Notes under the pieces: model-generated
The model's database searches: none
Told to the model about the DNA's origin: nothing
The model's input: only the letters and a program-made list of their open reading frames with translations
In this document: positions 1 through 64,000 of the stretch, piece by piece
Layout: each line of letters begins with the position of its first letter
How positions within the stretch are numbered: position 1 is the first letter of the stretch
Assembly: GCA_951406725.2 (NCBI GenBank)
Contig: OX597827.1
Location: 29,202,001 to 29,266,000 of the forward strand
Length of the DNA stretch: 64,000 bases
Reading direction: 5' to 3'
Origin: Octopus vulgaris
Lineage: Eukaryota
Made by a program: the position numbers and the translations under genes

Positions 1-356
1 ATGATTATATAATATTTTTCACTATTATAACAAATTTAATTTAATTCTCTGAAGAGGCCGTGGGGCATCCTTGTTAATGCCTCATTTATACCTGCCTTTA
101 TGGCTTATAGGTTAAATGAGGTATGACTGTCCTCACTGCCGAAACAGCTGTCAGTTTTGATTTATTTGCATATTATATTTGAAATTTTTTACTTATATCT
201 CTTTATCTTTTTACTTTTACTATTACTGTATATCTCATTTCATTTTATATATTGCCTTTACTCATATGTAATGGTGTATTAAAGTATGGATTGAGTATCA
301 TCGGATAGTTGATGTTTTACTGATTTAAGTATCTTTCTCCATTCTCTAATTTTGTA

Positions 357-358
<2 letters not shown>
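1..358 (+). mobile_element. 3' pseudo-LTR fragment of a Penelope-like element (same family as 16683-22453), running off the window start
   Basis: 1-358 is nearly identical to 21939-22277, contains the same hammerhead motif and ends in (AT)n. Confidence 0.9.
47..154 (+). ncRNA. Type I hammerhead ribozyme with long stem II
   Basis: CTGAAGA(49-55) GGC...GCC GAAAC(141-145) AGCT GTC(150-152). Stem III is the palindrome ACAGCTGT; stem I is short (CT/AG plus a distal helix). Confidence 0.75.
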
Positions 359-396
<38 letters not shown>

Positions 397-998
397 GTTT
401 GTATATAGCAAGCGATTATCCCAAAATGATTACCGATTTGCTCTCAGTTAGGTAGTCAAAGTATGTTGTTCAACAGCTAACATATAAATCCAGTAAAGTA
501 CTTATAAGACAAGAAATTAGAGGAATATTCGGTTGGATAATTCTGAATATATTTCCTTAGCCATATAGGTTTCCTGGAGTATAAATATTAATAATATATA
601 CCGCCTTACATAGACCAACACGTGTTTCAATAATATATATATATAAACATAAACTTCATATAATCAAGATAGCCTTGGCCTGACGAGTAACCTTCGGTAT
701 ACACCTCGCTTGGTCATGTAGCAGTTCCGAGGTTCCGCTCGTTATAATATATATGTAGCTCTGATCTTCTCTACTCAATTTTTTAATTCTTGTATTCTTA
801 TTCGCATACCTGACAACCCAGGCTGACTGCCGTGAAATATATAAAAAAAATAATTTCAGCTTAACGTTCTTCGATAAGAAAAATCCACAACCTTCCGCCT
901 CAGTAAACCACTATTGTTGCTGAAAGTTCTTTTTCATATTTTTTACGGATTGCTTGAAGCTAACTTTCTTCCTACACCTCGATCTTTGGATCATACTT

Positions 999-1049
<51 letters not shown>

Positions 1050-1051
<2 letters not shown>

Positions 1052-1368
1052 CGTGATCACCGTGACCGACTAGGCTATCAGATGTTGCTGCACATCACTG
1101 GTCACAATGCGCTTCGCATTGTTTTAGCCTTCAAATGACGCAACCCCGCTGGCCAACAGAAGAAAGAGTGAGAGAGAGTTGTGGCGAAAGAGTACAGCAG
1201 GGACCGCCACCACCACCCTGCCGGAGCTTCGTGGAGCTTTAGGTGTTTTTTCGCTCAATAAACACTCACAACGCCCGGTCTGGGAATCGAAACTGCGATT
1301 TTACGACCGCGAGTCTGCTGCCCTAACCAGTGGGCAGCGGACTCGCGGTCGTAGGATCGCGGTTTCGA
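1050..1368 (-). mobile_element. tRNA-derived SINE with an inverted duplicate of its head
   Basis: The minus strand reads TGGTTAGGGCAGCAGACTCGCGGTCGTAAAATCGCAGTTTCGATTCC (A/B-box-like). 1328-1368 is an inverted copy of that head. Flanked by (AT)n. Confidence 0.6.
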
Positions 1369-1685
1369 TTATATATATATAGATATATATAGACGGGAAA
1401 GGATGACTTCCCTTTGCAAATACTGACAGGACACAGAAAGTGTGTCTATGGCCAGCTGGAGGAGTGTGTCCTCCTGGGGCTAAAAACTACAGTAGCATCC
1501 ACCCTTAGGGGTAGCCATATTGAGATGGCAAATATACGTCACGATGTGTTACCGCTACTGTATATAACTCACTTTGATATTTATCATTGTTTGATTTCAC
1601 TTTTTCAATATCAGCGACAGTGGACGCTGGAAAAAGTATAAGTATTTGTGAAGGAAATCTAATTCTCGCCGACAACTATGATTGT

Positions 1686-1730
1686 CACACGCTGACGAGA
1701 GGTCAATACCTCGAAACTCGAGTCCGTGTG
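1686..1730 (+). ncRNA. Minimal type I hammerhead ribozyme
   Basis: CACACG-CTGACGA-GAGGT caat ACCTC-GAAAC-TCGA-GTC^-CGTGTG. Stems I and II are perfect; stem III is the palindrome ACTCGAGT. Predicted cleavage after 1724. Confidence 0.92.
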
Positions 1731-2037
1731 TATCATAAGTTGAAGACGGGAAGGATGACTTCCCTTTGCAAATACTGACAGGACACAGAAAGTGTGTCTA
1801 TGGCCAGCTGGAGGAGTGTGTCCTCCTGGGGCTAAAAACTACAGTAGCATCCACCCTTAGGGGTAGCCATATTGAGATGGCAAATATACGTCACGATGTG
1901 TTACCGCTACTGTATATAACTCACTTTGATATTTATCATTGTTTGATTTCACTTTTTCAATATCAGCGACAGTGGACGCTGGAAAAAGTATAAGTATTTG
2001 TGAAGGAAATCTAATTCTCGCCGACAACTATGATTGT

Positions 2038-2082
2038 TACACGCTGACGAGAGGTCAATACCTCGAAACTCGAGTCCGTGTG
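2038..2082 (+). ncRNA. Minimal type I hammerhead ribozyme (second copy)
   Basis: Same as 1686-1730 except one C>T in stem I, which gives a G-U wobble and keeps the pairing. Confidence 0.92.
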
Positions 2083-2245
2083 TATCATAAGTTGAAGACG
2101 GGAAGGATGACTTCCCTTTGCAAATACTGACAGGACACAGAAAGTGTGTCTATGGTCAGCTGGAGGAGTGTGTCCTCCTGAGGCTAAAAACTACAGTAGC
2201 ATCCACCCTTAGGGGTAGCCATATTGAGATGGCAAATATACGTCA

Positions 2246-2315
<70 letters not shown>

Positions 2316-3756
2316 TTCTATTGATTCACCAAGAAGCGATGAATTATAGAACCCAATACTGAAGTGGAGTGTATTCTTTAATATATTCTAACTGAAAGGC
2401 TCGTAATTGCAGTATTCTGCGTTGCATGTTTTCGCTACTCCAGCTGGTAATCCAAACATGTTTGCTCTTGGGTCATCTGTTGTTTTAGTATATTTTGAAA
2501 TCGAGGTAATAACACATGCACAAAATGGCTGTTTTAAGCTCAGGTTTTTGATATATTATTATTTTGGACAAACCCAAATATTAAGAATGAGATAGTTGAC
2601 TGAATTATCTAAAGTATGCAACTAAAAATATTTCCAGTATTTAACTTTATCTACGAGAGATGGTTTGCTAAAGCCCTGACGGAATATGAACTCAAAATTT
2701 AGAAACCAAACGAAAGTTTTTTAACTCTCTCCCTCCCGACATCGCTTAATGCACTCACGGCTAAAACAACATCCTAATTTACATTCAAATAATATAAATT
2801 GTAGGGGAAATATATCAAATCAACGTTTAAAAACTAAATTCCATATATGAGGCTCTGTAATGTAACTGTTTCTAATTCTTCCAGTTCACCGTATTTGGCT
2901 CAATTAATATTTTAATTTTAATTCAAATATTATGGATTAAAATGTTTCTAAGTTACATTTTGAAGCCTATGTACTAAAATAGTGTTATCTTTTGAACAGA
3001 CAGTTTTTACACGCAACTGTTTTCGGGAAGATATATTGCATTGAATTAATTATTAGTGTTTAATTCTCCGTGTAACGAAAGTTATAACTCAGCTAAAATA
3101 TAAATTACCTGAAAGGTCAGAAGTCGGAAAAACTGCAATATTTTGCAAGGGAATCATTTTCATATTGCGGTTTTTTGTTATTGTTCTTCTTCTTCCCGAT
3201 TTGATAACGTTGTGTCACAGTTCAATTTGCACAAATGAGGAACAAAAGAGAATCTGTTTTTGTTTTTCTTTTTTCACACCTGAAACGATTAAGAATATAT
3301 TTCCTATTAAATTTAACTGATCAGCCGCATATAATTCGTTAATGATTAAAACCGGGGATTGAGTGTAGCTTTTGGAGAAGTTCAAAGCAAATTCGTAATA
3401 AAAACGTATGCCACCCGATATAGTTTTGAAACAAATAAAGTTCAAAATCTTACTTTGACTCATTCGTATATTTTTAGGTGAGTGCAAAAAATGATTTCGA
3501 TGAACACAATTATATAATTGGTACTTGTTTTATTGAAATCTCTTTCAATGCTGAATTGAAATATGAATTAAGCTCGAAAATAATATGGTATTCAGAATAT
3601 GACAGGAGTTAACAACTAATTGCTATGGGATTCGATACACTGTTGTTATATAAACCATCGCCCTTAACATTTTGACAGCATAATAACCGTTATAGATGTA
3701 TTAAACCTATCTCATTTCTGTAAAATTGCAGATTGGTTTAGAATATGCTTTCATAT

Positions 3757-4695
3757 ATCTCGTCATCCCATAAGTTCTGTCCGATTTTACCTTTTTTAAA
3801 ATTGAATGAAATTTAATAGTATTTTAGAATGTCAAATGGAACTGAAAATTATTTTTATGCATTTGTGTACATTTAAACTAATTAAATATTATTTTACAGA
3901 ATAATAGAATTAAAATTTCTTTGATTAAAACCCTTTCTAACATGGAAGTATCCAAAGAGCATTTGAGGCACATAATGCTTTATGAGTACACAAAAGGAAA
4001 CTCTGTAGACGAAGCGACTCGAAACATACACTCAGTTTATGGGAAAGTATGCTTGAATGAAAGAACTTGCAGAAGATAGTTTGCAAAATTCAGAGGTGGA
4101 GATTTCAGTCTTGAAGATGAACATCTAACAGGACGTCCAGTTGAGTTCATGATAAGGTCCTTGAGGCATTACTTGAAGAAAATCCTGCATTATCAGTTGA
4201 AAAATTGGCAATAAAGCTTAGTTCAAACCATACAACTGTTCATCGTCATCTTCAAGAACTTGGAAAGTTTCCTAAACTTCGAAAATGGGTGCCTTATGAA
4301 CTGACCGAAAGCAACCGCAGATCCCGAGTTGACATCTGATCTTCTCTCCATTCTTGCGAAGTCATTTCACCCTTTTTGGATAGACTTGGGAGTGGTGAAG
4401 AAAAGTGGATATTCTATCGAAATGTTAAACGTCGTAAACAGTAGCTTGTTAAAAGGGGAAAAGCTCAACCACAACCGAGAAGGGAACTTCATGGAAAAAT
4501 AGATTCTTTTCTCTATTTAGTGGGATTGCAAAGGAGTAATTCACTTTGAATTGTTACCACCTAATGTAACAATCAATGCTCAAGTCTACTGTCAGCAATT
4601 AGAGCGTTTGAACCAAGCTTTGAAGGAAAAAAGACTCGCTTTAGTGAATCGAAAAGGTGTGATGTTTCATCAGGACAATGCGCGACCCCACACTG
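3757..4695 (+). mobile_element. Truncated, decayed mariner (Tc1/mariner) DNA transposon
   Basis: Transposase remnants from ATG 3942 (MEVSKEHLRHIML...; KWVPYELT; EEKWIFYRNVKR; VYCQQLERL...HQDNARPHTA) with stops and frameshifts. The 3' end is replaced by SINE sequence. The left boundary is approximate. Confidence 0.85.
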
Positions 4696-5066
4696 CTCCT
4701 ATTTTAAATCCTGGTACTTATTCTATCATTCCTGTTTATTGAATGGCTTAGTCACGGGGACGTAAGCAGACTAACACCGATTGTAAAGTGATGGTGGGTG
4801 ACGAACAAACACTCACACACTCACACATTTATATTACGATATCGACTACATTATTATACGTCGCTGGTCACAATGAACTTTTCATCGTTTATTCTTTCGA
4901 ATGACGCCACTCTCTTGCTAGGCGAGTGGGTCAGCAGACCCCTAAATCTGAGACTTACTCCATCGCAGGGTGTACCCATTTATCGCTGAGTGTACTGGAA
5001 CGACGTGAAATGAAGTGTTTTGCTCAATGAAACCCATTTTCCCAGTATTAAATATCACTGAACTGA

Positions 5067-5250
5067 GGCGGTGAGCTGGCAGAATAGTTAGCACGCCAGG
5101 CGGTTGTCTTTACGTTCTGAGTTCAAATTCCGCCGAGGTCGACTTTCATCCTTTCGGGGTCAATAAATTAAGTCCCAGTTGCGTACTGGGGTCGATCTAA
5201 CCACTGGCCCCTTCCCCAAAAATTTCGGGGCTTGAGCCTAGAGTAGAAAA
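5067..5250 (+). mobile_element. tRNA-derived SINE
   Basis: GGCGGTGAGCTGGCAGAATAGTTAG...GAGTTCAAATTCC (A/B boxes). Homologous to 56561-56778 and 12767-12944. Confidence 0.75.
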
Positions 5251-6499
5251 AACAAATTAAATGTCGCTGAACTATATTCTGATTAGCTCGTTATCGAGTA
5301 CGAATCTAAACTAACCAGTAATAATAATAGAGATTCAGGGACGAATGTCCGTTCGTCTGTCCACGAACCATTGCTTCTTAATCCAAACATACTTACAAGT
5401 ATTTGTATTGTTTCCTTCTATTTACAGAACATAAGCCAACACTAAATGGCATTCTTTTGAAACCACCTAACTACAATTTGTAGTAGGTGAGTGTGGTTTC
5501 TATGCTATATTGTTGCTTTGGATATGTTGATTGGTCGATATTCCACTTAACATTATAGGAAAGTTTGAGATTCTGTCAGAGCTTTTGCAAAACAAATGTC
5601 AAAGCATTGAACCTTCTTCATAGAAGAAATTCCAATGCAATGTTGTTATTGACTTTATGAGCCAAAGTTTACTATTTAATATTATTTCAGGTTCTTTATC
5701 TTCAAGTCAATCCTAACATAACATTTCCTGGTTGTTTTGCTATAGTTAAGGTTCTATTATGATTCAAACCCCACGTTATTAAAATACGAAACATTTTATT
5801 TGGATATCACTAAATAATTCTCCTGGAAAATCGCTATGAAGCTTTATTGCACTCTAACCAATCTTATTACAATTTTTATGGTTTACTCAGGGAAGTTAAG
5901 GCTGCATCGGCGACCTTTACACGATCCATGAGATGTGAAGAGACGTGTGAAAGACATCTCAATCAGGGCTGACACGGAGCTGAAACCTCATCGTTTAATG
6001 CAGTTGAAAACTGGGACATTAAAACATCTATTATATTAAGATTAGAGTCCTGACCTGAAAGTTCGAAAGAAATGGACAAATCTAAAGCAGTGGTCCCCAA
6101 ACTTGTTAATATCCGGGCCAGAGTCCAATCCTGGATGTTTTTAGAGGGCCACAGAAAAAGAAAATGACACAAGATAATTAAAGAAAAAAATGATCATGTT
6201 AATGGAGGGAATATTGTCGAGGGACAACGGAAAGATACTTGAAAATAGCATGGAGCCCTGGGAACTGCGGTTCAGAACGGCTTCTTTGACGGCATCCAAG
6301 GGACACACTAGAGGACTTCGTGCAGGTGACGTATCAAAACTACCTGTCAAAAGCAGTTTCAGTCAATCTTGGAGGGTGTTTCACACAGTTTCGCTTTCAC
6401 AGGCTGTTCCAGTTCATAAGTTGCTTAACACAAGACTAAGTTAGCAGACTTCATACTAAAGAGAAGCACTGAAGGAAAGAAATACCAGAATAATACACC

Positions 6500-6530
<31 letters not shown>

Positions 6531-6656
6531 ACGCATGTATACTCACATACATTCACACACTTGCACATATGCAAACACAAATACACATATATATGTGTCA
6601 TTTTACTCTTTTATTTTACTGGTTTCAGCACAGAGGCCATGCTGGAGCAGCGGCTT

Positions 6657-6930
6657 TCATTGTTTTGGGATCTCCTTTCGGTAGTGTTTTAGACGAAGAA
6701 GCGAGTTGGTCGAAGCTGCACTTCCCTGTGCCCCTCGCATCAATGTGAGCTCATCTGGGATTTGAGGTAGAAATTTTTCCGAGTGCCTTTTGAAAGTTTC
6801 CACATTTACACATTGCAGACCCCTCAGGTTCCTTGGCATGATGTTAAAGAGTTTTGGTCCCCTGGAACCCAAACTGCTGCTATAATGGGACATTATCTGA
6901 GATGGAGACAAGGCGCAGGCCTGGCTTTTA
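6657..6930 (-). mobile_element. 3' fragment of a CR1/L2-like LINE ORF2
   Basis: SLGSRGPKLFNIMPRNLR...VETFKRHSEKFLPQIPDE resembles CR1-group C-termini. Confidence 0.55.
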
Positions 6931-7404
6931 TGGAAAGAAGTTTGTATCGCAACCACATGGTTTTCCATTCAGCTCCACTGCGTGACATTCCAGCAATTTT
7001 TTTTTTACTATGGCCACGAGCCGACCGATGCCTTGTGAATGAATTAAGTAGGAGAAAACTGAAAGAAGGCCGTCGAATATATCTATATATGTCTATGTGT
7101 ATGTGCGTCTATGCGTACATGTGTGTTTGTGTGTGTGCGTGATTGTGTGCGTGTGTGTGTGTGCTTTGTGTTTTTCACCCACTATCATTTGTCAACGGGT
7201 ATAAGCGTGTTTGCGTCTCTGTAACTTAGCGGTTCGGCACAAAAAACCAATTGAATAAGCATCAGGCTTGCAAAAATACTGGGGTCAATTTCGTCGATTA
7301 AAGATTATTGAAGGCAGTGCTGCAGCATTGCCGCAGTCTAACGACTAAAACGATTAAAAGATAGAAGATATATATATACATATACATATATCCACACACA
7401 CACA

Positions 7405-7440
<36 letters not shown>

Positions 7441-7483
7441 TGTATGTATGTATGTATGTATGTATGTATATATCTTTTATCTC

Positions 7484-7856
7484 TTTTCTCTTTTATTTGT
7501 TTCAGTCATTTGACTGTGGCCATGCTGGAGCACCGCCTTTAGTCGAGCAAATCGACTCCAGTACTTATTCTTTGGAAGCCTAGTACTTATTCTTTGGGTC
7601 GCTTTTGCCGAACCACTAAGTTACGGGGACATAAACACACCAGCATCGGTTATCAAGCAATGTTTAGGGGGGGGCAAACACACAAACATATACACACACA
7701 CATATATATATACATATATACGGCGGGCTTCTTTCAGTTTCTGTCTACCAAATCCACTCACAAGGCTTTGGTGGGCCCGAGGCTATAGTAGAAGACACTT
7801 GCCTAGGGTGCCACGCAGTGGGAATGAACACAGAACCATCTGGTTCGTAAGCAAGC
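7484..7856 (-). mobile_element. Abundant SINE with internal (TA/TG)n
   Basis: Reverse-complement homolog of 8405-8852, 23467-23883 and 57157-57570. Confidence 0.8.
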
Positions 7857-7969
7857 TATTTTATTTCAAAAAAAGTTTGCCATAGAGGCATGATACAGAG
7901 TAGCTTGCCGGCTGGACAGAAACAAGCTACTGCTACGCCTATACACACACACACACACACGAACGCACG

Positions 7970-8043
<74 letters not shown>

Positions 8044-8404
8044 GCATGTATATATTCATATATATTAGGGTGGCTATTCGCAATTTAAAAACCAAAACGC
8101 ACAAGTACAATCGTCCCTAGAGTGACTAAGAGCGCAATTGAGCGCCAAAGTTGCTAGAAATAAGAGTCAAAACAACAACTCTTAGTCATGGCAAAACACT
8201 TATCTGTTGACGAGGCAGAACAACCTCCCTACAGCAAGTGAGGAGTGTCAGATCATCGATGACTTCGGATTGGATTAATCGTCGACAGTGACATTTACCC
8301 CGTTGTCTAGGGTTAAGCTGAACATTGCTTCTCAGTTTATAGAGTATATACTATAGGAATCGGTGACTGATTCGTTAAAATGGTTAAGTGAAAATTAAAA
8401 AGTA

Positions 8405-8612
8405 TTAGAGTGGGTGTGTGGTAAGTAGATTGGTTGCCAACCACATGGTTCCAGGTTCAGCCCCACTGTGTGATACCTTGGGCAAGGGTCTTCTACTATA
8501 GCCTCGAGCCGATCAAAGCCTTGCGAGTGGATTTAGTAGATGGAAACTGAAAGAGGCCTGTTGAATATATGTATGTATGTATATATATATATATGTGTGT
8601 ATGTGTGTGTGT

Positions 8613-8643
<31 letters not shown>

Positions 8644-8852
8644 CGTCTGTGTTTGTCCCCCCCCAACATCGCTTGACAACCGATGTTGGTGTGTTTATGT
8701 CACCATAACTTAGAAGTTCTGCAAATGAGACCGATAGAATAAGTACTAGGTTTACAAAGAATAAGTCCTGGTGTCGATTTGCTCGACTAGAGGCGGTGCT
8801 CCAGCATGGTCGCAGGCAGATGACTGAAACAAGTAAAAGAGTAAAGAGTAAA
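8405..8852 (+). mobile_element. Abundant tRNA-headed SINE with internal microsatellite and (AAGAGTA)n tail
   Basis: TGTGTGGTAAG...CCAGGTTCAGCCCC head and conserved body (AAGCCTTGYGAGTGGATTT; GCTTGACAACCGATG; GCTCCAGCATGG). Many copies in the window (also 6955-7370, 13435-13857, 14660-14895 minus, 48885-49065). Confidence 0.8.
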
Positions 8853-10568
8853 GCTTATTTGCCAACATAATGAGGCAGTCCTTGTTAGGACGCATGTTAC
8901 TGTTATTTAGCCTCCGGAAACATCGTCTTCAGCTGACTATCGACGAACTCTTTGCGTCCTTATATTTTCGAAGCCAGCTTCGTGTCCCACTCATCTCTAA
9001 AGCAATATCTGTGTACCAATGGTTTCTGGGTTATTCCTTTACAGACCTACACAGACATATATGTATTGATTCCTGATATAGTTAATTCATGTACGAAACA
9101 GCCATACTGTTAACATCACAATCTATGCTGGACTACAACCGAATCTATTTTAATGGATACGTTTACAAGTGTATTCAATTAGCAATCTTTAATGCTTAGA
9201 AAATGACCCCACAGAAATTGCGACATTTCCAGTTTGTACTTTAATATGCTTTTGTCAATATCATCAATAGATTTCATCGATTTCCTTTTTTTTTCTCATG
9301 TTTCTCTTTATACAATATTCTTCCTATTTTACGGCAAATGTAACGTATCGGAATATATGAAACCTTTTTGAAATATGAAACTGAAACATGTATCTGTTGC
9401 CGTTATTCAGTGACCACTTTCTCACCCGGTTCACTGATCGTTTATAACGCTGGCCAAAGTCGTTCCAACAATAACCTCCCTATTTAATTTATCGGCTCTC
9501 CTTTTTTAAGACGTTCGTATGTAAAATGCAAGACATGTATTGGTATTTCTAGCACACTAAACAAGCTAATAAGCTAGTTAATTTAATTCATCTTTAATTA
9601 TTTTTAAGAATTGCTATATCGCTTAATGAAATGCCTTGAAGCATTTTACATTCTAAGTTTAGATACTTCCTGGTTCGGCTGTCTCTTTTATCCTTCCGAA
9701 CTTCATTAAGGTTCCTCTGTAAATGCCTAAATTCTCTCTTTATTTAATTTATTCATTTCATGCTCTGCACTCAAATACTGATTGATTCGATTGAGTTTTT
9801 CCCCTCTCTCTCTGGTCTAGATATATGCAAATAAGCTCCAATTAATGGACTCGCTGATCTCTGGGATATGCACCCTGTCCAGCTGAATAATGTTACCCCA
9901 GACATCGTTCTGCCGAGCTGATCTTGTCAGAAATATTAGCAAACTTATTCTCACCCAAGAAACACTCATACTGTGTCTTAAATAAGAAGGACACATAGGG
10001 CAAAGTAAACTCTGATTGACAAACAATCAAGATGGTCACCATTTCAACATCTTTTATTACAAGTTTGCCTGATCGAGAATGATTTGACCGGTGGAGTGAA
10101 TGGGGGTAGGTGATAAACAGCGTCAACGTCACCAATAAACTTTTGTGGTATAGGGATCATTAATTTACAATCTGATTTCGAATGCTCCTAGGTTTTATAT
10201 CGACTTCAATGTTACGATCACAGTAAAAATATATTCTAAAGATAACTTTGTCTGTCCTTGTATTCCAGTAAGAATTCCTATCATAATTGGCCATCTGCTC
10301 TTTTCTGTGTTTTATTTGTCAGTCCTGGATTTCAAAAGAGAATTGCATTAAATACAAGGAAGTTGGACGCAACTGGAAAAATACGTTGTTGTATATCCTG
10401 CTTCTTGAAGCGACAGCTACACCTGCCATATAAACACTAAAAATTGCTGTCATGATTAATTACACCAATCTACGTATTTCAGGATTTTAATTATCATCGC
10501 AGGTTTCACTTCCAACAGAATAAAAGAAATTTATAAGATTACATGTTGCTCGGCGTTTCATCGTTCTA

Positions 10569-11844
10569 CGAGGGGCGTTCAATAAGTAATGCCCCTGACC
10601 CACTTGCAGTTGTTTGATCTAGCTGAAATTTTGCATGTGCACTTATTTATACCTCTACCTCTATAGATTAAGTGGCGAATTACAGCTCTGAACTAATTGT
10701 GGTTTCTGATTTACAGGTGTTTGAACTGAGTCAAGTGTGAAATGGAGCCTGTTGAGTGTCGAGCAGTGATCTGGTTTTTGTATTTGAAAGGACGCACACC
10801 ACGAGAGACTTTTGATGAAATGAAAGTAACTTATGGCGATGATGCCCCATCATATGACCTTGTAAAACGCTGGCATTGTGAATTCAAACATAGTCGGAAC
10901 TCTGAGGAAACAGCTCCCAGATCTGGTCGCCCCATTCTGCCGTTGATGAGACGTCTGTCCGTCAAGTTGAGGCTGCCATTTTGGAAGGTCAACGCATAAC
11001 TATTCGCCAAATAGCCCATAAGGTCAAGATTAGTATCGGGTCTGTGGAAACTATCATTCATGACCATTTGCATATGCAAAAGGTGTCTGCCTGATGGATT
11101 TCCAGGTTGCTCACACCTTTCCAGAAGCAAGAACGCGTTGAGTGCTCGAGGATGAATTTGGAGATGTGCCAAGAAGATGAGTCAAACTTTTTCAAAAGAC
11201 TGATCACACAGGATAAAACCTGGGTCCATCACTATGATCCAGAGACCAAAGCCCAGTCAATGCAGTGAAAGCACCGTGACTCACCTCCTCCAAAGAAGGC
11301 AAGGGTGCAGCCCTCCGCTGACAAGGTTATGCTCACAGTCTTCTGGGACCAGGACGGAGTAGTGATGACAGATTTCCTGGCAAAGGGTACCACAATTACA
11401 GGAGCCTATTATGCTTCACTTTTGAGGAAATTAAGAGTAGCTATCAAAATCAAGAGGCGGGGCAAGATCAGCAAAGGCATCCTCCTCCTGCAGGACAACG
11501 CTCCGGTCCACAACTCGCGTGTCGCCATATCAGAAGCACAGGCGTGCAGCTATAAACTCCTCCCCTTGCACCCTCTGATTTTCACCTCTTCCCAGCCATG
11601 AAGTTGATTTTGAAAGGAAAGCGTTTCCCAGATGATGCAGCCTTGATTTCTGAAGTCACGTCGTGGTTGGAGGACCAAGCTGGGTTCTTCTACAAAAACG
11701 GTCTCCAGAGCTGTATCAAACGATGGGAGAAATGCATAACTCTGGGTAGTTCCTATGTAGGAAAAGACTAATAACTGTGCCAAGTGTCGTTGCTCTACTG
11801 CTATGGGAAGTGGGTCAGGGGCATTACTTATTGAACGCCCCTCG
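10569..11844 (+). mobile_element. Full-length mariner transposon (irritans/Himar-like), 1276 bp
   Basis: Perfect 37-bp TIRs CGAGGGGCGTTCAATAAGTAATGCCCCTGACCCACTT with TA target duplications at 10567-68 and 11845-46. Confidence 0.95.
10742..11771 (+). pseudogene. Mariner DD34D transposase pseudogene
   Basis: MEPVECRAVI HTH; TQDKTWVHHYDPETK; KVMLTVFWD; LLQDNAPVH. It has internal stops and frameshifts, and the YSPDL part of the YSPDLAP motif is deleted. Confidence 0.9.
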
Positions 11845-12766
11845 TAGGTTCCCCAGTGTAAGATTCGACAAATGCTCCAAATCTGTAATGGTGATGTTAT
11901 TTGTTCTATATTTATATACGATCAAGCTGACCATTGTTGAAAAGCGCTCCGGCCATGACATTTTCGCATAATTCTTGTTCAGATACAATGTTCTTAGGAT
12001 TACGTAACCAGATGAGTGGAAAGCACTAGTTGACTACAAAGTAAATTATACCTATTTAAATTCATTTCAGTTCATTCCTCGTTGCCCAGATCCTAACTAT
12101 ATTAAAGAAACTGTCGCATGTAATAGGAAGAGAAATTCTTTGCAATGCCGAGCAGATATTTGGCCGTATATGTTTAAAGAGAAATACCATTATGCCATTT
12201 CCCGAAAATCAGAGAAAATATAAATATGTTGTAAGACTATTTATGATATGCTGAACAGGAGAAAGTCTGCAGAGAAGAAGCCCTGATCATGCGTGTCCTT
12301 CAGCCCTTGACTTTTTAGACTCTAGGGGTGGGGGCTGGACCGCTTCAAGCCATGACTTCTGTCTGTTGCTACATTCTGTACTACTGCCTACTACCTACTG
12401 TCTACCTTGCACATCTCCCGTGTGATTTAAATTCCCCTGAGTTAAGGTGCCAAGGGTGACTTAACCAAACGATTTGGAAGCACCATTAGGGTAAATTATG
12501 GCTACTGAAATTCATTTCATTCCTCATTGCCCAGGTCCAGCTGCTTCTTCTATTTCCTTAAGAGTTCTAGGACGCTTTCCCCCAGAAAATGAGAACCTGT
12601 TTCATGTGATTGAAGGAAGATTTGCCCAGAAAACCGCTCGTTCTCATCTTTATGACGAAAATTTCTTTTAGAAACGACTCCCTCTCAAACTGGCGGTTAG
12701 ACTAAAACACCTCATACAATTGTTCGGTTTTATTAACTAGAAGAACAAAACCTGAAATTCTGTGGG

Positions 12767-12944
12767 AGGCGACTCGCCGATTATATCGGTCCCAGTACCC
12801 AACTCGCACTTTCATTTACAAACCCCGAAAGGATAAAAGGCAAAGTCAATTTTGGCGAAATTTGAACACAAAACGTAAATCGCCTGGAGGAATGCCGCTA
12901 ATCATTTAATCCGACGCGATAACGATTGTGGCAGCTCGCCGCCT
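12767..12944 (-). mobile_element. tRNA-derived SINE (degenerate, same family as 5067-5250)
   Basis: The minus strand begins GGCGGCGAGCTGCCACAATCGTTATCGCGTCGG and retains TTTTATCCTTTCGGGGT. Confidence 0.65.
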
Positions 12945-13595
12945 TTCGGTTTTTTACAAAGGGAAATTATTGATTAAACAGTTAACGAAAATTTCGTTTT
13001 TTTTTTTGTCCTTCCGAACAGAAAACCATATATTTTTTAACGCATTTTACTAGACCTTAATTTAAGACTTGCCATTTTTTTGTAACAGATCACAACTACT
13101 TTTATAATTTGATGATTATGTTTAAAACAGGGCAGTTCCTACTGATCAATGATAAATTGGAATAACCATTGTTGGAACCAAAAAAGAATCTCATAACTTT
13201 AATCACACCATTACTATTTGAAATAGTCACTGACCTCTATTAGTGGAAATAATGTTTAGAGATAATTCCTCTATTCAACTTGTCAATGAGTTAAAAGGAC
13301 CGAATTGAAGTTAGTAATTTCCATGTTAAACCGATAAATTGTTTGGTTAACGCCACCGTTCAAATACAGCGTTTAATTCAATCATGAATCATTCAACGTC
13401 GATTCTCTTTGGAAATGTCCACTTTTTCAGGCACAGATATGGCTATATGGTAAGAAGCTTCCTTCCCAACATTATGGTTCCGGGTTCAGTGCTGTTGTGT
13501 GGAATCCTGAGCATGTGTCTTCCACTCTTCTACTATAGTCTCGGGGCCCACCAAAGCATTGTGAGTGGATTTGGTAGACGGAAATTGAAAGACTA

Positions 13596-13645
<50 letters not shown>

Positions 13646-13660
13646 ACAAACACACACGCA

Positions 13661-13695
<35 letters not shown>

Positions 13696-16271
13696 TGTGT
13701 GCCTGTTTATGTGTGTTTGTGTCTCTGTTCGACACCCCACCACAGCTTGACAACCGTCGTTGGTTTCAGTGATGTGATCACTTCATTCAACCGAAAGTTC
13801 TTCGAGGCGTTGCCCCAGCATGGCTGCAGATTGAAACAAACAAAAGATAAAAGATGAGAAACGTATCAAAACAAGTCTAATGTTTTAGAATGACCTTAAA
13901 CTCTTCAGAAACAGTTCTAATTCTAGTCAGGCCATTTCTAAACCACGATTACTGCTTATATCCTATTGGCCAGGGATCGTGTACGTTTAACTCTTATGTT
14001 TCCAAATTTCTGTTGAAGTACATTATTTTTTCTGCAATTTCTTCATAAAATAAAGAAGAATTTAGTAAAATAACTTAAATATGTTCAACAATGATCTGAA
14101 GCGTTTGAAGGAATATTTAGGGGCGATCAGATTTTGCTAAATTCCCTAGTTTTTATGCCAGAGTTCCTCAACCTTTTTTAATATCCTGGACATTTTTGCA
14201 CCAAAAAAAGGGAAAATATAAGTCAATTAAAGAAAGATTTATTATATTTATGCGCGGAAGACCGTCGAGAATCATGGGAAGGACGTTTGAGGGCCAGAGG
14301 TGAACCCGGGGGCAGCAGTTAACAACTGCTGTTTTATACTCTTCTTTGGTTAGTTGTAGAATATTCTCTTTCCTTATATACTGAATGAATGTGGTTACTA
14401 TAGGACAAATATCAGGCACGTCTTTCTGGTTTGCCAGTACATACACACATGCTTACATGCATGCATGCATACATACATACCCTGTTGTTGATGTTGAAAT
14501 TCCTGTGAAGGAGCCTTGAATCTAGGTTAGAAACCGGTTCTTTCTCCATTGGTAAGAAATCTTGAAATAAAACTGAACAGTGACATACCTACATACATAT
14601 ATACATACATCATACATGCATGCATGCACGCATATATATATATATATATATATTCTTATATTTGTTTCAGTCATTTGCCAAACCGCTAAGTTACCAGGAC
14701 GTAAACACACCAGCCTCGGTTGTCAAATGATGTTGGGGACAAATACAGACACACACACACACAACCACACACACACATACTCACACACATACACACACAC
14801 ATATATATATACATATACGACAAGCTTCTTTCAGTTTCCGCCTACCAAATCCACTCACAAGGATTTGGTCGTCCCGAGGCTATAGTAGAAGACTCGTGAC
14901 CGCGTAAGGCCTTTTCAGTGAGTCCATACACCTGTAGCGAGAGTCCAAGAACTTCCTCTGCTTGAATTTGTTTTGAGTACATAAAATGCTGTACAGCATT
15001 GTACCCATTGTTCAGTGCAATTATCTACAAAAGCGAGTAGCATAATAAGGATTGTGTTGATCAGAAACCAACTGGAGTTCAGGGTTCTTTTATACGAGTT
15101 TAACGTCTTGAAGGAAGATCTAACGAGAACTAGTGGTTCTTCACTCCCAGTGGTTCATACTAGCTAACCCATAACTGGTAGCCAAATAGGTGCTGCTACT
15201 CCGAGTCAGAATAGGACGAGTAACAATATACATGTACATATATAGGAACGTATGTATGAAATGTATGTATGTCATTTTTCAGTTTTATTTCAAGATTTCT
15301 TGCCATTTGAGAAAGAACCGGTTTCTAACCTAGATTCAAGGCCCCTTCATTGGAATTTCAACATCAAAAACAGGGTATTTTTGTTTGTATATATGTATGC
15401 ATGCATATATGTATGTATGTATGCATGTATGTATGCATGTATGTATGCATGTATGTATGCTTGTATGTATGCATGTATGTATGTATGTATGTATGTATGT
15501 TTGTATGTATATGTATGTATATGTGCAGATTTGTGTGTTTTGCTTTATGTATGTATCCTCATGCATATAGTTGCATATCTAAACATGCTCATATATATTT
15601 AAATGATAAACTTCTGGAAAGTTTTACAGATTTTTACAGTTCCAGTGATGGATTGGATCTGTGGTCTTCGAATTAACTTTCTTCTTTCTGGTTTTGAGAA
15701 GCCTAACTTCTCAAGATTGGTATTTAGGCAGAGTGACGTATGCATGTATGCATGTATGTATGTATGTATGTATGTATGTATGTATGTATGTATGTATGTA
15801 TGTATGTATGTATGTATGTATGTATGTATGTATGTATGTATGTAGTTGTATGCATTTATATATTGAATTATATGTTAATAATGTATATATCAGTTGTTAC
15901 TATTTTTTAGCCCCAGGTCAGATTTTGTTAAGCAATGCTGTGATTAAAAGCACTACATCCATGATCATTACTTCTGTTAGAAGCAGTTATCTTTCTGTAC
16001 ACCATTCATCTTGTCTCCTTTTTAAAAACTGTAATCTTTTTGTATGAGAGAAATTTGATAAGAAACTGTGAAGAGTTTTTCATCGGCTCATAAGATATAT
16101 CTGTCTGTCTGTCTGTATATATGTGTGTATATATGTGTGAATGTGTGTGTTTGTATGCATACGTTTGTATGTGTGTGTATGCATATATGTAAGTATGTAT
16201 GTATAAAGAGAGAGAGAGAGAGAGAGAGAGAGAAAGTGAGCGAGGGAGAGAAAGAGAAGAATAGAGAGAGG

Positions 16272-16357
<86 letters not shown>

Positions 16358-17036
16358 AAGATCGATAGATAGAAATGTGTAAGTATATTGAAGTATATAG
16401 ATATATGCATGTGTGCGTGTGTGTTCGTGTATGTCTGTTGAGACTAAATCACTATGAAACTGCGATGTATGCATGAATCTGTTAACTTTGAAAGAGAAAA
16501 CTACGAAGAGGAAAGATATTTGTTCACTTTTAACGGGGCAAAAGTAGCGCACACAGAAACAGGATATGAAGAGATGCTAAAAACAACGGGGGCAAGCTAC
16601 AAAAAACTCGTCTTCATTCCACGTATCATATAGAAACGAGCAGTGAAGTGGTACAGTGCCTGAAGTTTCATACATACATACATTATTGATTTAAGTATGT
16701 TTCTCCATTCTCTAATTTTGTAGTATTAATTTACGGTAATATTATTACCTTTACCCATATAATACATTAGATGAACTGATTGTTTGACAATTTTTAACAT
16801 CTATGTATTAATCTTGTTGGGTACCTATCTGACAGTATATTGGATATATATTATCCCATGGTGGGTTGAATTTTCAACCCCTATCTCATTTTATAACCTA
16901 AATTTATCTTTTGAGGAACCTGAATTGCTCATACTGGTGTAATAGAAGCATCCATTTATTGATTTAAATATTAATAGTGCATGTGAATACACCCTAGTGT
17001 AGTATATTTGTTCCTTTGATCATTACTGCTAGAAGA

Positions 17037-19880
17037 ATGGAGAAAATACTGATCAATTCATCAATGAAGGATGTACCTATCCCTACCAAAGACCATTACA
17101 CTAAAGAACTAATTTATAGAATTAATGAATTCATCCACAGGATCAGATGGAGGATTTTCCACCATGAGAACTATAATAAAAAAATAAACCAACAACACAC
17201 TGGGGAAACGATCCGTAATGGAATTGGAAGTACCTATGAAGAAATATTAAAACTAACAGGCACTACATTTAAATCTAGGAAGTCTCCTCCACCAAATATA
17301 CACCTAGACAATTTTGAACAAGAACTATGGGAGACTATAAAAAACATAAAATTTAGAAATCATCCTTTAAGATATAACCCGCATCAAAGGGAATTGAAAG
17401 ATTTAATTAGAACTCTCAAAGGTAAGAGCGGCATTCTAACACATTCTGACAAAACCAGCAACATCTATAATATTGACATTCCTGCATATCATGATCTTCT
17501 ACACAAAGAAATAACCAAGAAATACAAAGTAGTACCTTCTAGTACACTTAGAAAACTGAACCTGGAGATCAGAGAAACCATATTTGACTACTACCTAGAA
17601 GAAAAAACGGAACCCTACACCCCATCTAGACCGAGAATTACACTAAAGGATCATAAAGAGAATTTTCTTGGAAACACACAGGTCAGATTAATTTGCCCCA
17701 CTAAATCTGACTTAGGCAGACTAAGCAAACTCATTCTAGACAAATATCTACCCACCATCCGCAATAAAATCAAACTAAACCTTTGGAAGAATACTCAGGG
17801 AGCTTTGGATTGGTTTTCTGCCATTAAGGTCTGTGACAGTAACAACTTTAGCTATAATAGAAATAAATTTATCCAATTGGATATACAGAATTATTACACT
17901 TCCATTAACCCTATTATATTAAATAAGTCCTTAATTTTTGCTAGAAAACACACTAAATTAAGTATGGGGGAGATTAAGGTTATACTAACAGCCAGGAAAA
18001 CTTTAATAGAGTTTGATAACAAACTTTGGGCTAGAAAGGACACACCCAACTTGTTCGATATCACAATGGGATCGCCGGACTCGGCGGAGGTGACTGATCT
18101 AGTTGGGATGTATCTACTAGATAACTTTAGTAGGGAATTCCCTGAACTAAAAGGTGGATTATACAGGGATGACGCCTTATTTTGTGTTAAGAATACATCA
18201 AATAGGAGATTAGATCTTCTGAAAAAAAGAATAAATAAATTTTTTAAAAGTTTCGGCCTATCCATTATCATTGAAAGTGAAAATTATTCTGCTAATTATT
18301 TAGATGTTAATTGTAACATTACTAATGGTTTACATGAACCCTATATTAAACCTAATTCTAACCTAATATATATTAACCGTTCAAGTAATCACCCCCTCAA
18401 ATTAAAAATGCACTAGTGCGTAGCATTAGTCAGAGAATTTCTAGTTTATCCTCTAACGAGGAAATTTTTAACAAGCATTGTGATAGATACAATGCAGCAT
18501 TGCTTAAGGCAGGATACAAAAGTAAGATATGGTTTATACCTAAGGGGAACCCTCCTAATGGAGGTAGAACTATCAGGAACAACACCAATAGATTTAGGAT
18601 AAACAACAATATACATAAGAATAGTAAAAATAGAATATATGATAACACCTATAATAAATGTAGAAGTGATGTTAATCTCGGAAAGGTGAACGGTAGCTCA
18701 AATAGATCTGAGCATACGGGTAATAGTAGTAATATTAATAATAATATACAAGTTAAAACTTATGGTAGACATGGTAATGGTAAAGTATACTTGCGCAATA
18801 ACCATGGGAATATTGATATAGATAGATATAACAATGACAGTGGTAAGAATAGTAATCCTATGGGTTGGTCTAGGAATAGTATTTTTACAAATAACAATAA
18901 TTCTATAGGCAATCCTAATTCTGATAAGGATACATTATGGTTGATTATCCCATATGCAATGCAGATTAAAACAAACATAGTGAGAGCTTTGCATAATGTT
19001 ATATTTAGGCATTTTGGTAAGGATAAGAATAAATTTAGTCCTTTAATTAACAATGGTACTGTTAGAGTGGGATATAGCATTACTCATAATCTAGCCACCA
19101 TTATCTCCTCTTTTAATAACAGGAAACTGGATCACTTCTATAAGGATAGAAAATTGAATTTAGACCATGGAAATTTGCCCCTCTTTTAATAATAATAGGA
19201 ACAGAAACTTTCTTGGAACGAATGTGAACAACCCCCTTACTAATAATGAGTGCACCGTACCTGTCAGAGATAATATAAATGTAATAGATCATACTACTAC
19301 TACCATTACTAGTACTAGTGATAGGAATATAGCCGATAATGTGAAATTAACTCATTCGTTGATTTTGGGTTTGGATGATGATAACAATTGTAACACTTAT
19401 AATGTGAATGGTAGTATAGGGGTGGAGACCAATCTTAGATTTCCTCATTCTGTTAATCTTTGTAATTTCAGAAACAAAAATAAATGTGTATTTGGTAATC
19501 AATGCCTCAGGAAGGAGGTAGTTTACCAATGCACTGTAGATACACAATTGAGTAGTAGGGTGTATATCGGAGCAACTATGAATAGCATAAAACAAAGATT
19601 GAATTATCACAGATATACTTTTAGAAATAAAAATAGAATGTACTCTACATGGCTTAGTGCATATATTTGGGAACTTAAAAGTAAGAACTTGGACTTTAGA
19701 TTAAACTGGAAAATACTAACTTCAGCACCTGTGTATAATGGAAAAAATAAAAAATGCTCTCTATGTATTAATGAAATTTTTTTCATTATTAAAGCGGGTC
19801 GGCAAATTATTAACAACATTAATGAAAAAAACTTCTTTTGCATTCATAGGCTACCGTTCACCTTTTCTAGATTCAAATAG
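17037..19880 (+). pseudogene. PLE polyprotein (RT + Asn-rich linker + GIY-YIG endonuclease), broken by two frameshifts (~18395, ~19185)
   Basis: RT motifs SMKDVPIP, SDKT, TLKDHK, LDIQNYY, FDITMGSPDSAE, GLYRDD and YINRSSNHP. Endonuclease VVYQC...VYIGAT...KQRLNYH with CSLC...CIH. Confidence 0.93.
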
Positions 19881-21573
19881 AACTTAGCACTTCCACTATT
19901 ATTAATTTTTTAACTCCCTTCTTTAACTAACTATACCTGTGGTCTTCTATAATTCTAAAGTATACAACTTATAAATTTATAATTTTATAATTTTTATAGC
20001 TACATTTGTATAATAATAATAGATGTGTCTAGTATTATTTGTTTCTTGTTTTTGTATGTGGGTTTTTGTTTGTTTTTTAAGGGAAATGCAATATGACAGG
20101 AAATAACATATTCATTTTGGTATTTGCCTTGTAATATGTGATTTTTGAAGTTTTCTAATATTGCATAGTATATTGCATAGTATATATGTATATCTTGGTT
20201 AGATACCTAGCTCTAGATAATGTAATGTTATTGTATAATATGTAATATAGGAGAGCCTTTTATGAGTTTGGTGTGTTTAGGTTGAGAATATAGGTTTTTT
20301 GTATGTGTTTATTTAGAAGGTTTTTATTGTATATTTGGTCTTTCTTTGAACTCACCTTAATTTGTATCTTATGCTATTTACTAATAAACCTTTTTCATTT
20401 TTTCATTTTTTTCATTTTTTCATTTACATACATTTGGCTTTATAAATATTACCAGCCTTATATATTTAGTTTATATCTATAGTCATCTGGATCTGTACTT
20501 TAAATTATCCTTCCATACATATTACCTTCAACAATATAACATATATATTCACTTTATTTATTTTTTATTTTATTGTAATGTTATCAATCTCTGCATTTAG
20601 TCTTCTAATTATTTATTTATTTGCCTATTTAAGTGTGGATGTTTACATACATATCAAGTCATCTAATTTGTTATCTATTTATTTTTTACTTATTTACTTA
20701 TACTAGGGTAGTTTTATACATACATATCTATCATTTATTTTTATTTAAATTTTAATAATATATGTATACATATATACTGGTTTGTACTTATAATATGTGT
20801 ATAACCGTATTTATTCCTTCGTGTTTATTCCTTCTTATTTATTTTATCGCATTTTATCTTAAGTATTTATAATATAAATTTTTTTAAAATTTCTGTGATG
20901 TTCTCATAAGCGTTTACATTAGTACTTCCCCTTCTATTTTTTAATACCTAAACTGGTATATTATGGCATTAAATTTATTAAGTAAATATGTGATTTATTT
21001 ATAATATATAAATTAATATATATTTTATATTTTTTATTTTATATTTTAGCGTACTTGGAATCATAACAAACTTACGATAAATCTAACAACCGTATGTTTA
21101 CTATGCAACAAACCGGTGTTATAAATTTTAAGTTACCCATGAAATAATTATCTGACTTAGTAACATACTGATATTTAAAAATATATTTATATCTAAATTA
21201 AATATTTTATGAAAGGCATGGATGGTTCTTTTTCGGTATTTGAGGCACAGTTATAATTTTGTAGGACTAAATGGTAGCATAGTTGCTTCCCTTTTTGTTT
21301 ATCTATGTGCTAGTTGTTGCTTGTGATTATGTATGCGTATAAGTGTATGTATATACATATAACTATGTGTGTATGTGCGATTGATCTGTAGATGCGTGTG
21401 TGAATATTGGCGTTCCTTGACTAACCAACCGTATAATTTTCTTTTGTGATTTAAATTTCAAACCAATAGCCAATCGATTTAATCTAAATTTTCTTTACCT
21501 AGTGGTCAGCATTTCTAAACTCATAGTTATTTCGTTCTTGAAAGGATGGACTTTGTACAAACTTAACTGTATC

Positions 21574-21649
<76 letters not shown>

Positions 21650-21984
21650 ATTAATAGTAATTTTTATTAACTTTTATAGCTTTAGAATTTTATGAACTGA
21701 ACCATGGTTTTAATTATTATTTTTCATCTCCCTATGTGTTAGGTTTTAAAAATATTAGCCAAATATGTATAATATCGGTACTTATTAATATTAATATATA
21801 CACTGATATATATTTTGTTTTATTTTGTTCTGTTTACCTTCCTTTATTGTACCAATGTGTATTATATTATATAAGTGTAGCATTATGATGTATAAGTTTT
21901 TATATTTTACATTTTTATATTTTTATATTTATATGTATATGATTATATAATATTTTTCAAAATTATAATAAATTTAATTTAATT

Positions 21985-22092
21985 CTCTGAAGAGGCCGTG
22001 GGGCATCCTTGTTAATGCCTCATTTATACCTGCCTTTATGGCTTATAGGTTAAATGAGGTATGACTGCCCTCACTGCCGAAACAGCTGTCAG
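21985..22092 (+). ncRNA. Type I hammerhead ribozyme in PLE pLTR
   Basis: CTGAAGA(21987-93) GGC...GCC GAAAC AGCT GTC(22088-90). Stem II is ~85 nt with nested hairpins. Confidence 0.78.
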
Positions 22093-22449
22093 TTTTGATT
22101 AATTGCATATTATATTTTTTACTTATATCTCTTTATCTTTTTACTATTAATGTATATCTCTTTTTGTATAATGCCTCTACTCATATGTAATGGTGTATTA
22201 AAGTATTGATTGGGTATCATCGGATAGTTGATGTTTTATTGATTTAAGTATGTTTCTCCATTCTCTAATTTTGTAGTATTAATTTACGGTAATATTATTA
22301 CCTTTACCCATATAATACATTAGATGAACTGATTGTTTGACAATTTTTAACATCTATGTATTAATCTTGTTGGGTACCTATCTGGCAGTATATTGGATAT
22401 ATATTATCCCATGGTGGGTTGAATTTTCAACCCCTATCTCATTTTATAA

Positions 22450-22526
<77 letters not shown>

Positions 22527-22928
22527 ATTTATATCTATGTATAGATAATAAGAGTGAAAAATTGAATATTAATTTGATCACTATCAATTTAAGACCAGTA
22601 GCCTAGCATAAAGAAAAATCCGAAGATTGAGGAATATTATACAATATGTATATAAGAGGGATGACCACTAAGTGGACATCCATTATGCTAAATGTAGACC
22701 CTATATGGTCTGACCACTAAGAAAAGATTGTTCTCAAGAAAATTCAGCAAATGCCAGATCCTAAGCGAGCAAGACAAATGAAAAGATACAAAATATAAAA
22801 TATAAAGAGAACAATCTTGTCTTAGTGGTCAGACCATATGGGGTCTACATCTAGCATAATGGATGTCCACTTGGTGCTCATATATATGTATATATAATAT
22901 ATATATATATATGTATATATAATACATA

Positions 22929-23052
<124 letters not shown>

Positions 23053-23054
23053 TC

Positions 23055-23335
23055 GGAGACCCCCTTCGGTCACGACACAGACCATGGGATTGCACCTAGA
23101 AAGTTACTCTCCTAGACACAAGTCCGGGCGAGGTTGTTTATGGAAGACTAGCTGTCGCCCATGCATACCAGCCTCCCCTCTCCACGCCATCAGTGTTATC
23201 CAAGGGAAAGACAAAGGTCGATACAGCTTGGCACCAGAGACGTCGCAACTCATTTCTACAGCTGAGTGAACTAGAGCAACGGTCCGGGATTTGAGCTCAC
23301 AACCTCTCGATCGTAAGCTCGACGCTCTAAACACT
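23055..23335 (-). mobile_element. SINE (second copy at 29290-29620)
   Basis: The two copies share ACCATGGGATTGCACCTAGAAAGTT...GACGTCGCAACTCATTTC, with a tRNA-like head on the minus strand. Confidence 0.7.
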
Positions 23336-23466
23336 GTATATATGTATTATATTATATATATATATATAATATATATATATATATATGTATGTATGTATAT
23401 ATGTATATACATGTATGTGTGTATGTATGTATGTATGTATGTATGTATGTACGCATGTATGTATAG

Positions 23467-23883
23467 GCGCAGGAATGGCTGTGTGGTAAGTAGTTTGTTT
23501 ACCAACCATGGTTCCGGGTTCAGTCCCACTGCGTGGCAACTTGGGCAAGCGTCTTGTACTTTAGCATCGGGCCGACCAAAGCCTTGTGAGTGGATTTGGT
23601 AGACAGAAACTGAAAGAGGCCCATCGTATATATGTATATATATATATGCATGTGTGTGTATATATGTTTGTGTGTCTGTGTTTGTCCCCCAACATGCTTG
23701 ACAACCGATGCTGGTGTGTTTATGTCCCCGTAACTTAACGGTTCGGCAAAAGAGAAAGACAGAATAAGTACTAGGCTTACAAAGAATAAGTCCTCGGGTC
23801 GATTTGCTCGACTAAAGGCGGTGCTCCAGTATGGCCGCAGTCAAATGACTGAAACAAGTAAATGAGTAAAATAGTAAAAGAGT
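23467..23883 (+). mobile_element. Abundant SINE (full copy)
   Basis: GGCGCAGGAATGGCTGTGTGGTAAG...CCGGGTTCAGTCCC head; same body as 8405-8852. Confidence 0.85.
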
Positions 23884-24570
23884 CTGTCTGTCTGTATGTA
23901 TGTATGTATGTATGTATGTATAAATATGTATGTATATATACATATACATATATGTGACTGAAATCAGGGATGTCTTGTGGGCCTTATACGTTGATGAGAG
24001 AAATACATAAAGTCAAACACTATTGTGTTTGACTTTGATGATATCTTGCGAGCGGAAAAATGGTCTTCAAATTTTATATTCCTTCATAACTGATGACTTT
24101 ACGGACTTACTGAACTGTTCCGGTTTCCATACCAACAAGTTTCTTCGTTAATACTTATTTAACAACGCACAATTGACTATACTGGAAATGATCAACGATT
24201 CCTGATCAGAATTCCTGACACAAGACGTCAGTTAATCCCTCGTAATGCTGTCTGTCTAATCCAACAGCTTATATTCACAACACCGACAAGTTGAAGTAAT
24301 AAAAATCGCTGGCAGTAAATATGTGGCATTTATAATGACTAACCAGGCCGTCCTTTACATGTGGACAGAGCACATTATATAACCCTGACCTCGACTGCCT
24401 GCTCGTTTAACCGTCAGAGAGAAACACGCGCCCCCAAGAATTACGCATAAAAACGCGTGTGACATATTATTTATTGCCCGTTGCGGACATAACTGACTTC
24501 ATTAAGAAATCTGGCTGGTGGATCGGTATCGATTTTTCAAACTTTGAACGTAGGATGACGGTGGAGTAGA

Positions 24571-24624
24571 GATGATGATGATGATGATGATGATGATGGT
24601 AGTGGTGGTGGTGGTGGTGATCAG

Positions 24625-24657
<33 letters not shown>

Positions 24658-25251
24658 GATGATGATGATGGTGATTACGGTAAGGAGGAGGAAGAGGAGA
24701 GGGATTGTGAGGAGGTGGGGGGATAGTGAGGAAGAAAGGGAGGGGGAGGGGAGAGGGGAGAAAGATGGTGGTGCTGTTGGTAGTTATGACGATGATTATG
24801 ATGGACGAAAGGAGGAAGAGGAGGATGACGGTGATTACGATGATGACAAGGGTGATGCTGATGATTATTATAATGAGGAGGTGGAAACGGTGGCGATGGG
24901 GATGCTGGAGGTGGTGATGTACTGGTAGTGGTAACGATGATTATCTAGAGGAGGAGAAGGAGTAAGAGAGGATGACAACGACGACGACGGCGATAATAAC
25001 GATGAGGATGATGATGATGATGATTACGATGTTGAAGACGATACTGCTGATGATGATGATGCGGCTTCTACTGCTGCTGTTGATGGCGATGAGGATGACG
25101 ATGGCGAATGGTGATGATGTTGATGATGGCGATGATGATGATGATGGTGATGGTGACGATGTTACGGTTGCTGCTCTTGCTGTTGCTCATGATGATGTCG
25201 AGAACGATGATGAGGAGGCGGACAGTGATGATGATCATGATCATAATCGTG

Positions 25252-25318
<67 letters not shown>

Positions 25319-25340
25319 CAACAACAACAACAATAATAGA
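24571..25340. repeat. Compound trinucleotide microsatellite (GAT/GGT/GAG/AAT/AAC)n
   Basis: Directly visible degenerate triplet repeats. Confidence 0.9.
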
Positions 25341-26058
25341 CAACTGCAATAATATATCTGCAGAAACATATGCAATTTGTAAATGTGAAAAAGCATGATT
25401 GCATGATTCCGAAATTGAATAGAAATTGCCCTCTGACAAATACCGGCAGCGAAATTATAGGAATAAACAATTACTATTATATTGTATTCTGTGAGATAAC
25501 AGCAAAAGATGGCGAAGCAGAAGAGGAAGGAGCAGAAGAAACGAAATCGTTCATTTTTTTCTTTTTTTGATCTTTTTCTTTTTATTTTTGCTGATCTTGT
25601 CCTTGCAAGTTGAACATTACAGCAACTCCATCCTTCCATACCAGAGAGGACATCTTTAACGATTGACCACATCTGTTGCTGAGATGTTATAATTTTCACT
25701 TTATTGCCCATGTAGAACAGCCTTACAATCTTCCAATCATATCTTCGTTCGCTTCTGGTCAACTTTGACGTTTTGCACCTTTCAACTAATTCCACATTGC
25801 CAACCAATTACATTCATTTTACAATAACATCTCTCACCTCTCTTCTCTTCACTTCTCTCTCTCCCCCCCTCATTCTCTATCTTTCTCTCACTCACTCACT
25901 TTCTCCCGCATGGAAAAGGATAGATGTGTATATATGTATACACATTTATGCGTGTGTATACATATTTATATATAAAAACCTATACATCATATGAGTATAC
26001 ATATATATATATGTGTGTGTGTGTGTTTGTCTGTCTGTCTATATACATACATACAATT

Positions 26059-26114
<56 letters not shown>

Positions 26115-26116
<2 letters not shown>

Positions 26117-26640
26117 CGGTAGCAAAAAATTCTAGAAAAAATTTCTGCTACCAGCGGTCCAGCGAGAAAGAAAAGATAGTCAAAGACTATATAATATACA
26201 TTCAAAAATATAAGGAATGGCCATAATAGGACATTCAACTCACTAGAAAGAGCAGCCAAACTCGAACCGCTAATAGAATTTTTTGCTACCCTTATATTTA
26301 TTAATTAATGATTTTTTTGGCTAATTTTGAAATTAAATCAGCAGTTTATATTTACTGCTGAGAAGACCGTGCGATTGCGGTAGATTTTGAAAATTTATAG
26401 CATATAGACTGTGGACTTCCTTACCATCGCCTCGTGGATATATACTCGTCCTTGGCTACTCTGCTGACGAGGCACGCCAGTTGTAAGTTTGCCGAAACTA
26501 TGCATAGTCCAGAGATGAAAAGGGTAAACGTTTTTCTTTTTCTTTCATTTTCAGAATTATAGCTATTAGCGGTTTGAGTTTGGCTGCTCTTTCTAGTGAG
26601 TCGAATGTCCTATTATGGCCAATTCCTTATATTCTTGAAT
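26115..26640 (+). mobile_element. Non-coding hammerhead-bearing element with ~77-bp inverted repeats
   Basis: 26201-26276 is the reverse complement of 26563-26640. HHR at 26459-26514. Flanked by (AT)n. Confidence 0.8.
26459..26514 (+). ncRNA. Type I hammerhead ribozyme
   Basis: CTCTG-CTGACGA-GGCA...TGCC-GAAAC-TATGCATA-GTC^-CAGAG. Stem III is the palindrome ACTATGCATAGT. Confidence 0.93.
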
Positions 26641-26755
26641 ATATATATATATATATACAATTAAGGGCTCCTAAATTAAGATGCCGAGTGCTGGGAACAC
26701 AAAAAGGGGATGAATTTATCGAGAGTGAAAATCAAAAACGTTTACCGATAACTTT

Positions 26756-26839
26756 AACAACTCGAACCGCACGGTTTCTACTTCTTTCTAGCAAAACACA
26801 GAATATGTTTGCTAAGGCTAGCTTCGTCAGCGAGTCGCC
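26756..26839 (-). ncRNA. Type I hammerhead (456-bp unit; also at 27212-27295 minus)
   Basis: Reverse complement of the motif at 28388-28471. Confidence 0.78.
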
Positions 26840-27931
26840 TAGATTGAATCGAGGTCTGCAGCGATGTGGGACCATGTGTTGATCTCGACTACTAGCAGAT
26901 CTTAACTTTTCAAATCTCTGCGCAGACGCAAAACTTACACGTCAGTATAGGGCATGCCGGGAAGAATTTTACGAATAAATCCATCATGTAATATGCGAAT
27001 ATAAACAAGAAGGGTAGTAATATTATTTACCACCAGGTGCCCAGCACAAAAGACGAATTAGTCATAAGACAAAAATATTATTCATATAGAAAAATATTAT
27101 TCATGTAGTTATACAATTAAGGGCTCCTAAATTAAGATGCCGAGTGCTGGGAACACAAAAAGGGGATGAATTTATCGAGAGTGAAAATCAAAAACGTTTA
27201 CCGATAACTTTAACAACTCGAACCACACGGTTTCTGCTTCTTTCTAGCAAAACACAGAATATGTTTGCTAAGGCTAGCTTCGTCAGCGAGTCGCCTAGAT
27301 TGAATCGAGGTCTGCAGCGATGTGGGACCATGTGTTGATCTCGACTACTAGCAGATCTTAACTTTTCAAATCTCTGCGCAGACGCAAAACTTACACGGCA
27401 GTATAGGGCATGCCGGGAAGAATTTTACGAATAAATCCATCATGTAATATGCGAATATAAACAAGAAGGGTAGTAATATTATTTACCACCAGGTGCCCAG
27501 CACAAAAGACGAATTAGTCATAAGACAAAAATATTATTCATATAGAAAAATATTATTCATGTAGTTATACAATTAAGGGCTCCTAAATTAAGATGCCGAG
27601 TGCTGGGAACACAAAAAGGGGATGAATTTATCGAGAGTGAAAATCAAAAACGTTTACCGATAACTTTAACAACTCGAAAGGCACGGTTTCTGTTTCTTTC
27701 TAGCAAAACACAGAATATGTTTTGTGCTGGGCACCTGGTGGTAAATAATATTACTACCCTTCTTGTTTATATTCGCATATTACATGATGGATTTATTCGT
27801 AAAATTCTTCCCGGCATGCCCTATACTGCCGTGTAAGTTTTGCGTCTGCGCAGAGATTTGAAAAGTTAAGATCTGCTAGTAGTCGAGATCAACACATGGT
27901 CCCACGTCGCTGCAGACCTCGATTCAATCTA

Positions 27932-28015
27932 GGCGACTCGCTGACGAAGCTAGCCTTAGCAAACATATTCTGTGTTTTGCTAGAAAGAAGCAGAAACCGT
28001 GCAGTTCGAGTTGTT
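27932..28015 (+). ncRNA. Type I hammerhead (456-bp unit)
   Basis: GGCGACTCG-CTGACGA-A GCT...AGC A-GAAAC-CGTGCA-GTT^-CGAGTTGTT; 9-bp stem I. Confidence 0.75.
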
Positions 28016-28387
28016 ATAGTTATCGGTAAACGTTTTTGATTTTCACTCTCGATAAATTCATCCCCTTTTTGTGTTCCCAGCACTCGGCATCTTAATTTAG
28101 GAGCCCTTAATTGTATAACTACATGAATAATATTTTTCTATATGAATAATATTTTTGTCTTATGACTAATTCGTCTTTTGTGCTGGGCACCTGGTGGTAA
28201 ATAATATTACTACCCTTCTTGTTTATATTCGCATATTACATGATGGATTTATTCGTAAAATTCTTCCCGGCATGCCCTATACTGACGTGTAAGTTTTGCG
28301 TCTGCGCAGAGATTTGAAAAGTTAAGATCTGCTAGTAGTCGAGATCAACACATGGTCCCACATCGCTGCAGACCTCGATTCAATCTA

Positions 28388-28471
28388 GGCGACTCGCTGA
28401 CGAAGCTAGCCTTAGCAAACATATTCTGTGTTTTGCTAGAAAGAAGCAGAAACCGTGCGGTTCGAGTTGTT
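28388..28471 (+). ncRNA. Type I hammerhead (456-bp unit)
   Basis: GGCGACTCG-CTGACGA-...-GAAAC-CGTGCG-GTT^-CGAGTTGTT. Stem III is near-palindromic (AACCG TG CGGTT). Confidence 0.8.
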
Positions 28472-28676
28472 AAAGTTATCGGTAAACGTTTTTGATTTTC
28501 ACTCTCGATAAATTCATCCCCTTTTTGTGTTCCCAGCACTCGGCATCTCAATTTAGGAGCCCTTAATTGTATAACTACATGAATAATATTTTTCTATATG
28601 AATAATATTTTTGTCTTATGACTAATTCGTCTTTTGTGCTGGGCACCTGGTGGTAAATAATATTACTACCCTTCTT

Positions 28677-28729
<53 letters not shown>

Positions 28730-28801
28730 CATATATTCACATATATTCACATATACCTAGACAGATAATACATACATACATACATAGTCAGACATGCAGG
28801 C

Positions 28802-28887
<86 letters not shown>

Positions 28888-29097
28888 GCAGAAAAATACA
28901 TAGATACATACATACATACCTGTATACAAATATATGGGTGTATGTGTGTGTGTATACAGATATGTTTCTCATCGCCACACACCTCTTCCTTTCAGTCAAG
29001 CTCTCTCTCTTTTTCTCTCTCACTCGCATGGTCTCTATCTATATGAAGTGTGATTGCGGTACGTATTAGCTACATAATTATGCATTGTCTTGGCGAT

Positions 29098-29160
29098 CCC
29101 ACTGACGAAGTACGAATGACAAATTGATTCAGTTCTTCGTTACAGAAACTGGAGTTTGGG
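29098..29160 (+). ncRNA. Type I hammerhead ribozyme
   Basis: CCCA-CTGACGA-A GTACGAA...TTCGTTAC A-GAAAC-TGGA-GTT^-TGGG. Confidence 0.78.
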
Positions 29161-30151
29161 GTTAAGTATAATTTTTTTTTTTCGTTTTCTTTGGAATTAT
29201 TTCTTTTCGTGGTTTCCATTTGATTGCTCTTTCTAGCATGTAAGGCGTCCTGTCAAGGGTCACCTCTCTGTGTATAAATATTTATGAGGGTGATCCTCTT
29301 CAGTCATGACTGACCATGGGATTGCACCTAGAAAGTTCCCTTCCCAGGCACACAAGTTCGGGCAAGGTTGTTTATGGAAAGCCAGCAGTCACCCATACAT
29401 ACCAACCTCCCTCTCCACACCACTGATGTTATCCAAGGAAAAGGCAAATGTGCCGATATAGCTTGGCACCAGTGACGTCGCAACTCATTTCGACAGATGA
29501 GTGAACTGAAAGAGCTGAGTATCTTGTTCAAGAACACAACACTCAGCCCGGTCCGAGAATTGAACTCACAACCTCACGATCATTATTTCGACGCTCTAAC
29601 CACTGAGCCACGTGCCTTCACATCTTATAAATACTTATACCTTCTTATATATGTTAGTTTTTATGAATTTGTGTTGTAAGATTCCTTATGTGAAGTCGTG
29701 TGTTGGAACAGATATTGTATTTCGGAATAGTCTCTCTTTTTTGACAAATAAGCAGACGCATTCTAACTCATGTCATAGGCAGAGCAAGAGCACACACGAA
29801 CACGGAAAGTGTCACTGAAGAGGTCACAGATGTGCGATGAAAGACTTCCGGACAATGGACATAGAAAAAGAACAGTAATAAACGAGTGACGGACGAAAAA
29901 TGTGCGCGTGTTTATTTGGCCAAAAACAATATTACCGAAATACGACAATATATATATATGTGTGTCTGTGTGTGTGTTTGTAACATATATGCATACATAA
30001 GGGTATGCGGTTGAGAGCGCGTGTGTGTACATATATACATAAATAGAGAGAGAGGGAGAGAGAGAGAAAGTGAGACATGGAGAAGCAGAAACTGGATACA
30101 TATATATATACATAACACAATGGAGTTGTAAGCTACCGCACGAGTGGAATT

Positions 30152-30862
30152 ATATATGAAAGAAGGTTTGAAAATGCAATTTTAAAAGATGTTTATTTAC
30201 TTTATCGGTTTCACTTTTTTAGAAAAATCTTGTCAAATGTAACATGTAAAAGCTTGGTTGTGTTAGGTACTGGTTGTCATGTTATCTTAACATGGTGAAT
30301 CAGGTCAGTTAAAGCTAACCTACTACTAAAATGTAAACTTTTTTAAACTTATAATATTCTGTGTATATATATACAGATACAATACCAATATTTCACTGAA
30401 CTTTTTAATAATTTCTTCCGGAAACTATCTTTAACATTTTCTTGAGAATGTATATATATATTGTAATCTTTTGTGCCCAATATTTTAATGAACTTGTTAA
30501 ACTTTTTTATATTTTCCCAAGATTTTCCCTTGTAAACTCATCTTAACATGTTCTTATTATCAAGGACTGTATATGTATATTGAAATATTTTGTGACAACC
30601 AGTACCTGGCACAACCAAGGTTGTGTGCCCAATATTTTGATGAACTTGTTAAACTTTTTTATATTTTCCCAAGATTTTCCCTTGTAAACTGTTCTTAACA
30701 TGTTCTTGTTATCAAAGAATGTATATATATATTGTAGTATTTTGTGACAACCAGTACCTAACACAACCAAGCTTTTACATGTTACTTTTGACAATCTTTC
30801 TCTAAAAAAGAGAAACCGGTAAAGTAAATAAACATCTTTTAAAATTGCATTTTCAAACCTTC

Positions 30863-30870
<8 letters not shown>
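30152..30870. repeat. AT-rich element with ~125-bp inverted ends and an internal direct duplication
   Basis: 30152-30278 is the reverse complement of ~30744-30870. 30472-30610 recurs at 30625-30765. Bounded by AT-repeat. Confidence 0.7.
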
Positions 30871-30931
<61 letters not shown>

Positions 30932-30937
<6 letters not shown>

Positions 30938-31475
30938 AAGAGGCTTCCAAATAGGAAATCGTTGTTTTAGAAGGAGCAGTAGAAATCTCAAGACCACAAA
31001 AAAGGATAAATTCACGAAAGGAATGAAAATTAAAAACGTTTACCATCTCAACTATTTTCCAGACTGCGGTTTCTAACTATTTCCAGCAAAAATATATTTA
31101 CTGAAAGCCAGTTTTCTTCAGTGGGATAGCCTTTAAAATTCAGACATACAGACTGCTAGATCCACATGTAGAACTAACGGTTTGTAAACCCTAACTTTTC
31201 AAACCACTGCGCAGACACAGATTATACTCGGCGACAGAGAGGATGCCGGTAAAAATTTCGAACGAATTTATCAAGCAATATTTAAACATAATAAAATAGG
31301 GTAATAATAAATTATTATTACCAGTGGCCTAGCACAAAAAACGAATTAGTCATTAGACTATATATTATTCATATAGAAATACAATAAGAGGCTTCCAAAT
31401 AGGAAAGCGTTGTACTAGAAAGAGCAGTAGAAATCTCAAGACCACAAAAAAATTTATTATTACCCTATTTTATTA
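30932..31475 (-). mobile_element. 448-bp monomer plus partial repeat, retrozyme-like, related to the 456-bp family
   Basis: Direct repeat 30932/31380. Shares blocks (TGCGCAGAC; AGCACAAAA.ACGAATTAGTCAT.AGAC) with the 456-bp unit. Has a short inverted tail at 31451-31475 and (AT)n flanks. Confidence 0.8.
31051..31130 (-). ncRNA. Type I hammerhead ribozyme
   Basis: Minus strand: GCTAT C CCA-CTGAAGA-A AACT...AGTT A-GAAAC-CGCA-GTC^-TGG AAA ATAGT. Confidence 0.75.
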
Positions 31476-31499
31476 TATATATATATATATATATATACA

Positions 31500-32475
31500 G
31501 TGTACACATAAGAGGTAACCATCATAGGACTACCTACACGCTAGAGAGGACGGTTAAATTCGGAACCACTATTACAGACAGAAATCGCAGGAAATAAAAA
31601 ATAAAACATTTACCATCTAACTCCTGAACCAATGGTTTCAGACACTTTTTAACAAACAAAATAATTTGCTAGGCGAAGCCTTCTTCAGCAAGTACAGCTT
31701 AGACTAAATATATATACACAAGGCAATTCAGTATATGCCCCGTGCTTATACATTCTAATTTTTCAAATCTACCGCGCAAGCGCAGCTCGCTGTAAGCAGT
31801 AAATAACTACGCCGGCTTTTTCATTTCGAAAGTTATCTAAAAAATTATCAATAATTAATGTGATCAAAGGGTAATCGGAAATATTAGAAATTTCCATTAT
31901 CAGTGTCCCAGCGTGTAAAGTTTTAGTCAATAGACTATATATTATTAATATAAATATAGTGTACATTTAAACACATAAGAGGTAGCCATCATAGGACTAC
32001 CTACACGCTGGAGAAGACAGTTAAATTCCGAACCACTATCAGAGATAGAAATCGAAGGGAATGAAAGATGAAAAATAAAAACATTTACCATCTAACTCCT
32101 GGGTCAATAGTTTCGGACATTTTTAGCAAATAAAATAATTTGAAAAGCGGAGCCTTCTTCATCAGGAACACTTTAGACTAAATATGCATACAAGAGGCAA
32201 TTCAGCTAAAAAAAAAAGTCTGAAACCATTGGTCCAGAAGTTAGATGGTGAATGTTTTTATTTTTCATTTTTTATTCCCCTCGATTTCTATCTCTAATAG
32301 TGGTTCCGAATTTAACTGTCTTCTCTAGCATGTAGGTAGTCCTATGATGGCGACCTCTTATGTGTTTAAATGTACACTGTATTTATATGAATAATATATA
32401 GTCTATTGACTAAAACTTTACACGCTGGGACACTGGTATGGAAATTTCTAATATGTCCGATTACTGCTTGATAAT
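31500..32475 (-). mobile_element. ~467-bp monomer, ~1.5 diverged tandem units plus an inverted segment (32210-32475), retrozyme-like
   Basis: Direct repeat 31504/31971. 32210-32475 is an inverted copy of ~31870-32125. HHR at 31623-31692 and a decayed copy at ~32098-32168. (AT)n flanks. Confidence 0.8.
31623..31692 (-). ncRNA. Type I hammerhead ribozyme
   Basis: Minus strand: CTTG-CTGAAGA-AGGC...GTCT-GAAAC-CATTG-GTT^-CAGG. Confidence 0.78.
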
Positions 32476-32499
32476 ATTAATTATATATATATAAAAACA

Positions 32500-32561
<62 letters not shown>

Positions 32562-32612
32562 TATATGTATATATACATACATATATGTATGTATCTGTGT
32601 GTATATATATAT

Positions 32613-32687
<75 letters not shown>

Positions 32688-33376
32688 CACATACATTAGA
32701 ATGAAAAAACTACAGGAGACTAGAATTATATGATTAAAAATATATTCAAATTGTCATGTTTCGAAAATGTTATAAAATTGTATACACAGCAGCATTTTTC
32801 TGGAGAAATAACGGTTTCGTATTTTCTTTTCAAATTTCTCAATTTTCTTTATCTTCGCTATGGTGTGATGTAAAAGAGTTCCAACAGTGGGAGGTTATCA
32901 GGGATGTTTTCGGCATAAGGAAGATAATCAAAATGTTGGGAAAGATAAGGTTTGATATGATTTGGTTACCATAGAATAAAATGCGAGAATTGGTTAAGTT
33001 TTGGCTTATATTTTTCAATGAGGTAAGTTTCCTTATTTAAAATGTTAGAAAGGGTTAGGTTTTGACTTATATCTTTCAATGAAGTAGGTTTCCTTATTTA
33101 ATCTAACATGTGTTGATGTTCCAATGGCACATTGATAAAATGGAAACATTACAAATTGTGGTAGCAGTTGCTTTACACACCTCTCAATGTGTTCACGAAA
33201 GGGTACACATCTGTACTCTGAGAATGCATTTGTTAGATCAATGAAGGCCATCTACGTCTGAGCGATAACCCTGTGGACTCTAATGTAGTTTTGGTGGCAG
33301 CCTGAGCATCTTATAACTTAAAGCAGGTTTTCTGAGGCACAAAATTTGATTTTGAATTTTTGTCCCTCTTTGTATA

Positions 33377-33453
<77 letters not shown>

Positions 33454-33457
<4 letters not shown>

Positions 33458-36400
33458 GTCATCCTTTTTGTCTCGGGAGACAATGGAGTTGCGCATAAAG
33501 CAGTCTAGTCCGGCTTTTACATTTCATGTCCTGATATATTTCCTGCTGTGGCTGTGTAGTCCTATCCTGGACAAACACTCCCTCTGGCAGGTACCGCAAA
33601 TGTAGCGAATACTGTTCCTGGCTGGTTGTAATGCCATAGTTTCTTGTTGACGTCTTTTCTTGTCTTTCCATTTCTCCTCTCTCTCTCTCTCTGTCACTCC
33701 TTTGTATTCCCTCTCTTACGGTACATCGCCAGTCTCCACGGTTGCCGGCAACTGCCTCCCAACTGCTAATATTGATGTTGCAGGCCTTCATGTCCCTTTT
33801 GCAAACATCCTTGTAACGTAAGAGCGGTCTACCCACAGACCTAGTACCCCTAGCAAGCTCTCCGTAGAGTATGTCCTTGGGGATTCTGCCATCTTTCATA
33901 CGGCTAACATGCCCAAGCCATCTCATACGTCTTTGTGTGAGGAGTGCAAACATGCTTGGCATTCCTGCTTGCCTGAGGACATCTTTGTTGGGGATATGGT
34001 TCTGCCATTTGATGCGGAGGATTTTCCGGAGGCAGCGCAGGTGAAAGATGTTTAGGCGACGCTCTTGGCGTGTGTATAGCGTCCAAGTCTCACTTCCATG
34101 CAGTAGAGTGCTAAGTACACATGCCTGGTAGATCTTCATTTTCGTGGTCTTGGTCAGCTTATTGTTGTCCCAAGCCCGTTTGGAGAGTTGGGCCATCGCA
34201 GCAGCTGCCTTGCCAATGCGTATATTGAGCTCAGCGTCGAGGGATAGGTTGTAGGTGACGGTAGAGCCCAGATAGGTAAACTTCTCCACCTCTTGTAATC
34301 TGTGGTCTCCAATATGTATGTTTGGGATGTCCGATGTAGCCTGACCCATGATGTTGGTCTTCTTAAGGCTGATAGCTAAGCCAAAGTCGTTACATGCTTG
34401 CTCAAAACAGTTAATGAGCCTTTGGGGGGATTCTTCTGTGTGTGATACAAGAGCGGCATCATCAGCAAATAGCATCTCCTTGATCAGGACGTTTCTGATT
34501 TTGGTCTTGGCACGCAGGCGCGAGAGATTGAACAGTTTCCCGTCACTTCTACTGTGCAGAAACACTCCATCATCTGATGTCTGAAAGGCATGTGAGTGTA
34601 AGAGCGAGAAGAAGATGCCAAACAATGTAGGAGCGAGGACACAACCTTGCTTTACCCCGTTTTTTATTTGGAAGGCGGCTGATGTTGAACCGTTGTGCTG
34701 TATGGTGCCTTGCATGTCGTCATGGAAAGACTTGATGATCCTCAGCAGCTTTGGTGGACATACGATTTTTTGGAGCAGGTTGAACAGGCCTGTTCTACTT
34801 ACCGAGTCAAAGGCCTTTGTTAGATCAATGAAGGCCATATATAATGGCATTCTCTGCTCTCTGGACTTCTCCTGAAGTTGGCGTATGGAGAATATCATAT
34901 CGATAGTTGATCTGCTTCTTCTAAAGCCACACTGCGATTTCGGATAGATTCGAGAAGCAAGTTGTTGTAGCCTGGCCAGGATAACGCGGGCAAAGGTCTT
35001 TCCAACAGTGCTTAGAAGAGATATTCCACGGTAATTGTTACAATCACCACGGTCACCTTTGTTTTTGTAAAGCGTAATGATGTTAGCATCCCGCATATCT
35101 TGAGGGACTGTACCCTCTTCCCAGCACTGACACAGAAGCTCATGAAGGTGCCGAAGTAGGATGGTGTTTTTGCCGGCTTTGATGATCTCTGAGGGGATGC
35201 CGTCTTTTCCCGGAGCCTTGTTTCTTGCTAGGGAGTCAACAGCCTTGATGAGCTCTGCTATAGATGGCGGACTGTCAAGTTCGCACATGACTGGCAAGAT
35301 CTTGACACTCTCGACTGCAGCCTCAGTCACTGTAGTCTCCCGTGAGTAGAGATCCTGGTAGTGCTCCACCCATCTATCCATTTGCTTGCTTTGATCCCTG
35401 ATGATATTTCCAGTAGTTGATTTCAGAGGGGCTGACTTGGTTGCGGATGGACTGAGGGCCTTCTTCAAACCGGCATACATCTCACGGGTGTCGCCACTGT
35501 CAGCAGCTGACTGGATACTCTGACAGATTTCCTGCCAATACCTATTTGCATAGCGTCTGGCTGTCAGTTGGGTTTTATTTCGTGCCTTTCTGAGTTCTTC
35601 GAGTGACTTTGTAGAAGAGTCACTCTTATATTGCATCAGAGCTACACGCTTTGCTTCGATAACTGGCTCCAGCTCTGAGAGCCCAGCATTGAACCAATCT
35701 GGGTTTTGCCTTTCTCTCATGCCGAAAGTATCTATTGATGTCGTATACAAAGCTTCCCTGATATAGTTCCACCTACTTTCAGCAGAGGAGGTTTGGCAGC
35801 CACTGAGGGCAACCTTGATAGAAGCAGCAAAACATTTTCGCAGTGTAGGGTCCGAGGTTCTGGCACTGTTAATGCGTGGTCGGCCCACTTTCTTGGAGCA
35901 ATGGACTTTTTTAGGTAGAATCCTCACCCTACTTCTAATTAGTGAGTGGTCTGTGTCACAATCCGCGCTGTGGTAACTGCGGGTCAATAGAGTAGAATTC
36001 AGGAAGGATCTCCGTGTAATGATGAGATCCAGCTGATACCAGTGGTGAGATCTTGGATGTCTCCAAGATGTCTTGTGGGATGGCTTGTTGGTAAAGAATG
36101 TGTTTGTGATGCACAGGTTGTGGTATGTGCAGAATTCGAGTAGTCTCTGACCATTGTCGTTCATGTTGCCAATACCAAAGTGTCCTACACAAATGGGCCA
36201 CAAATCGTGGTCAGATCCCACGCGAGCGTTAAAATCCCCTAGAAGGTAGATATTTTCAGTCGTTGGTATATTTTCTATGACACAGTTGAGATCTTTGTAG
36301 AACTGGTCCTTGGTCTCTTCTGAGCTGTAGAGAGTGGGAGCATAGATGCTGAGTAGATGTACTGAGCCAGAAGAAGTCGAGAGGCGCAGTGAGAGGCTAC

Positions 36401-37339
36401 GCACAGTGCCTCATGATGGTGGTACTATTGAGGAGAGTAGTGAGTTTCTCACTGCAAAGCCAACGCCATGTTGACGAGGTTCTTCTGGATCTCTTCCCTG
36501 CCAAAAGAAGGTGAAATCCTGCTCTTTGAGTTTGCCGTTTGGGGGAAGTCTTGTCTCCTGTAGCCCAGCAATGTCTATGTTGAGCCTCTTTAGTTCACGG
36601 TCAATGATGGCCGTTTTCCTTGTGTCTTCAACCCTGAGTAGATCATCAGATATTCCAGGGCACACGGTCCTGACATTCCAGCCTGCCAGCCGCAGGCCTG
36701 GTGTTTTCTTGACTTTTAGTTGTTTGCCTGGTGCAGAGGTTGCAGGCCGCTTTTCAAGTCATACTCTTAGCTCCAAGCACCCAATGAAGCAGGCGGCCTG
36801 TGGCGGGTCAGCACCTTATTAACTGGGGGCTGCCCAGCTTGAGGTGGGCAGTAGCTAACCAATGGGACACGGAGGTCCCTCCCACCGTCAGAGGTAACCC
36901 GTAGCGCCCATATCTTACGCCAATCTGAATGGACTTATCACTCGTGACTGTTACCTCCCGTGTTGTTTCTGCAGCTATTTACAGCAGCACTGAAGTGTCC
37001 TCTCCAGTTTTGCGCAGGCCTGGGCTAGAGATAAGAAAGTCCTGGGTAGCCCAATCGTCAGGTTTTTTCTCTCGACCTTGCTGATGTAATCCAAAGGAGT
37101 ACAGTGCATTACGTTTGGCACCAGCTTGGTTGCAGGAGCTGCTGAAAGAGTGTCGAGTCGAACACTAGACCACCTTCGGTGCTCCACTCCGGATTTCTTT
37201 GAAGGTTGTCTCCTTTCCGTAACCCTGGATAGGGGCCCATACCGGGTACTGTCAGCCGGAGCCAGCTGAGCCCGGAACTCGTATCAGGCAGGGTCGTCAC
37301 TCTCTGAAGTAGTGAAGAAGTTCGCTACCCACTACCTTT
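33454..37339 (-). mobile_element. Full-length RTE-clade (BovB-like) LINE
   Basis: ~600-bp 5' UTR, single APE-RT ORF, very short 3' UTR ending in (TA)n. Both ends sit in AT-repeat. Confidence 0.93.
33459..36750 (-). pseudogene. RTE ORF: AP endonuclease + reverse transcriptase (one in-frame TGA at 36411-36413; probable frameshift in (AG)n near 33690)
   Basis: GWNVRT, GLQETR, LGDFNARVG, DCDTDH, NYRGISLLS, QCGFR, FIDLTKAFD, GVKQGCVLAP, LFADD, FTYLGS, RWLGHVSRM. Start coordinate is approximate. Confidence 0.93.
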
Positions 37340-37517
37340 ACATATATATATATATCAGTGTGTGTGTATACATACTCGATCTAAATTCAGGACCAGGTAC
37401 TGTAATAGTCTAGCGTTCAAAGGCCCACAGCTCTCCAATGCCTTGCACAAAATTAAACATAATCTGCATATGGTGGAAGTAGAAACGAGAAAAGAATATA
37501 TGTATAAAATGTACACA

Positions 37518-37599
<82 letters not shown>

Positions 37600-37604
37600 T
37601 GGAT

Positions 37605-37650
<46 letters not shown>

Positions 37651-38312
37651 TAAATTAGAGATAAAAACACTATTAGGCAAATCAAACAGTGAAAATCATA
37701 AACCAATACATAGAAATAAATTAATTAATAAAATATAAAATTCAAAAATTTAGAGATAAATGAAGAGATCTGTTTTATGTTGGGAACCACACTTCTTACC
37801 ACATAGCCACGCCGGTGAACTTTATTTCTATAGTTGCAACTTCATGGGTTGTTTTATGTACAATTGAACTGGAATCTTCCATGCACAAACGAGAATGAAA
37901 CTTAATGATAAAATGTTCTGTTAAACAATGCAGAATGATAATTAGAGAATCTAATGTTTTAATTTATTCTAATCCACTTAGCTATTAATGGTTTATAGGA
38001 TTTTTGATTTTAGCAATGGTAAAATATATCAGAAAACTTATCCGTAAAGACTGATAATATAATAAATGATACAATAAAAAAAATGATATCGTTAAATGAT
38101 AGTTTCATTTGGATTTTTCAATTTTATGGATTTCCAGTAGTTGGAGGAATGGAAAACGTTGTCAAAATGGAATTGGTGAGCTGAAAAGCAATAAAGGAAT
38201 AATTATACTGAGTAGATGATAGATAGGTGATTAGGAGAGATAGATATGGATATAGATTGATAGGTTGGTAGATAGATAGATATAGATGCAGATAGATAGA
38301 TAGATAGATAGT

Positions 38313-38388
<76 letters not shown>

Positions 38389-38438
38389 CAGACAGATAGA
38401 TAGATACAAAGATAGATAGATAGATAGATAGATAGATC

Positions 38439-38523
<85 letters not shown>

Positions 38524-38816
38524 CTTTTTATTGTAGCCACACAGGGCTAAACACAGAATAAAAATGGACGAAATACAATGTAGAATTTTTTTCTTTTCGA
38601 GGTGGGATGGGTGGGGCACAAAAAAGAAAAAAAAAACGTTTGATCAATAGGGATCTGTGGGTTGTGTGGTGTATAAAAAAGCAATATATATATATATAAA
38701 GTTCACAGTTTAGGTGTAGCCTTGGAAAAAAAACCTACAAAAAGACCAAGGTCACCTCAGACAGTTCGAAAATGAACACATGAATAAGTCACCTTACCTC
38801 TCGTTGTCTCTTTTGG

Positions 38817-41800
38817 TTACAGATTTACGCTTAAAATAGAGTTGTCTTTCATACTGACCATTTTTGCCACTTTTACCCACTTTTTATTAAAACATTCGTT
38901 CGACAAAGCCTTCCTCTCTATTCTCATCCTCCTTTTCAAGTGGTACTTGAAAAAGTTGACGAGAGACTGACCAGAGAGGAAGGTGTTTATTTGCAGTCCT
39001 TTCAAATGCGTCCACCACACACATTCTTTCGCCATAGCCATCAGCGTAACGAAAACTGTTTTCCCTTCCCGTTTAAAGGAAGATGGTGGAACAATATTCA
39101 CGATAGACTCGGCCGATAAGCGGGGCCCGTCCTACACGCGACAACAGCTGTTCGACGAAGGTCCACAGCTCTGAAATATCTGGACACTGCACGGGTGCGT
39201 GCAGAACGGTTTCGTCGCTCTGACCGCATCTCGGGCAGGTCGGTCCGGTGATGGTTTTCGAACCGTGCCTGTAGCTCTTCTCTCGAACAGGTAGTGCGTC
39301 TCGATAGCATTGCCAAGCCAGGGATTTCTGGAAGTTATCCATAGGCCCCGGCCCGAACGTCGTCCTGACAGGCGGGTTAGGAATTTCTCGTCGACGCCCA
39401 GGTTTGCCCCGAGTGTGTCGTCGGACCTCCCCTCCACTAGTCCTCTATAGAACGCTTTAGTCGTTTGTAAGTTGCACAAGTTTGACCCCGGTCGGCAGAG
39501 CTGCTGTAGAGCTTGGCGACACTCGGTGCCAGTCGCCCAGTTTCGGTCTCTTCTTGATCTACGTTTTCAGTTCGGTCAGTGAGACGAGCTGCGGGAAGGC
39601 GCGCCTCATAAACGGCGCCCACACCTGTTCACCGTCATCGATGAAGTTCCAGAGATGTCGCAGTCTCAGCGCATGCCTGCGCATCATCAACCACTGCATG
39701 CCCAGTCCTCCATTCAACGGATGTTGACAGCAAATGAACTTCCTCACCATCGGAACGCCACCCTTCCACAGGAAGCGGAAGAGTATGCGCTCCAGTTTGG
39801 TGATGGTGGCGTCGGGACAAGGCACGACGGTCAGGCGGTAATCGATCACGGATGCGATGTACGCGTTCGCCACCTCCGCCCGACCTTTTAGAGACATCTT
39901 TCTCTCGGCCCATGTTTGGCTGAGAGCGACCACTCTACTCGTGATCTCGTCCCAGTTCTTATCCATTTGGAGGTCCGGACTGAACCAGACCCCGAGCAAT
40001 TTAACCGGTCCGTCCGTCCACCGTCCCACTACTGAGCCGCAGTCGGACGGCATGGGCTTGCTTTTCCAGGTGCCGAGTAGCAAACCCACTGACTTTTCCG
40101 GGTTAATCTTCGCTCCCGTCACCGTTTCGTATTTTCTTAGTGTCTCGCCTATCATCTGGATGTGTTTGTCGCTCGACACTATGACGGTGACATCATCCGC
40201 ATATGCCGAAACGCTCGTCCCACAACCCAGTTCCCGTGGGATGTCCCTCAGCGTCGCCAGCTTCCGCAGTAGCGGCTCGAGAGTCAATACATACAGAAGC
40301 GCCGACAAGGGACACCCTGACGGACCGAACGCGTGATGTCAAGCGGTTTCGACAGGTGACTGTTCACCCGAATCACCGATCGGATGCCGCTATACAAGGC
40401 AGCGATCCAACCGCGGAAGACGGGACTGAAGCCAGCCGCCCTGAGGACGGCCGCCAAGTACCGATGGTCGACCCTATCGAAGGCTTTAGACTGATCCAAA
40501 TTGATCAGCGCCCCACCCATGCCAGGATCCTTAACTACCCTGTCCACAATGTAGCGCATCAGATGGAGGTTGTCATGCATGGTTCTGCCCGGCACGGCGC
40601 ATGTTTGCGCCCTGTCGACCAGTTTACCAATGACATGCGCCAACCTCTCAGCTATTACTTTGGCCAAAATTTTCAAATCTGCGTTGAGCAGAGTGATGGG
40701 CCTGAAATTATCTATAAAATTCCCCTTGTTTGGGTCTTTCTTCAGCAACGTCACTGCACCTCGGCTCACGAAACCGGGGATTCTCCCGTTTTGTTGCCAG
40801 TTGCAGTAGACTGATGCCAAGAGGTCGCCAAATAAGTCTGGCATTTGACAATACAGCTCGTAGGGCAAACCATCCAATCCAGGCGACTTATCCCTCGCGC
40901 AGCCCGCCATCGCATCCCGCACGTCAGCGGCTGTGATGGGACTTTCACAACTCTCCGCTTCTCTTGCCGAGAGCCGCGGCAGGTCGGTCAGGTAGGCACT
41001 GAAATCCATCCCGCGTTCCGACCCACCACTCGCACCAAACAGTCGAGCAAAGTGCTGTTGAAAGGCCTCACACATCCTTTCGGGTTCGAGTAAACTGCAT
41101 CCCAGTTGATCTATTATAGACTGAATGGTGGCTCTGTTGCCACGCTGCGCCTCCGCTACCCGGTCCTCTCGCGCAGCTTCGATCCCTTCGTTCCTTAAGG
41201 CACACATTTTAGCTCTGACGACGCAACCCTCGTGCTTGGCGTTGAGGTGTTGGTCGAGGGCCATCCTCGCAGCCAGCACGCTGGTTGCGCTGCCAGTGGT
41301 AAGTGCCTCTTCTAGTTTCTCAACCAGGTCACCTTCTACACTATTTCGATCTATCGCTAATTCCTTGCTAAACCTAATTGATTCCGATTTTATTGCCATT
41401 TTCAGGGCGAACCACCAGCGGTTGTTAACGACGGCTCCCGTCAGCGCCCCTCTTAATTAACTCGCTAATCCGGTTCCTGTAAACCTGTCGCGCTAAGAGC
41501 GACGTGTCCAGTTTCCAGTAGCCGGGACCCTGTCTATGTGTCTTATCTAAGTCGAGCGTACACGTCACAAATTTGTGATCTGTGTAGCTGACTATTTTAA
41601 ATTGTGGACATCCTACACTATCCCTATCCGCTGTCCTGCATTGAATTCTATCTAGATAAGATCTCGACGATCCGACGCGGTTTGTCCAAGTCCGCGTTGG
41701 CACGTTCGAATGGTCTAGTCGGAACCTGTCAGACAAATGAAAACGTCTGAGTAGGTCTTTGAGGCACTTACACCCTCTTCTATTCCTATTCATTCCCACA

Positions 41801-42255
41801 TAATCTAGATGCGTGTCCAAGGTAGCGTTCCAATCCCCTACTAACAGTAAAGGTCTAGACGTACCCAGGAAAACCTCTAGACGTCTGAAGAAATCCGCCC
41901 GACCCGTTAAGGACGGTGCATAAACTGCCATCAAACGGAATGCACACCCATTTCTGCCATCCACGTCCAAGACAACCAGCCTACCCTCCGGGTCTAGGAA
42001 TATTGTTCTTACTTTTACATTTAGACTCTTTCGAAAAAGCACCGCGGTACCTCCACCACCCATGTTCGGCAGACAGGGAGAAAAATAAATGTCGAATTGA
42101 TCGCCAAACATGGACGCGAAGGCCCGCGGCTTGCTGAGTCTGGTTTCACTGGTAGCTACTATATCCACGTTCAGTGACTTGATGTCGTTTAGAAGGTAAC
42201 CTTCTTTCCAAGCCGACGCCAAGCCACGCGCATTCACACAACCTAATTTAAGCAT
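38817..42255 (-). pseudogene. Tx1-like ORF2 (APE endonuclease + RT + Cys-rich domain), multiple frameshifts
   Basis: CVNARGL, SETRL, VGDWNA, SYLDRI, YTDHK, PGYWKL; KSPGLDGLPYE, FRPITLLNADLKI, LDQSKAFDRVDH, SVRQG, AYADD; CPRC...ETVLH...C. Confidence 0.92.
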
Positions 42256-42321
42256 AATTGACGTTTAAGTAATTTGTGTTTCACACACTACATTGGAAGA
42301 GACAAGAGGCAAAAGGGAAGG

Positions 42322-44338
42322 TCACTTACTCATTTCGAAAGTTTGAGTTTTTTCTTCTTCTTTTGTAGTGTCTTTGAGGAGCTGTTTGTATAGTTTTTTT
42401 GAGAGGTATCGTTGAAACCCGCCTACCGCATTTGGAAATATTGTTTTCAGTGTATGGTGTTGTGTTTGTGTTATGTGTACAATTCTTATGTGTTTCGGTG
42501 GTGTGGTGCGCGGATGATTATTTGTCTTAAAGTCATCTTCACAGATGTTCGTGTTGGATGCAATGTAATCCATTAATTTTTTATTGTCTGTGTCTATTGC
42601 AGTTAGTTGTGTGTGGTGGTTTTGCGGGTTCATTGATTTTTTAAATTGTCTAGGGGGATGCTGTCCAGAGTTAAATATCTCCCTGCTTTACTTACTTGTT
42701 TGGTGGGCTTTTTTGATCTTTTCCTTTTACCCCCTGTGACTATTTGCCATTCCGTCGAACTTTCGTCGTTGGACGACGAGTCCGACGAATCAGAAAGGGG
42801 TAAAGGCAAAGCATTTGCGTTAATATGTACGCTTGTAGAAATTGTCGATGTTTTGTGTGGTGTTTGTGTTGTTGGGGTGTTAGGGGTAGAATTTGTCTTC
42901 TCGTCACTGTTTTCTGTTTTTTTAGTTGTCGTCCTCGGTGTTGGTGTTGGTCTATCTTTTGTTGGTTCAGTATGTTGAATTGGTTGCGACGTCAACGGTG
43001 ATTGTGTTGGTGCTGCTTCTTTTCTTGGTGATGTTGTTAGGGTTTGTTGGCTGGTTTGTTATTTTTCTTTTGGCATTGTTCCATAATTGAGTGTGTTGTT
43101 GTTGGTGTTGGTGTTGGCAACAAGGGTTTTTTATTTGTTTTCTGATTTGTTCTTTCTTGTTTTTTCTGTGCCAGAGCGCACTTGGCAATTAAATGTTCTG
43201 GGCTGCCACAGTTGTAGCATCTAGGCTTTTTGCCTTCTGCTACAACATATAGGTTTTGCCCATTTTCTAAATGGATCCTATCAGGTAGGTTCTCGATAGA
43301 GGACCCCTCAATCTGGATGGTCACTACTATTGTTTTACCACCCCAATTGTCGTTTTTGCACACGGCGGTTTCTAATATGTTTATCGTTTTCAAATGGTAA
43401 CAGATCGCTCCTGTTATCCATTTGTTAGGTATCTCGGGGGGTACATTTTTAATGCTAATTCTACTCACTCTCTGGGCTTTTGTAATATGGGATCATGATG
43501 ATTTCATCATTTTGCATCCGTAGAGTGAGCTTTTGCCATTTCCTGGTTAGGGAAGCGGACCACCACTGTATTAAACTGGGGGCCCCAGTTTATATATTCT
43601 TTTTTTTCATTATGTTTTTTAAACACTTTTCTATGTCCGTTTTTGTAATCTGTTTATTTTGTTTTTTGTTTTTTTTTTATAATTTTATATATATTTGTCT
43701 TATTTTCTATTTGTTCCTTTATGTGTTGAGGTGTATGCAGCCCTAAATCCTGCTCGGGTTGTAAAGAGTCCTCTCGTTTCTATTAACTCTTCATTCGTAA
43801 ATATTACTATTTCTTTTTTCTGACGCAGGGCGTCAGCGAAATTTATCGTTATATTCTGGCAGTTGTTGTCGTTGTGTGTTTTTGTTGTTGTATCCGAAAT
43901 ATTCTTGTACGTGGCTCTTACAGGTGCTGTTGATTCTATTATATTAATAACTTCACTATTAGATGGTAAAATATTTATTTCATTTTTGTTGTTCTTGTTT
44001 TTGTTAATAGTATTCGCGTGAGTTTCATTTTTATCATTTATGTTGGTCGTGGTGGTGGTGGTGGTGGTGGTGGTGGTGGTGGAGGTGGTGGTGATTGCAG
44101 TAGTAGTCTCGTTGTTGTTGTTGTTAGTGGTGGTGGTGGTGGTGACAGGGCTGTTACCGCAAGTGGTTGCAGCGTTCACTACCACGTCACTCAGGTTTGT
44201 CGAATGTGTGTGCGTGCATAAGTTCTTTTTTTCTCCTAGCGTTTCAAGTCTAGGAAAATGCTGGTCCATAAAAGAACGCGACCAGCGTTCCTTTATAACA
44301 TTTATTGACATTAAAAAATGTCGAGAAGAAAAATACAC
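42322..44338 (-). pseudogene. Tx1-like ORF1 (gag-like, CCHC zinc knuckle), fragmented
   Basis: RISIKNVPPEI...KKPRCYNCGSPEHLIAKC with Thr/Asn-rich low-complexity segments and WQIVTGGKRKR. Spread over several frames. Confidence 0.75.
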
Positions 44339-44510
44339 AAATTAAATAGGGTTGAAACTGCCCCTAGGGGCGATTTCCTCCCTTGGAAAAGCACTCAAAC
44401 GAAAGTTGGGTGCCTTACACACCTTATTTACAAAAATGTACACAAAATATGGGCTATAAATAGTCAAAATAAACGATTACCTTCGGAGCCGAGGTGACAA
44501 CACGTCAGTC

Positions 44511-44542
<32 letters not shown>

Positions 44543-44777
44543 CATACATACATACATACATACATACATACATACATACATACATACATACATACATAGG
44601 TGATTTAATTAGACCGCAGACATATATATTTACTTATATGTATACACACACATATACATGATATTATGTATGTATATATATATGATATTATGTGTATATA
44701 TATATATATATATATATTTTAAAAATATAAATATATGTAAGAATGGAGTTGAACGACGAATTAACAAAATTCCTTTA

Positions 44778-44858
44778 TTTTCGACATGTTTCGAAGGCTG
44801 CATATTACTAATTGCGAAGGAATGAGGAGTACATTATGCCGCTTTCTCATCAGCAAAA
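44778..44858 (-). ncRNA. Type I hammerhead (weakened copy)
   Basis: TTTTG-CTGATGA-GAAAGC...GCCTTC-GAAAC-AT-GTC^-GAAAA. The first stem I pair is mismatched and stem III is 2 nt shorter than in the 46588 copy. Confidence 0.65.
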
Positions 44859-45445
44859 GCAAGGAACTTATGTCAACATCAAAATGCACAGGAAACTTTT
44901 AGATGATTGCTCACACGGAGCCCATAGCGATAATGAGTGTCTCTTTAAAATGTTCCTTTATAAGGAGTGACGTCAAAATGGTTGGATGTAGAAGATTCTA
45001 GAAGGTTCTAAAGGTTCAAAGGTTCAAACGAAGTTGGAGGAGAGAGGCATAAAAATAGGAAGGTGAAAGGGTGCAGGTCGTATGAATGGTGAGTTTTGTT
45101 ATTTTCTTTTGTGAATGAGTGCCTGTGTGTGTGACTGTATATAATGTGTGCGTGTGTGCATGTGTGTGCGTGATTGTGTATGTGGATGGGTAGATGTCAG
45201 AAAACAGACAGTGGTGAGGTGACAGGTTTGTGTCTGTGTGTTTGATGGTGCTTACTATAGATAGAAGGAAAGAGAGAGAGAAAGAGAAGGAAAGAGGAGG
45301 GCGAGGTAGAGGGACAAAGGCAACACATACCTCACTGGGTTGGGTAGTAGTTCCTTGAAAGTATTAAAAAAAAAATTATGGGGGTGAATTATATAAAAAA
45401 AGGAGTTATATTAATTAAAATTCAAGGGGTTATCTATATTAATCG

Positions 45446-46335
45446 TTATTCATATGAGTGAAAGGCGTGTTTTTGCCAGTGCATGCACCTGTAGGATCTC
45501 TCGACGATTGTATTTATTAAAGGGACTTTGGCGAACAAAATATGAAAAAGTTCGGAATTACAGACGCCACAAAGTTTTCTGCCCTTATCAAACGGAAAGG
45601 ACACCGACAATATGGACCATACCAGCTTGAAAGTTGTATTGCTGTCCTTCAGACGCCAAACTAATTTACTTAGTCCCGTGCTGTGTTGTTTTCTCTTATC
45701 TCGGAAAGTTGAATAATGATTGGAGATCCTTTGGGCTAATTTAGAAGAAGTTGCTACAATATAGAAGAAGACATCGGTTCCAGAAGAAATTTTGCACTGA
45801 TAAATGGTGTTTCTAATTTTGGATTTTTTGGATAAGAACTTTAATCTGTTGGGGTTAACCTCCGATACTAAGACAGAGTTTTTCTTGTTATGATAGGTGT
45901 AAATATTGTTGCTAGTATTGGCCACGATACTATTCATCTTATTATCATTACTATTAATAGTAATATCGTCGGCAATTTCTCTGACTATAGGAATGCTGGT
46001 ATTGTTATCATCAATAATACAACTGTTATTAGAAATGCTGTTACTATTACCACTAACACCACCACTGTTAATAATCCGGCTAATATTATTATCATTATTA
46101 CTATTGTTAACGCCAATGCTGCTATGAATGTTGCTAATATCAATACTATTTCTATTATTATTATTATTGTATGTTAGGTTGGAATTGGTAAGGGCAGTGT
46201 CGCTACTCCTGGGTGTTGAGTCCTTATTTAGCAGCTTATTATTATGGGAGGCAATTATCTGCGATAGATTTCTAGTGTTGGAGAATGCAATCCTCACCTT
46301 ATGCGAATTGATAGTAGAGTAATACCTAGAATTTC
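45446..46335 (-). pseudogene. PLE C-terminal linker + GIY-YIG endonuclease fragment
   Basis: High similarity to the C-terminal part of 60431-61792; GIY-YIG-like and CxxC/CxH motifs. Confidence 0.85.
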
Positions 46336-46338
46336 TGT

Positions 46339-46880
46339 TTTTTTTTGGTTTTTTAATACTTTCAAGGAACTACTACCCAACCCAGTGAGGTATGTGTTGC
46401 TTTTGTCCATCTACCTCGCCCTCCTCTTTCCCTCACTTTCTCTCTCTCTTTCCCTCTATCTATAGTAAGCACCATCAAACACACAGACACAAACCTGTCA
46501 CCTCACCACTCATTATCGCTATGGGCTCCGTGTGAGCAATCATCTAAAAGTTTTTTGTGCATTTTGATGTTGACATAAGTTCCTTGCTTTTCCTGATGAG
46601 AAAGCGGCATAATGTACTCCTCATTCCTTCGCAATTAGGAATATGCAGCCTTCGAAACATATGTCGAAAATAAAGGAATTTTGTTAATTCGTCGTTCAAC
46701 TAAATTCCTTCATATATTTATATTTTTAAAATAAACATACAAATTTCCACACGAAAGCACGTAATCTATGTCCTAGGCACGTAACTTCAACCGTGTATTT
46801 TCTGATGTGAATTTGCTACCCAGGTATCGGTTAATTCGAATTAACCATAATAAGATATTTCATTCAATTACTCAAATATT
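46339..46880 (+). repeat. Inverted upstream pLTR copy of the 44718-46338 PLE
   Basis: 46345-46510 and 46510-46730 are reverse complements of 45210-45372 and 44718-44937 (internal deletion). The distal part matches the 59600-59700 pLTR. Confidence 0.85.
46588..46670 (+). ncRNA. Type I hammerhead ribozyme
   Basis: TTTTC-CTGATGA-GAAAGC...GCCTTC-GAAAC-ATAT-GTC^-GAAAA; stem III palindrome ACATATGT. Confidence 0.85.
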
Positions 46881-46915
46881 ATATATATATATATATATAT
46901 ATATGATATTATGTG

Positions 46916-46979
<64 letters not shown>

Positions 46980-47071
46980 AATATATAAGATATATATTAC
47001 ATATTTGTTATACATATGCATGCATACAAACAGATTTATAGATACATATATTATACATATATATAATATAC

Positions 47072-47119
<48 letters not shown>

Positions 47120-47257
47120 AAAAAATAAGCAACAAGAATGGATCGGTTGCTTATTTTTGGGTTATAATCACCCCACATAATTTTATGGATAATACCATAA
47201 AAAAATTCTGATGCATCTAAGTTAAGTACCATATTCATTTGAATCTAAATTGTTTTG

Positions 47258-47321
<64 letters not shown>

Positions 47322-47709
47322 GTGTGTGTGTGTGTTGCGGATATTTGATAGCTAAATATACGGCAATTGTTATCTGCTGCTGCTGTTGTCGCAGCTAGGC
47401 TAGCAAGAGAGACGTTCGTACAGATTCTAGTGTGCACAGATTCTCATAGATAATTAGACAGATTCATTTTACAGAGAAAAGCCTGGCATCCATTATCTAT
47501 TAATGTTCTAGCTATCTTCACAGAAACACGGTGCTGTGATTACTTGATATAGAAGTTTAAATAGACAAAACTACACTTAAAAGAATCCAACATCCGTTTT
47601 CACTAAAGCAAAAGTATACGTGATGTCTCTATAAAACTACATATGCATAAATTCATATATGTGTGTGTATGTGTGTATACATACATATATACATATACAT
47701 ATATGTATA

Positions 47710-47759
<50 letters not shown>

Positions 47760-48009
47760 TATTATATATATGTATATATATATATATGAAGAGAGAGTGA
47801 GAGAGAGAGAGAGAAATATAGATAGATACATATATATACACAGCACACATATAAAAATAGGGATAGTCATATAACTGTATATTTTGATAGATGCGTGGGC
47901 GTATGTGTGTATGTATATATATATATATATATATATATGCATATATATGTGTAGATGCATATATATATATGTGTGTGTGTGTGTATGTATGCATGTATGT
48001 ATATACATA

Positions 48010-48108
<99 letters not shown>

Positions 48109-50028
48109 ATATAAATGATCTTATTCCATCGGTACTTTTATATGATAATAGCTGTTGCTTCGTGGTTGCAAGTGTATTTTACAGCCTTCTGTTCTACTTC
48201 GCCGACAATGATATACCGGATGTTGAATAGATATGTTGTTTAATTTCATTGAGTTTTCGAGATCAGAACATAATTTTGCCTTTATTCCCCTTTGATTAGA
48301 ATAAACACATATCCGTGTTCTGTTGGTATTGTGGAATTTAAGTGTAGGTGGTTTCTGTAACGACAATATAGTACGTGTTGAAAGTTATTGGAACATATTT
48401 AGGAAACATAAACTCTCTTTGCGTTGCTTATATTTAATTATACAGCTAGAATTAGTGATATAAAACGATAAAAATATCAAAATAATTATATGGCGTTCTC
48501 GTGGATTCTTCCTTAACCTGATTCAGTACAAAGAATTCGAAATTGCAGTATGTGAATTCGATTTTGTTAATTATCGAAAATGCGCTTCAGATGAGGGATG
48601 TTAAAACGTTTGTCCTTGCAGGAAGCATAAAGTAAATCTCGCGTACCGGATGGGGGCAGCTATGACTAAAATTTCTATTATAATGTAGACCAAATTAAGG
48701 AGATGAAGGAATGAATATACATTAAAGAAATAGGTCCATATGAGAGGTGCTGTCGTGATAAATAACGCAGTATCTTGTATTGTAAAAGAACTTCCACTTT
48801 TACGTGGTGATAAATATCACCTTATGTATGTGTATGTATATAAAAAATTAAGATTATACGCGCGAGTAAATATATATTGAACATCACCGCTTGACAACCG
48901 GTGTTAGTGTGTTTATGTCCCCATAACTTAGCGGTTCGACAAAGAGACCGATAGAATAAGTATTAGACTTTAAAAATAAGTCCTATGTTCGGTTTGTTCG
49001 ACTAAAACACTTCAAGGCAGTGTTCCAGCATGGCCGCAGTCAAATGAGTGAAACAAGTAAAATAATAAATAAGAAAAAGAAAACGTTCGGTGAACTTTAT
49101 TATTGGGACCAGAAAGAAAATGGCTTTGGTCGCTGAAGACTTCATACAGAAATAAAATGAAAAGAAATTGAAAAAAACATAAACTAAATTTTCATAATAA
49201 TCAGTGGAGCAAGTTCCTGTACTTTCCTAATAAAAATCGCACGGCGTTGTTTTTCATGTCCTGACTGTTGATACCTGGTAATAGGTAGGTCTAATGGTTG
49301 GTTGTGTGAAGAGGCACTGTAGGGGTAATTGTAGCAGGTAGGCCTGTTGATAATAAGGACAGTAGAAGTAATGGCAACAGTTATCGCCCCCTGTTATTTA
49401 TTCATCGAGTTAATAAGAGTAATGTTGTTGATGGCTGTTATTTTCTTTTTTCTTTCTTTTTCTCTATTCTTTACACGCTCCCTCGGGAACATTCTTTGCA
49501 TTATGTGGCAAAATCACAGAGTTTGTCTCTTGTGCGGTTACAGTCCGTGCTAGTCAGAACAGGTTACGCGATTCCCCTACTAGATTAACGGTTCCTGGAA
49601 AAACTGATCTCAATGGAACTGCAGCGATGTAAACTCACCCTAAGAAGCTAGGAGAGTCACGAAATCCACAATGAAGCCTTCACTAAAGACCTTCCACCAT
49701 ACAGTGTGGGAGCAGAAGGATTTGGATACAGTGGGACGGCGTGCGGGAATCTTCAAGGGTTTTGAGTTATTTGAGGCGAGCTGAGTAACTGCAGCTGAAC
49801 AACAAGGGCATGTTAGGAAGGAAAATGCAAACAGAAAAGAAAGGCAAAGAGAACATCTGTTGCCGCATACATGTCCTGCCCACACTGCTAAAGCTATTTC
49901 TGATTTACGAGTTGTCTGCGCATACACGTGATCTGACCCACCCAAGAAAATCCAATAGAATTCATTTGATCGACGGAGAAAGTTAATGCACACACATGCA
50001 TATACATACATGTAAATATATATATAAA

Positions 50029-50340
50029 GGCGCGTGGCTTAGAGGATAGGGCATTCGGCTTATGATCGTGAGGTCGTGAGGTCGTGAGTTCAATTCTCGG
50101 GGCGACTTGTGACCTTGAGCAATACACTTTGTTTTACGCTGCTCCAGTCAGCTGGCAAAAATGAGTGGTACCAGAATTTCAAAGGGCCAGCCTTGTCACA
50201 TTCTGTGTCACACTGAATCTCCCTGAGAACTACGTAAAGGGTACACGTGTCTGTGGTGTGCTCAGACACTTGCACGTTAATTTCACAGGCAAGCTATTCC
50301 GTTGCTCGTATCAGCTGGGACCGTCCTCGTGGAGCTCCTT
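50029..50340 (+). mobile_element. tRNA-derived SINE
   Basis: GGCGCGTGGCTTAGAGGATAGG...GTGAGTTCAATTC head followed by TGACCTTGAGCAA core-like sequence. Confidence 0.7.
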
Positions 50341-51733
50341 TTCCTTCACATATATATATATATATATCCACAGGAAGGACTGGACTTCACAAATACTCTG
50401 TTACTTTGCAGCCAGAAAAGAATAAAAAGGCTTTTAACGTTTCGGATTTTAGTTCTCCAACAGAGCGGAAAGACATAGAGAGATGAGAAAGAAGAAAAGT
50501 CGGTTTCAGATACATGTATGAATGTGTGTATATGTATGGAAATAGCTATACATATATATTTCCATACATATCTATACACACATATATATGTATATATATA
50601 CACGTTTATATATATATACATATTTGGTATACATATGCGTTTGTATGTTTGTGTACGTGTATGTGTATGCATGTGTACACATATGTATCTACATGCATAC
50701 AGTTATTGTCTTTATATGTAATATGTGTGAGAGACTCGAGCAAACAACTAATTTTTTTTCCAGTCTTGTAGTTCTCTATTGACCAAGATAATCAATATGA
50801 ATATGATGCGGATGAAATACAGGTTAAATGTGCATGTATTATTTCATTAAAAATATATGTTTGCCTTGAATCACAGTTAGAAATTGTTTTTGAAGTAATC
50901 TCTGTCTTTCATAAGCTACGTTCGGAAACGTAGATTCCTCTTCCGGAAGTAGTGGCCATTGGTTTCAATTTGAAGACTAAACCCCACTTACGAAGTTGGT
51001 TGCTTTTAGTCTAAACTTCAAACACCTACTTGCAGCTACCGCTAGCTTCAATACGATTTGCGGCCAAGCGGAATATATCCCTTTCATTTTAGGAGCTGTA
51101 TTACTGTATGTTACTGATAATTAATTATTCGTAACATCAAAGGCCTACACTATACTTCTACCTCATAAATTGCTCTCAGAGAGGAAATATTTTAAATGGT
51201 TGCTGTTGATAACGGTAAGTTTTAACCCAACTCATCTACCAACCAATGCTATCTCCGTACAAATGGTTAACTCTATCTGAAAAGAAGTAAAACAACGAAA
51301 ATGTGTTACTATGAAAGAGAAGTTATAAATATTCCTGAAATAAAGTAATTTTCTGAGCTTATATGATTACCATTTATTAATTTTACTAGTTTTAGTCATA
51401 TGTTTGTGGTCAGGCTGGAGCATTACTTGAAAAGGCTTTGTTTTGTTTTTTGCTGCTTTCTTTTTTGCTTTTGTTTTTGTATTGTTTTTTGTTTTTATTT
51501 TGGGGGGTATTTTGGGTTTTTTTTTTTTATTTGAAAATATCGATGAGCAAATTTTGTTTGCTACTTAGGTTTTAGGGAGAAAGACAAATTGGAACCGAAG
51601 AAACGGTTACAAAAGCAAAGATCAGGAGGTTTATGTTTTTTTTTTTTTGGTTGTTATATTTTTTAGAAAATTATACCCAACATTTCATCCAGTTTATGTG
51701 CGTATTTGAGTGTAGACATGTATGAAAGTATGT

Positions 51734-51831
<98 letters not shown>

Positions 51832-51838
51832 TATTTAT

Positions 51839-51890
<52 letters not shown>

Positions 51891-52258
51891 TTATATTTAT
51901 ATGCATATTCCCAATATAGGTTAGTTGAGATACGTTTGTCAGATATTTCAACTGCTATGTGACAGACACGTTTAAGCTAACCTAAATTGTGATTATACGT
52001 AAACACTGCTTTGCGCCATTAATTCGTTATACTCTCACACATACACACACATACACACACACACACACACGCACATATATATATGTATACTATTCCAAGG
52101 AGTATGAACATTTCTAAAAGACAGCTATGCCCAGCCATTTGCAATGAATAGTTCTGAAAGATAACTGAGAGTGAATAATATATATACGTATGTTTGTGGG
52201 TGTGTATGTGTATATGTGTCTATGTGTATTTATGTATGTATATGTGTATATATATGCA

Positions 52259-52292
<34 letters not shown>

Positions 52293-52541
52293 AATATATA
52301 TATAAATAAACTGAGAAATGTGTGTGTGTCTCTTTGTCTATCTATCTGTCTGTGTGCATCACTACAACTCAAGAACTGCCCAACCGATTCCATTCAAATT
52401 TTACACGTACCTTACATAGGAGTCAATGCAGTTACCTCTTGCATTATTTCAAAATTACGTGTCAAATGTGTAACATACATACATGCATACACACACATAT
52501 ATGCATGCATGCATACATACATACATACATACATACATACA

Positions 52542-52574
<33 letters not shown>

Positions 52575-53544
52575 TTTGTAATTCACAAACTTGTGTCTCA
52601 GAACGCCTACTAAACAGATTTAGGCTCCTGTAAAAATGGAATAGCTTTGCCAAAGAAATCCCGCTTATTTGGGTATGTCTTCACATCCTGCTTGTGCCTT
52701 GCCGTATAACTTGAATGTTGGAATTCGATTTTTTCCTCTGCACCTCCATGTGAAGGGGCGTAGACTCTGCCGAAATCAAGACTTGAGAGAATAAGAGGTA
52801 GATCCCTTATAATTCCTTGCAATACCGTTCAGCCATGCCAAATTGATGGATTTCGATAGCTAAATTTTGGCTTGTATGCTGTGGCTCTCGGTATATCTCT
52901 CGACGGTTGTGGTCTGTGAAAACGGCAGCAATGTCATATGAAGCGCTTGTGAACATTTCGTCAATAATCGCGTTGTAGAATTTGTCGTATTTGTTCGTAG
53001 GCAGGAGAGTTTAAGACAATAGATATAAAACATTCCTGGCAATATCGGTGTTTCCATTCATGTTAGGGTACGAATTAAGGTAGATTATATTCCCTTTTTA
53101 GCTTTTATCATACTAGCGCTGCGCTTCCTGTCTGTTAGCTTCTAGGGTACAGTTACTTCTTGCTTACGAATCTTAATAATATAGTATAGCTTTATTACAT
53201 ACGGGGATGTCTGCGAATGAATATCTCTGGTCTGTTGCATACATTATCAGCTGACCATACTTTATAAAACAAAATAGGTTTGCCTGGTGCTTCGTTGCTA
53301 CACCACTTCTTTCAATGATTGCTGTTTGAAATAGCAGAAGAGGTAGAACGCAGGTGAGTAAAGGAGTAGAGCTCTAGTTAGCAAGGGAAGGAATTCCCTT
53401 AATATGCATATATGATGCATGTTTGTTTTGCAAAATAGTGGTTTTGTCTCGAATTAATATTATATAATATTTTACTATAAAATTGGATTTAATCCTAAAT
53501 CTGATTTTTTCCCTATAAATTTGGATTTATTCCCTAATATTTAT

Positions 53545-53590
<46 letters not shown>

Positions 53591-53724
53591 GATATATATA
53601 TTTAAATAACATCACACAGACGCATATATATGCATGTATGTGTATATTTAGATATATATATATATGTGTAGATATATACTGTATATGTATACGTATGTGT
53701 ATATGTATATATATGTACATGTAT

Positions 53725-53757
<33 letters not shown>

Positions 53758-53812
53758 CACTTTATATATTATATAACCGCATTTTATATAATATATATAC
53801 ATATTTATATGC

Positions 53813-53860
<48 letters not shown>

Positions 53861-54484
53861 TATATATGGTATGCATATAGATGTGCGTGTGTATCTATGT
53901 GTGTGTGAGAGTGTATGCATATGTGAGCGTATTGAGGCATGTGTGTCCTACTGGAGGAAACCAACACATTCTTAGGAGAATAACTACTTCAATTTCATCA
54001 TAGACGTAATGTATGAGACTTCTTATCTTAGTTTGCACCAATCAGACATTTTGCCTTGGAAACACAACTCTCGTGTAAGTAATAATGTTATATTGTCCAT
54101 CGGATATAATAATAAGCAGAACCGAATGTAGTCACCTTAGCACTTTGGTAAATTAAGAAATGATCGAAAATAAATAAAAGGAATATTTGTTTTTCTTTGG
54201 ACTGGTTCTGGATAAATAGTATTTGAGCCTGAGGTGTGTTACTCTACCAGACAAACTTCAATGGAATTTTGGCGGTTCTTTTTAATATAGCTTCTTGAAA
54301 ACGAGGCTTAACAGACAGAAAAACAAGCTGGCAGAGGTGTGTAAACGCATGCTTATGAACATAGAGTTGTGTGCATGAGATAACGTGTGTGTGTGAGTAT
54401 GTGCGTGTTTGTATTCAGATGCGTATGCACATTAATACCTTCATAGATATTTATCTACTGTCTCTCTGTTTCTGTCTGTCTGTC

Positions 54485-54529
<45 letters not shown>

Positions 54530-54629
54530 ATATATATATATGCGTGAGAGCGTGCGCGCTTTTGTGTATCTATGTCCATAAATATTTATATTCATGTGTA
54601 AAATATATTCAGGCATATATATATATATA

Positions 54630-54711
<82 letters not shown>

Positions 54712-55219
54712 CATAAGGATGCTCACGTATATAGATATATATATAACATAGCTAAATGCGTGAGTCTAAGGGTGATCGTGAGTGTGCCTGTTTATGTGTA
54801 TGCGTGTGCGTGCACGTATGTGTGTGTATGCCCGCGCGCGCGGGCGTTCGTGTGCGTGTGCTATCGAGGGTACGATATGTATTTGTGATCTAATAGTTTA
54901 TGATTCAATATCCAATGAAAGATTGAAGCGGAATAAATGTAAACATACCCCGCAGACAAAGCATTCACGCAACTTTATTGGATTATGCAAGAACGTAGCG
55001 CCGCGAATGAGGCGGGAGTGGCGATTCTGGGGGTTCGGGAGGTGCAGAGGGGGAAAATAAGAAGAAATATCAACGCCAACATAGTTATTGAATCACGAGT
55101 CAGTTACTTGTAGCTTGCTTTGAATTTCTATAGGTGTTTAGGAAGAAGTCGAACAGTCTTAGTAGGCAGGAAATTTATTTAAAAGCGAAGCTCTGATAAA
55201 ACATTGCAGAGGGCTTCTC

Positions 55220-56111
<892 letters not shown>

Positions 56112-56560
56112 TTGTTTTTATTATTGAGAGAAAGAACTAATAACGTCGATTCTATTACATATCATATAATATTCAGAAATAAAAAATAGAATAATGAAAA
56201 CATAGAGAGAGGGGGAGAAATATAATGTAATAAATAAGTCAATCGATAAATAAATAATATATAAGAATATAAAAAAAATATAAAGCTTAATATTTTGTTG
56301 ATTCTGTAACGTTGCCATAATCTTCATGAAGTCTACCAATTAATATATATATATAACAAAAATGATTGGAGGCATTCGGAAACATACGAACTTTTCTTAC
56401 GTAATTGCTTACTATAATAATTGGATTTTTTTAGTTTTCTTGTTTGATTTTTTTAAAATTAATATTTTTATTAGTCAAAATACAAAAATATAAAGCATTC
56501 AAAATTATAGAATGTTTTGTTGAGTAGCTTCGTGCAACTATTATAAAGGAGAGAATAAAA

Positions 56561-56778
56561 GGCGGCGAACTGGCAGAAACGTTAGCGCGCCGGGCGAAAT
56601 GCGTAGCCGTATCTCGTCTGCGGTTACGTTCTGAGTTCAAATTCCGCCGAGGTTGACTTTGCCTTTCATCCTTTCGGGGTCGATAAATTAAGTACCAGTT
56701 GCGCACTGGGGTTGATGTAATCGACTTAGTCCGTTTGTCTGTCCTTGTTTGTCCCCTTGTGGGCAGTAAAGAAATATA
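56561..56778 (+). mobile_element. tRNA-derived SINE
   Basis: GGCGGCGAACTGGCAGAAACGTTAG...GAGTTCAAATTCC; homolog of 5067-5250. Confidence 0.8.
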
Positions 56779-57156
56779 TTACAAAGGAGAGAAACCTAGG
56801 TCAAACTTGTTTCATCCAGTTTCTATTTCTTTGTGGGTGGGGTTGTTGTTTTTTGTTGGTGTTTTGGATTTCTCTTTTATTATATTTTAGAATTCCAGGC
56901 GCATTCGCTACGAAACACAGAGCGGTTTCTTCCCCTTACGTCCTATGAACAGAGTTACTTCGTTCGTTAACGCTTTAGTATTCAGTGTCGTTTTTATTTC
57001 CTCACATTGTCTTGAACTAAGTACACCTTTTCTTGAAGCTTCAGGATTTTGATGTTGTGACTGTTTATTTTTAGAATGACATTGTTGGATAGCCATGAGA
57101 GGCTGCATCTGGCCTATCTGAACATAAAAACGAATATTTGTTAAATATTGATAAAT

Positions 57157-57274
57157 GGTCCGGGTTCATTCCCACTGCGTGGTACCTGGGGCAAGTGTCT
57201 TTTACTATAGCCTCGGGCCGACCAAAGCCTTGTGAGTGGATTTGGTAGACAGAAACCGAAAGAAGCCTGTCGTA

Positions 57275-57358
<84 letters not shown>

Positions 57359-57570
57359 TATGTCTGTGTTTGTCCCTCCCACCACCAACATCGCTTGACA
57401 ACCGATGCTGCTGTGTTTACGTCCCCGTAACTTAGCGGTTCGGCGAAAGACACCGATTGAATAAGTACTAGGCTTACAAAGAATAAGTCCTGGCGTCGAT
57501 TTGCTCGACTAAAGGCGGTACTCCAGCATTTTCGCCGTCAAATGACTGAAACAAGTAAAAGAGTAAGAGT
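57157..57570 (+). mobile_element. Abundant SINE (5'-clipped)
   Basis: Same body as 23467-23883. Confidence 0.8.
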
Positions 57571-58366
57571 AGTAAGCGACACTGCCTAAATAACTTTCTG
57601 TATATCTTATTAAACGTAAATATAGTATAGACGAATGCTGTACATAAGTGCGGCATTCGTCTCGAAAAAGATTCTCGTATAGACGGGTAGGTCAAAAGCG
57701 TAGAAGAATATCATTAGCCGACGATAGTTCTCCAGCGTACTTGACGCGCAAATATGCAGAGTTCCGAAATATGCAGAACTCCAGAATACGCAGAAATCCG
57801 GATTCAGTAATTCCAGTGCCGTTGCTTGACAGTTTTCGTCAGCTGCAGAAGTTCTGTGCTTTCTGGCACTATATGTCTGTACGAAATGCTATCGCGAGAC
57901 GAATAGCGCACTTTTGTAGCTTTCTAGAGTATGTCTTACGTTAAGCAAACAGAATCTGCTATGCTGTTACACTAGATTAGCTAATCCATTCAAAAGCAGT
58001 GACTTTGGTATAAGAACTCTGTTACACTTTTCAGCTAAATTACGTAGTTGTGCTTCCGCAAGCGTATTACTTAAACAAACAGTTCTGAATCCTTGGGGTA
58101 AAATAGAAAACGGATATTTCAACTGATATTCATGGATCATTGGATCTTCATTTTATTTCTCAATGAGAGTAATGAGAAAAGTTATAAAGTTATGGCGGGA
58201 AGCATTCTGTGGGATGAAATGTTATACAATATGCAAAATACACTAGAAATTCACTTACGACTGAACATAATTTTCTTGAAATTAAAATTAACTTACAACA
58301 GAATAGGGGACGAATGTTGCAAGACGTCCTCATCCGACTGCATCTGAAATCATCACCTTGAACAAG

Positions 58367-59575
<1,209 letters not shown>

Positions 59576-59760
59576 AAATGGATAAATGAATTATCTTGTT
59601 ACGGATTATTCAAAAGATAACCGATACCTGGGTAGCAAAAATCACAACAGAAAAATCACGGGGTCTCAAACCCGTGCCTTAGTGCGGAAATTTGAAGTTT
59701 ATATATTTAGTGTAGGAAGAAATGGAGCTGAACGAAGATTTAACAAAATTCCTTTTTATT

Positions 59761-59846
59761 ATTTTCTACATATGTTTCAAAGGCTGCAAAGTCCCTAATT
59801 CGGATTGAATAAGGAGACCATTTTTCAGCCTTCTCTTCAGGAAAAT
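59761..59846 (-). ncRNA. Type I hammerhead ribozyme in PLE pLTR
   Basis: Minus strand: ATTTTC-CTGAAGA-GAAGGCTG...CAGCCTTT-GAAAC-ATAT-GTA^-GAAAAT. All three stems are intact. Confidence 0.9.
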
Positions 59847-60430
59847 CCAGGAACTTAATTCTCCAACAAAATGCACATCAAACTTTTCGACAAATGCTCG
59901 CGAGGAGCCCATGGGATAAATGGCACAAAACTGTCTCTCAATATGCGTTGACGCCAGGCTGGGCGAAAGCCGACGAAAAAGTTCGTTGAGATAAATCAAG
60001 GTCAAAATCCGGCTAACAGGGGGGAGGGTTACAGGAAAATCAAAGAGTGAGAATGCATTCTGTATGACTGGTGTTAATATTCGAATTGTTTTAAGAATGA
60101 GTGCTGTAGTGTTAGGGTGTGAGAAATTGCCTACATGTATGTGTGTGTGCGCCTATGTATGTGTGGCAGTGTGTTTAGAAGGCTGCAATGGAGAGAGATA
60201 TAGCAGCTATTAATGGTCAAGCAGCTGAAAACAACTGTGTCTGTGTGTTCGTCTGTAACCAGTTGGTAGAGGGATGGAATGTCAACAATGGGAGGATACA
60301 TTGACATCCCTTAAAGCAGTTCTAGATAAGTAGCAGTTCTTACGCTAATAGGGGAGTGATTTCCCCTTACAAATTTAATTCAAATTTTTTTTCTTTTCTT
60401 AGGAAATCAAAGGGTTAACTATCTTAGACT

Positions 60431-62295
60431 TCATTGGAATGCAAGAAATGTGTGCCGCCTCCAGTGCGGGCATCTAAAAGAATTTTGCACAATCGAGTTC
60501 ACAAGTTGCCCTCGGGCGAACAGAATATGAAATAGTTCCGAGTTGCAAAGATTACAGATTCTTTTGCCTCTATCAAACGGTAAAGACACCGATAAAATCG
60601 ACCATTCCAGTCTAAAGGTTGAATTCGCGTTCTTCAAACGCCAGACTAATTTACTTAGTCCAGTAGCGTGTTGCTTTCCAAAATCGCGAAACGTTGAGAA
60701 ATGATTCGATATTCTAACAGCCAATTTCGATGATGAAGCTCCGATATACATGTAGACATCTGAATCAGTATAAACTGTGCACTGGTAAATGGCGTTTCTA
60801 GTCTTGGAATTACTAGATACGAACCTTATTCTATTGGGGTTGGCTTCGGCTATTAATACGGCGTTCTTATTACTATGATGATTGTAAAAACTACGGCTGT
60901 CTTCGACATTATTAACCCCATTATCATTACTATTTAATGCAATATCGCCTGTATACTCCCTGCCACTGAAAATGCTGTGATTGCTAATGTCCGTGATACT
61001 ACTGTTGTTAAAACCGCTGCTAATCTTGTTGTTGGGACTCCCTACATTAATGACTCGATCAGTGCTCTTATCCTTATTACCATTACTTACGTTAACGACG
61101 CTACCATTGCTCTTATCCTTATTACTATTACTAACTCCAAGGCTGGCATGGAGGTTGTTAATATCTGTGCCAGTTCTATTATTATTATTATTATTACTGC
61201 GTGTTATGCTGGCATTAGACGGAGCTGAGTCTCCGTTCGTGGGCGAGAGGGTCTTATTTAGCATCTTATTGTTATGGTAGGCAATTATCTGTGAAAGATT
61301 TTTAGTATTGGAGAAGGCTATCCTAACTTTGTGCGAGTTTACAGTGGAGTAATATCTCGAATTTCTGGGAAAATTACTGGCAATGGCTTGGCGAAACTGC
61401 AGCGGTAGGTTAGATCTTATTTGTTTACCAAAGGGAATTACAAACCAAATATAGTTATTCCTGTTTTTGTACTGGCTCGGGGAGTCAACTCTAACATTAA
61501 GGTGGGTATTTCTGGGTTGAATAATGGGTTTTGGCTTACTATGGCCTCCCCTGGACCGCAAATTATTTATGTTATCTATATTTATTCTAGTTGTACTTGT
61601 ATCGACATTCCTCAGGCTACCTTCACTACTTATATTATTTATGTTATTGCAACTTGCCTTATCCTGATGACGGAATGCTGGCTTCGGACGGGCCGGATCT
61701 ATATATACTACCTTCTCCCTATAACCGGCTTTAGACAGGGCGGCATTATAAAATTCCGCTTTCTGTCTAAAAATGTCGACATTGGCAGACAAATTAGTTA
61801 ATCTTTGAGAAATATTTTAAACCAAATTGTCTGTTATAGTTTTTGCGTGGTTAGAGAAAACACTGACATACTTTAAGTTAGTGGAAGGTTTGTGGTAGGG
61901 GCAGTAAGAATCGCTATGGAGGTTTAGTGTGACATCTAAGAAATTAGCCTTAGTAAGTTCGTTATCAAAAACTATACTCATGCCCATCCTATTGAAGAAC
62001 CTAGCTAATCTATTTTTAGTTTTCTGTACGATTCTGTTCGGGGTGTTCTGTAGGTAAAACAGACAATCGTCACGATATAGGCCACCACCGATGTCCGGGA
62101 ATTGGTCGGATAATTCATAGAGAATATAGATTCCGACCAAATCGGCAATCTGCGCGCTATCTGAACTACCCATAGGTATATCGAACTCGTTGGGAGTATC
62201 CTTACGAACCCATAACTTATCTTCAAACTGTATAAAGGATTTTCTGGCGACTAGAATTATATCAATTTCTTCTCTTGTGAGGCCTGCCTTATTAT
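60431..62295 (-). pseudogene. PLE RT (C-half) + Asn-rich linker + GIY-YIG; one in-frame TAA at 61817-61819
   Basis: FDIPMGSSDSAQ, GLYRDD, NFLDVTLNL, SNHAK; AIYQC...MYIGAS...RISNH; CNLC...CPH. The two track ORFs are in the same frame. Confidence 0.92.
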
Positions 62296-62305
62296 GTGCA
62301 TGCCA

Positions 62306-64000
62306 CATAATATATATATACCGGAGTAAACACATAAATGTGAAACAAGGTGAGAAAAAGAGTAATTCAAATACCAGACGTAGAGTAATATGCTTCATTT
62401 AAAGGCAGCAGAAATTTAACAAAAGCTGTTACTCGGAGTTTCACGTTCTCGTTCGTCGGATAGTTTAGAACGGAGATGACAATTCTATCAAGACTAGTAT
62501 AAACGTTACACCTTTAAAAATGAATTTGTTTGATTGGTCCTTTCAAATAAGGGTCATATGCGAGCGATAAGCAAAAATAAACAAAACAAATAAATGAGTT
62601 CAATATAAAATTATAAAAATCGCGGAAAAACCTTAAATCGAAGATTTGATTAAATACATATTGTCATTAATTATGTAGAAAATATAATTCGATTAATACA
62701 ATTAATACATAAAAATTTAAATTAAAATATATTAAAATATTTCACAACAGTACATACTCATACTAAAATACACAGATAGATGTCCGCAGACCACATACAT
62801 ATACAGACATATAAATGCAAAACGAAAATATACACACAAATACATGTACACACATGCATACGCAATCTTGCTCACATGCAAAAATCACTCGGTGTATACA
62901 TATAGACTATAAGCAAAATGCAGGGAAGTGGAAGAGACGATCTTGTAAGCAACAGAAAGCTAAAGACGTGAGTAAGGGAGGGGGAGGGGCGTAAAGTTAC
63001 AGAGAGAGAGAAAAACGAAAGAAAGGAAGAAAGAAAAAAGAAAAAGAAAAAAGAAAAAGTCTGACTATACGTAACGGATGATCATAAGATGAAATTACGT
63101 ATACATGTGTATATAAGCATGTAAGCCGTAAATACATATATACGAACACATATAAATATATAGAGACAAGTATGCAAACACACAAGTCCAACTGAATACA
63201 TACACATATATTCATGTATGTATGTGCATAAGTACAAACATACACTCTCACTTACACATATACATAGACGCATGCTTACAAATACATATGCATGCCAATA
63301 CAAATATTCACAGAAAAAAGTCTAGGGTCTGCGATTATTATTTTTTTTAATTGCTGAGTGCATAATAATAAAATGTTTAGATAAAAGACATCCAAAATAT
63401 AACACCCTATATTGGATTATCTATAAATTAAATTACCAAAGTGAGTTTATACAATATAAAATAGTAAAATAAACTAAGTCGAAGGTTTTTTCTTAAGAAA
63501 TATATCGAAATATAATCAAAAGATATACAAAACTTTGCGTTGCGGAATAGAACCTGCATAATGTGAAACAAATCCAACAGTGTGATCAAAAGCTAGTCCA
63601 AGAATCAAAAGATCAAAAAGACAAAATATACGCTATCCATATGGGATATTGATGTTCGACATTTTAAATTTGGTTGCGTGCCTGCATGAGTTCAAAAGTT
63701 TGCTTCTTTGATTCAAAGAATTAATGTCTTGGAATAATATGAAATATTTCTCTAATAAACAGAGATCGCATTTAAAATTCTTCCTATGTGCCCCGTGCCT
63801 GTATGGTGCCGCTCTATCTAGAATATTCCATGACACGTTGAAAGGTCGGGTTTCTTTTTCTTTTAGTTCCCAGACATATTTCGCCAGGCTGGTCTTCGTC
63901 TTATTTTCTGGGTATCGAAAGTAATTGTTGTGCGAATAAAATCGGGTTTTAAAAGAATTTTCAGAAGCCCCTGTATAAATCTTATATGATGTAAAGTGAT
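62306..64000 (-). mobile_element. 3' part of another PLE family (GIY-YIG C-terminus + 3' UTR/pLTR), continuing beyond the window
   Basis: Minus strand ...KIYTGASENSFKTRFYSHNNYFR...TSLAKYVWELKEK...SWNIL...CDLCLLEK...NSCRH (stop at 63633). HHR variant at 62426-62463. Confidence 0.85.
62426..62463 (-). ncRNA. Minimal hammerhead variant (CCGACGA core)
   Basis: Minus strand: CTAT-CCGACGA-ACG agaa CGT-GAAAC-TCCGA-GTA^-ACAG. U4 is replaced by C and stem I has one mismatch. Confidence 0.55.

Follow-up and report, generated by a model that had tools for sequence, protein, structure and literature searches.

The tandem array near the left end of the window (the whole 64,000-nt stretch of Octopus vulgaris DNA analyzed here) is best read, with a probability of roughly 0.6, as an insertion of a non-LTR retrozyme mobilised in trans by a Penelope-like protein with reverse transcriptase (RT) and GIY-YIG domains, which would re-read a single 352-nt RNA, probably a circle. 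On its sequence features the family belongs to the animal non-LTR retrozymes, a known class, and its copies appear to be marked by a Penelope footprint that the initial annotation of this DNA had overlooked. The array was recovered by TRF with a period of 352 bp, 2.4 copies (2.44 units) and 99% matches, in agreement with the near-identical 352-bp units originally described. Units differed by three substitutions (1686/2038, C/T; 1804/2156; 1829/2181), and a single surplus A was found near 1398, at the 5' end of the array. TA tracts, absent from the initial annotation, were present on either side. The features are as follows, with phase 1 of the unit set at window position 1743:

1370-1390: left TA tract (target site)
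1391-2249, plus strand: single-arm retrozyme insertion of 2.44 tandem units, running from a truncated 5' end (unit phase ~2) to the shorter of both fixed 3' sites (phase 155)
1546-1591 and 1898-1943, plus strand: copies of the 'tail' segment between both fixed 3' ends (phase 155 and phase 198/201)
1677-1737, plus strand: hammerhead 1, predicted canonical type I, predicted cut after 1724
1725-2076, plus strand: predicted 352-nt monomer between both cuts, GC 0.426
2029-2089, plus strand: hammerhead 2, in which one C-G pair of stem I has become U-G; cleavage predicted after 2076
2250-2312: right TA tract (target site)

The array is non-coding. A coding role was ruled out, as the longest plus-strand frame overlapping it was 84 aa long and had no Pfam match, and a tRNA gene search at 900-2400 found none. 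The predicted fold of the monomer was more stable than that of shuffled sequences (z = -5.7; antisense, -4.4).

Both hammerhead cores (1692-1724 and 2044-2076) were intact and ended in GUC at 1724 and 2076, as initially proposed. Hammerhead 1 comprises an extended stem I with an internal loop, stem II, a 1-bp stem III and a palindromic tetraloop; the proposed extension of stem I was found where 1677-1682 pairs with 1732-1737, and the difference between the two copies, a C-to-T change that converts a C-G pair of stem I to U-G, preserves pairing as had been stated. The Rfam scan at gathering threshold gave no matches across the window, while at a relaxed threshold RF00163 (Hammerhead_1) matched over its entire length twice, at 1686-1730 (32.2 bits, E 5.7e-6) and 2038-2082 (28.3 bits), both under the 34-bit gathering cut-off of this model. 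The motif had been called a minimal hammerhead, a label that does not hold: as described in the available text of PMC4209133, minimal (PLE-type) hammerheads lack helix III and loop 3 and have a helix II of 7-8 bp and a helix I of 4-5 bp, whereas canonical metazoan type I motifs have helices I, II and III of 6, 4 and 1-2 bp, respectively, the last with a palindromic loop. With a helix I of 6 bp plus its extension, a helix II of 4-5 bp and loop III present, the window motif is of the canonical metazoan type I.

Sister families were searched with a looser pattern in which stem II and loop III were left free, and which matched 1300 times in the genome versus 0 for the control. Forty sister loci, hand-chosen among the first 100 matches listed, shared 66-89% identity and a colinear unit with the window family, and their loop III was self-complementary with differing letters in 25 of 30 distinct variants. 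An alignment of 32 motifs was built from that of the window and 31 of the 36 distinct sister motifs (five were left out, truncated ones among them). In this alignment 92.8% of helix cells were paired, slid controls being all far lower, and two-sided changes occurred in 8 of 20 helix pairs, including both loop III pairs; the outermost stem II pair was mismatched in 29 of the 32. Since the sister sequences are kin, the shuffles do not represent probabilities, and the search pattern itself partly fixed stem I. This covariation lends support to the predicted hammerhead helices, including the palindromic, dimer-type helix III of the initial annotation, and the retention of a colinear unit with covarying ribozyme helices at 66-89% identity argues for selection on the hammerhead. 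Energy folding did not favour the dimer in long RNA (for the transcript of 1600-2150, helix III of the dimer had a predicted pairing of 0.003), nor stem I in the circle (0.03), though two isolated 60-mers cofolded as a dimer. The lower variation of the core (3/2224 versus 659/58119) was discarded as a conservation signal, because loci had been picked on the exact core.

The family is dispersed genome-wide in hundreds of young copies. Its exact 33-nt core occurred 439 times in the genome, versus 0 for the reversed control, and at least 177 BLAST matches of the repeat were found (40 scored of 3018 candidates), bearing out both the retrozyme identity proposed from the tandem hammerhead units and the expected dispersal. 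Insertion ends were surveyed at 59 loci, covering all 98 listed core places on contigs C1-C3 and yielding 62 insertions, 32 with a single arm and 30 with two arms head to head. The 3' ends of single arms fell at phase 150-156 in 24 cases, at 195-204 in five and elsewhere in three, so defining two fixed sites 43-46 nt apart. Two-arm insertions had one end of each class in 26 cases and the same class twice in none, with one unclassifiable end in the remaining 4/30; all 26 classifiable head-to-head insertions thus use one of each 3' site (25 independent pairs, as L032 and L034 are segmental duplicates). If sites were chosen independently, at most half of the pairs would be expected to be mixed (binomial p 1.5e-8 for 26). 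The 5' ends of 91 arms were scattered, without a pile-up at the predicted cut (two at phase 330-340 versus 2.8 expected), and arms had a median length of 1.17 units and a maximum of 5.1. The permuted copy starts suggested as a check were therefore found in part: 5' ends vary, but 3' ends are fixed at two sites. Flanks were TA-rich on at least one side in 54/62 insertions and on both in 36/62. Target duplications, unreadable inside TA tracts, measured 8-11 bp at two of six inspected sites, the non-TA two-arm sites L065 and L084. On our reading, one of the two end positions (150-157 or 194-204) recurs in at least one arm of 30/40 sister loci.

These features are those reported for Penelope-like elements. 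Copies of endonuclease-bearing members are truncated at the 5' end and partly tandem, have one arm inverted, carry a tail at just one of their ends and lie in microsatellites (PMC8557442, PMC3846280), and a lizard element was found in vitro to cut AT-rich DNA and to extend both strands from two internal start sites that delimit the tail (PMC11167929). The retrozyme family bears the same scar, with fixed 3' ends, a one-end tail, an inverted 5'-truncated arm and microsatellite targets. The paired fixed 3' ends, the TA targeting and the 8-11-bp duplications together make Penelope-driven, non-autonomous mobilisation highly probable, and by analogy with the lizard element (PMC11167929) the borders of the tail segment are inferred to be RT start sites, 173 and 216-219 nt past the predicted cut.

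Candidate enzymes are encoded in the same genome. Elements with RT and GIY-YIG domains were numerous, some with intact 781-aa frames (PF01541; 150 of 6136 candidates scored), and a CxxC motif preceding GIY-YIG suggests that they are of the Neptune type; the 781-aa protein had no PDB match. Autonomous Penelope families inserted in TA tracts and shared the insertion scar of the retrozyme, with short and long paired ends in all five inspected loci where both arms were visible (L125, L137, L181, L194, L212). The abundant families A, B and D (L123, L137, L181) had tails of ~30-38 nt, and no hammerhead was seen in their 3' regions.

The shared scar would also be expected if the copies were 3' remnants (pseudo-LTRs) of a truncated autonomous Penelope-like element, a reading that is largely refuted and that we hold to be the least credible of those considered. 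An RT/GIY-YIG frame was joined to the repeat upstream in 0/62 family insertions and 0/40 sister loci, Penelope fragments near family copies being separate insertions; arms wrap the unit up to five times; the 84-aa frame is the longest over the array on the plus strand; and the canonical hammerhead is unlike most metazoan pseudo-LTR motifs (PMC4209133). No pseudo-LTR shared with the retrozyme was found by BLAST against 50 Penelope loci (L090-L139) or when two Penelope proteins were compared with the family and sister loci by tblastn, and local alignment against 17 Penelope 3' regions, representing part of the families in the genome, gave 0/17 above shuffles. Retrozyme matches in L130, L137 and L192 were sister-family copies in tracts of their own. 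In its behaviour the family would resemble the 3' end of a Penelope element, although it is not itself such an end.

One arm end, at L024:950-1400 (C5, ~97.7975 Mb; also in L180), was a colinear interleaved mosaic of the retrozyme and the 3' region of the young Penelope family D (168 nt at 98.8%), in which at least six switches and numerous small deletions were counted. It was rejected as proof of a partner, since two sets of reads were probably merged into one consensus during assembly; a genuine mosaic would reveal the partner element.

Several related features were observed elsewhere in the window. A second hammerhead tandem (26654-28684), with a 456-bp unit apparently unrelated in sequence, lies between TA tracts and consists of two head-to-head arms of 2.3 and 2.1 units, with a long stem II and cores at 27941 and 28397; judged by eye, the end sites of its two arms differ by roughly 105 nt. 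Directly to its left is an isolated hammerhead whose stem III is longer (26459-26514), and hammerhead-like motifs with a long stem II were seen at 49-155 (plus strand), 46593 (plus) and ~59840 (minus), the last two mutually related. At 33054-33371 (minus strand), between TA tracts, lies a 3' fragment of a Penelope-like element with a disrupted GIY-YIG sequence. The region adjoining the array (1069-1368) is presumably a SINE-like repeat, and broken transposase-like frames at 3950-4560 are taken to be mariner-like.

The nature of the template was approached through alleles in 76 insertions (58 from contigs C1-C3 and 18 from the best BLAST hits). Same-site copies differed by 1.1% within insertions versus 1.9% between insertions, and subfamily alleles were uniform inside insertions at three sites (23/23, 30/32 and 22/23). 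Fourteen alleles private to one of the 76 insertions occupied every covered copy, several of them across both arms, while 172 private alleles were absent from some covered copies. Among 166 rare alleles at sites covered at least three times, 155 were found in one unit, eight in all units and three in some units; the one-unit alleles probably represent later mutation and are uninformative on the template. Two all-unit alleles were searched genome-wide, and each was confined to its own insertion, where it was present in 5/5 units and in 6/6 units in both arms, respectively. Moreover, 158 passes across the predicted cut site showed no indel, so that imprecise jumping from end to end of cleaved monomers is excluded. 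The private all-unit alleles and the seamless passes together argue that one RNA unit was read repeatedly by both arms, and re-reading of one unit several times per insertion is likely on this sequence evidence. The rolling copying that the initial annotation deduced from the non-integer copy number is thus retained as far as repeated reading is concerned, on the grounds of the private alleles, but not on those of the copy number, which any truncated insertion would give.

Private alleles could also spread across one array if a short insertion later grew and was homogenised at its own locus through gene conversion or unequal crossing-over, as in the satellite or local-amplification model favoured in bioRxiv 10.64898/2026.07.22.740005, and partial conversion could yield mixed alleles. 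For this family such growth is very improbable: arrays are short, as judged from the arm lengths given above, inverted arms share private alleles, and in many cases of sharing the arms lack the length needed for inter-unit crossing-over.

We favour a circle as the form of the re-read unit, at somewhat better than even odds. Three partial-unit alleles count against it, and a clean circle leaves them unexplained. At phase 314 of L061, GCGG and GC occurred in register in both arms; at phase 330 of L038 (C/GC) and at phase 250 of L084 (G/AG, read from the 3' end), solely the first unit of the short-end arm differed. A multimeric template, a randomly misread lesion or conversion could each underlie these mixtures. 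They would be better suited by Penelope mobilisation from a linear template, either an uncleaved multimer or a redundant RNA with a seamless one-unit back-jump, the hammerhead then being incidental. Such a template also accounts for the fixed ends and seamless junctions, and in the lizard system hammerhead cleavage was dispensable for insertion, unprocessed RNA being the main substrate (PMC11167929). Eight of nine frog dimers showed no cleavage in vitro (bioRxiv 10.64898/2026.07.22.740005), which also counts against the preferred reading. A plain multimer, however, requires a parent array with at least as many units, all of them allele-bearing, and for the two private alleles searched none was present in the assembly, from whose haplotype the parent may be missing. 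An incidental hammerhead is at odds with the covarying ribozyme helices and colinear sister units, which imply selection. Linear-template jumping has a precedent in bacterial DRT2, where programmed jumping reportedly gives tandem cDNA. On balance we regard a linear template as unlikely, while weighing it well above the satellite model.

Contigs from four runs guessed as RNA covered 27-30 of 30 unit bins and joined the unit end to its start, and one 383-nt contig from such runs closed on itself (353+30); these contigs carry alleles of another subfamily than the window copy. Tandem DNA or multimeric RNA would yield the identical pattern, and the contigs are given no weight as evidence.

The preferred reading, re-reading of a probably circular RNA by a Penelope-like enzyme, can be laid out as a sequence of steps. 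Tandem copies would be transcribed, and neighbouring hammerheads would pair via the palindromic helix III and cut after 1724 and 2076, the monomer then being ligated into a circle, as suggested by the covariation and by PMC7229834. A Penelope enzyme would cut a TA-rich target, where TA flanks and 8-11-bp duplications are observed, and each cut strand would prime cDNA at its own internal site (155 or 198/201), yielding the observed paired ends. Each RT would run for up to ~5 rounds before a random stop, as the observed arm lengths and scattered 5' ends indicate. Finally, two cDNAs would join head to head, or one would join the target directly; both outcomes are observed, and the window copy corresponds to the latter, single-arm one. 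A more specific version, in which each insertion is the fossil of one ribozyme-made circle read from both nicked strands by a Penelope dimer with one start site per subunit, is offered tentatively, at slightly less than even odds.

The closest parallels are found among the non-LTR retrozymes of metazoans described by Cervera and de la Pena (2020; PMC7229834), especially the axolotl Rtz_331 (HHR_Amex1) and the 350-390-bp repeats of mussel. Like the class (150-450-bp tandems), the window family has short, multi-copy, non-coding tandem units with GC <50%, a highly paired predicted fold, and type I hammerheads with a 1-bp helix III and palindromic tetraloop (dimer type), as well as the longer target duplications (>4 bp) seen when present. 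Its hammerhead resembles HHR_Amex1, a poor self-cleaver as a single motif but an efficient one when dimeric. The retrozymes of PMC7229834, where a circle was proposed as template, cleave and form circles experimentally, whereas for the window family both steps are proposed from sequence; conversely, fixed 3' ends, paired inverted arms and a template allele test are not described in the available text of that paper. Li, Clavereau and Pollet (2026; bioRxiv 10.64898/2026.07.22.740005) regard non-LTR retrozymes as Penelope derivatives, and their families, like that of the window, co-occur with endonuclease-bearing Penelope-like elements whose machinery they are proposed to use. They base the link on co-occurrence together with homology to pseudo-LTRs (24/57 frog families), while that of the window family lies in the insertion scar, no such homology having been found, and their local-amplification model fits its arrays poorly. 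Endonuclease-bearing Penelope-like elements share with the window family the 5' truncation, partial tandems, inverted 5' arm, one-end tail, microsatellite or AT-rich targets and two internal start sites (PMC11167929); the family differs in having no RT/GIY-YIG frame, a tail of 43-46 nt instead of 30-40, a canonical instead of a minimal hammerhead, and a unit that wraps repeatedly. Craig et al. described putatively non-autonomous multicopy head-to-tail elements in a clade without canonical hammerheads. In the literature covered, neither fixed ends that pair up nor an analysis of template alleles was found to be reported for retrozymes; relevant data may exist in the supplements to PMC7229834 and the 2026 preprint.

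The earlier proposal that circles are copied by Penelope-like enzymes rested on co-occurrence and, recently, on end homology. The window family adds countable genomic evidence on both the circle template and the Penelope enzyme, with two putative start sites placed to the nucleotide. Having a 352-nt template, its start sites and intact candidate enzymes in one genome makes the role of the circle as template testable, together with the origin of the Penelope tail and inverted arm. If the dimer reading is true, the tail would be an obligatory offset between two primings and no optional extension, and the octopus genome would preserve a record of individual RNA molecules, including the mutations and lesions private to each.

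What the first reader, a model, noticed from the sequence alone, without database searches (positions are those of the whole stretch)
26584..32364. Unnamed covarying hairpin motif downstream of the hammerhead in otherwise unrelated families
In HHR-sense orientation, about 65-100 nt after the cleavage site, each family has (TGCTC)TTYYAG-n6/7-[bulged hairpin]-CY(C)TTAT/T. Instances: 26584 TGCTCTTTCTAG tgagtc GAAT GTCC tattat GGCC A ATTC cttat; 29225 TGCTCTTTCTAG catgtaa GGCGTCC tgtcaa GGGTCACC tctctgt; 31381-31428(-) TGCTCTTTCTAG tacaac GCTTTCC tattt GGAAGC ctcttat; 32316 TGTCTTCTCTAG catgt AGGTAGTC ctatgat GGCGACCT cttat; 28527 TGTTCCCAG cactc GGCATCT caattt AGGAGCC cttaat; 22652-22691(-) TAG cataat GGATGTCCAC tta GTGGTCATCC ctcttat (no HHR retained); 58946-58990(-) CGG catattt GGCA...TGCC cttat. 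Stem sequences differ but pairing and flanks persist. Several insertions end within a few to ~30 nt after this motif, next to (AT)n. Inference: a structured cis-signal for PLE RT recognition or priming, or a promoter or processing element. I know of no name for it.
Basis: partly seen in the sequence, partly recalled or inferred. Interest (0 to 1): 0.85.

Follow-up and report, generated by a model that had tools for sequence, protein, structure and literature searches.

The report
Folded RNA start-signal of Penelope retrotransposons
The hairpin is real but is only one arm of a larger predicted RNA fold, kept by compensating base changes across many diverged jumping-gene families, and the copies end at two fixed places in it, so it likely tells the element's reverse transcriptase where to start copying.

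Summary
Observation confirmed and extended. All seven instances are present, and the hairpin covaries across 14 families (71 pairs against a shuffle mean of 23). It is one arm of a ~200-nt multibranch fold behind the hammerhead. The 'YAG-n6/7' flank is the 5' strand of a long-range 7-10 bp helix whose partner covaries (best of 5040 permutations). Seven further families show the same elements, three of them also found by a structure-blind search. In a hammerhead-anchored sample of one family, 52 of 52 microsatellite-adjacent ends fall at two sites: 8-21 nt after the hairpin (31) or ~100 nt further (21). The families are diverged relatives, not unrelated. They are ORF-less retrozyme-type units. 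The coding elements beside them are Hydra-clade Penelope-like elements, not Naiads, and one carries the same inner fold. In metagenomic Hydra elements a different hairpin (GCTC..GAGCACT) is duplicated in 22 of 33 leaders, and 10 of 11 ends lie 2-6 nt upstream of one copy. Best reading (0.65): a cis signal that positions internal reverse-transcription starts and so produces the Penelope 'tail'. It is the counterpart of the stem-loop start shown in vitro for Anolis Poseidon. Function is untested. I found no description in print.

The parts
26459..26515 (+). Type I hammerhead of family A, predicted cut after 26509
   Evidence: core CTGACGA..GAAA..GTC with stems visible in sequence
26567..26639 (+).
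   Evidence: (49 bits)
26105..26275 (-). Family A, complete fold P0-Px-P1-P2-P2b-P3-P4, long-end (E2) copy
   Evidence: model hit 117 bits; fold
26654..27720 (-). Family B, 456-bp tandem units, inverted arm; two complete folds (27028-27180, 27484-27636) and an E1 end at 26654
27720..28684 (+). Family B, 456-bp tandem units, direct arm; hammerheads at 27941 and 28397, folds 28047-28199 and 28503-28670, E2 end at 28684; lacks hairpin Px
29102..29285 (+). Family E: hammerhead, P0 and P1 5' arms and hairpin P2; then interrupted by another repeat
30935..31450 (-). Family C, ~450-bp unit: complete fold 31290-31450, hammerhead 31062-31121, E1 end at 30935
31497..32041 (-). Family D unit: complete fold 31860-32041, hammerhead 31627-31688, E1 end at about 31497
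32222..32480 (+). Family D inverted copy: hammerhead 3' half, fold 32295-32441, E2 end beside (TA)n
22550..22722 (-). Family J complete fold; its hammerhead is lost in this copy but present in others
58940..59474 (-). Family I: complete fold 59339-59474, hammerhead 59079-59121, E1-type copy ending at about 58940
16829..17032 (+). Same inner fold in the leader of a coding Hydra-clade element (family F): P1 5' arm 16829-16837 (mutated in this copy), two hairpins, E1 linker at 16900, long P3 arm, P1 3' arm 17024-17032, 4 nt before the ATG at 17037
   Evidence: alignment fold of 6 F copies: P1 paired in 54 of 54 cells, both-sided changes at 3 of 9 pairs
17037..19880 (+). Hydra-clade RT plus C-terminal GIY-YIG ORF, frameshifted in this copy (a 955-aa open copy exists at G000:C2:168270440)
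21987..22450 (+). 3' pseudo-LTR of the family F element: long-stem hammerhead 21987-22090, E1 end at 22450 beside (TA)n

Best explanation
The motif is one arm of a predicted multibranch RNA fold in the pseudo-LTR of Hydra-type Penelope-like elements and their ORF-less retrozyme derivatives, and this fold likely positions the element's reverse transcriptase so that it starts copying at two internal sites. Shown: (i) covarying helices P0, P1, P2 and P3 on the hammerhead-sense strand, with a terminal hairpin P4 predicted in most families; (ii) insertion 3' ends fall in the AU-rich linker inside the loop closed by P1 (E1) or 9-18 nt (family medians) after P4 (E2); (iii) the stretch between E1 and E2 is an optional ~90-120-nt extension, i.e. 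a long version of the Penelope 'tail'. Inferred: a read-through transcript of a tandem unit folds, an RT-endonuclease supplied in trans binds the fold, nicks (TA)n DNA, and uses the nick to prime inside the RNA at E1 or E2, probably helped by a few TA/UA matches. E1 copies carry only the 5' halves of P1 and P0, so they would need a downstream tandem unit to be mobilised again. In canonical Hydra elements the same job is likely done by a simpler duplicated hairpin lying just 3' of each start site.
For: P1: cognate duplex energy is the best of 5040 family permutations, with 7-9 contiguous pairs in each of 7 families. On a structure-blind alignment: 52 of 56 cells in the training families (2 of 5040 permutations as high) and 39 of 56 in seven held-out families (192 of 5040; slid controls 11-18). 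P2. Model-fitted alignment of 19 hits: 23 of 29 pairs with both-sided change, 79.8% of cells paired against 37-43% when slid. Single-sequence folds give the P0/P1 multiloop in 9 of 14 families. G-U pairs outnumber mismatches in P1 (11 against 4), which points to the sense RNA strand. Ends in a hammerhead-anchored sample: family A 31 E1 + 21 E2 of 52 microsatellite-adjacent ends, none upstream of the hairpin; family C 9 + 7 of 16. E1 to P3 distance has a median of 11-17.5 nt in 8 of 9 families, while P2 to E1 varies from 8 to 42 nt. Coding family F has the same inner topology and E1 position. Metagenomic Hydra elements: duplicated hairpin in 22 of 33 leaders (controls 1 of 33 with one copy, twice); 10 of 11 distinct ends 2-6 nt 5' of a hairpin. 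Precedent: purified Anolis Poseidon RT starts at two internal sites, one in a stem-loop 85-92 nt after the hammerhead cut, and needs RNA 3' of it (PMC11167929).
Against: No biochemical test of binding, folding or priming. The coding partner of families A-Q was not found: of seven coding families sampled only F shares the inner fold, and the model scores F at 14.8 bits (E 0.52). F showed only E1 ends (7 of 7). The model does not hit the metagenomic Hydra leaders (best E 0.3), so the octopus fold and the GCTC hairpin are linked by position only, not by shown homology. On the structure-blind alignment P2 was not significant (824 and 2585 of 5040) and held-out P0 was not either (1896 of 5040), partly through misalignment. 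Five of 14 single-copy folds miss part or all of the topology, and three have z near 0. Px is deleted in family B and in amplified C variants, so it is dispensable. Single copies lacking P2 (L325) or the P1 5' arm (L386) still end at E2 and E1; the deletions may postdate insertion. E1 and E2 sit in TA-rich stretches, so microhomology to the target could sharpen the clustering, although TA sites elsewhere in the unit are unused. Family B is the exception in E1 to P3 distance (42 nt).
Confidence: 0.65

Rival explanations
1. The fold is selected for the life of the retrozyme RNA as a compact circle (stability, ligation, keeping the hammerhead free), and reverse transcription merely starts at whichever AU-rich single strand the fold leaves open.
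For: Metazoan retrozyme circRNAs are predicted to be highly self-paired (PMC7229834, passages). Families A-E, I, J and O are ORF-less 450-570-nt tandem units, and contigs of presumed RNA runs cover A and B.
Against: The coding family F, whose unit is ~5.5 kb, keeps the same inner fold and end position. General compaction would not conserve helix order, linker lengths and the CTAG/CCACTGG boxes across near-saturated sequences. It does not explain the 2-6-nt spacing in metagenomic Hydra elements.
Confidence: 0.15
2. TTYYAG is the 3' splice site of a short pseudo-LTR intron (donor-like G|GTAAAY 55-80 nt upstream), as in Drosophila virilis Penelope, and the hairpin lies in the next exon.
For: Donor-like and acceptor-like strings flank a 73-nt (A), 55-nt (B) and 77-nt (C) stretch. 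A spliceosomal intron beside the hammerhead is described for D. virilis PLEs (PMC4209133, passages).
Against: Family I has CGG instead of YAG and keeps the pairing with a G-U pair; J and E lack the donor; the YRG and the variable bases after it covary with a downstream strand. No skipping joint appeared in 4 of 4 runs laid on families A and B, and contigs ran through the putative intron (contigs only, RNA status guessed, so weak).
Confidence: 0.07
3. The fold is itself a processing element (a second ribozyme or nuclease signal) that cuts the RNA at E1 and E2, and copying then starts from the new 3' ends.
For: It is a multiway junction with conserved boxes, and 15 of 31 family A E1 ends fall on one base.
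Against: Ends spread over 10-15 nt in most families. There is no Rfam ribozyme match other than the hammerhead. Anolis RT starts internally on uncut RNA.
Confidence: 0.07
4. The stems regulate translation or transcription (a stem closing on the start codon, or an internal promoter read as DNA).
For: In coding families F, G and H a long-range stem closes 4 nt before, or on, the ATG. An internal promoter is reported for Penelope (PMC2377424, search listing only; PMC8557442 passage).
Against: ORF-less families keep the fold with compensatory changes; a DNA promoter would not covary; neither predicts the end positions.
Confidence: 0.06

Closest known systems
AC-rich stem-loop RT start and 'tail' of Anolis Poseidon (PAc; Frangieh 2024, PMC11167929)
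   Same: Lies ~85-110 nt behind a type I hammerhead cut; two start or end sites bound an optional tail; AT-rich target; start in a loop enclosed by stems; RNA 3' of the start is implicated.
   Different: Different clade; one element, with no covariation analysis in the text read; tail 30-40 nt and inside the ORF, against ~90-120 nt in a non-coding multibranch fold here; loop AC-rich there, AU-rich here; function shown there, inferred here.
Hydra clade of Penelope-like elements (Craig 2021, PMC8557442)
   Same: C-terminal GIY-YIG, DKT, RWK-like motif, CxCX5C linker, canonical hammerheads, (TA)n targets, tandem and inverted pseudo-LTRs.
   Different: The sections read describe no conserved RNA structure other than the hammerhead. 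Octopus-type families F, G and H have ~900-1090-aa ORFs with N-rich inserts and remodelled leaders. The duplicated GCTC..GAGCACT hairpin is visible by eye in their File S7 consensi but is not mentioned in the passages read.
Non-LTR retrozymes (Cervera and de la Pena 2020, PMC7229834; Li 2026, 10.64898/2026.07.22.740005)
   Same: ORF-less tandem units of a few hundred bp with a type I hammerhead, proposed to be mobilised by PLEs.
   Different: Those papers, as far as read, name no PLE recognition signal; here a specific conserved fold shared with a coding PLE family is the candidate. Self-cleavage and circles were not tested here.
Telomerase RNA and other RT-bound structured RNAs (recalled, not tested)
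   Same: PLE RTs are the sister group of TERT; both would use a folded RNA with an internal template start.
   Different: No Rfam telomerase match; no repeat addition; the resemblance is conceptual only.

Membership tests
Hydra-clade PLE (coding family F, window 17037-19880) | Single ORF with RT and C-terminal GIY-YIG endonuclease, no N-terminal EN | tested here: met
   VVYQC..VYIG near the C-terminus of the 955-aa open copy; 40% identity over 512 aa to a metagenomic relative. Pfam did not detect the domains.
Hydra-clade PLE (coding family F) | DKT, RWK motif, CxCX5C linker, no CCHH | tested here: met
   HSDKTS, RIRWR (RWR variant), CNCRNKNKC read in the protein against the definition; no tree was built
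Hydra-clade PLE (families A-Q) | Linked Hydra-type ORF or demonstrated partner | tested here: inconclusive
   No ORF continuous with an A-Q unit in 150+ loci; assignment rests on the fold shared with F, hammerhead type and (TA)n targets
Naiad PLE | N-terminal GIY-YIG; no canonical hammerhead | tested here: not met
   EN is C-terminal; hammerheads are present; definition
Non-LTR retrozyme | Tandem ORF-less units each with a type I hammerhead | tested here: met
   456-bp family B array and ~450-570-bp units of A, C, D, E, O
Non-LTR retrozyme | Self-cleavage and circular RNA | not testable with these tools
   Only contigs of presumed RNA runs were available
PLE tail and two-site RT initiation | Two discrete 3' end classes bounding an optional extension | tested here: met
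   length ~90-120 nt rather than 30-40
PLE tail and two-site RT initiation | RT starts at these sites in vitro | not testable with these tools
   needs purified protein
Known Rfam families | Match at gathering score | tested here: not met
   No hit over the fold reaches a gathering score; only repeat-driven miRNA-type hits
PLE 5' UTR spliceosomal intron | Conserved GT..AG and spliced reads | tested here: inconclusive
   AG absent in family I, donor absent in E and J; no joints in 4 contig sets

The most novel reading that the evidence does not exclude
Penelope-like RTs recognise a dedicated structured RNA element that fixes an internal template start, as telomerase RNA does for its sister enzyme. 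In the Hydra clade this element is a hairpin present twice, and the duplication is what creates the two start sites and the long-unexplained 'tail'. In this genome a lineage has rebuilt it into a five-to-six-helix domain that ORF-less retrozymes keep in order to hijack the RT.
Probability: 0.4. Interest if true: 0.8.

Novelty: new variant of a known kind. Interest (0 to 1): 0.62.

Why it matters
How Penelope-like RTs pick their template and why copies carry an optional tail are open questions; one element has been reconstituted, with no comparative structure in the text read. This gives two concrete, covariation-backed RNA elements and base-level predictions of start sites that can be tested with that published assay. 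It also supplies a candidate cis signal for the proposed mobilisation of animal retrozymes by PLEs, and bears on how the telomerase-type RT/RNA partnership arose. The element is abundant: one 19-base pattern of a single sub-lineage has 1372 exact matches in this genome, against 0 for the control.

Tried and rejected
Splice-site reading: my own first idea; largely explained away by pairing. No joints in 4 runs, which are contigs of guessed RNA status, so weak; no RNA holder on record was listed. Outer stem from the donor-like GGTAA to the TTACC before E2: rejected, since the folds pair that TTACC locally as P4. A hidden end class upstream of the hairpin, which my first mapping could not have seen: tested with hammerhead-anchored samples and not found. 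Search for the coding partner of A-Q: tblastn in held loci, two protein searches, 40 stretches fetched; not found. A genome-wide covariance-model search was not possible for this genome, so copy numbers are lower bounds and new families came only from flanks of loci already held. The Rfam hammerhead search of the genome scored only 73 candidates. The model did not transfer to metagenomic Hydra leaders. MAFFT alignments misplace P2 and P3, so structure-blind P2 counts are uninformative. The family J E2 row is invalid (landmark not found) and was dropped. Scripts ended in errors; 36 had printed its tables, 101 was rerun. Earlier-findings look-ups returned nothing. R-scape was not available; permutation tests ignore relatedness between families and are not exact probabilities.
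Full report
Setting. The window is AT-microsatellite-rich animal DNA from a 2.8-Gb genome. Its Penelope-like elements resemble those listed for octopus in PMC8557442; the host is my inference. It holds several hammerhead-bearing repeat families nested in (TA)n and three PLE ORF remnants. I name the families A (26464), B (456-bp array), C (31121-), D (32316), E (29102), I (59121-), J (22652-), and the coding families F (17037), G and H.

Observation. All seven instances are present. With the YRG as anchor, the best G-started stem in the next 44 nt sums to 71 contiguous pairs over 14 families, against a shuffle mean of 22.6 and a maximum of 49 in 2000 rounds. Own arms pair in 55 of 56 cells, foreign arms in 2.5 of 4, and 0 of 100000 permutations reach the observed value. 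The hairpin (P2) is real and covaries.

The hairpin is one arm of a larger fold. With both arms located by sequence motifs, the cognate assignment has the best duplex energy of all 5040 permutations, and 20 of 5040 reach the pair count in the variable part (family E was represented by one copy). Single-sequence folds give one order of helices in 9 of 14 families (A, B without Px, C, D, I, J, K, L, O): outer helix P0, small hairpin Px, long-range helix P1 closing a loop with P2, an AU-rich P2b and P3, then terminal hairpin P4. E, M, N and Q recover it in part and P not at all; z-scores run from -6.1 to +0.1. Identity between families is 56-72% (median 62%; shuffled median 57%), so structure is kept while sequence is near saturation.

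Held-out test. A covariance model from 12 copies of 7 families found seven further families, K-Q, in flanks of loci fetched for other reasons. K, L, M and O have a hammerhead core upstream. A structure-blind HMM also found K, N and O full length, plus about ten short-ended fragments of more families. On that structure-blind alignment P1 is paired in 52 of 56 training cells and 39 of 56 held-out cells (192 of 5040 permutations as high; slid controls 11-18; Q did not align at its 3' end and scored 0). Held-out P3 gave 36 of 5040. P2 and held-out P0 were not significant there, partly because the alignment misplaces them. On the model-fitted alignment of 19 hits, which includes three short-ended copies and one probable false hit, 23 of 29 pairs show both-sided changes and P1 is 96.9% paired; this alignment leans towards the model. 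G-U pairs in P1 (11) outnumber mismatches (4), which favours the hammerhead-sense RNA strand.

Insertion ends. A first mapping seeded on the hairpin showed two end classes. To remove that bias I took the first 60 of 124 exact matches to the family A cleavage site (59 usable). Of these 52 end beside a microsatellite: 31 at +8 to +21 after P2 (E1; 15 on one base) and 21 at +100 to +125 (E2), none upstream. One reads through, and six are cut by other sequence. For C, 20 of 43 hits were fetched: 16 microsatellite-adjacent ends, 9 at +7 to +26 and 7 at +100 to +113. TA sites elsewhere in the unit are unused. Across A, B, C, D, E and I, 0 of 137 hairpin-seeded ends fall between P3 and P4; E2 lies a median 9-18 nt after P4; E2 minus E1 is 88-119 nt. 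P2 to E1 varies from 8 to 42 nt because D, E and F insert an extra hairpin, whereas E1 to P3 is 11-17.5 nt in 8 of 9 families (B 42; O is one copy).

Clade. The coding elements have a C-terminal GIY-YIG domain, DKT, RWR and CxCX5C, matching the Hydra clade (PMC8557442 section 11) and not Naiad (section 6). Family F carries the inner fold in its leader: P1 is paired in 54 of 54 cells with both-sided changes at 3 of 9 pairs, followed by two hairpins, an unpaired linker holding its ends (7 of 7), a long P3 arm, and the P1 3' strand 4 nt before the ATG. The model scores this copy only weakly (E 0.52). G and H have different nested stems closing on the start codon and also two end classes. No coding element continuous with an A-Q unit was found, so the trans-acting protein is inferred.

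Other animals. A metagenome scan with the RT alignment gave 78 loci. The octopus-type model does not hit them. But of 33 non-redundant leaders with at least 150 nt, 22 carry two copies of a hairpin GCTC-variable-GAGCACT, 7 carry one and 4 none; ORF interiors and reverse strands gave one hit in 33 each. Upper stems vary freely and often have a 2-nt 3' bulge. Where a 3' copy could be compared with a full leader, 10 of 11 distinct ends lay 2-6 nt 5' of hairpin 1 or 2 and one 12 nt. I dropped three contig ends and one tandem read-through, and merged loci showing the same insertion. The spacing of the two hairpins (about 52-75 nt) is thus the tail length in these elements. Canonical-type families with related hairpins also exist in the window's genome. 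Homology between this hairpin and any arm of the octopus-type fold is not shown.

Mechanism. Shown: covarying structure, strand bias, two end classes at fixed structural positions, ORF-less tandem units, a coding family with the same inner fold. Taken from the literature: Anolis Poseidon RT-EN nicks AT-rich DNA and starts at two internal RNA sites that bound the tail, one in a stem-loop at +111-118 with the hammerhead cut at +26, needs RNA to +172, and does not need hammerhead cleavage. Inferred: the fold is the binding and positioning signal for a Hydra-type RT-EN, and E1 and E2 are its start sites. Confidence 0.65; rivals are circle stability (0.15), splicing (0.07), a second processing activity (0.07), and translation or promoter control (0.06).

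Literature seen. PMC11167929: abstract, the whole main results text and start of methods (parts 1-2 of 4), and two supplementary figure PDFs that yield only scattered letters. PMC8557442: sections 6 and 11, passages, supplement parts 1, 2, 52 and 53 of 59. 10.64898/2026.07.22.740005: parts 1-3 of 5 (its supplements are closed). PMC4209133, PMC7229834, PMC3846280, PMC13282606: passages. PMC2377424: search listing. Nine full-text searches found no description of this fold or of the duplicated hairpin. Subscription papers, Repbase entries and figures were not visible; Fig. S2C of PMC11167929 shows an RNA fold that I could not read. Rfam has no match. The telomerase comparison is recalled and untested.

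Verdict. A real, conserved and apparently unnamed RNA structure, most likely the RT-initiation signal of a known class of element: new variant of a known kind, interest 0.62.

Noticed in passing
L247-L324 (e.g. L249:194-291, L272:110-185, L312): Duplicated GCTC-variable-GAGCACT hairpin between hammerhead and ATG in metagenomic Hydra-clade elements; insertion ends lie 2-6 nt 5' of either copy. May deserve its own covariance model.
   Followed up: partly
window 1391-2249 (+): 352-bp tandem unit with canonical hammerheads at 1686 and 2038 that lacks the fold; a separate retrozyme-like family.
   Followed up: no
L182-L190, L199 (family G); L191-L192 and window 59570-59840 (-) (family H): Coding Hydra families whose leaders form long-range stems closing on or just before the ATG, with two end classes about 115 and 155 nt apart.
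   Followed up: partly
window 18400-19500; L181, L183, L184, L192: Hydra ORFs of 900-1090 aa inflated by asparagine-rich inserts between RT and endonuclease, against ~720 aa in canonical relatives.
   Followed up: no
family B; L398, L403, L404, L022: Family B and amplified variants of C lack the Px hairpin, showing that it is dispensable; B also has a 19-nt duplication in the E1 linker.
   Followed up: partly
families A-E and K, 45-60 nt after E2 (e.g. window 27820-27835): A further GC-based hairpin (GCAG/CTGC or CGGCA/TGCCG) seen by eye downstream of the long end in several families; not tested.
   Followed up: no
window 62310-62400 (-): Leader fragment of a canonical 727-aa Hydra family (cf. 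L405) joined by (TA)n to the family H remnant.
   Followed up: no
window 33459-36758 (-), 39073-43492 (-), 10831-11921: Ordinary LINE-type (endonuclease plus RT) remnants and a mariner-like transposase fragment, judged from the translations.
   Followed up: no
L142:778, L208:2221, L101:57, L013:898, L112:586, L055:1910, L226:1208, L028:662, L187:7337: Short-ended fragments of at least eight more families with the same TTTCYAG-n6-hairpin-CYCTT-(TA)n layout.
   Followed up: no
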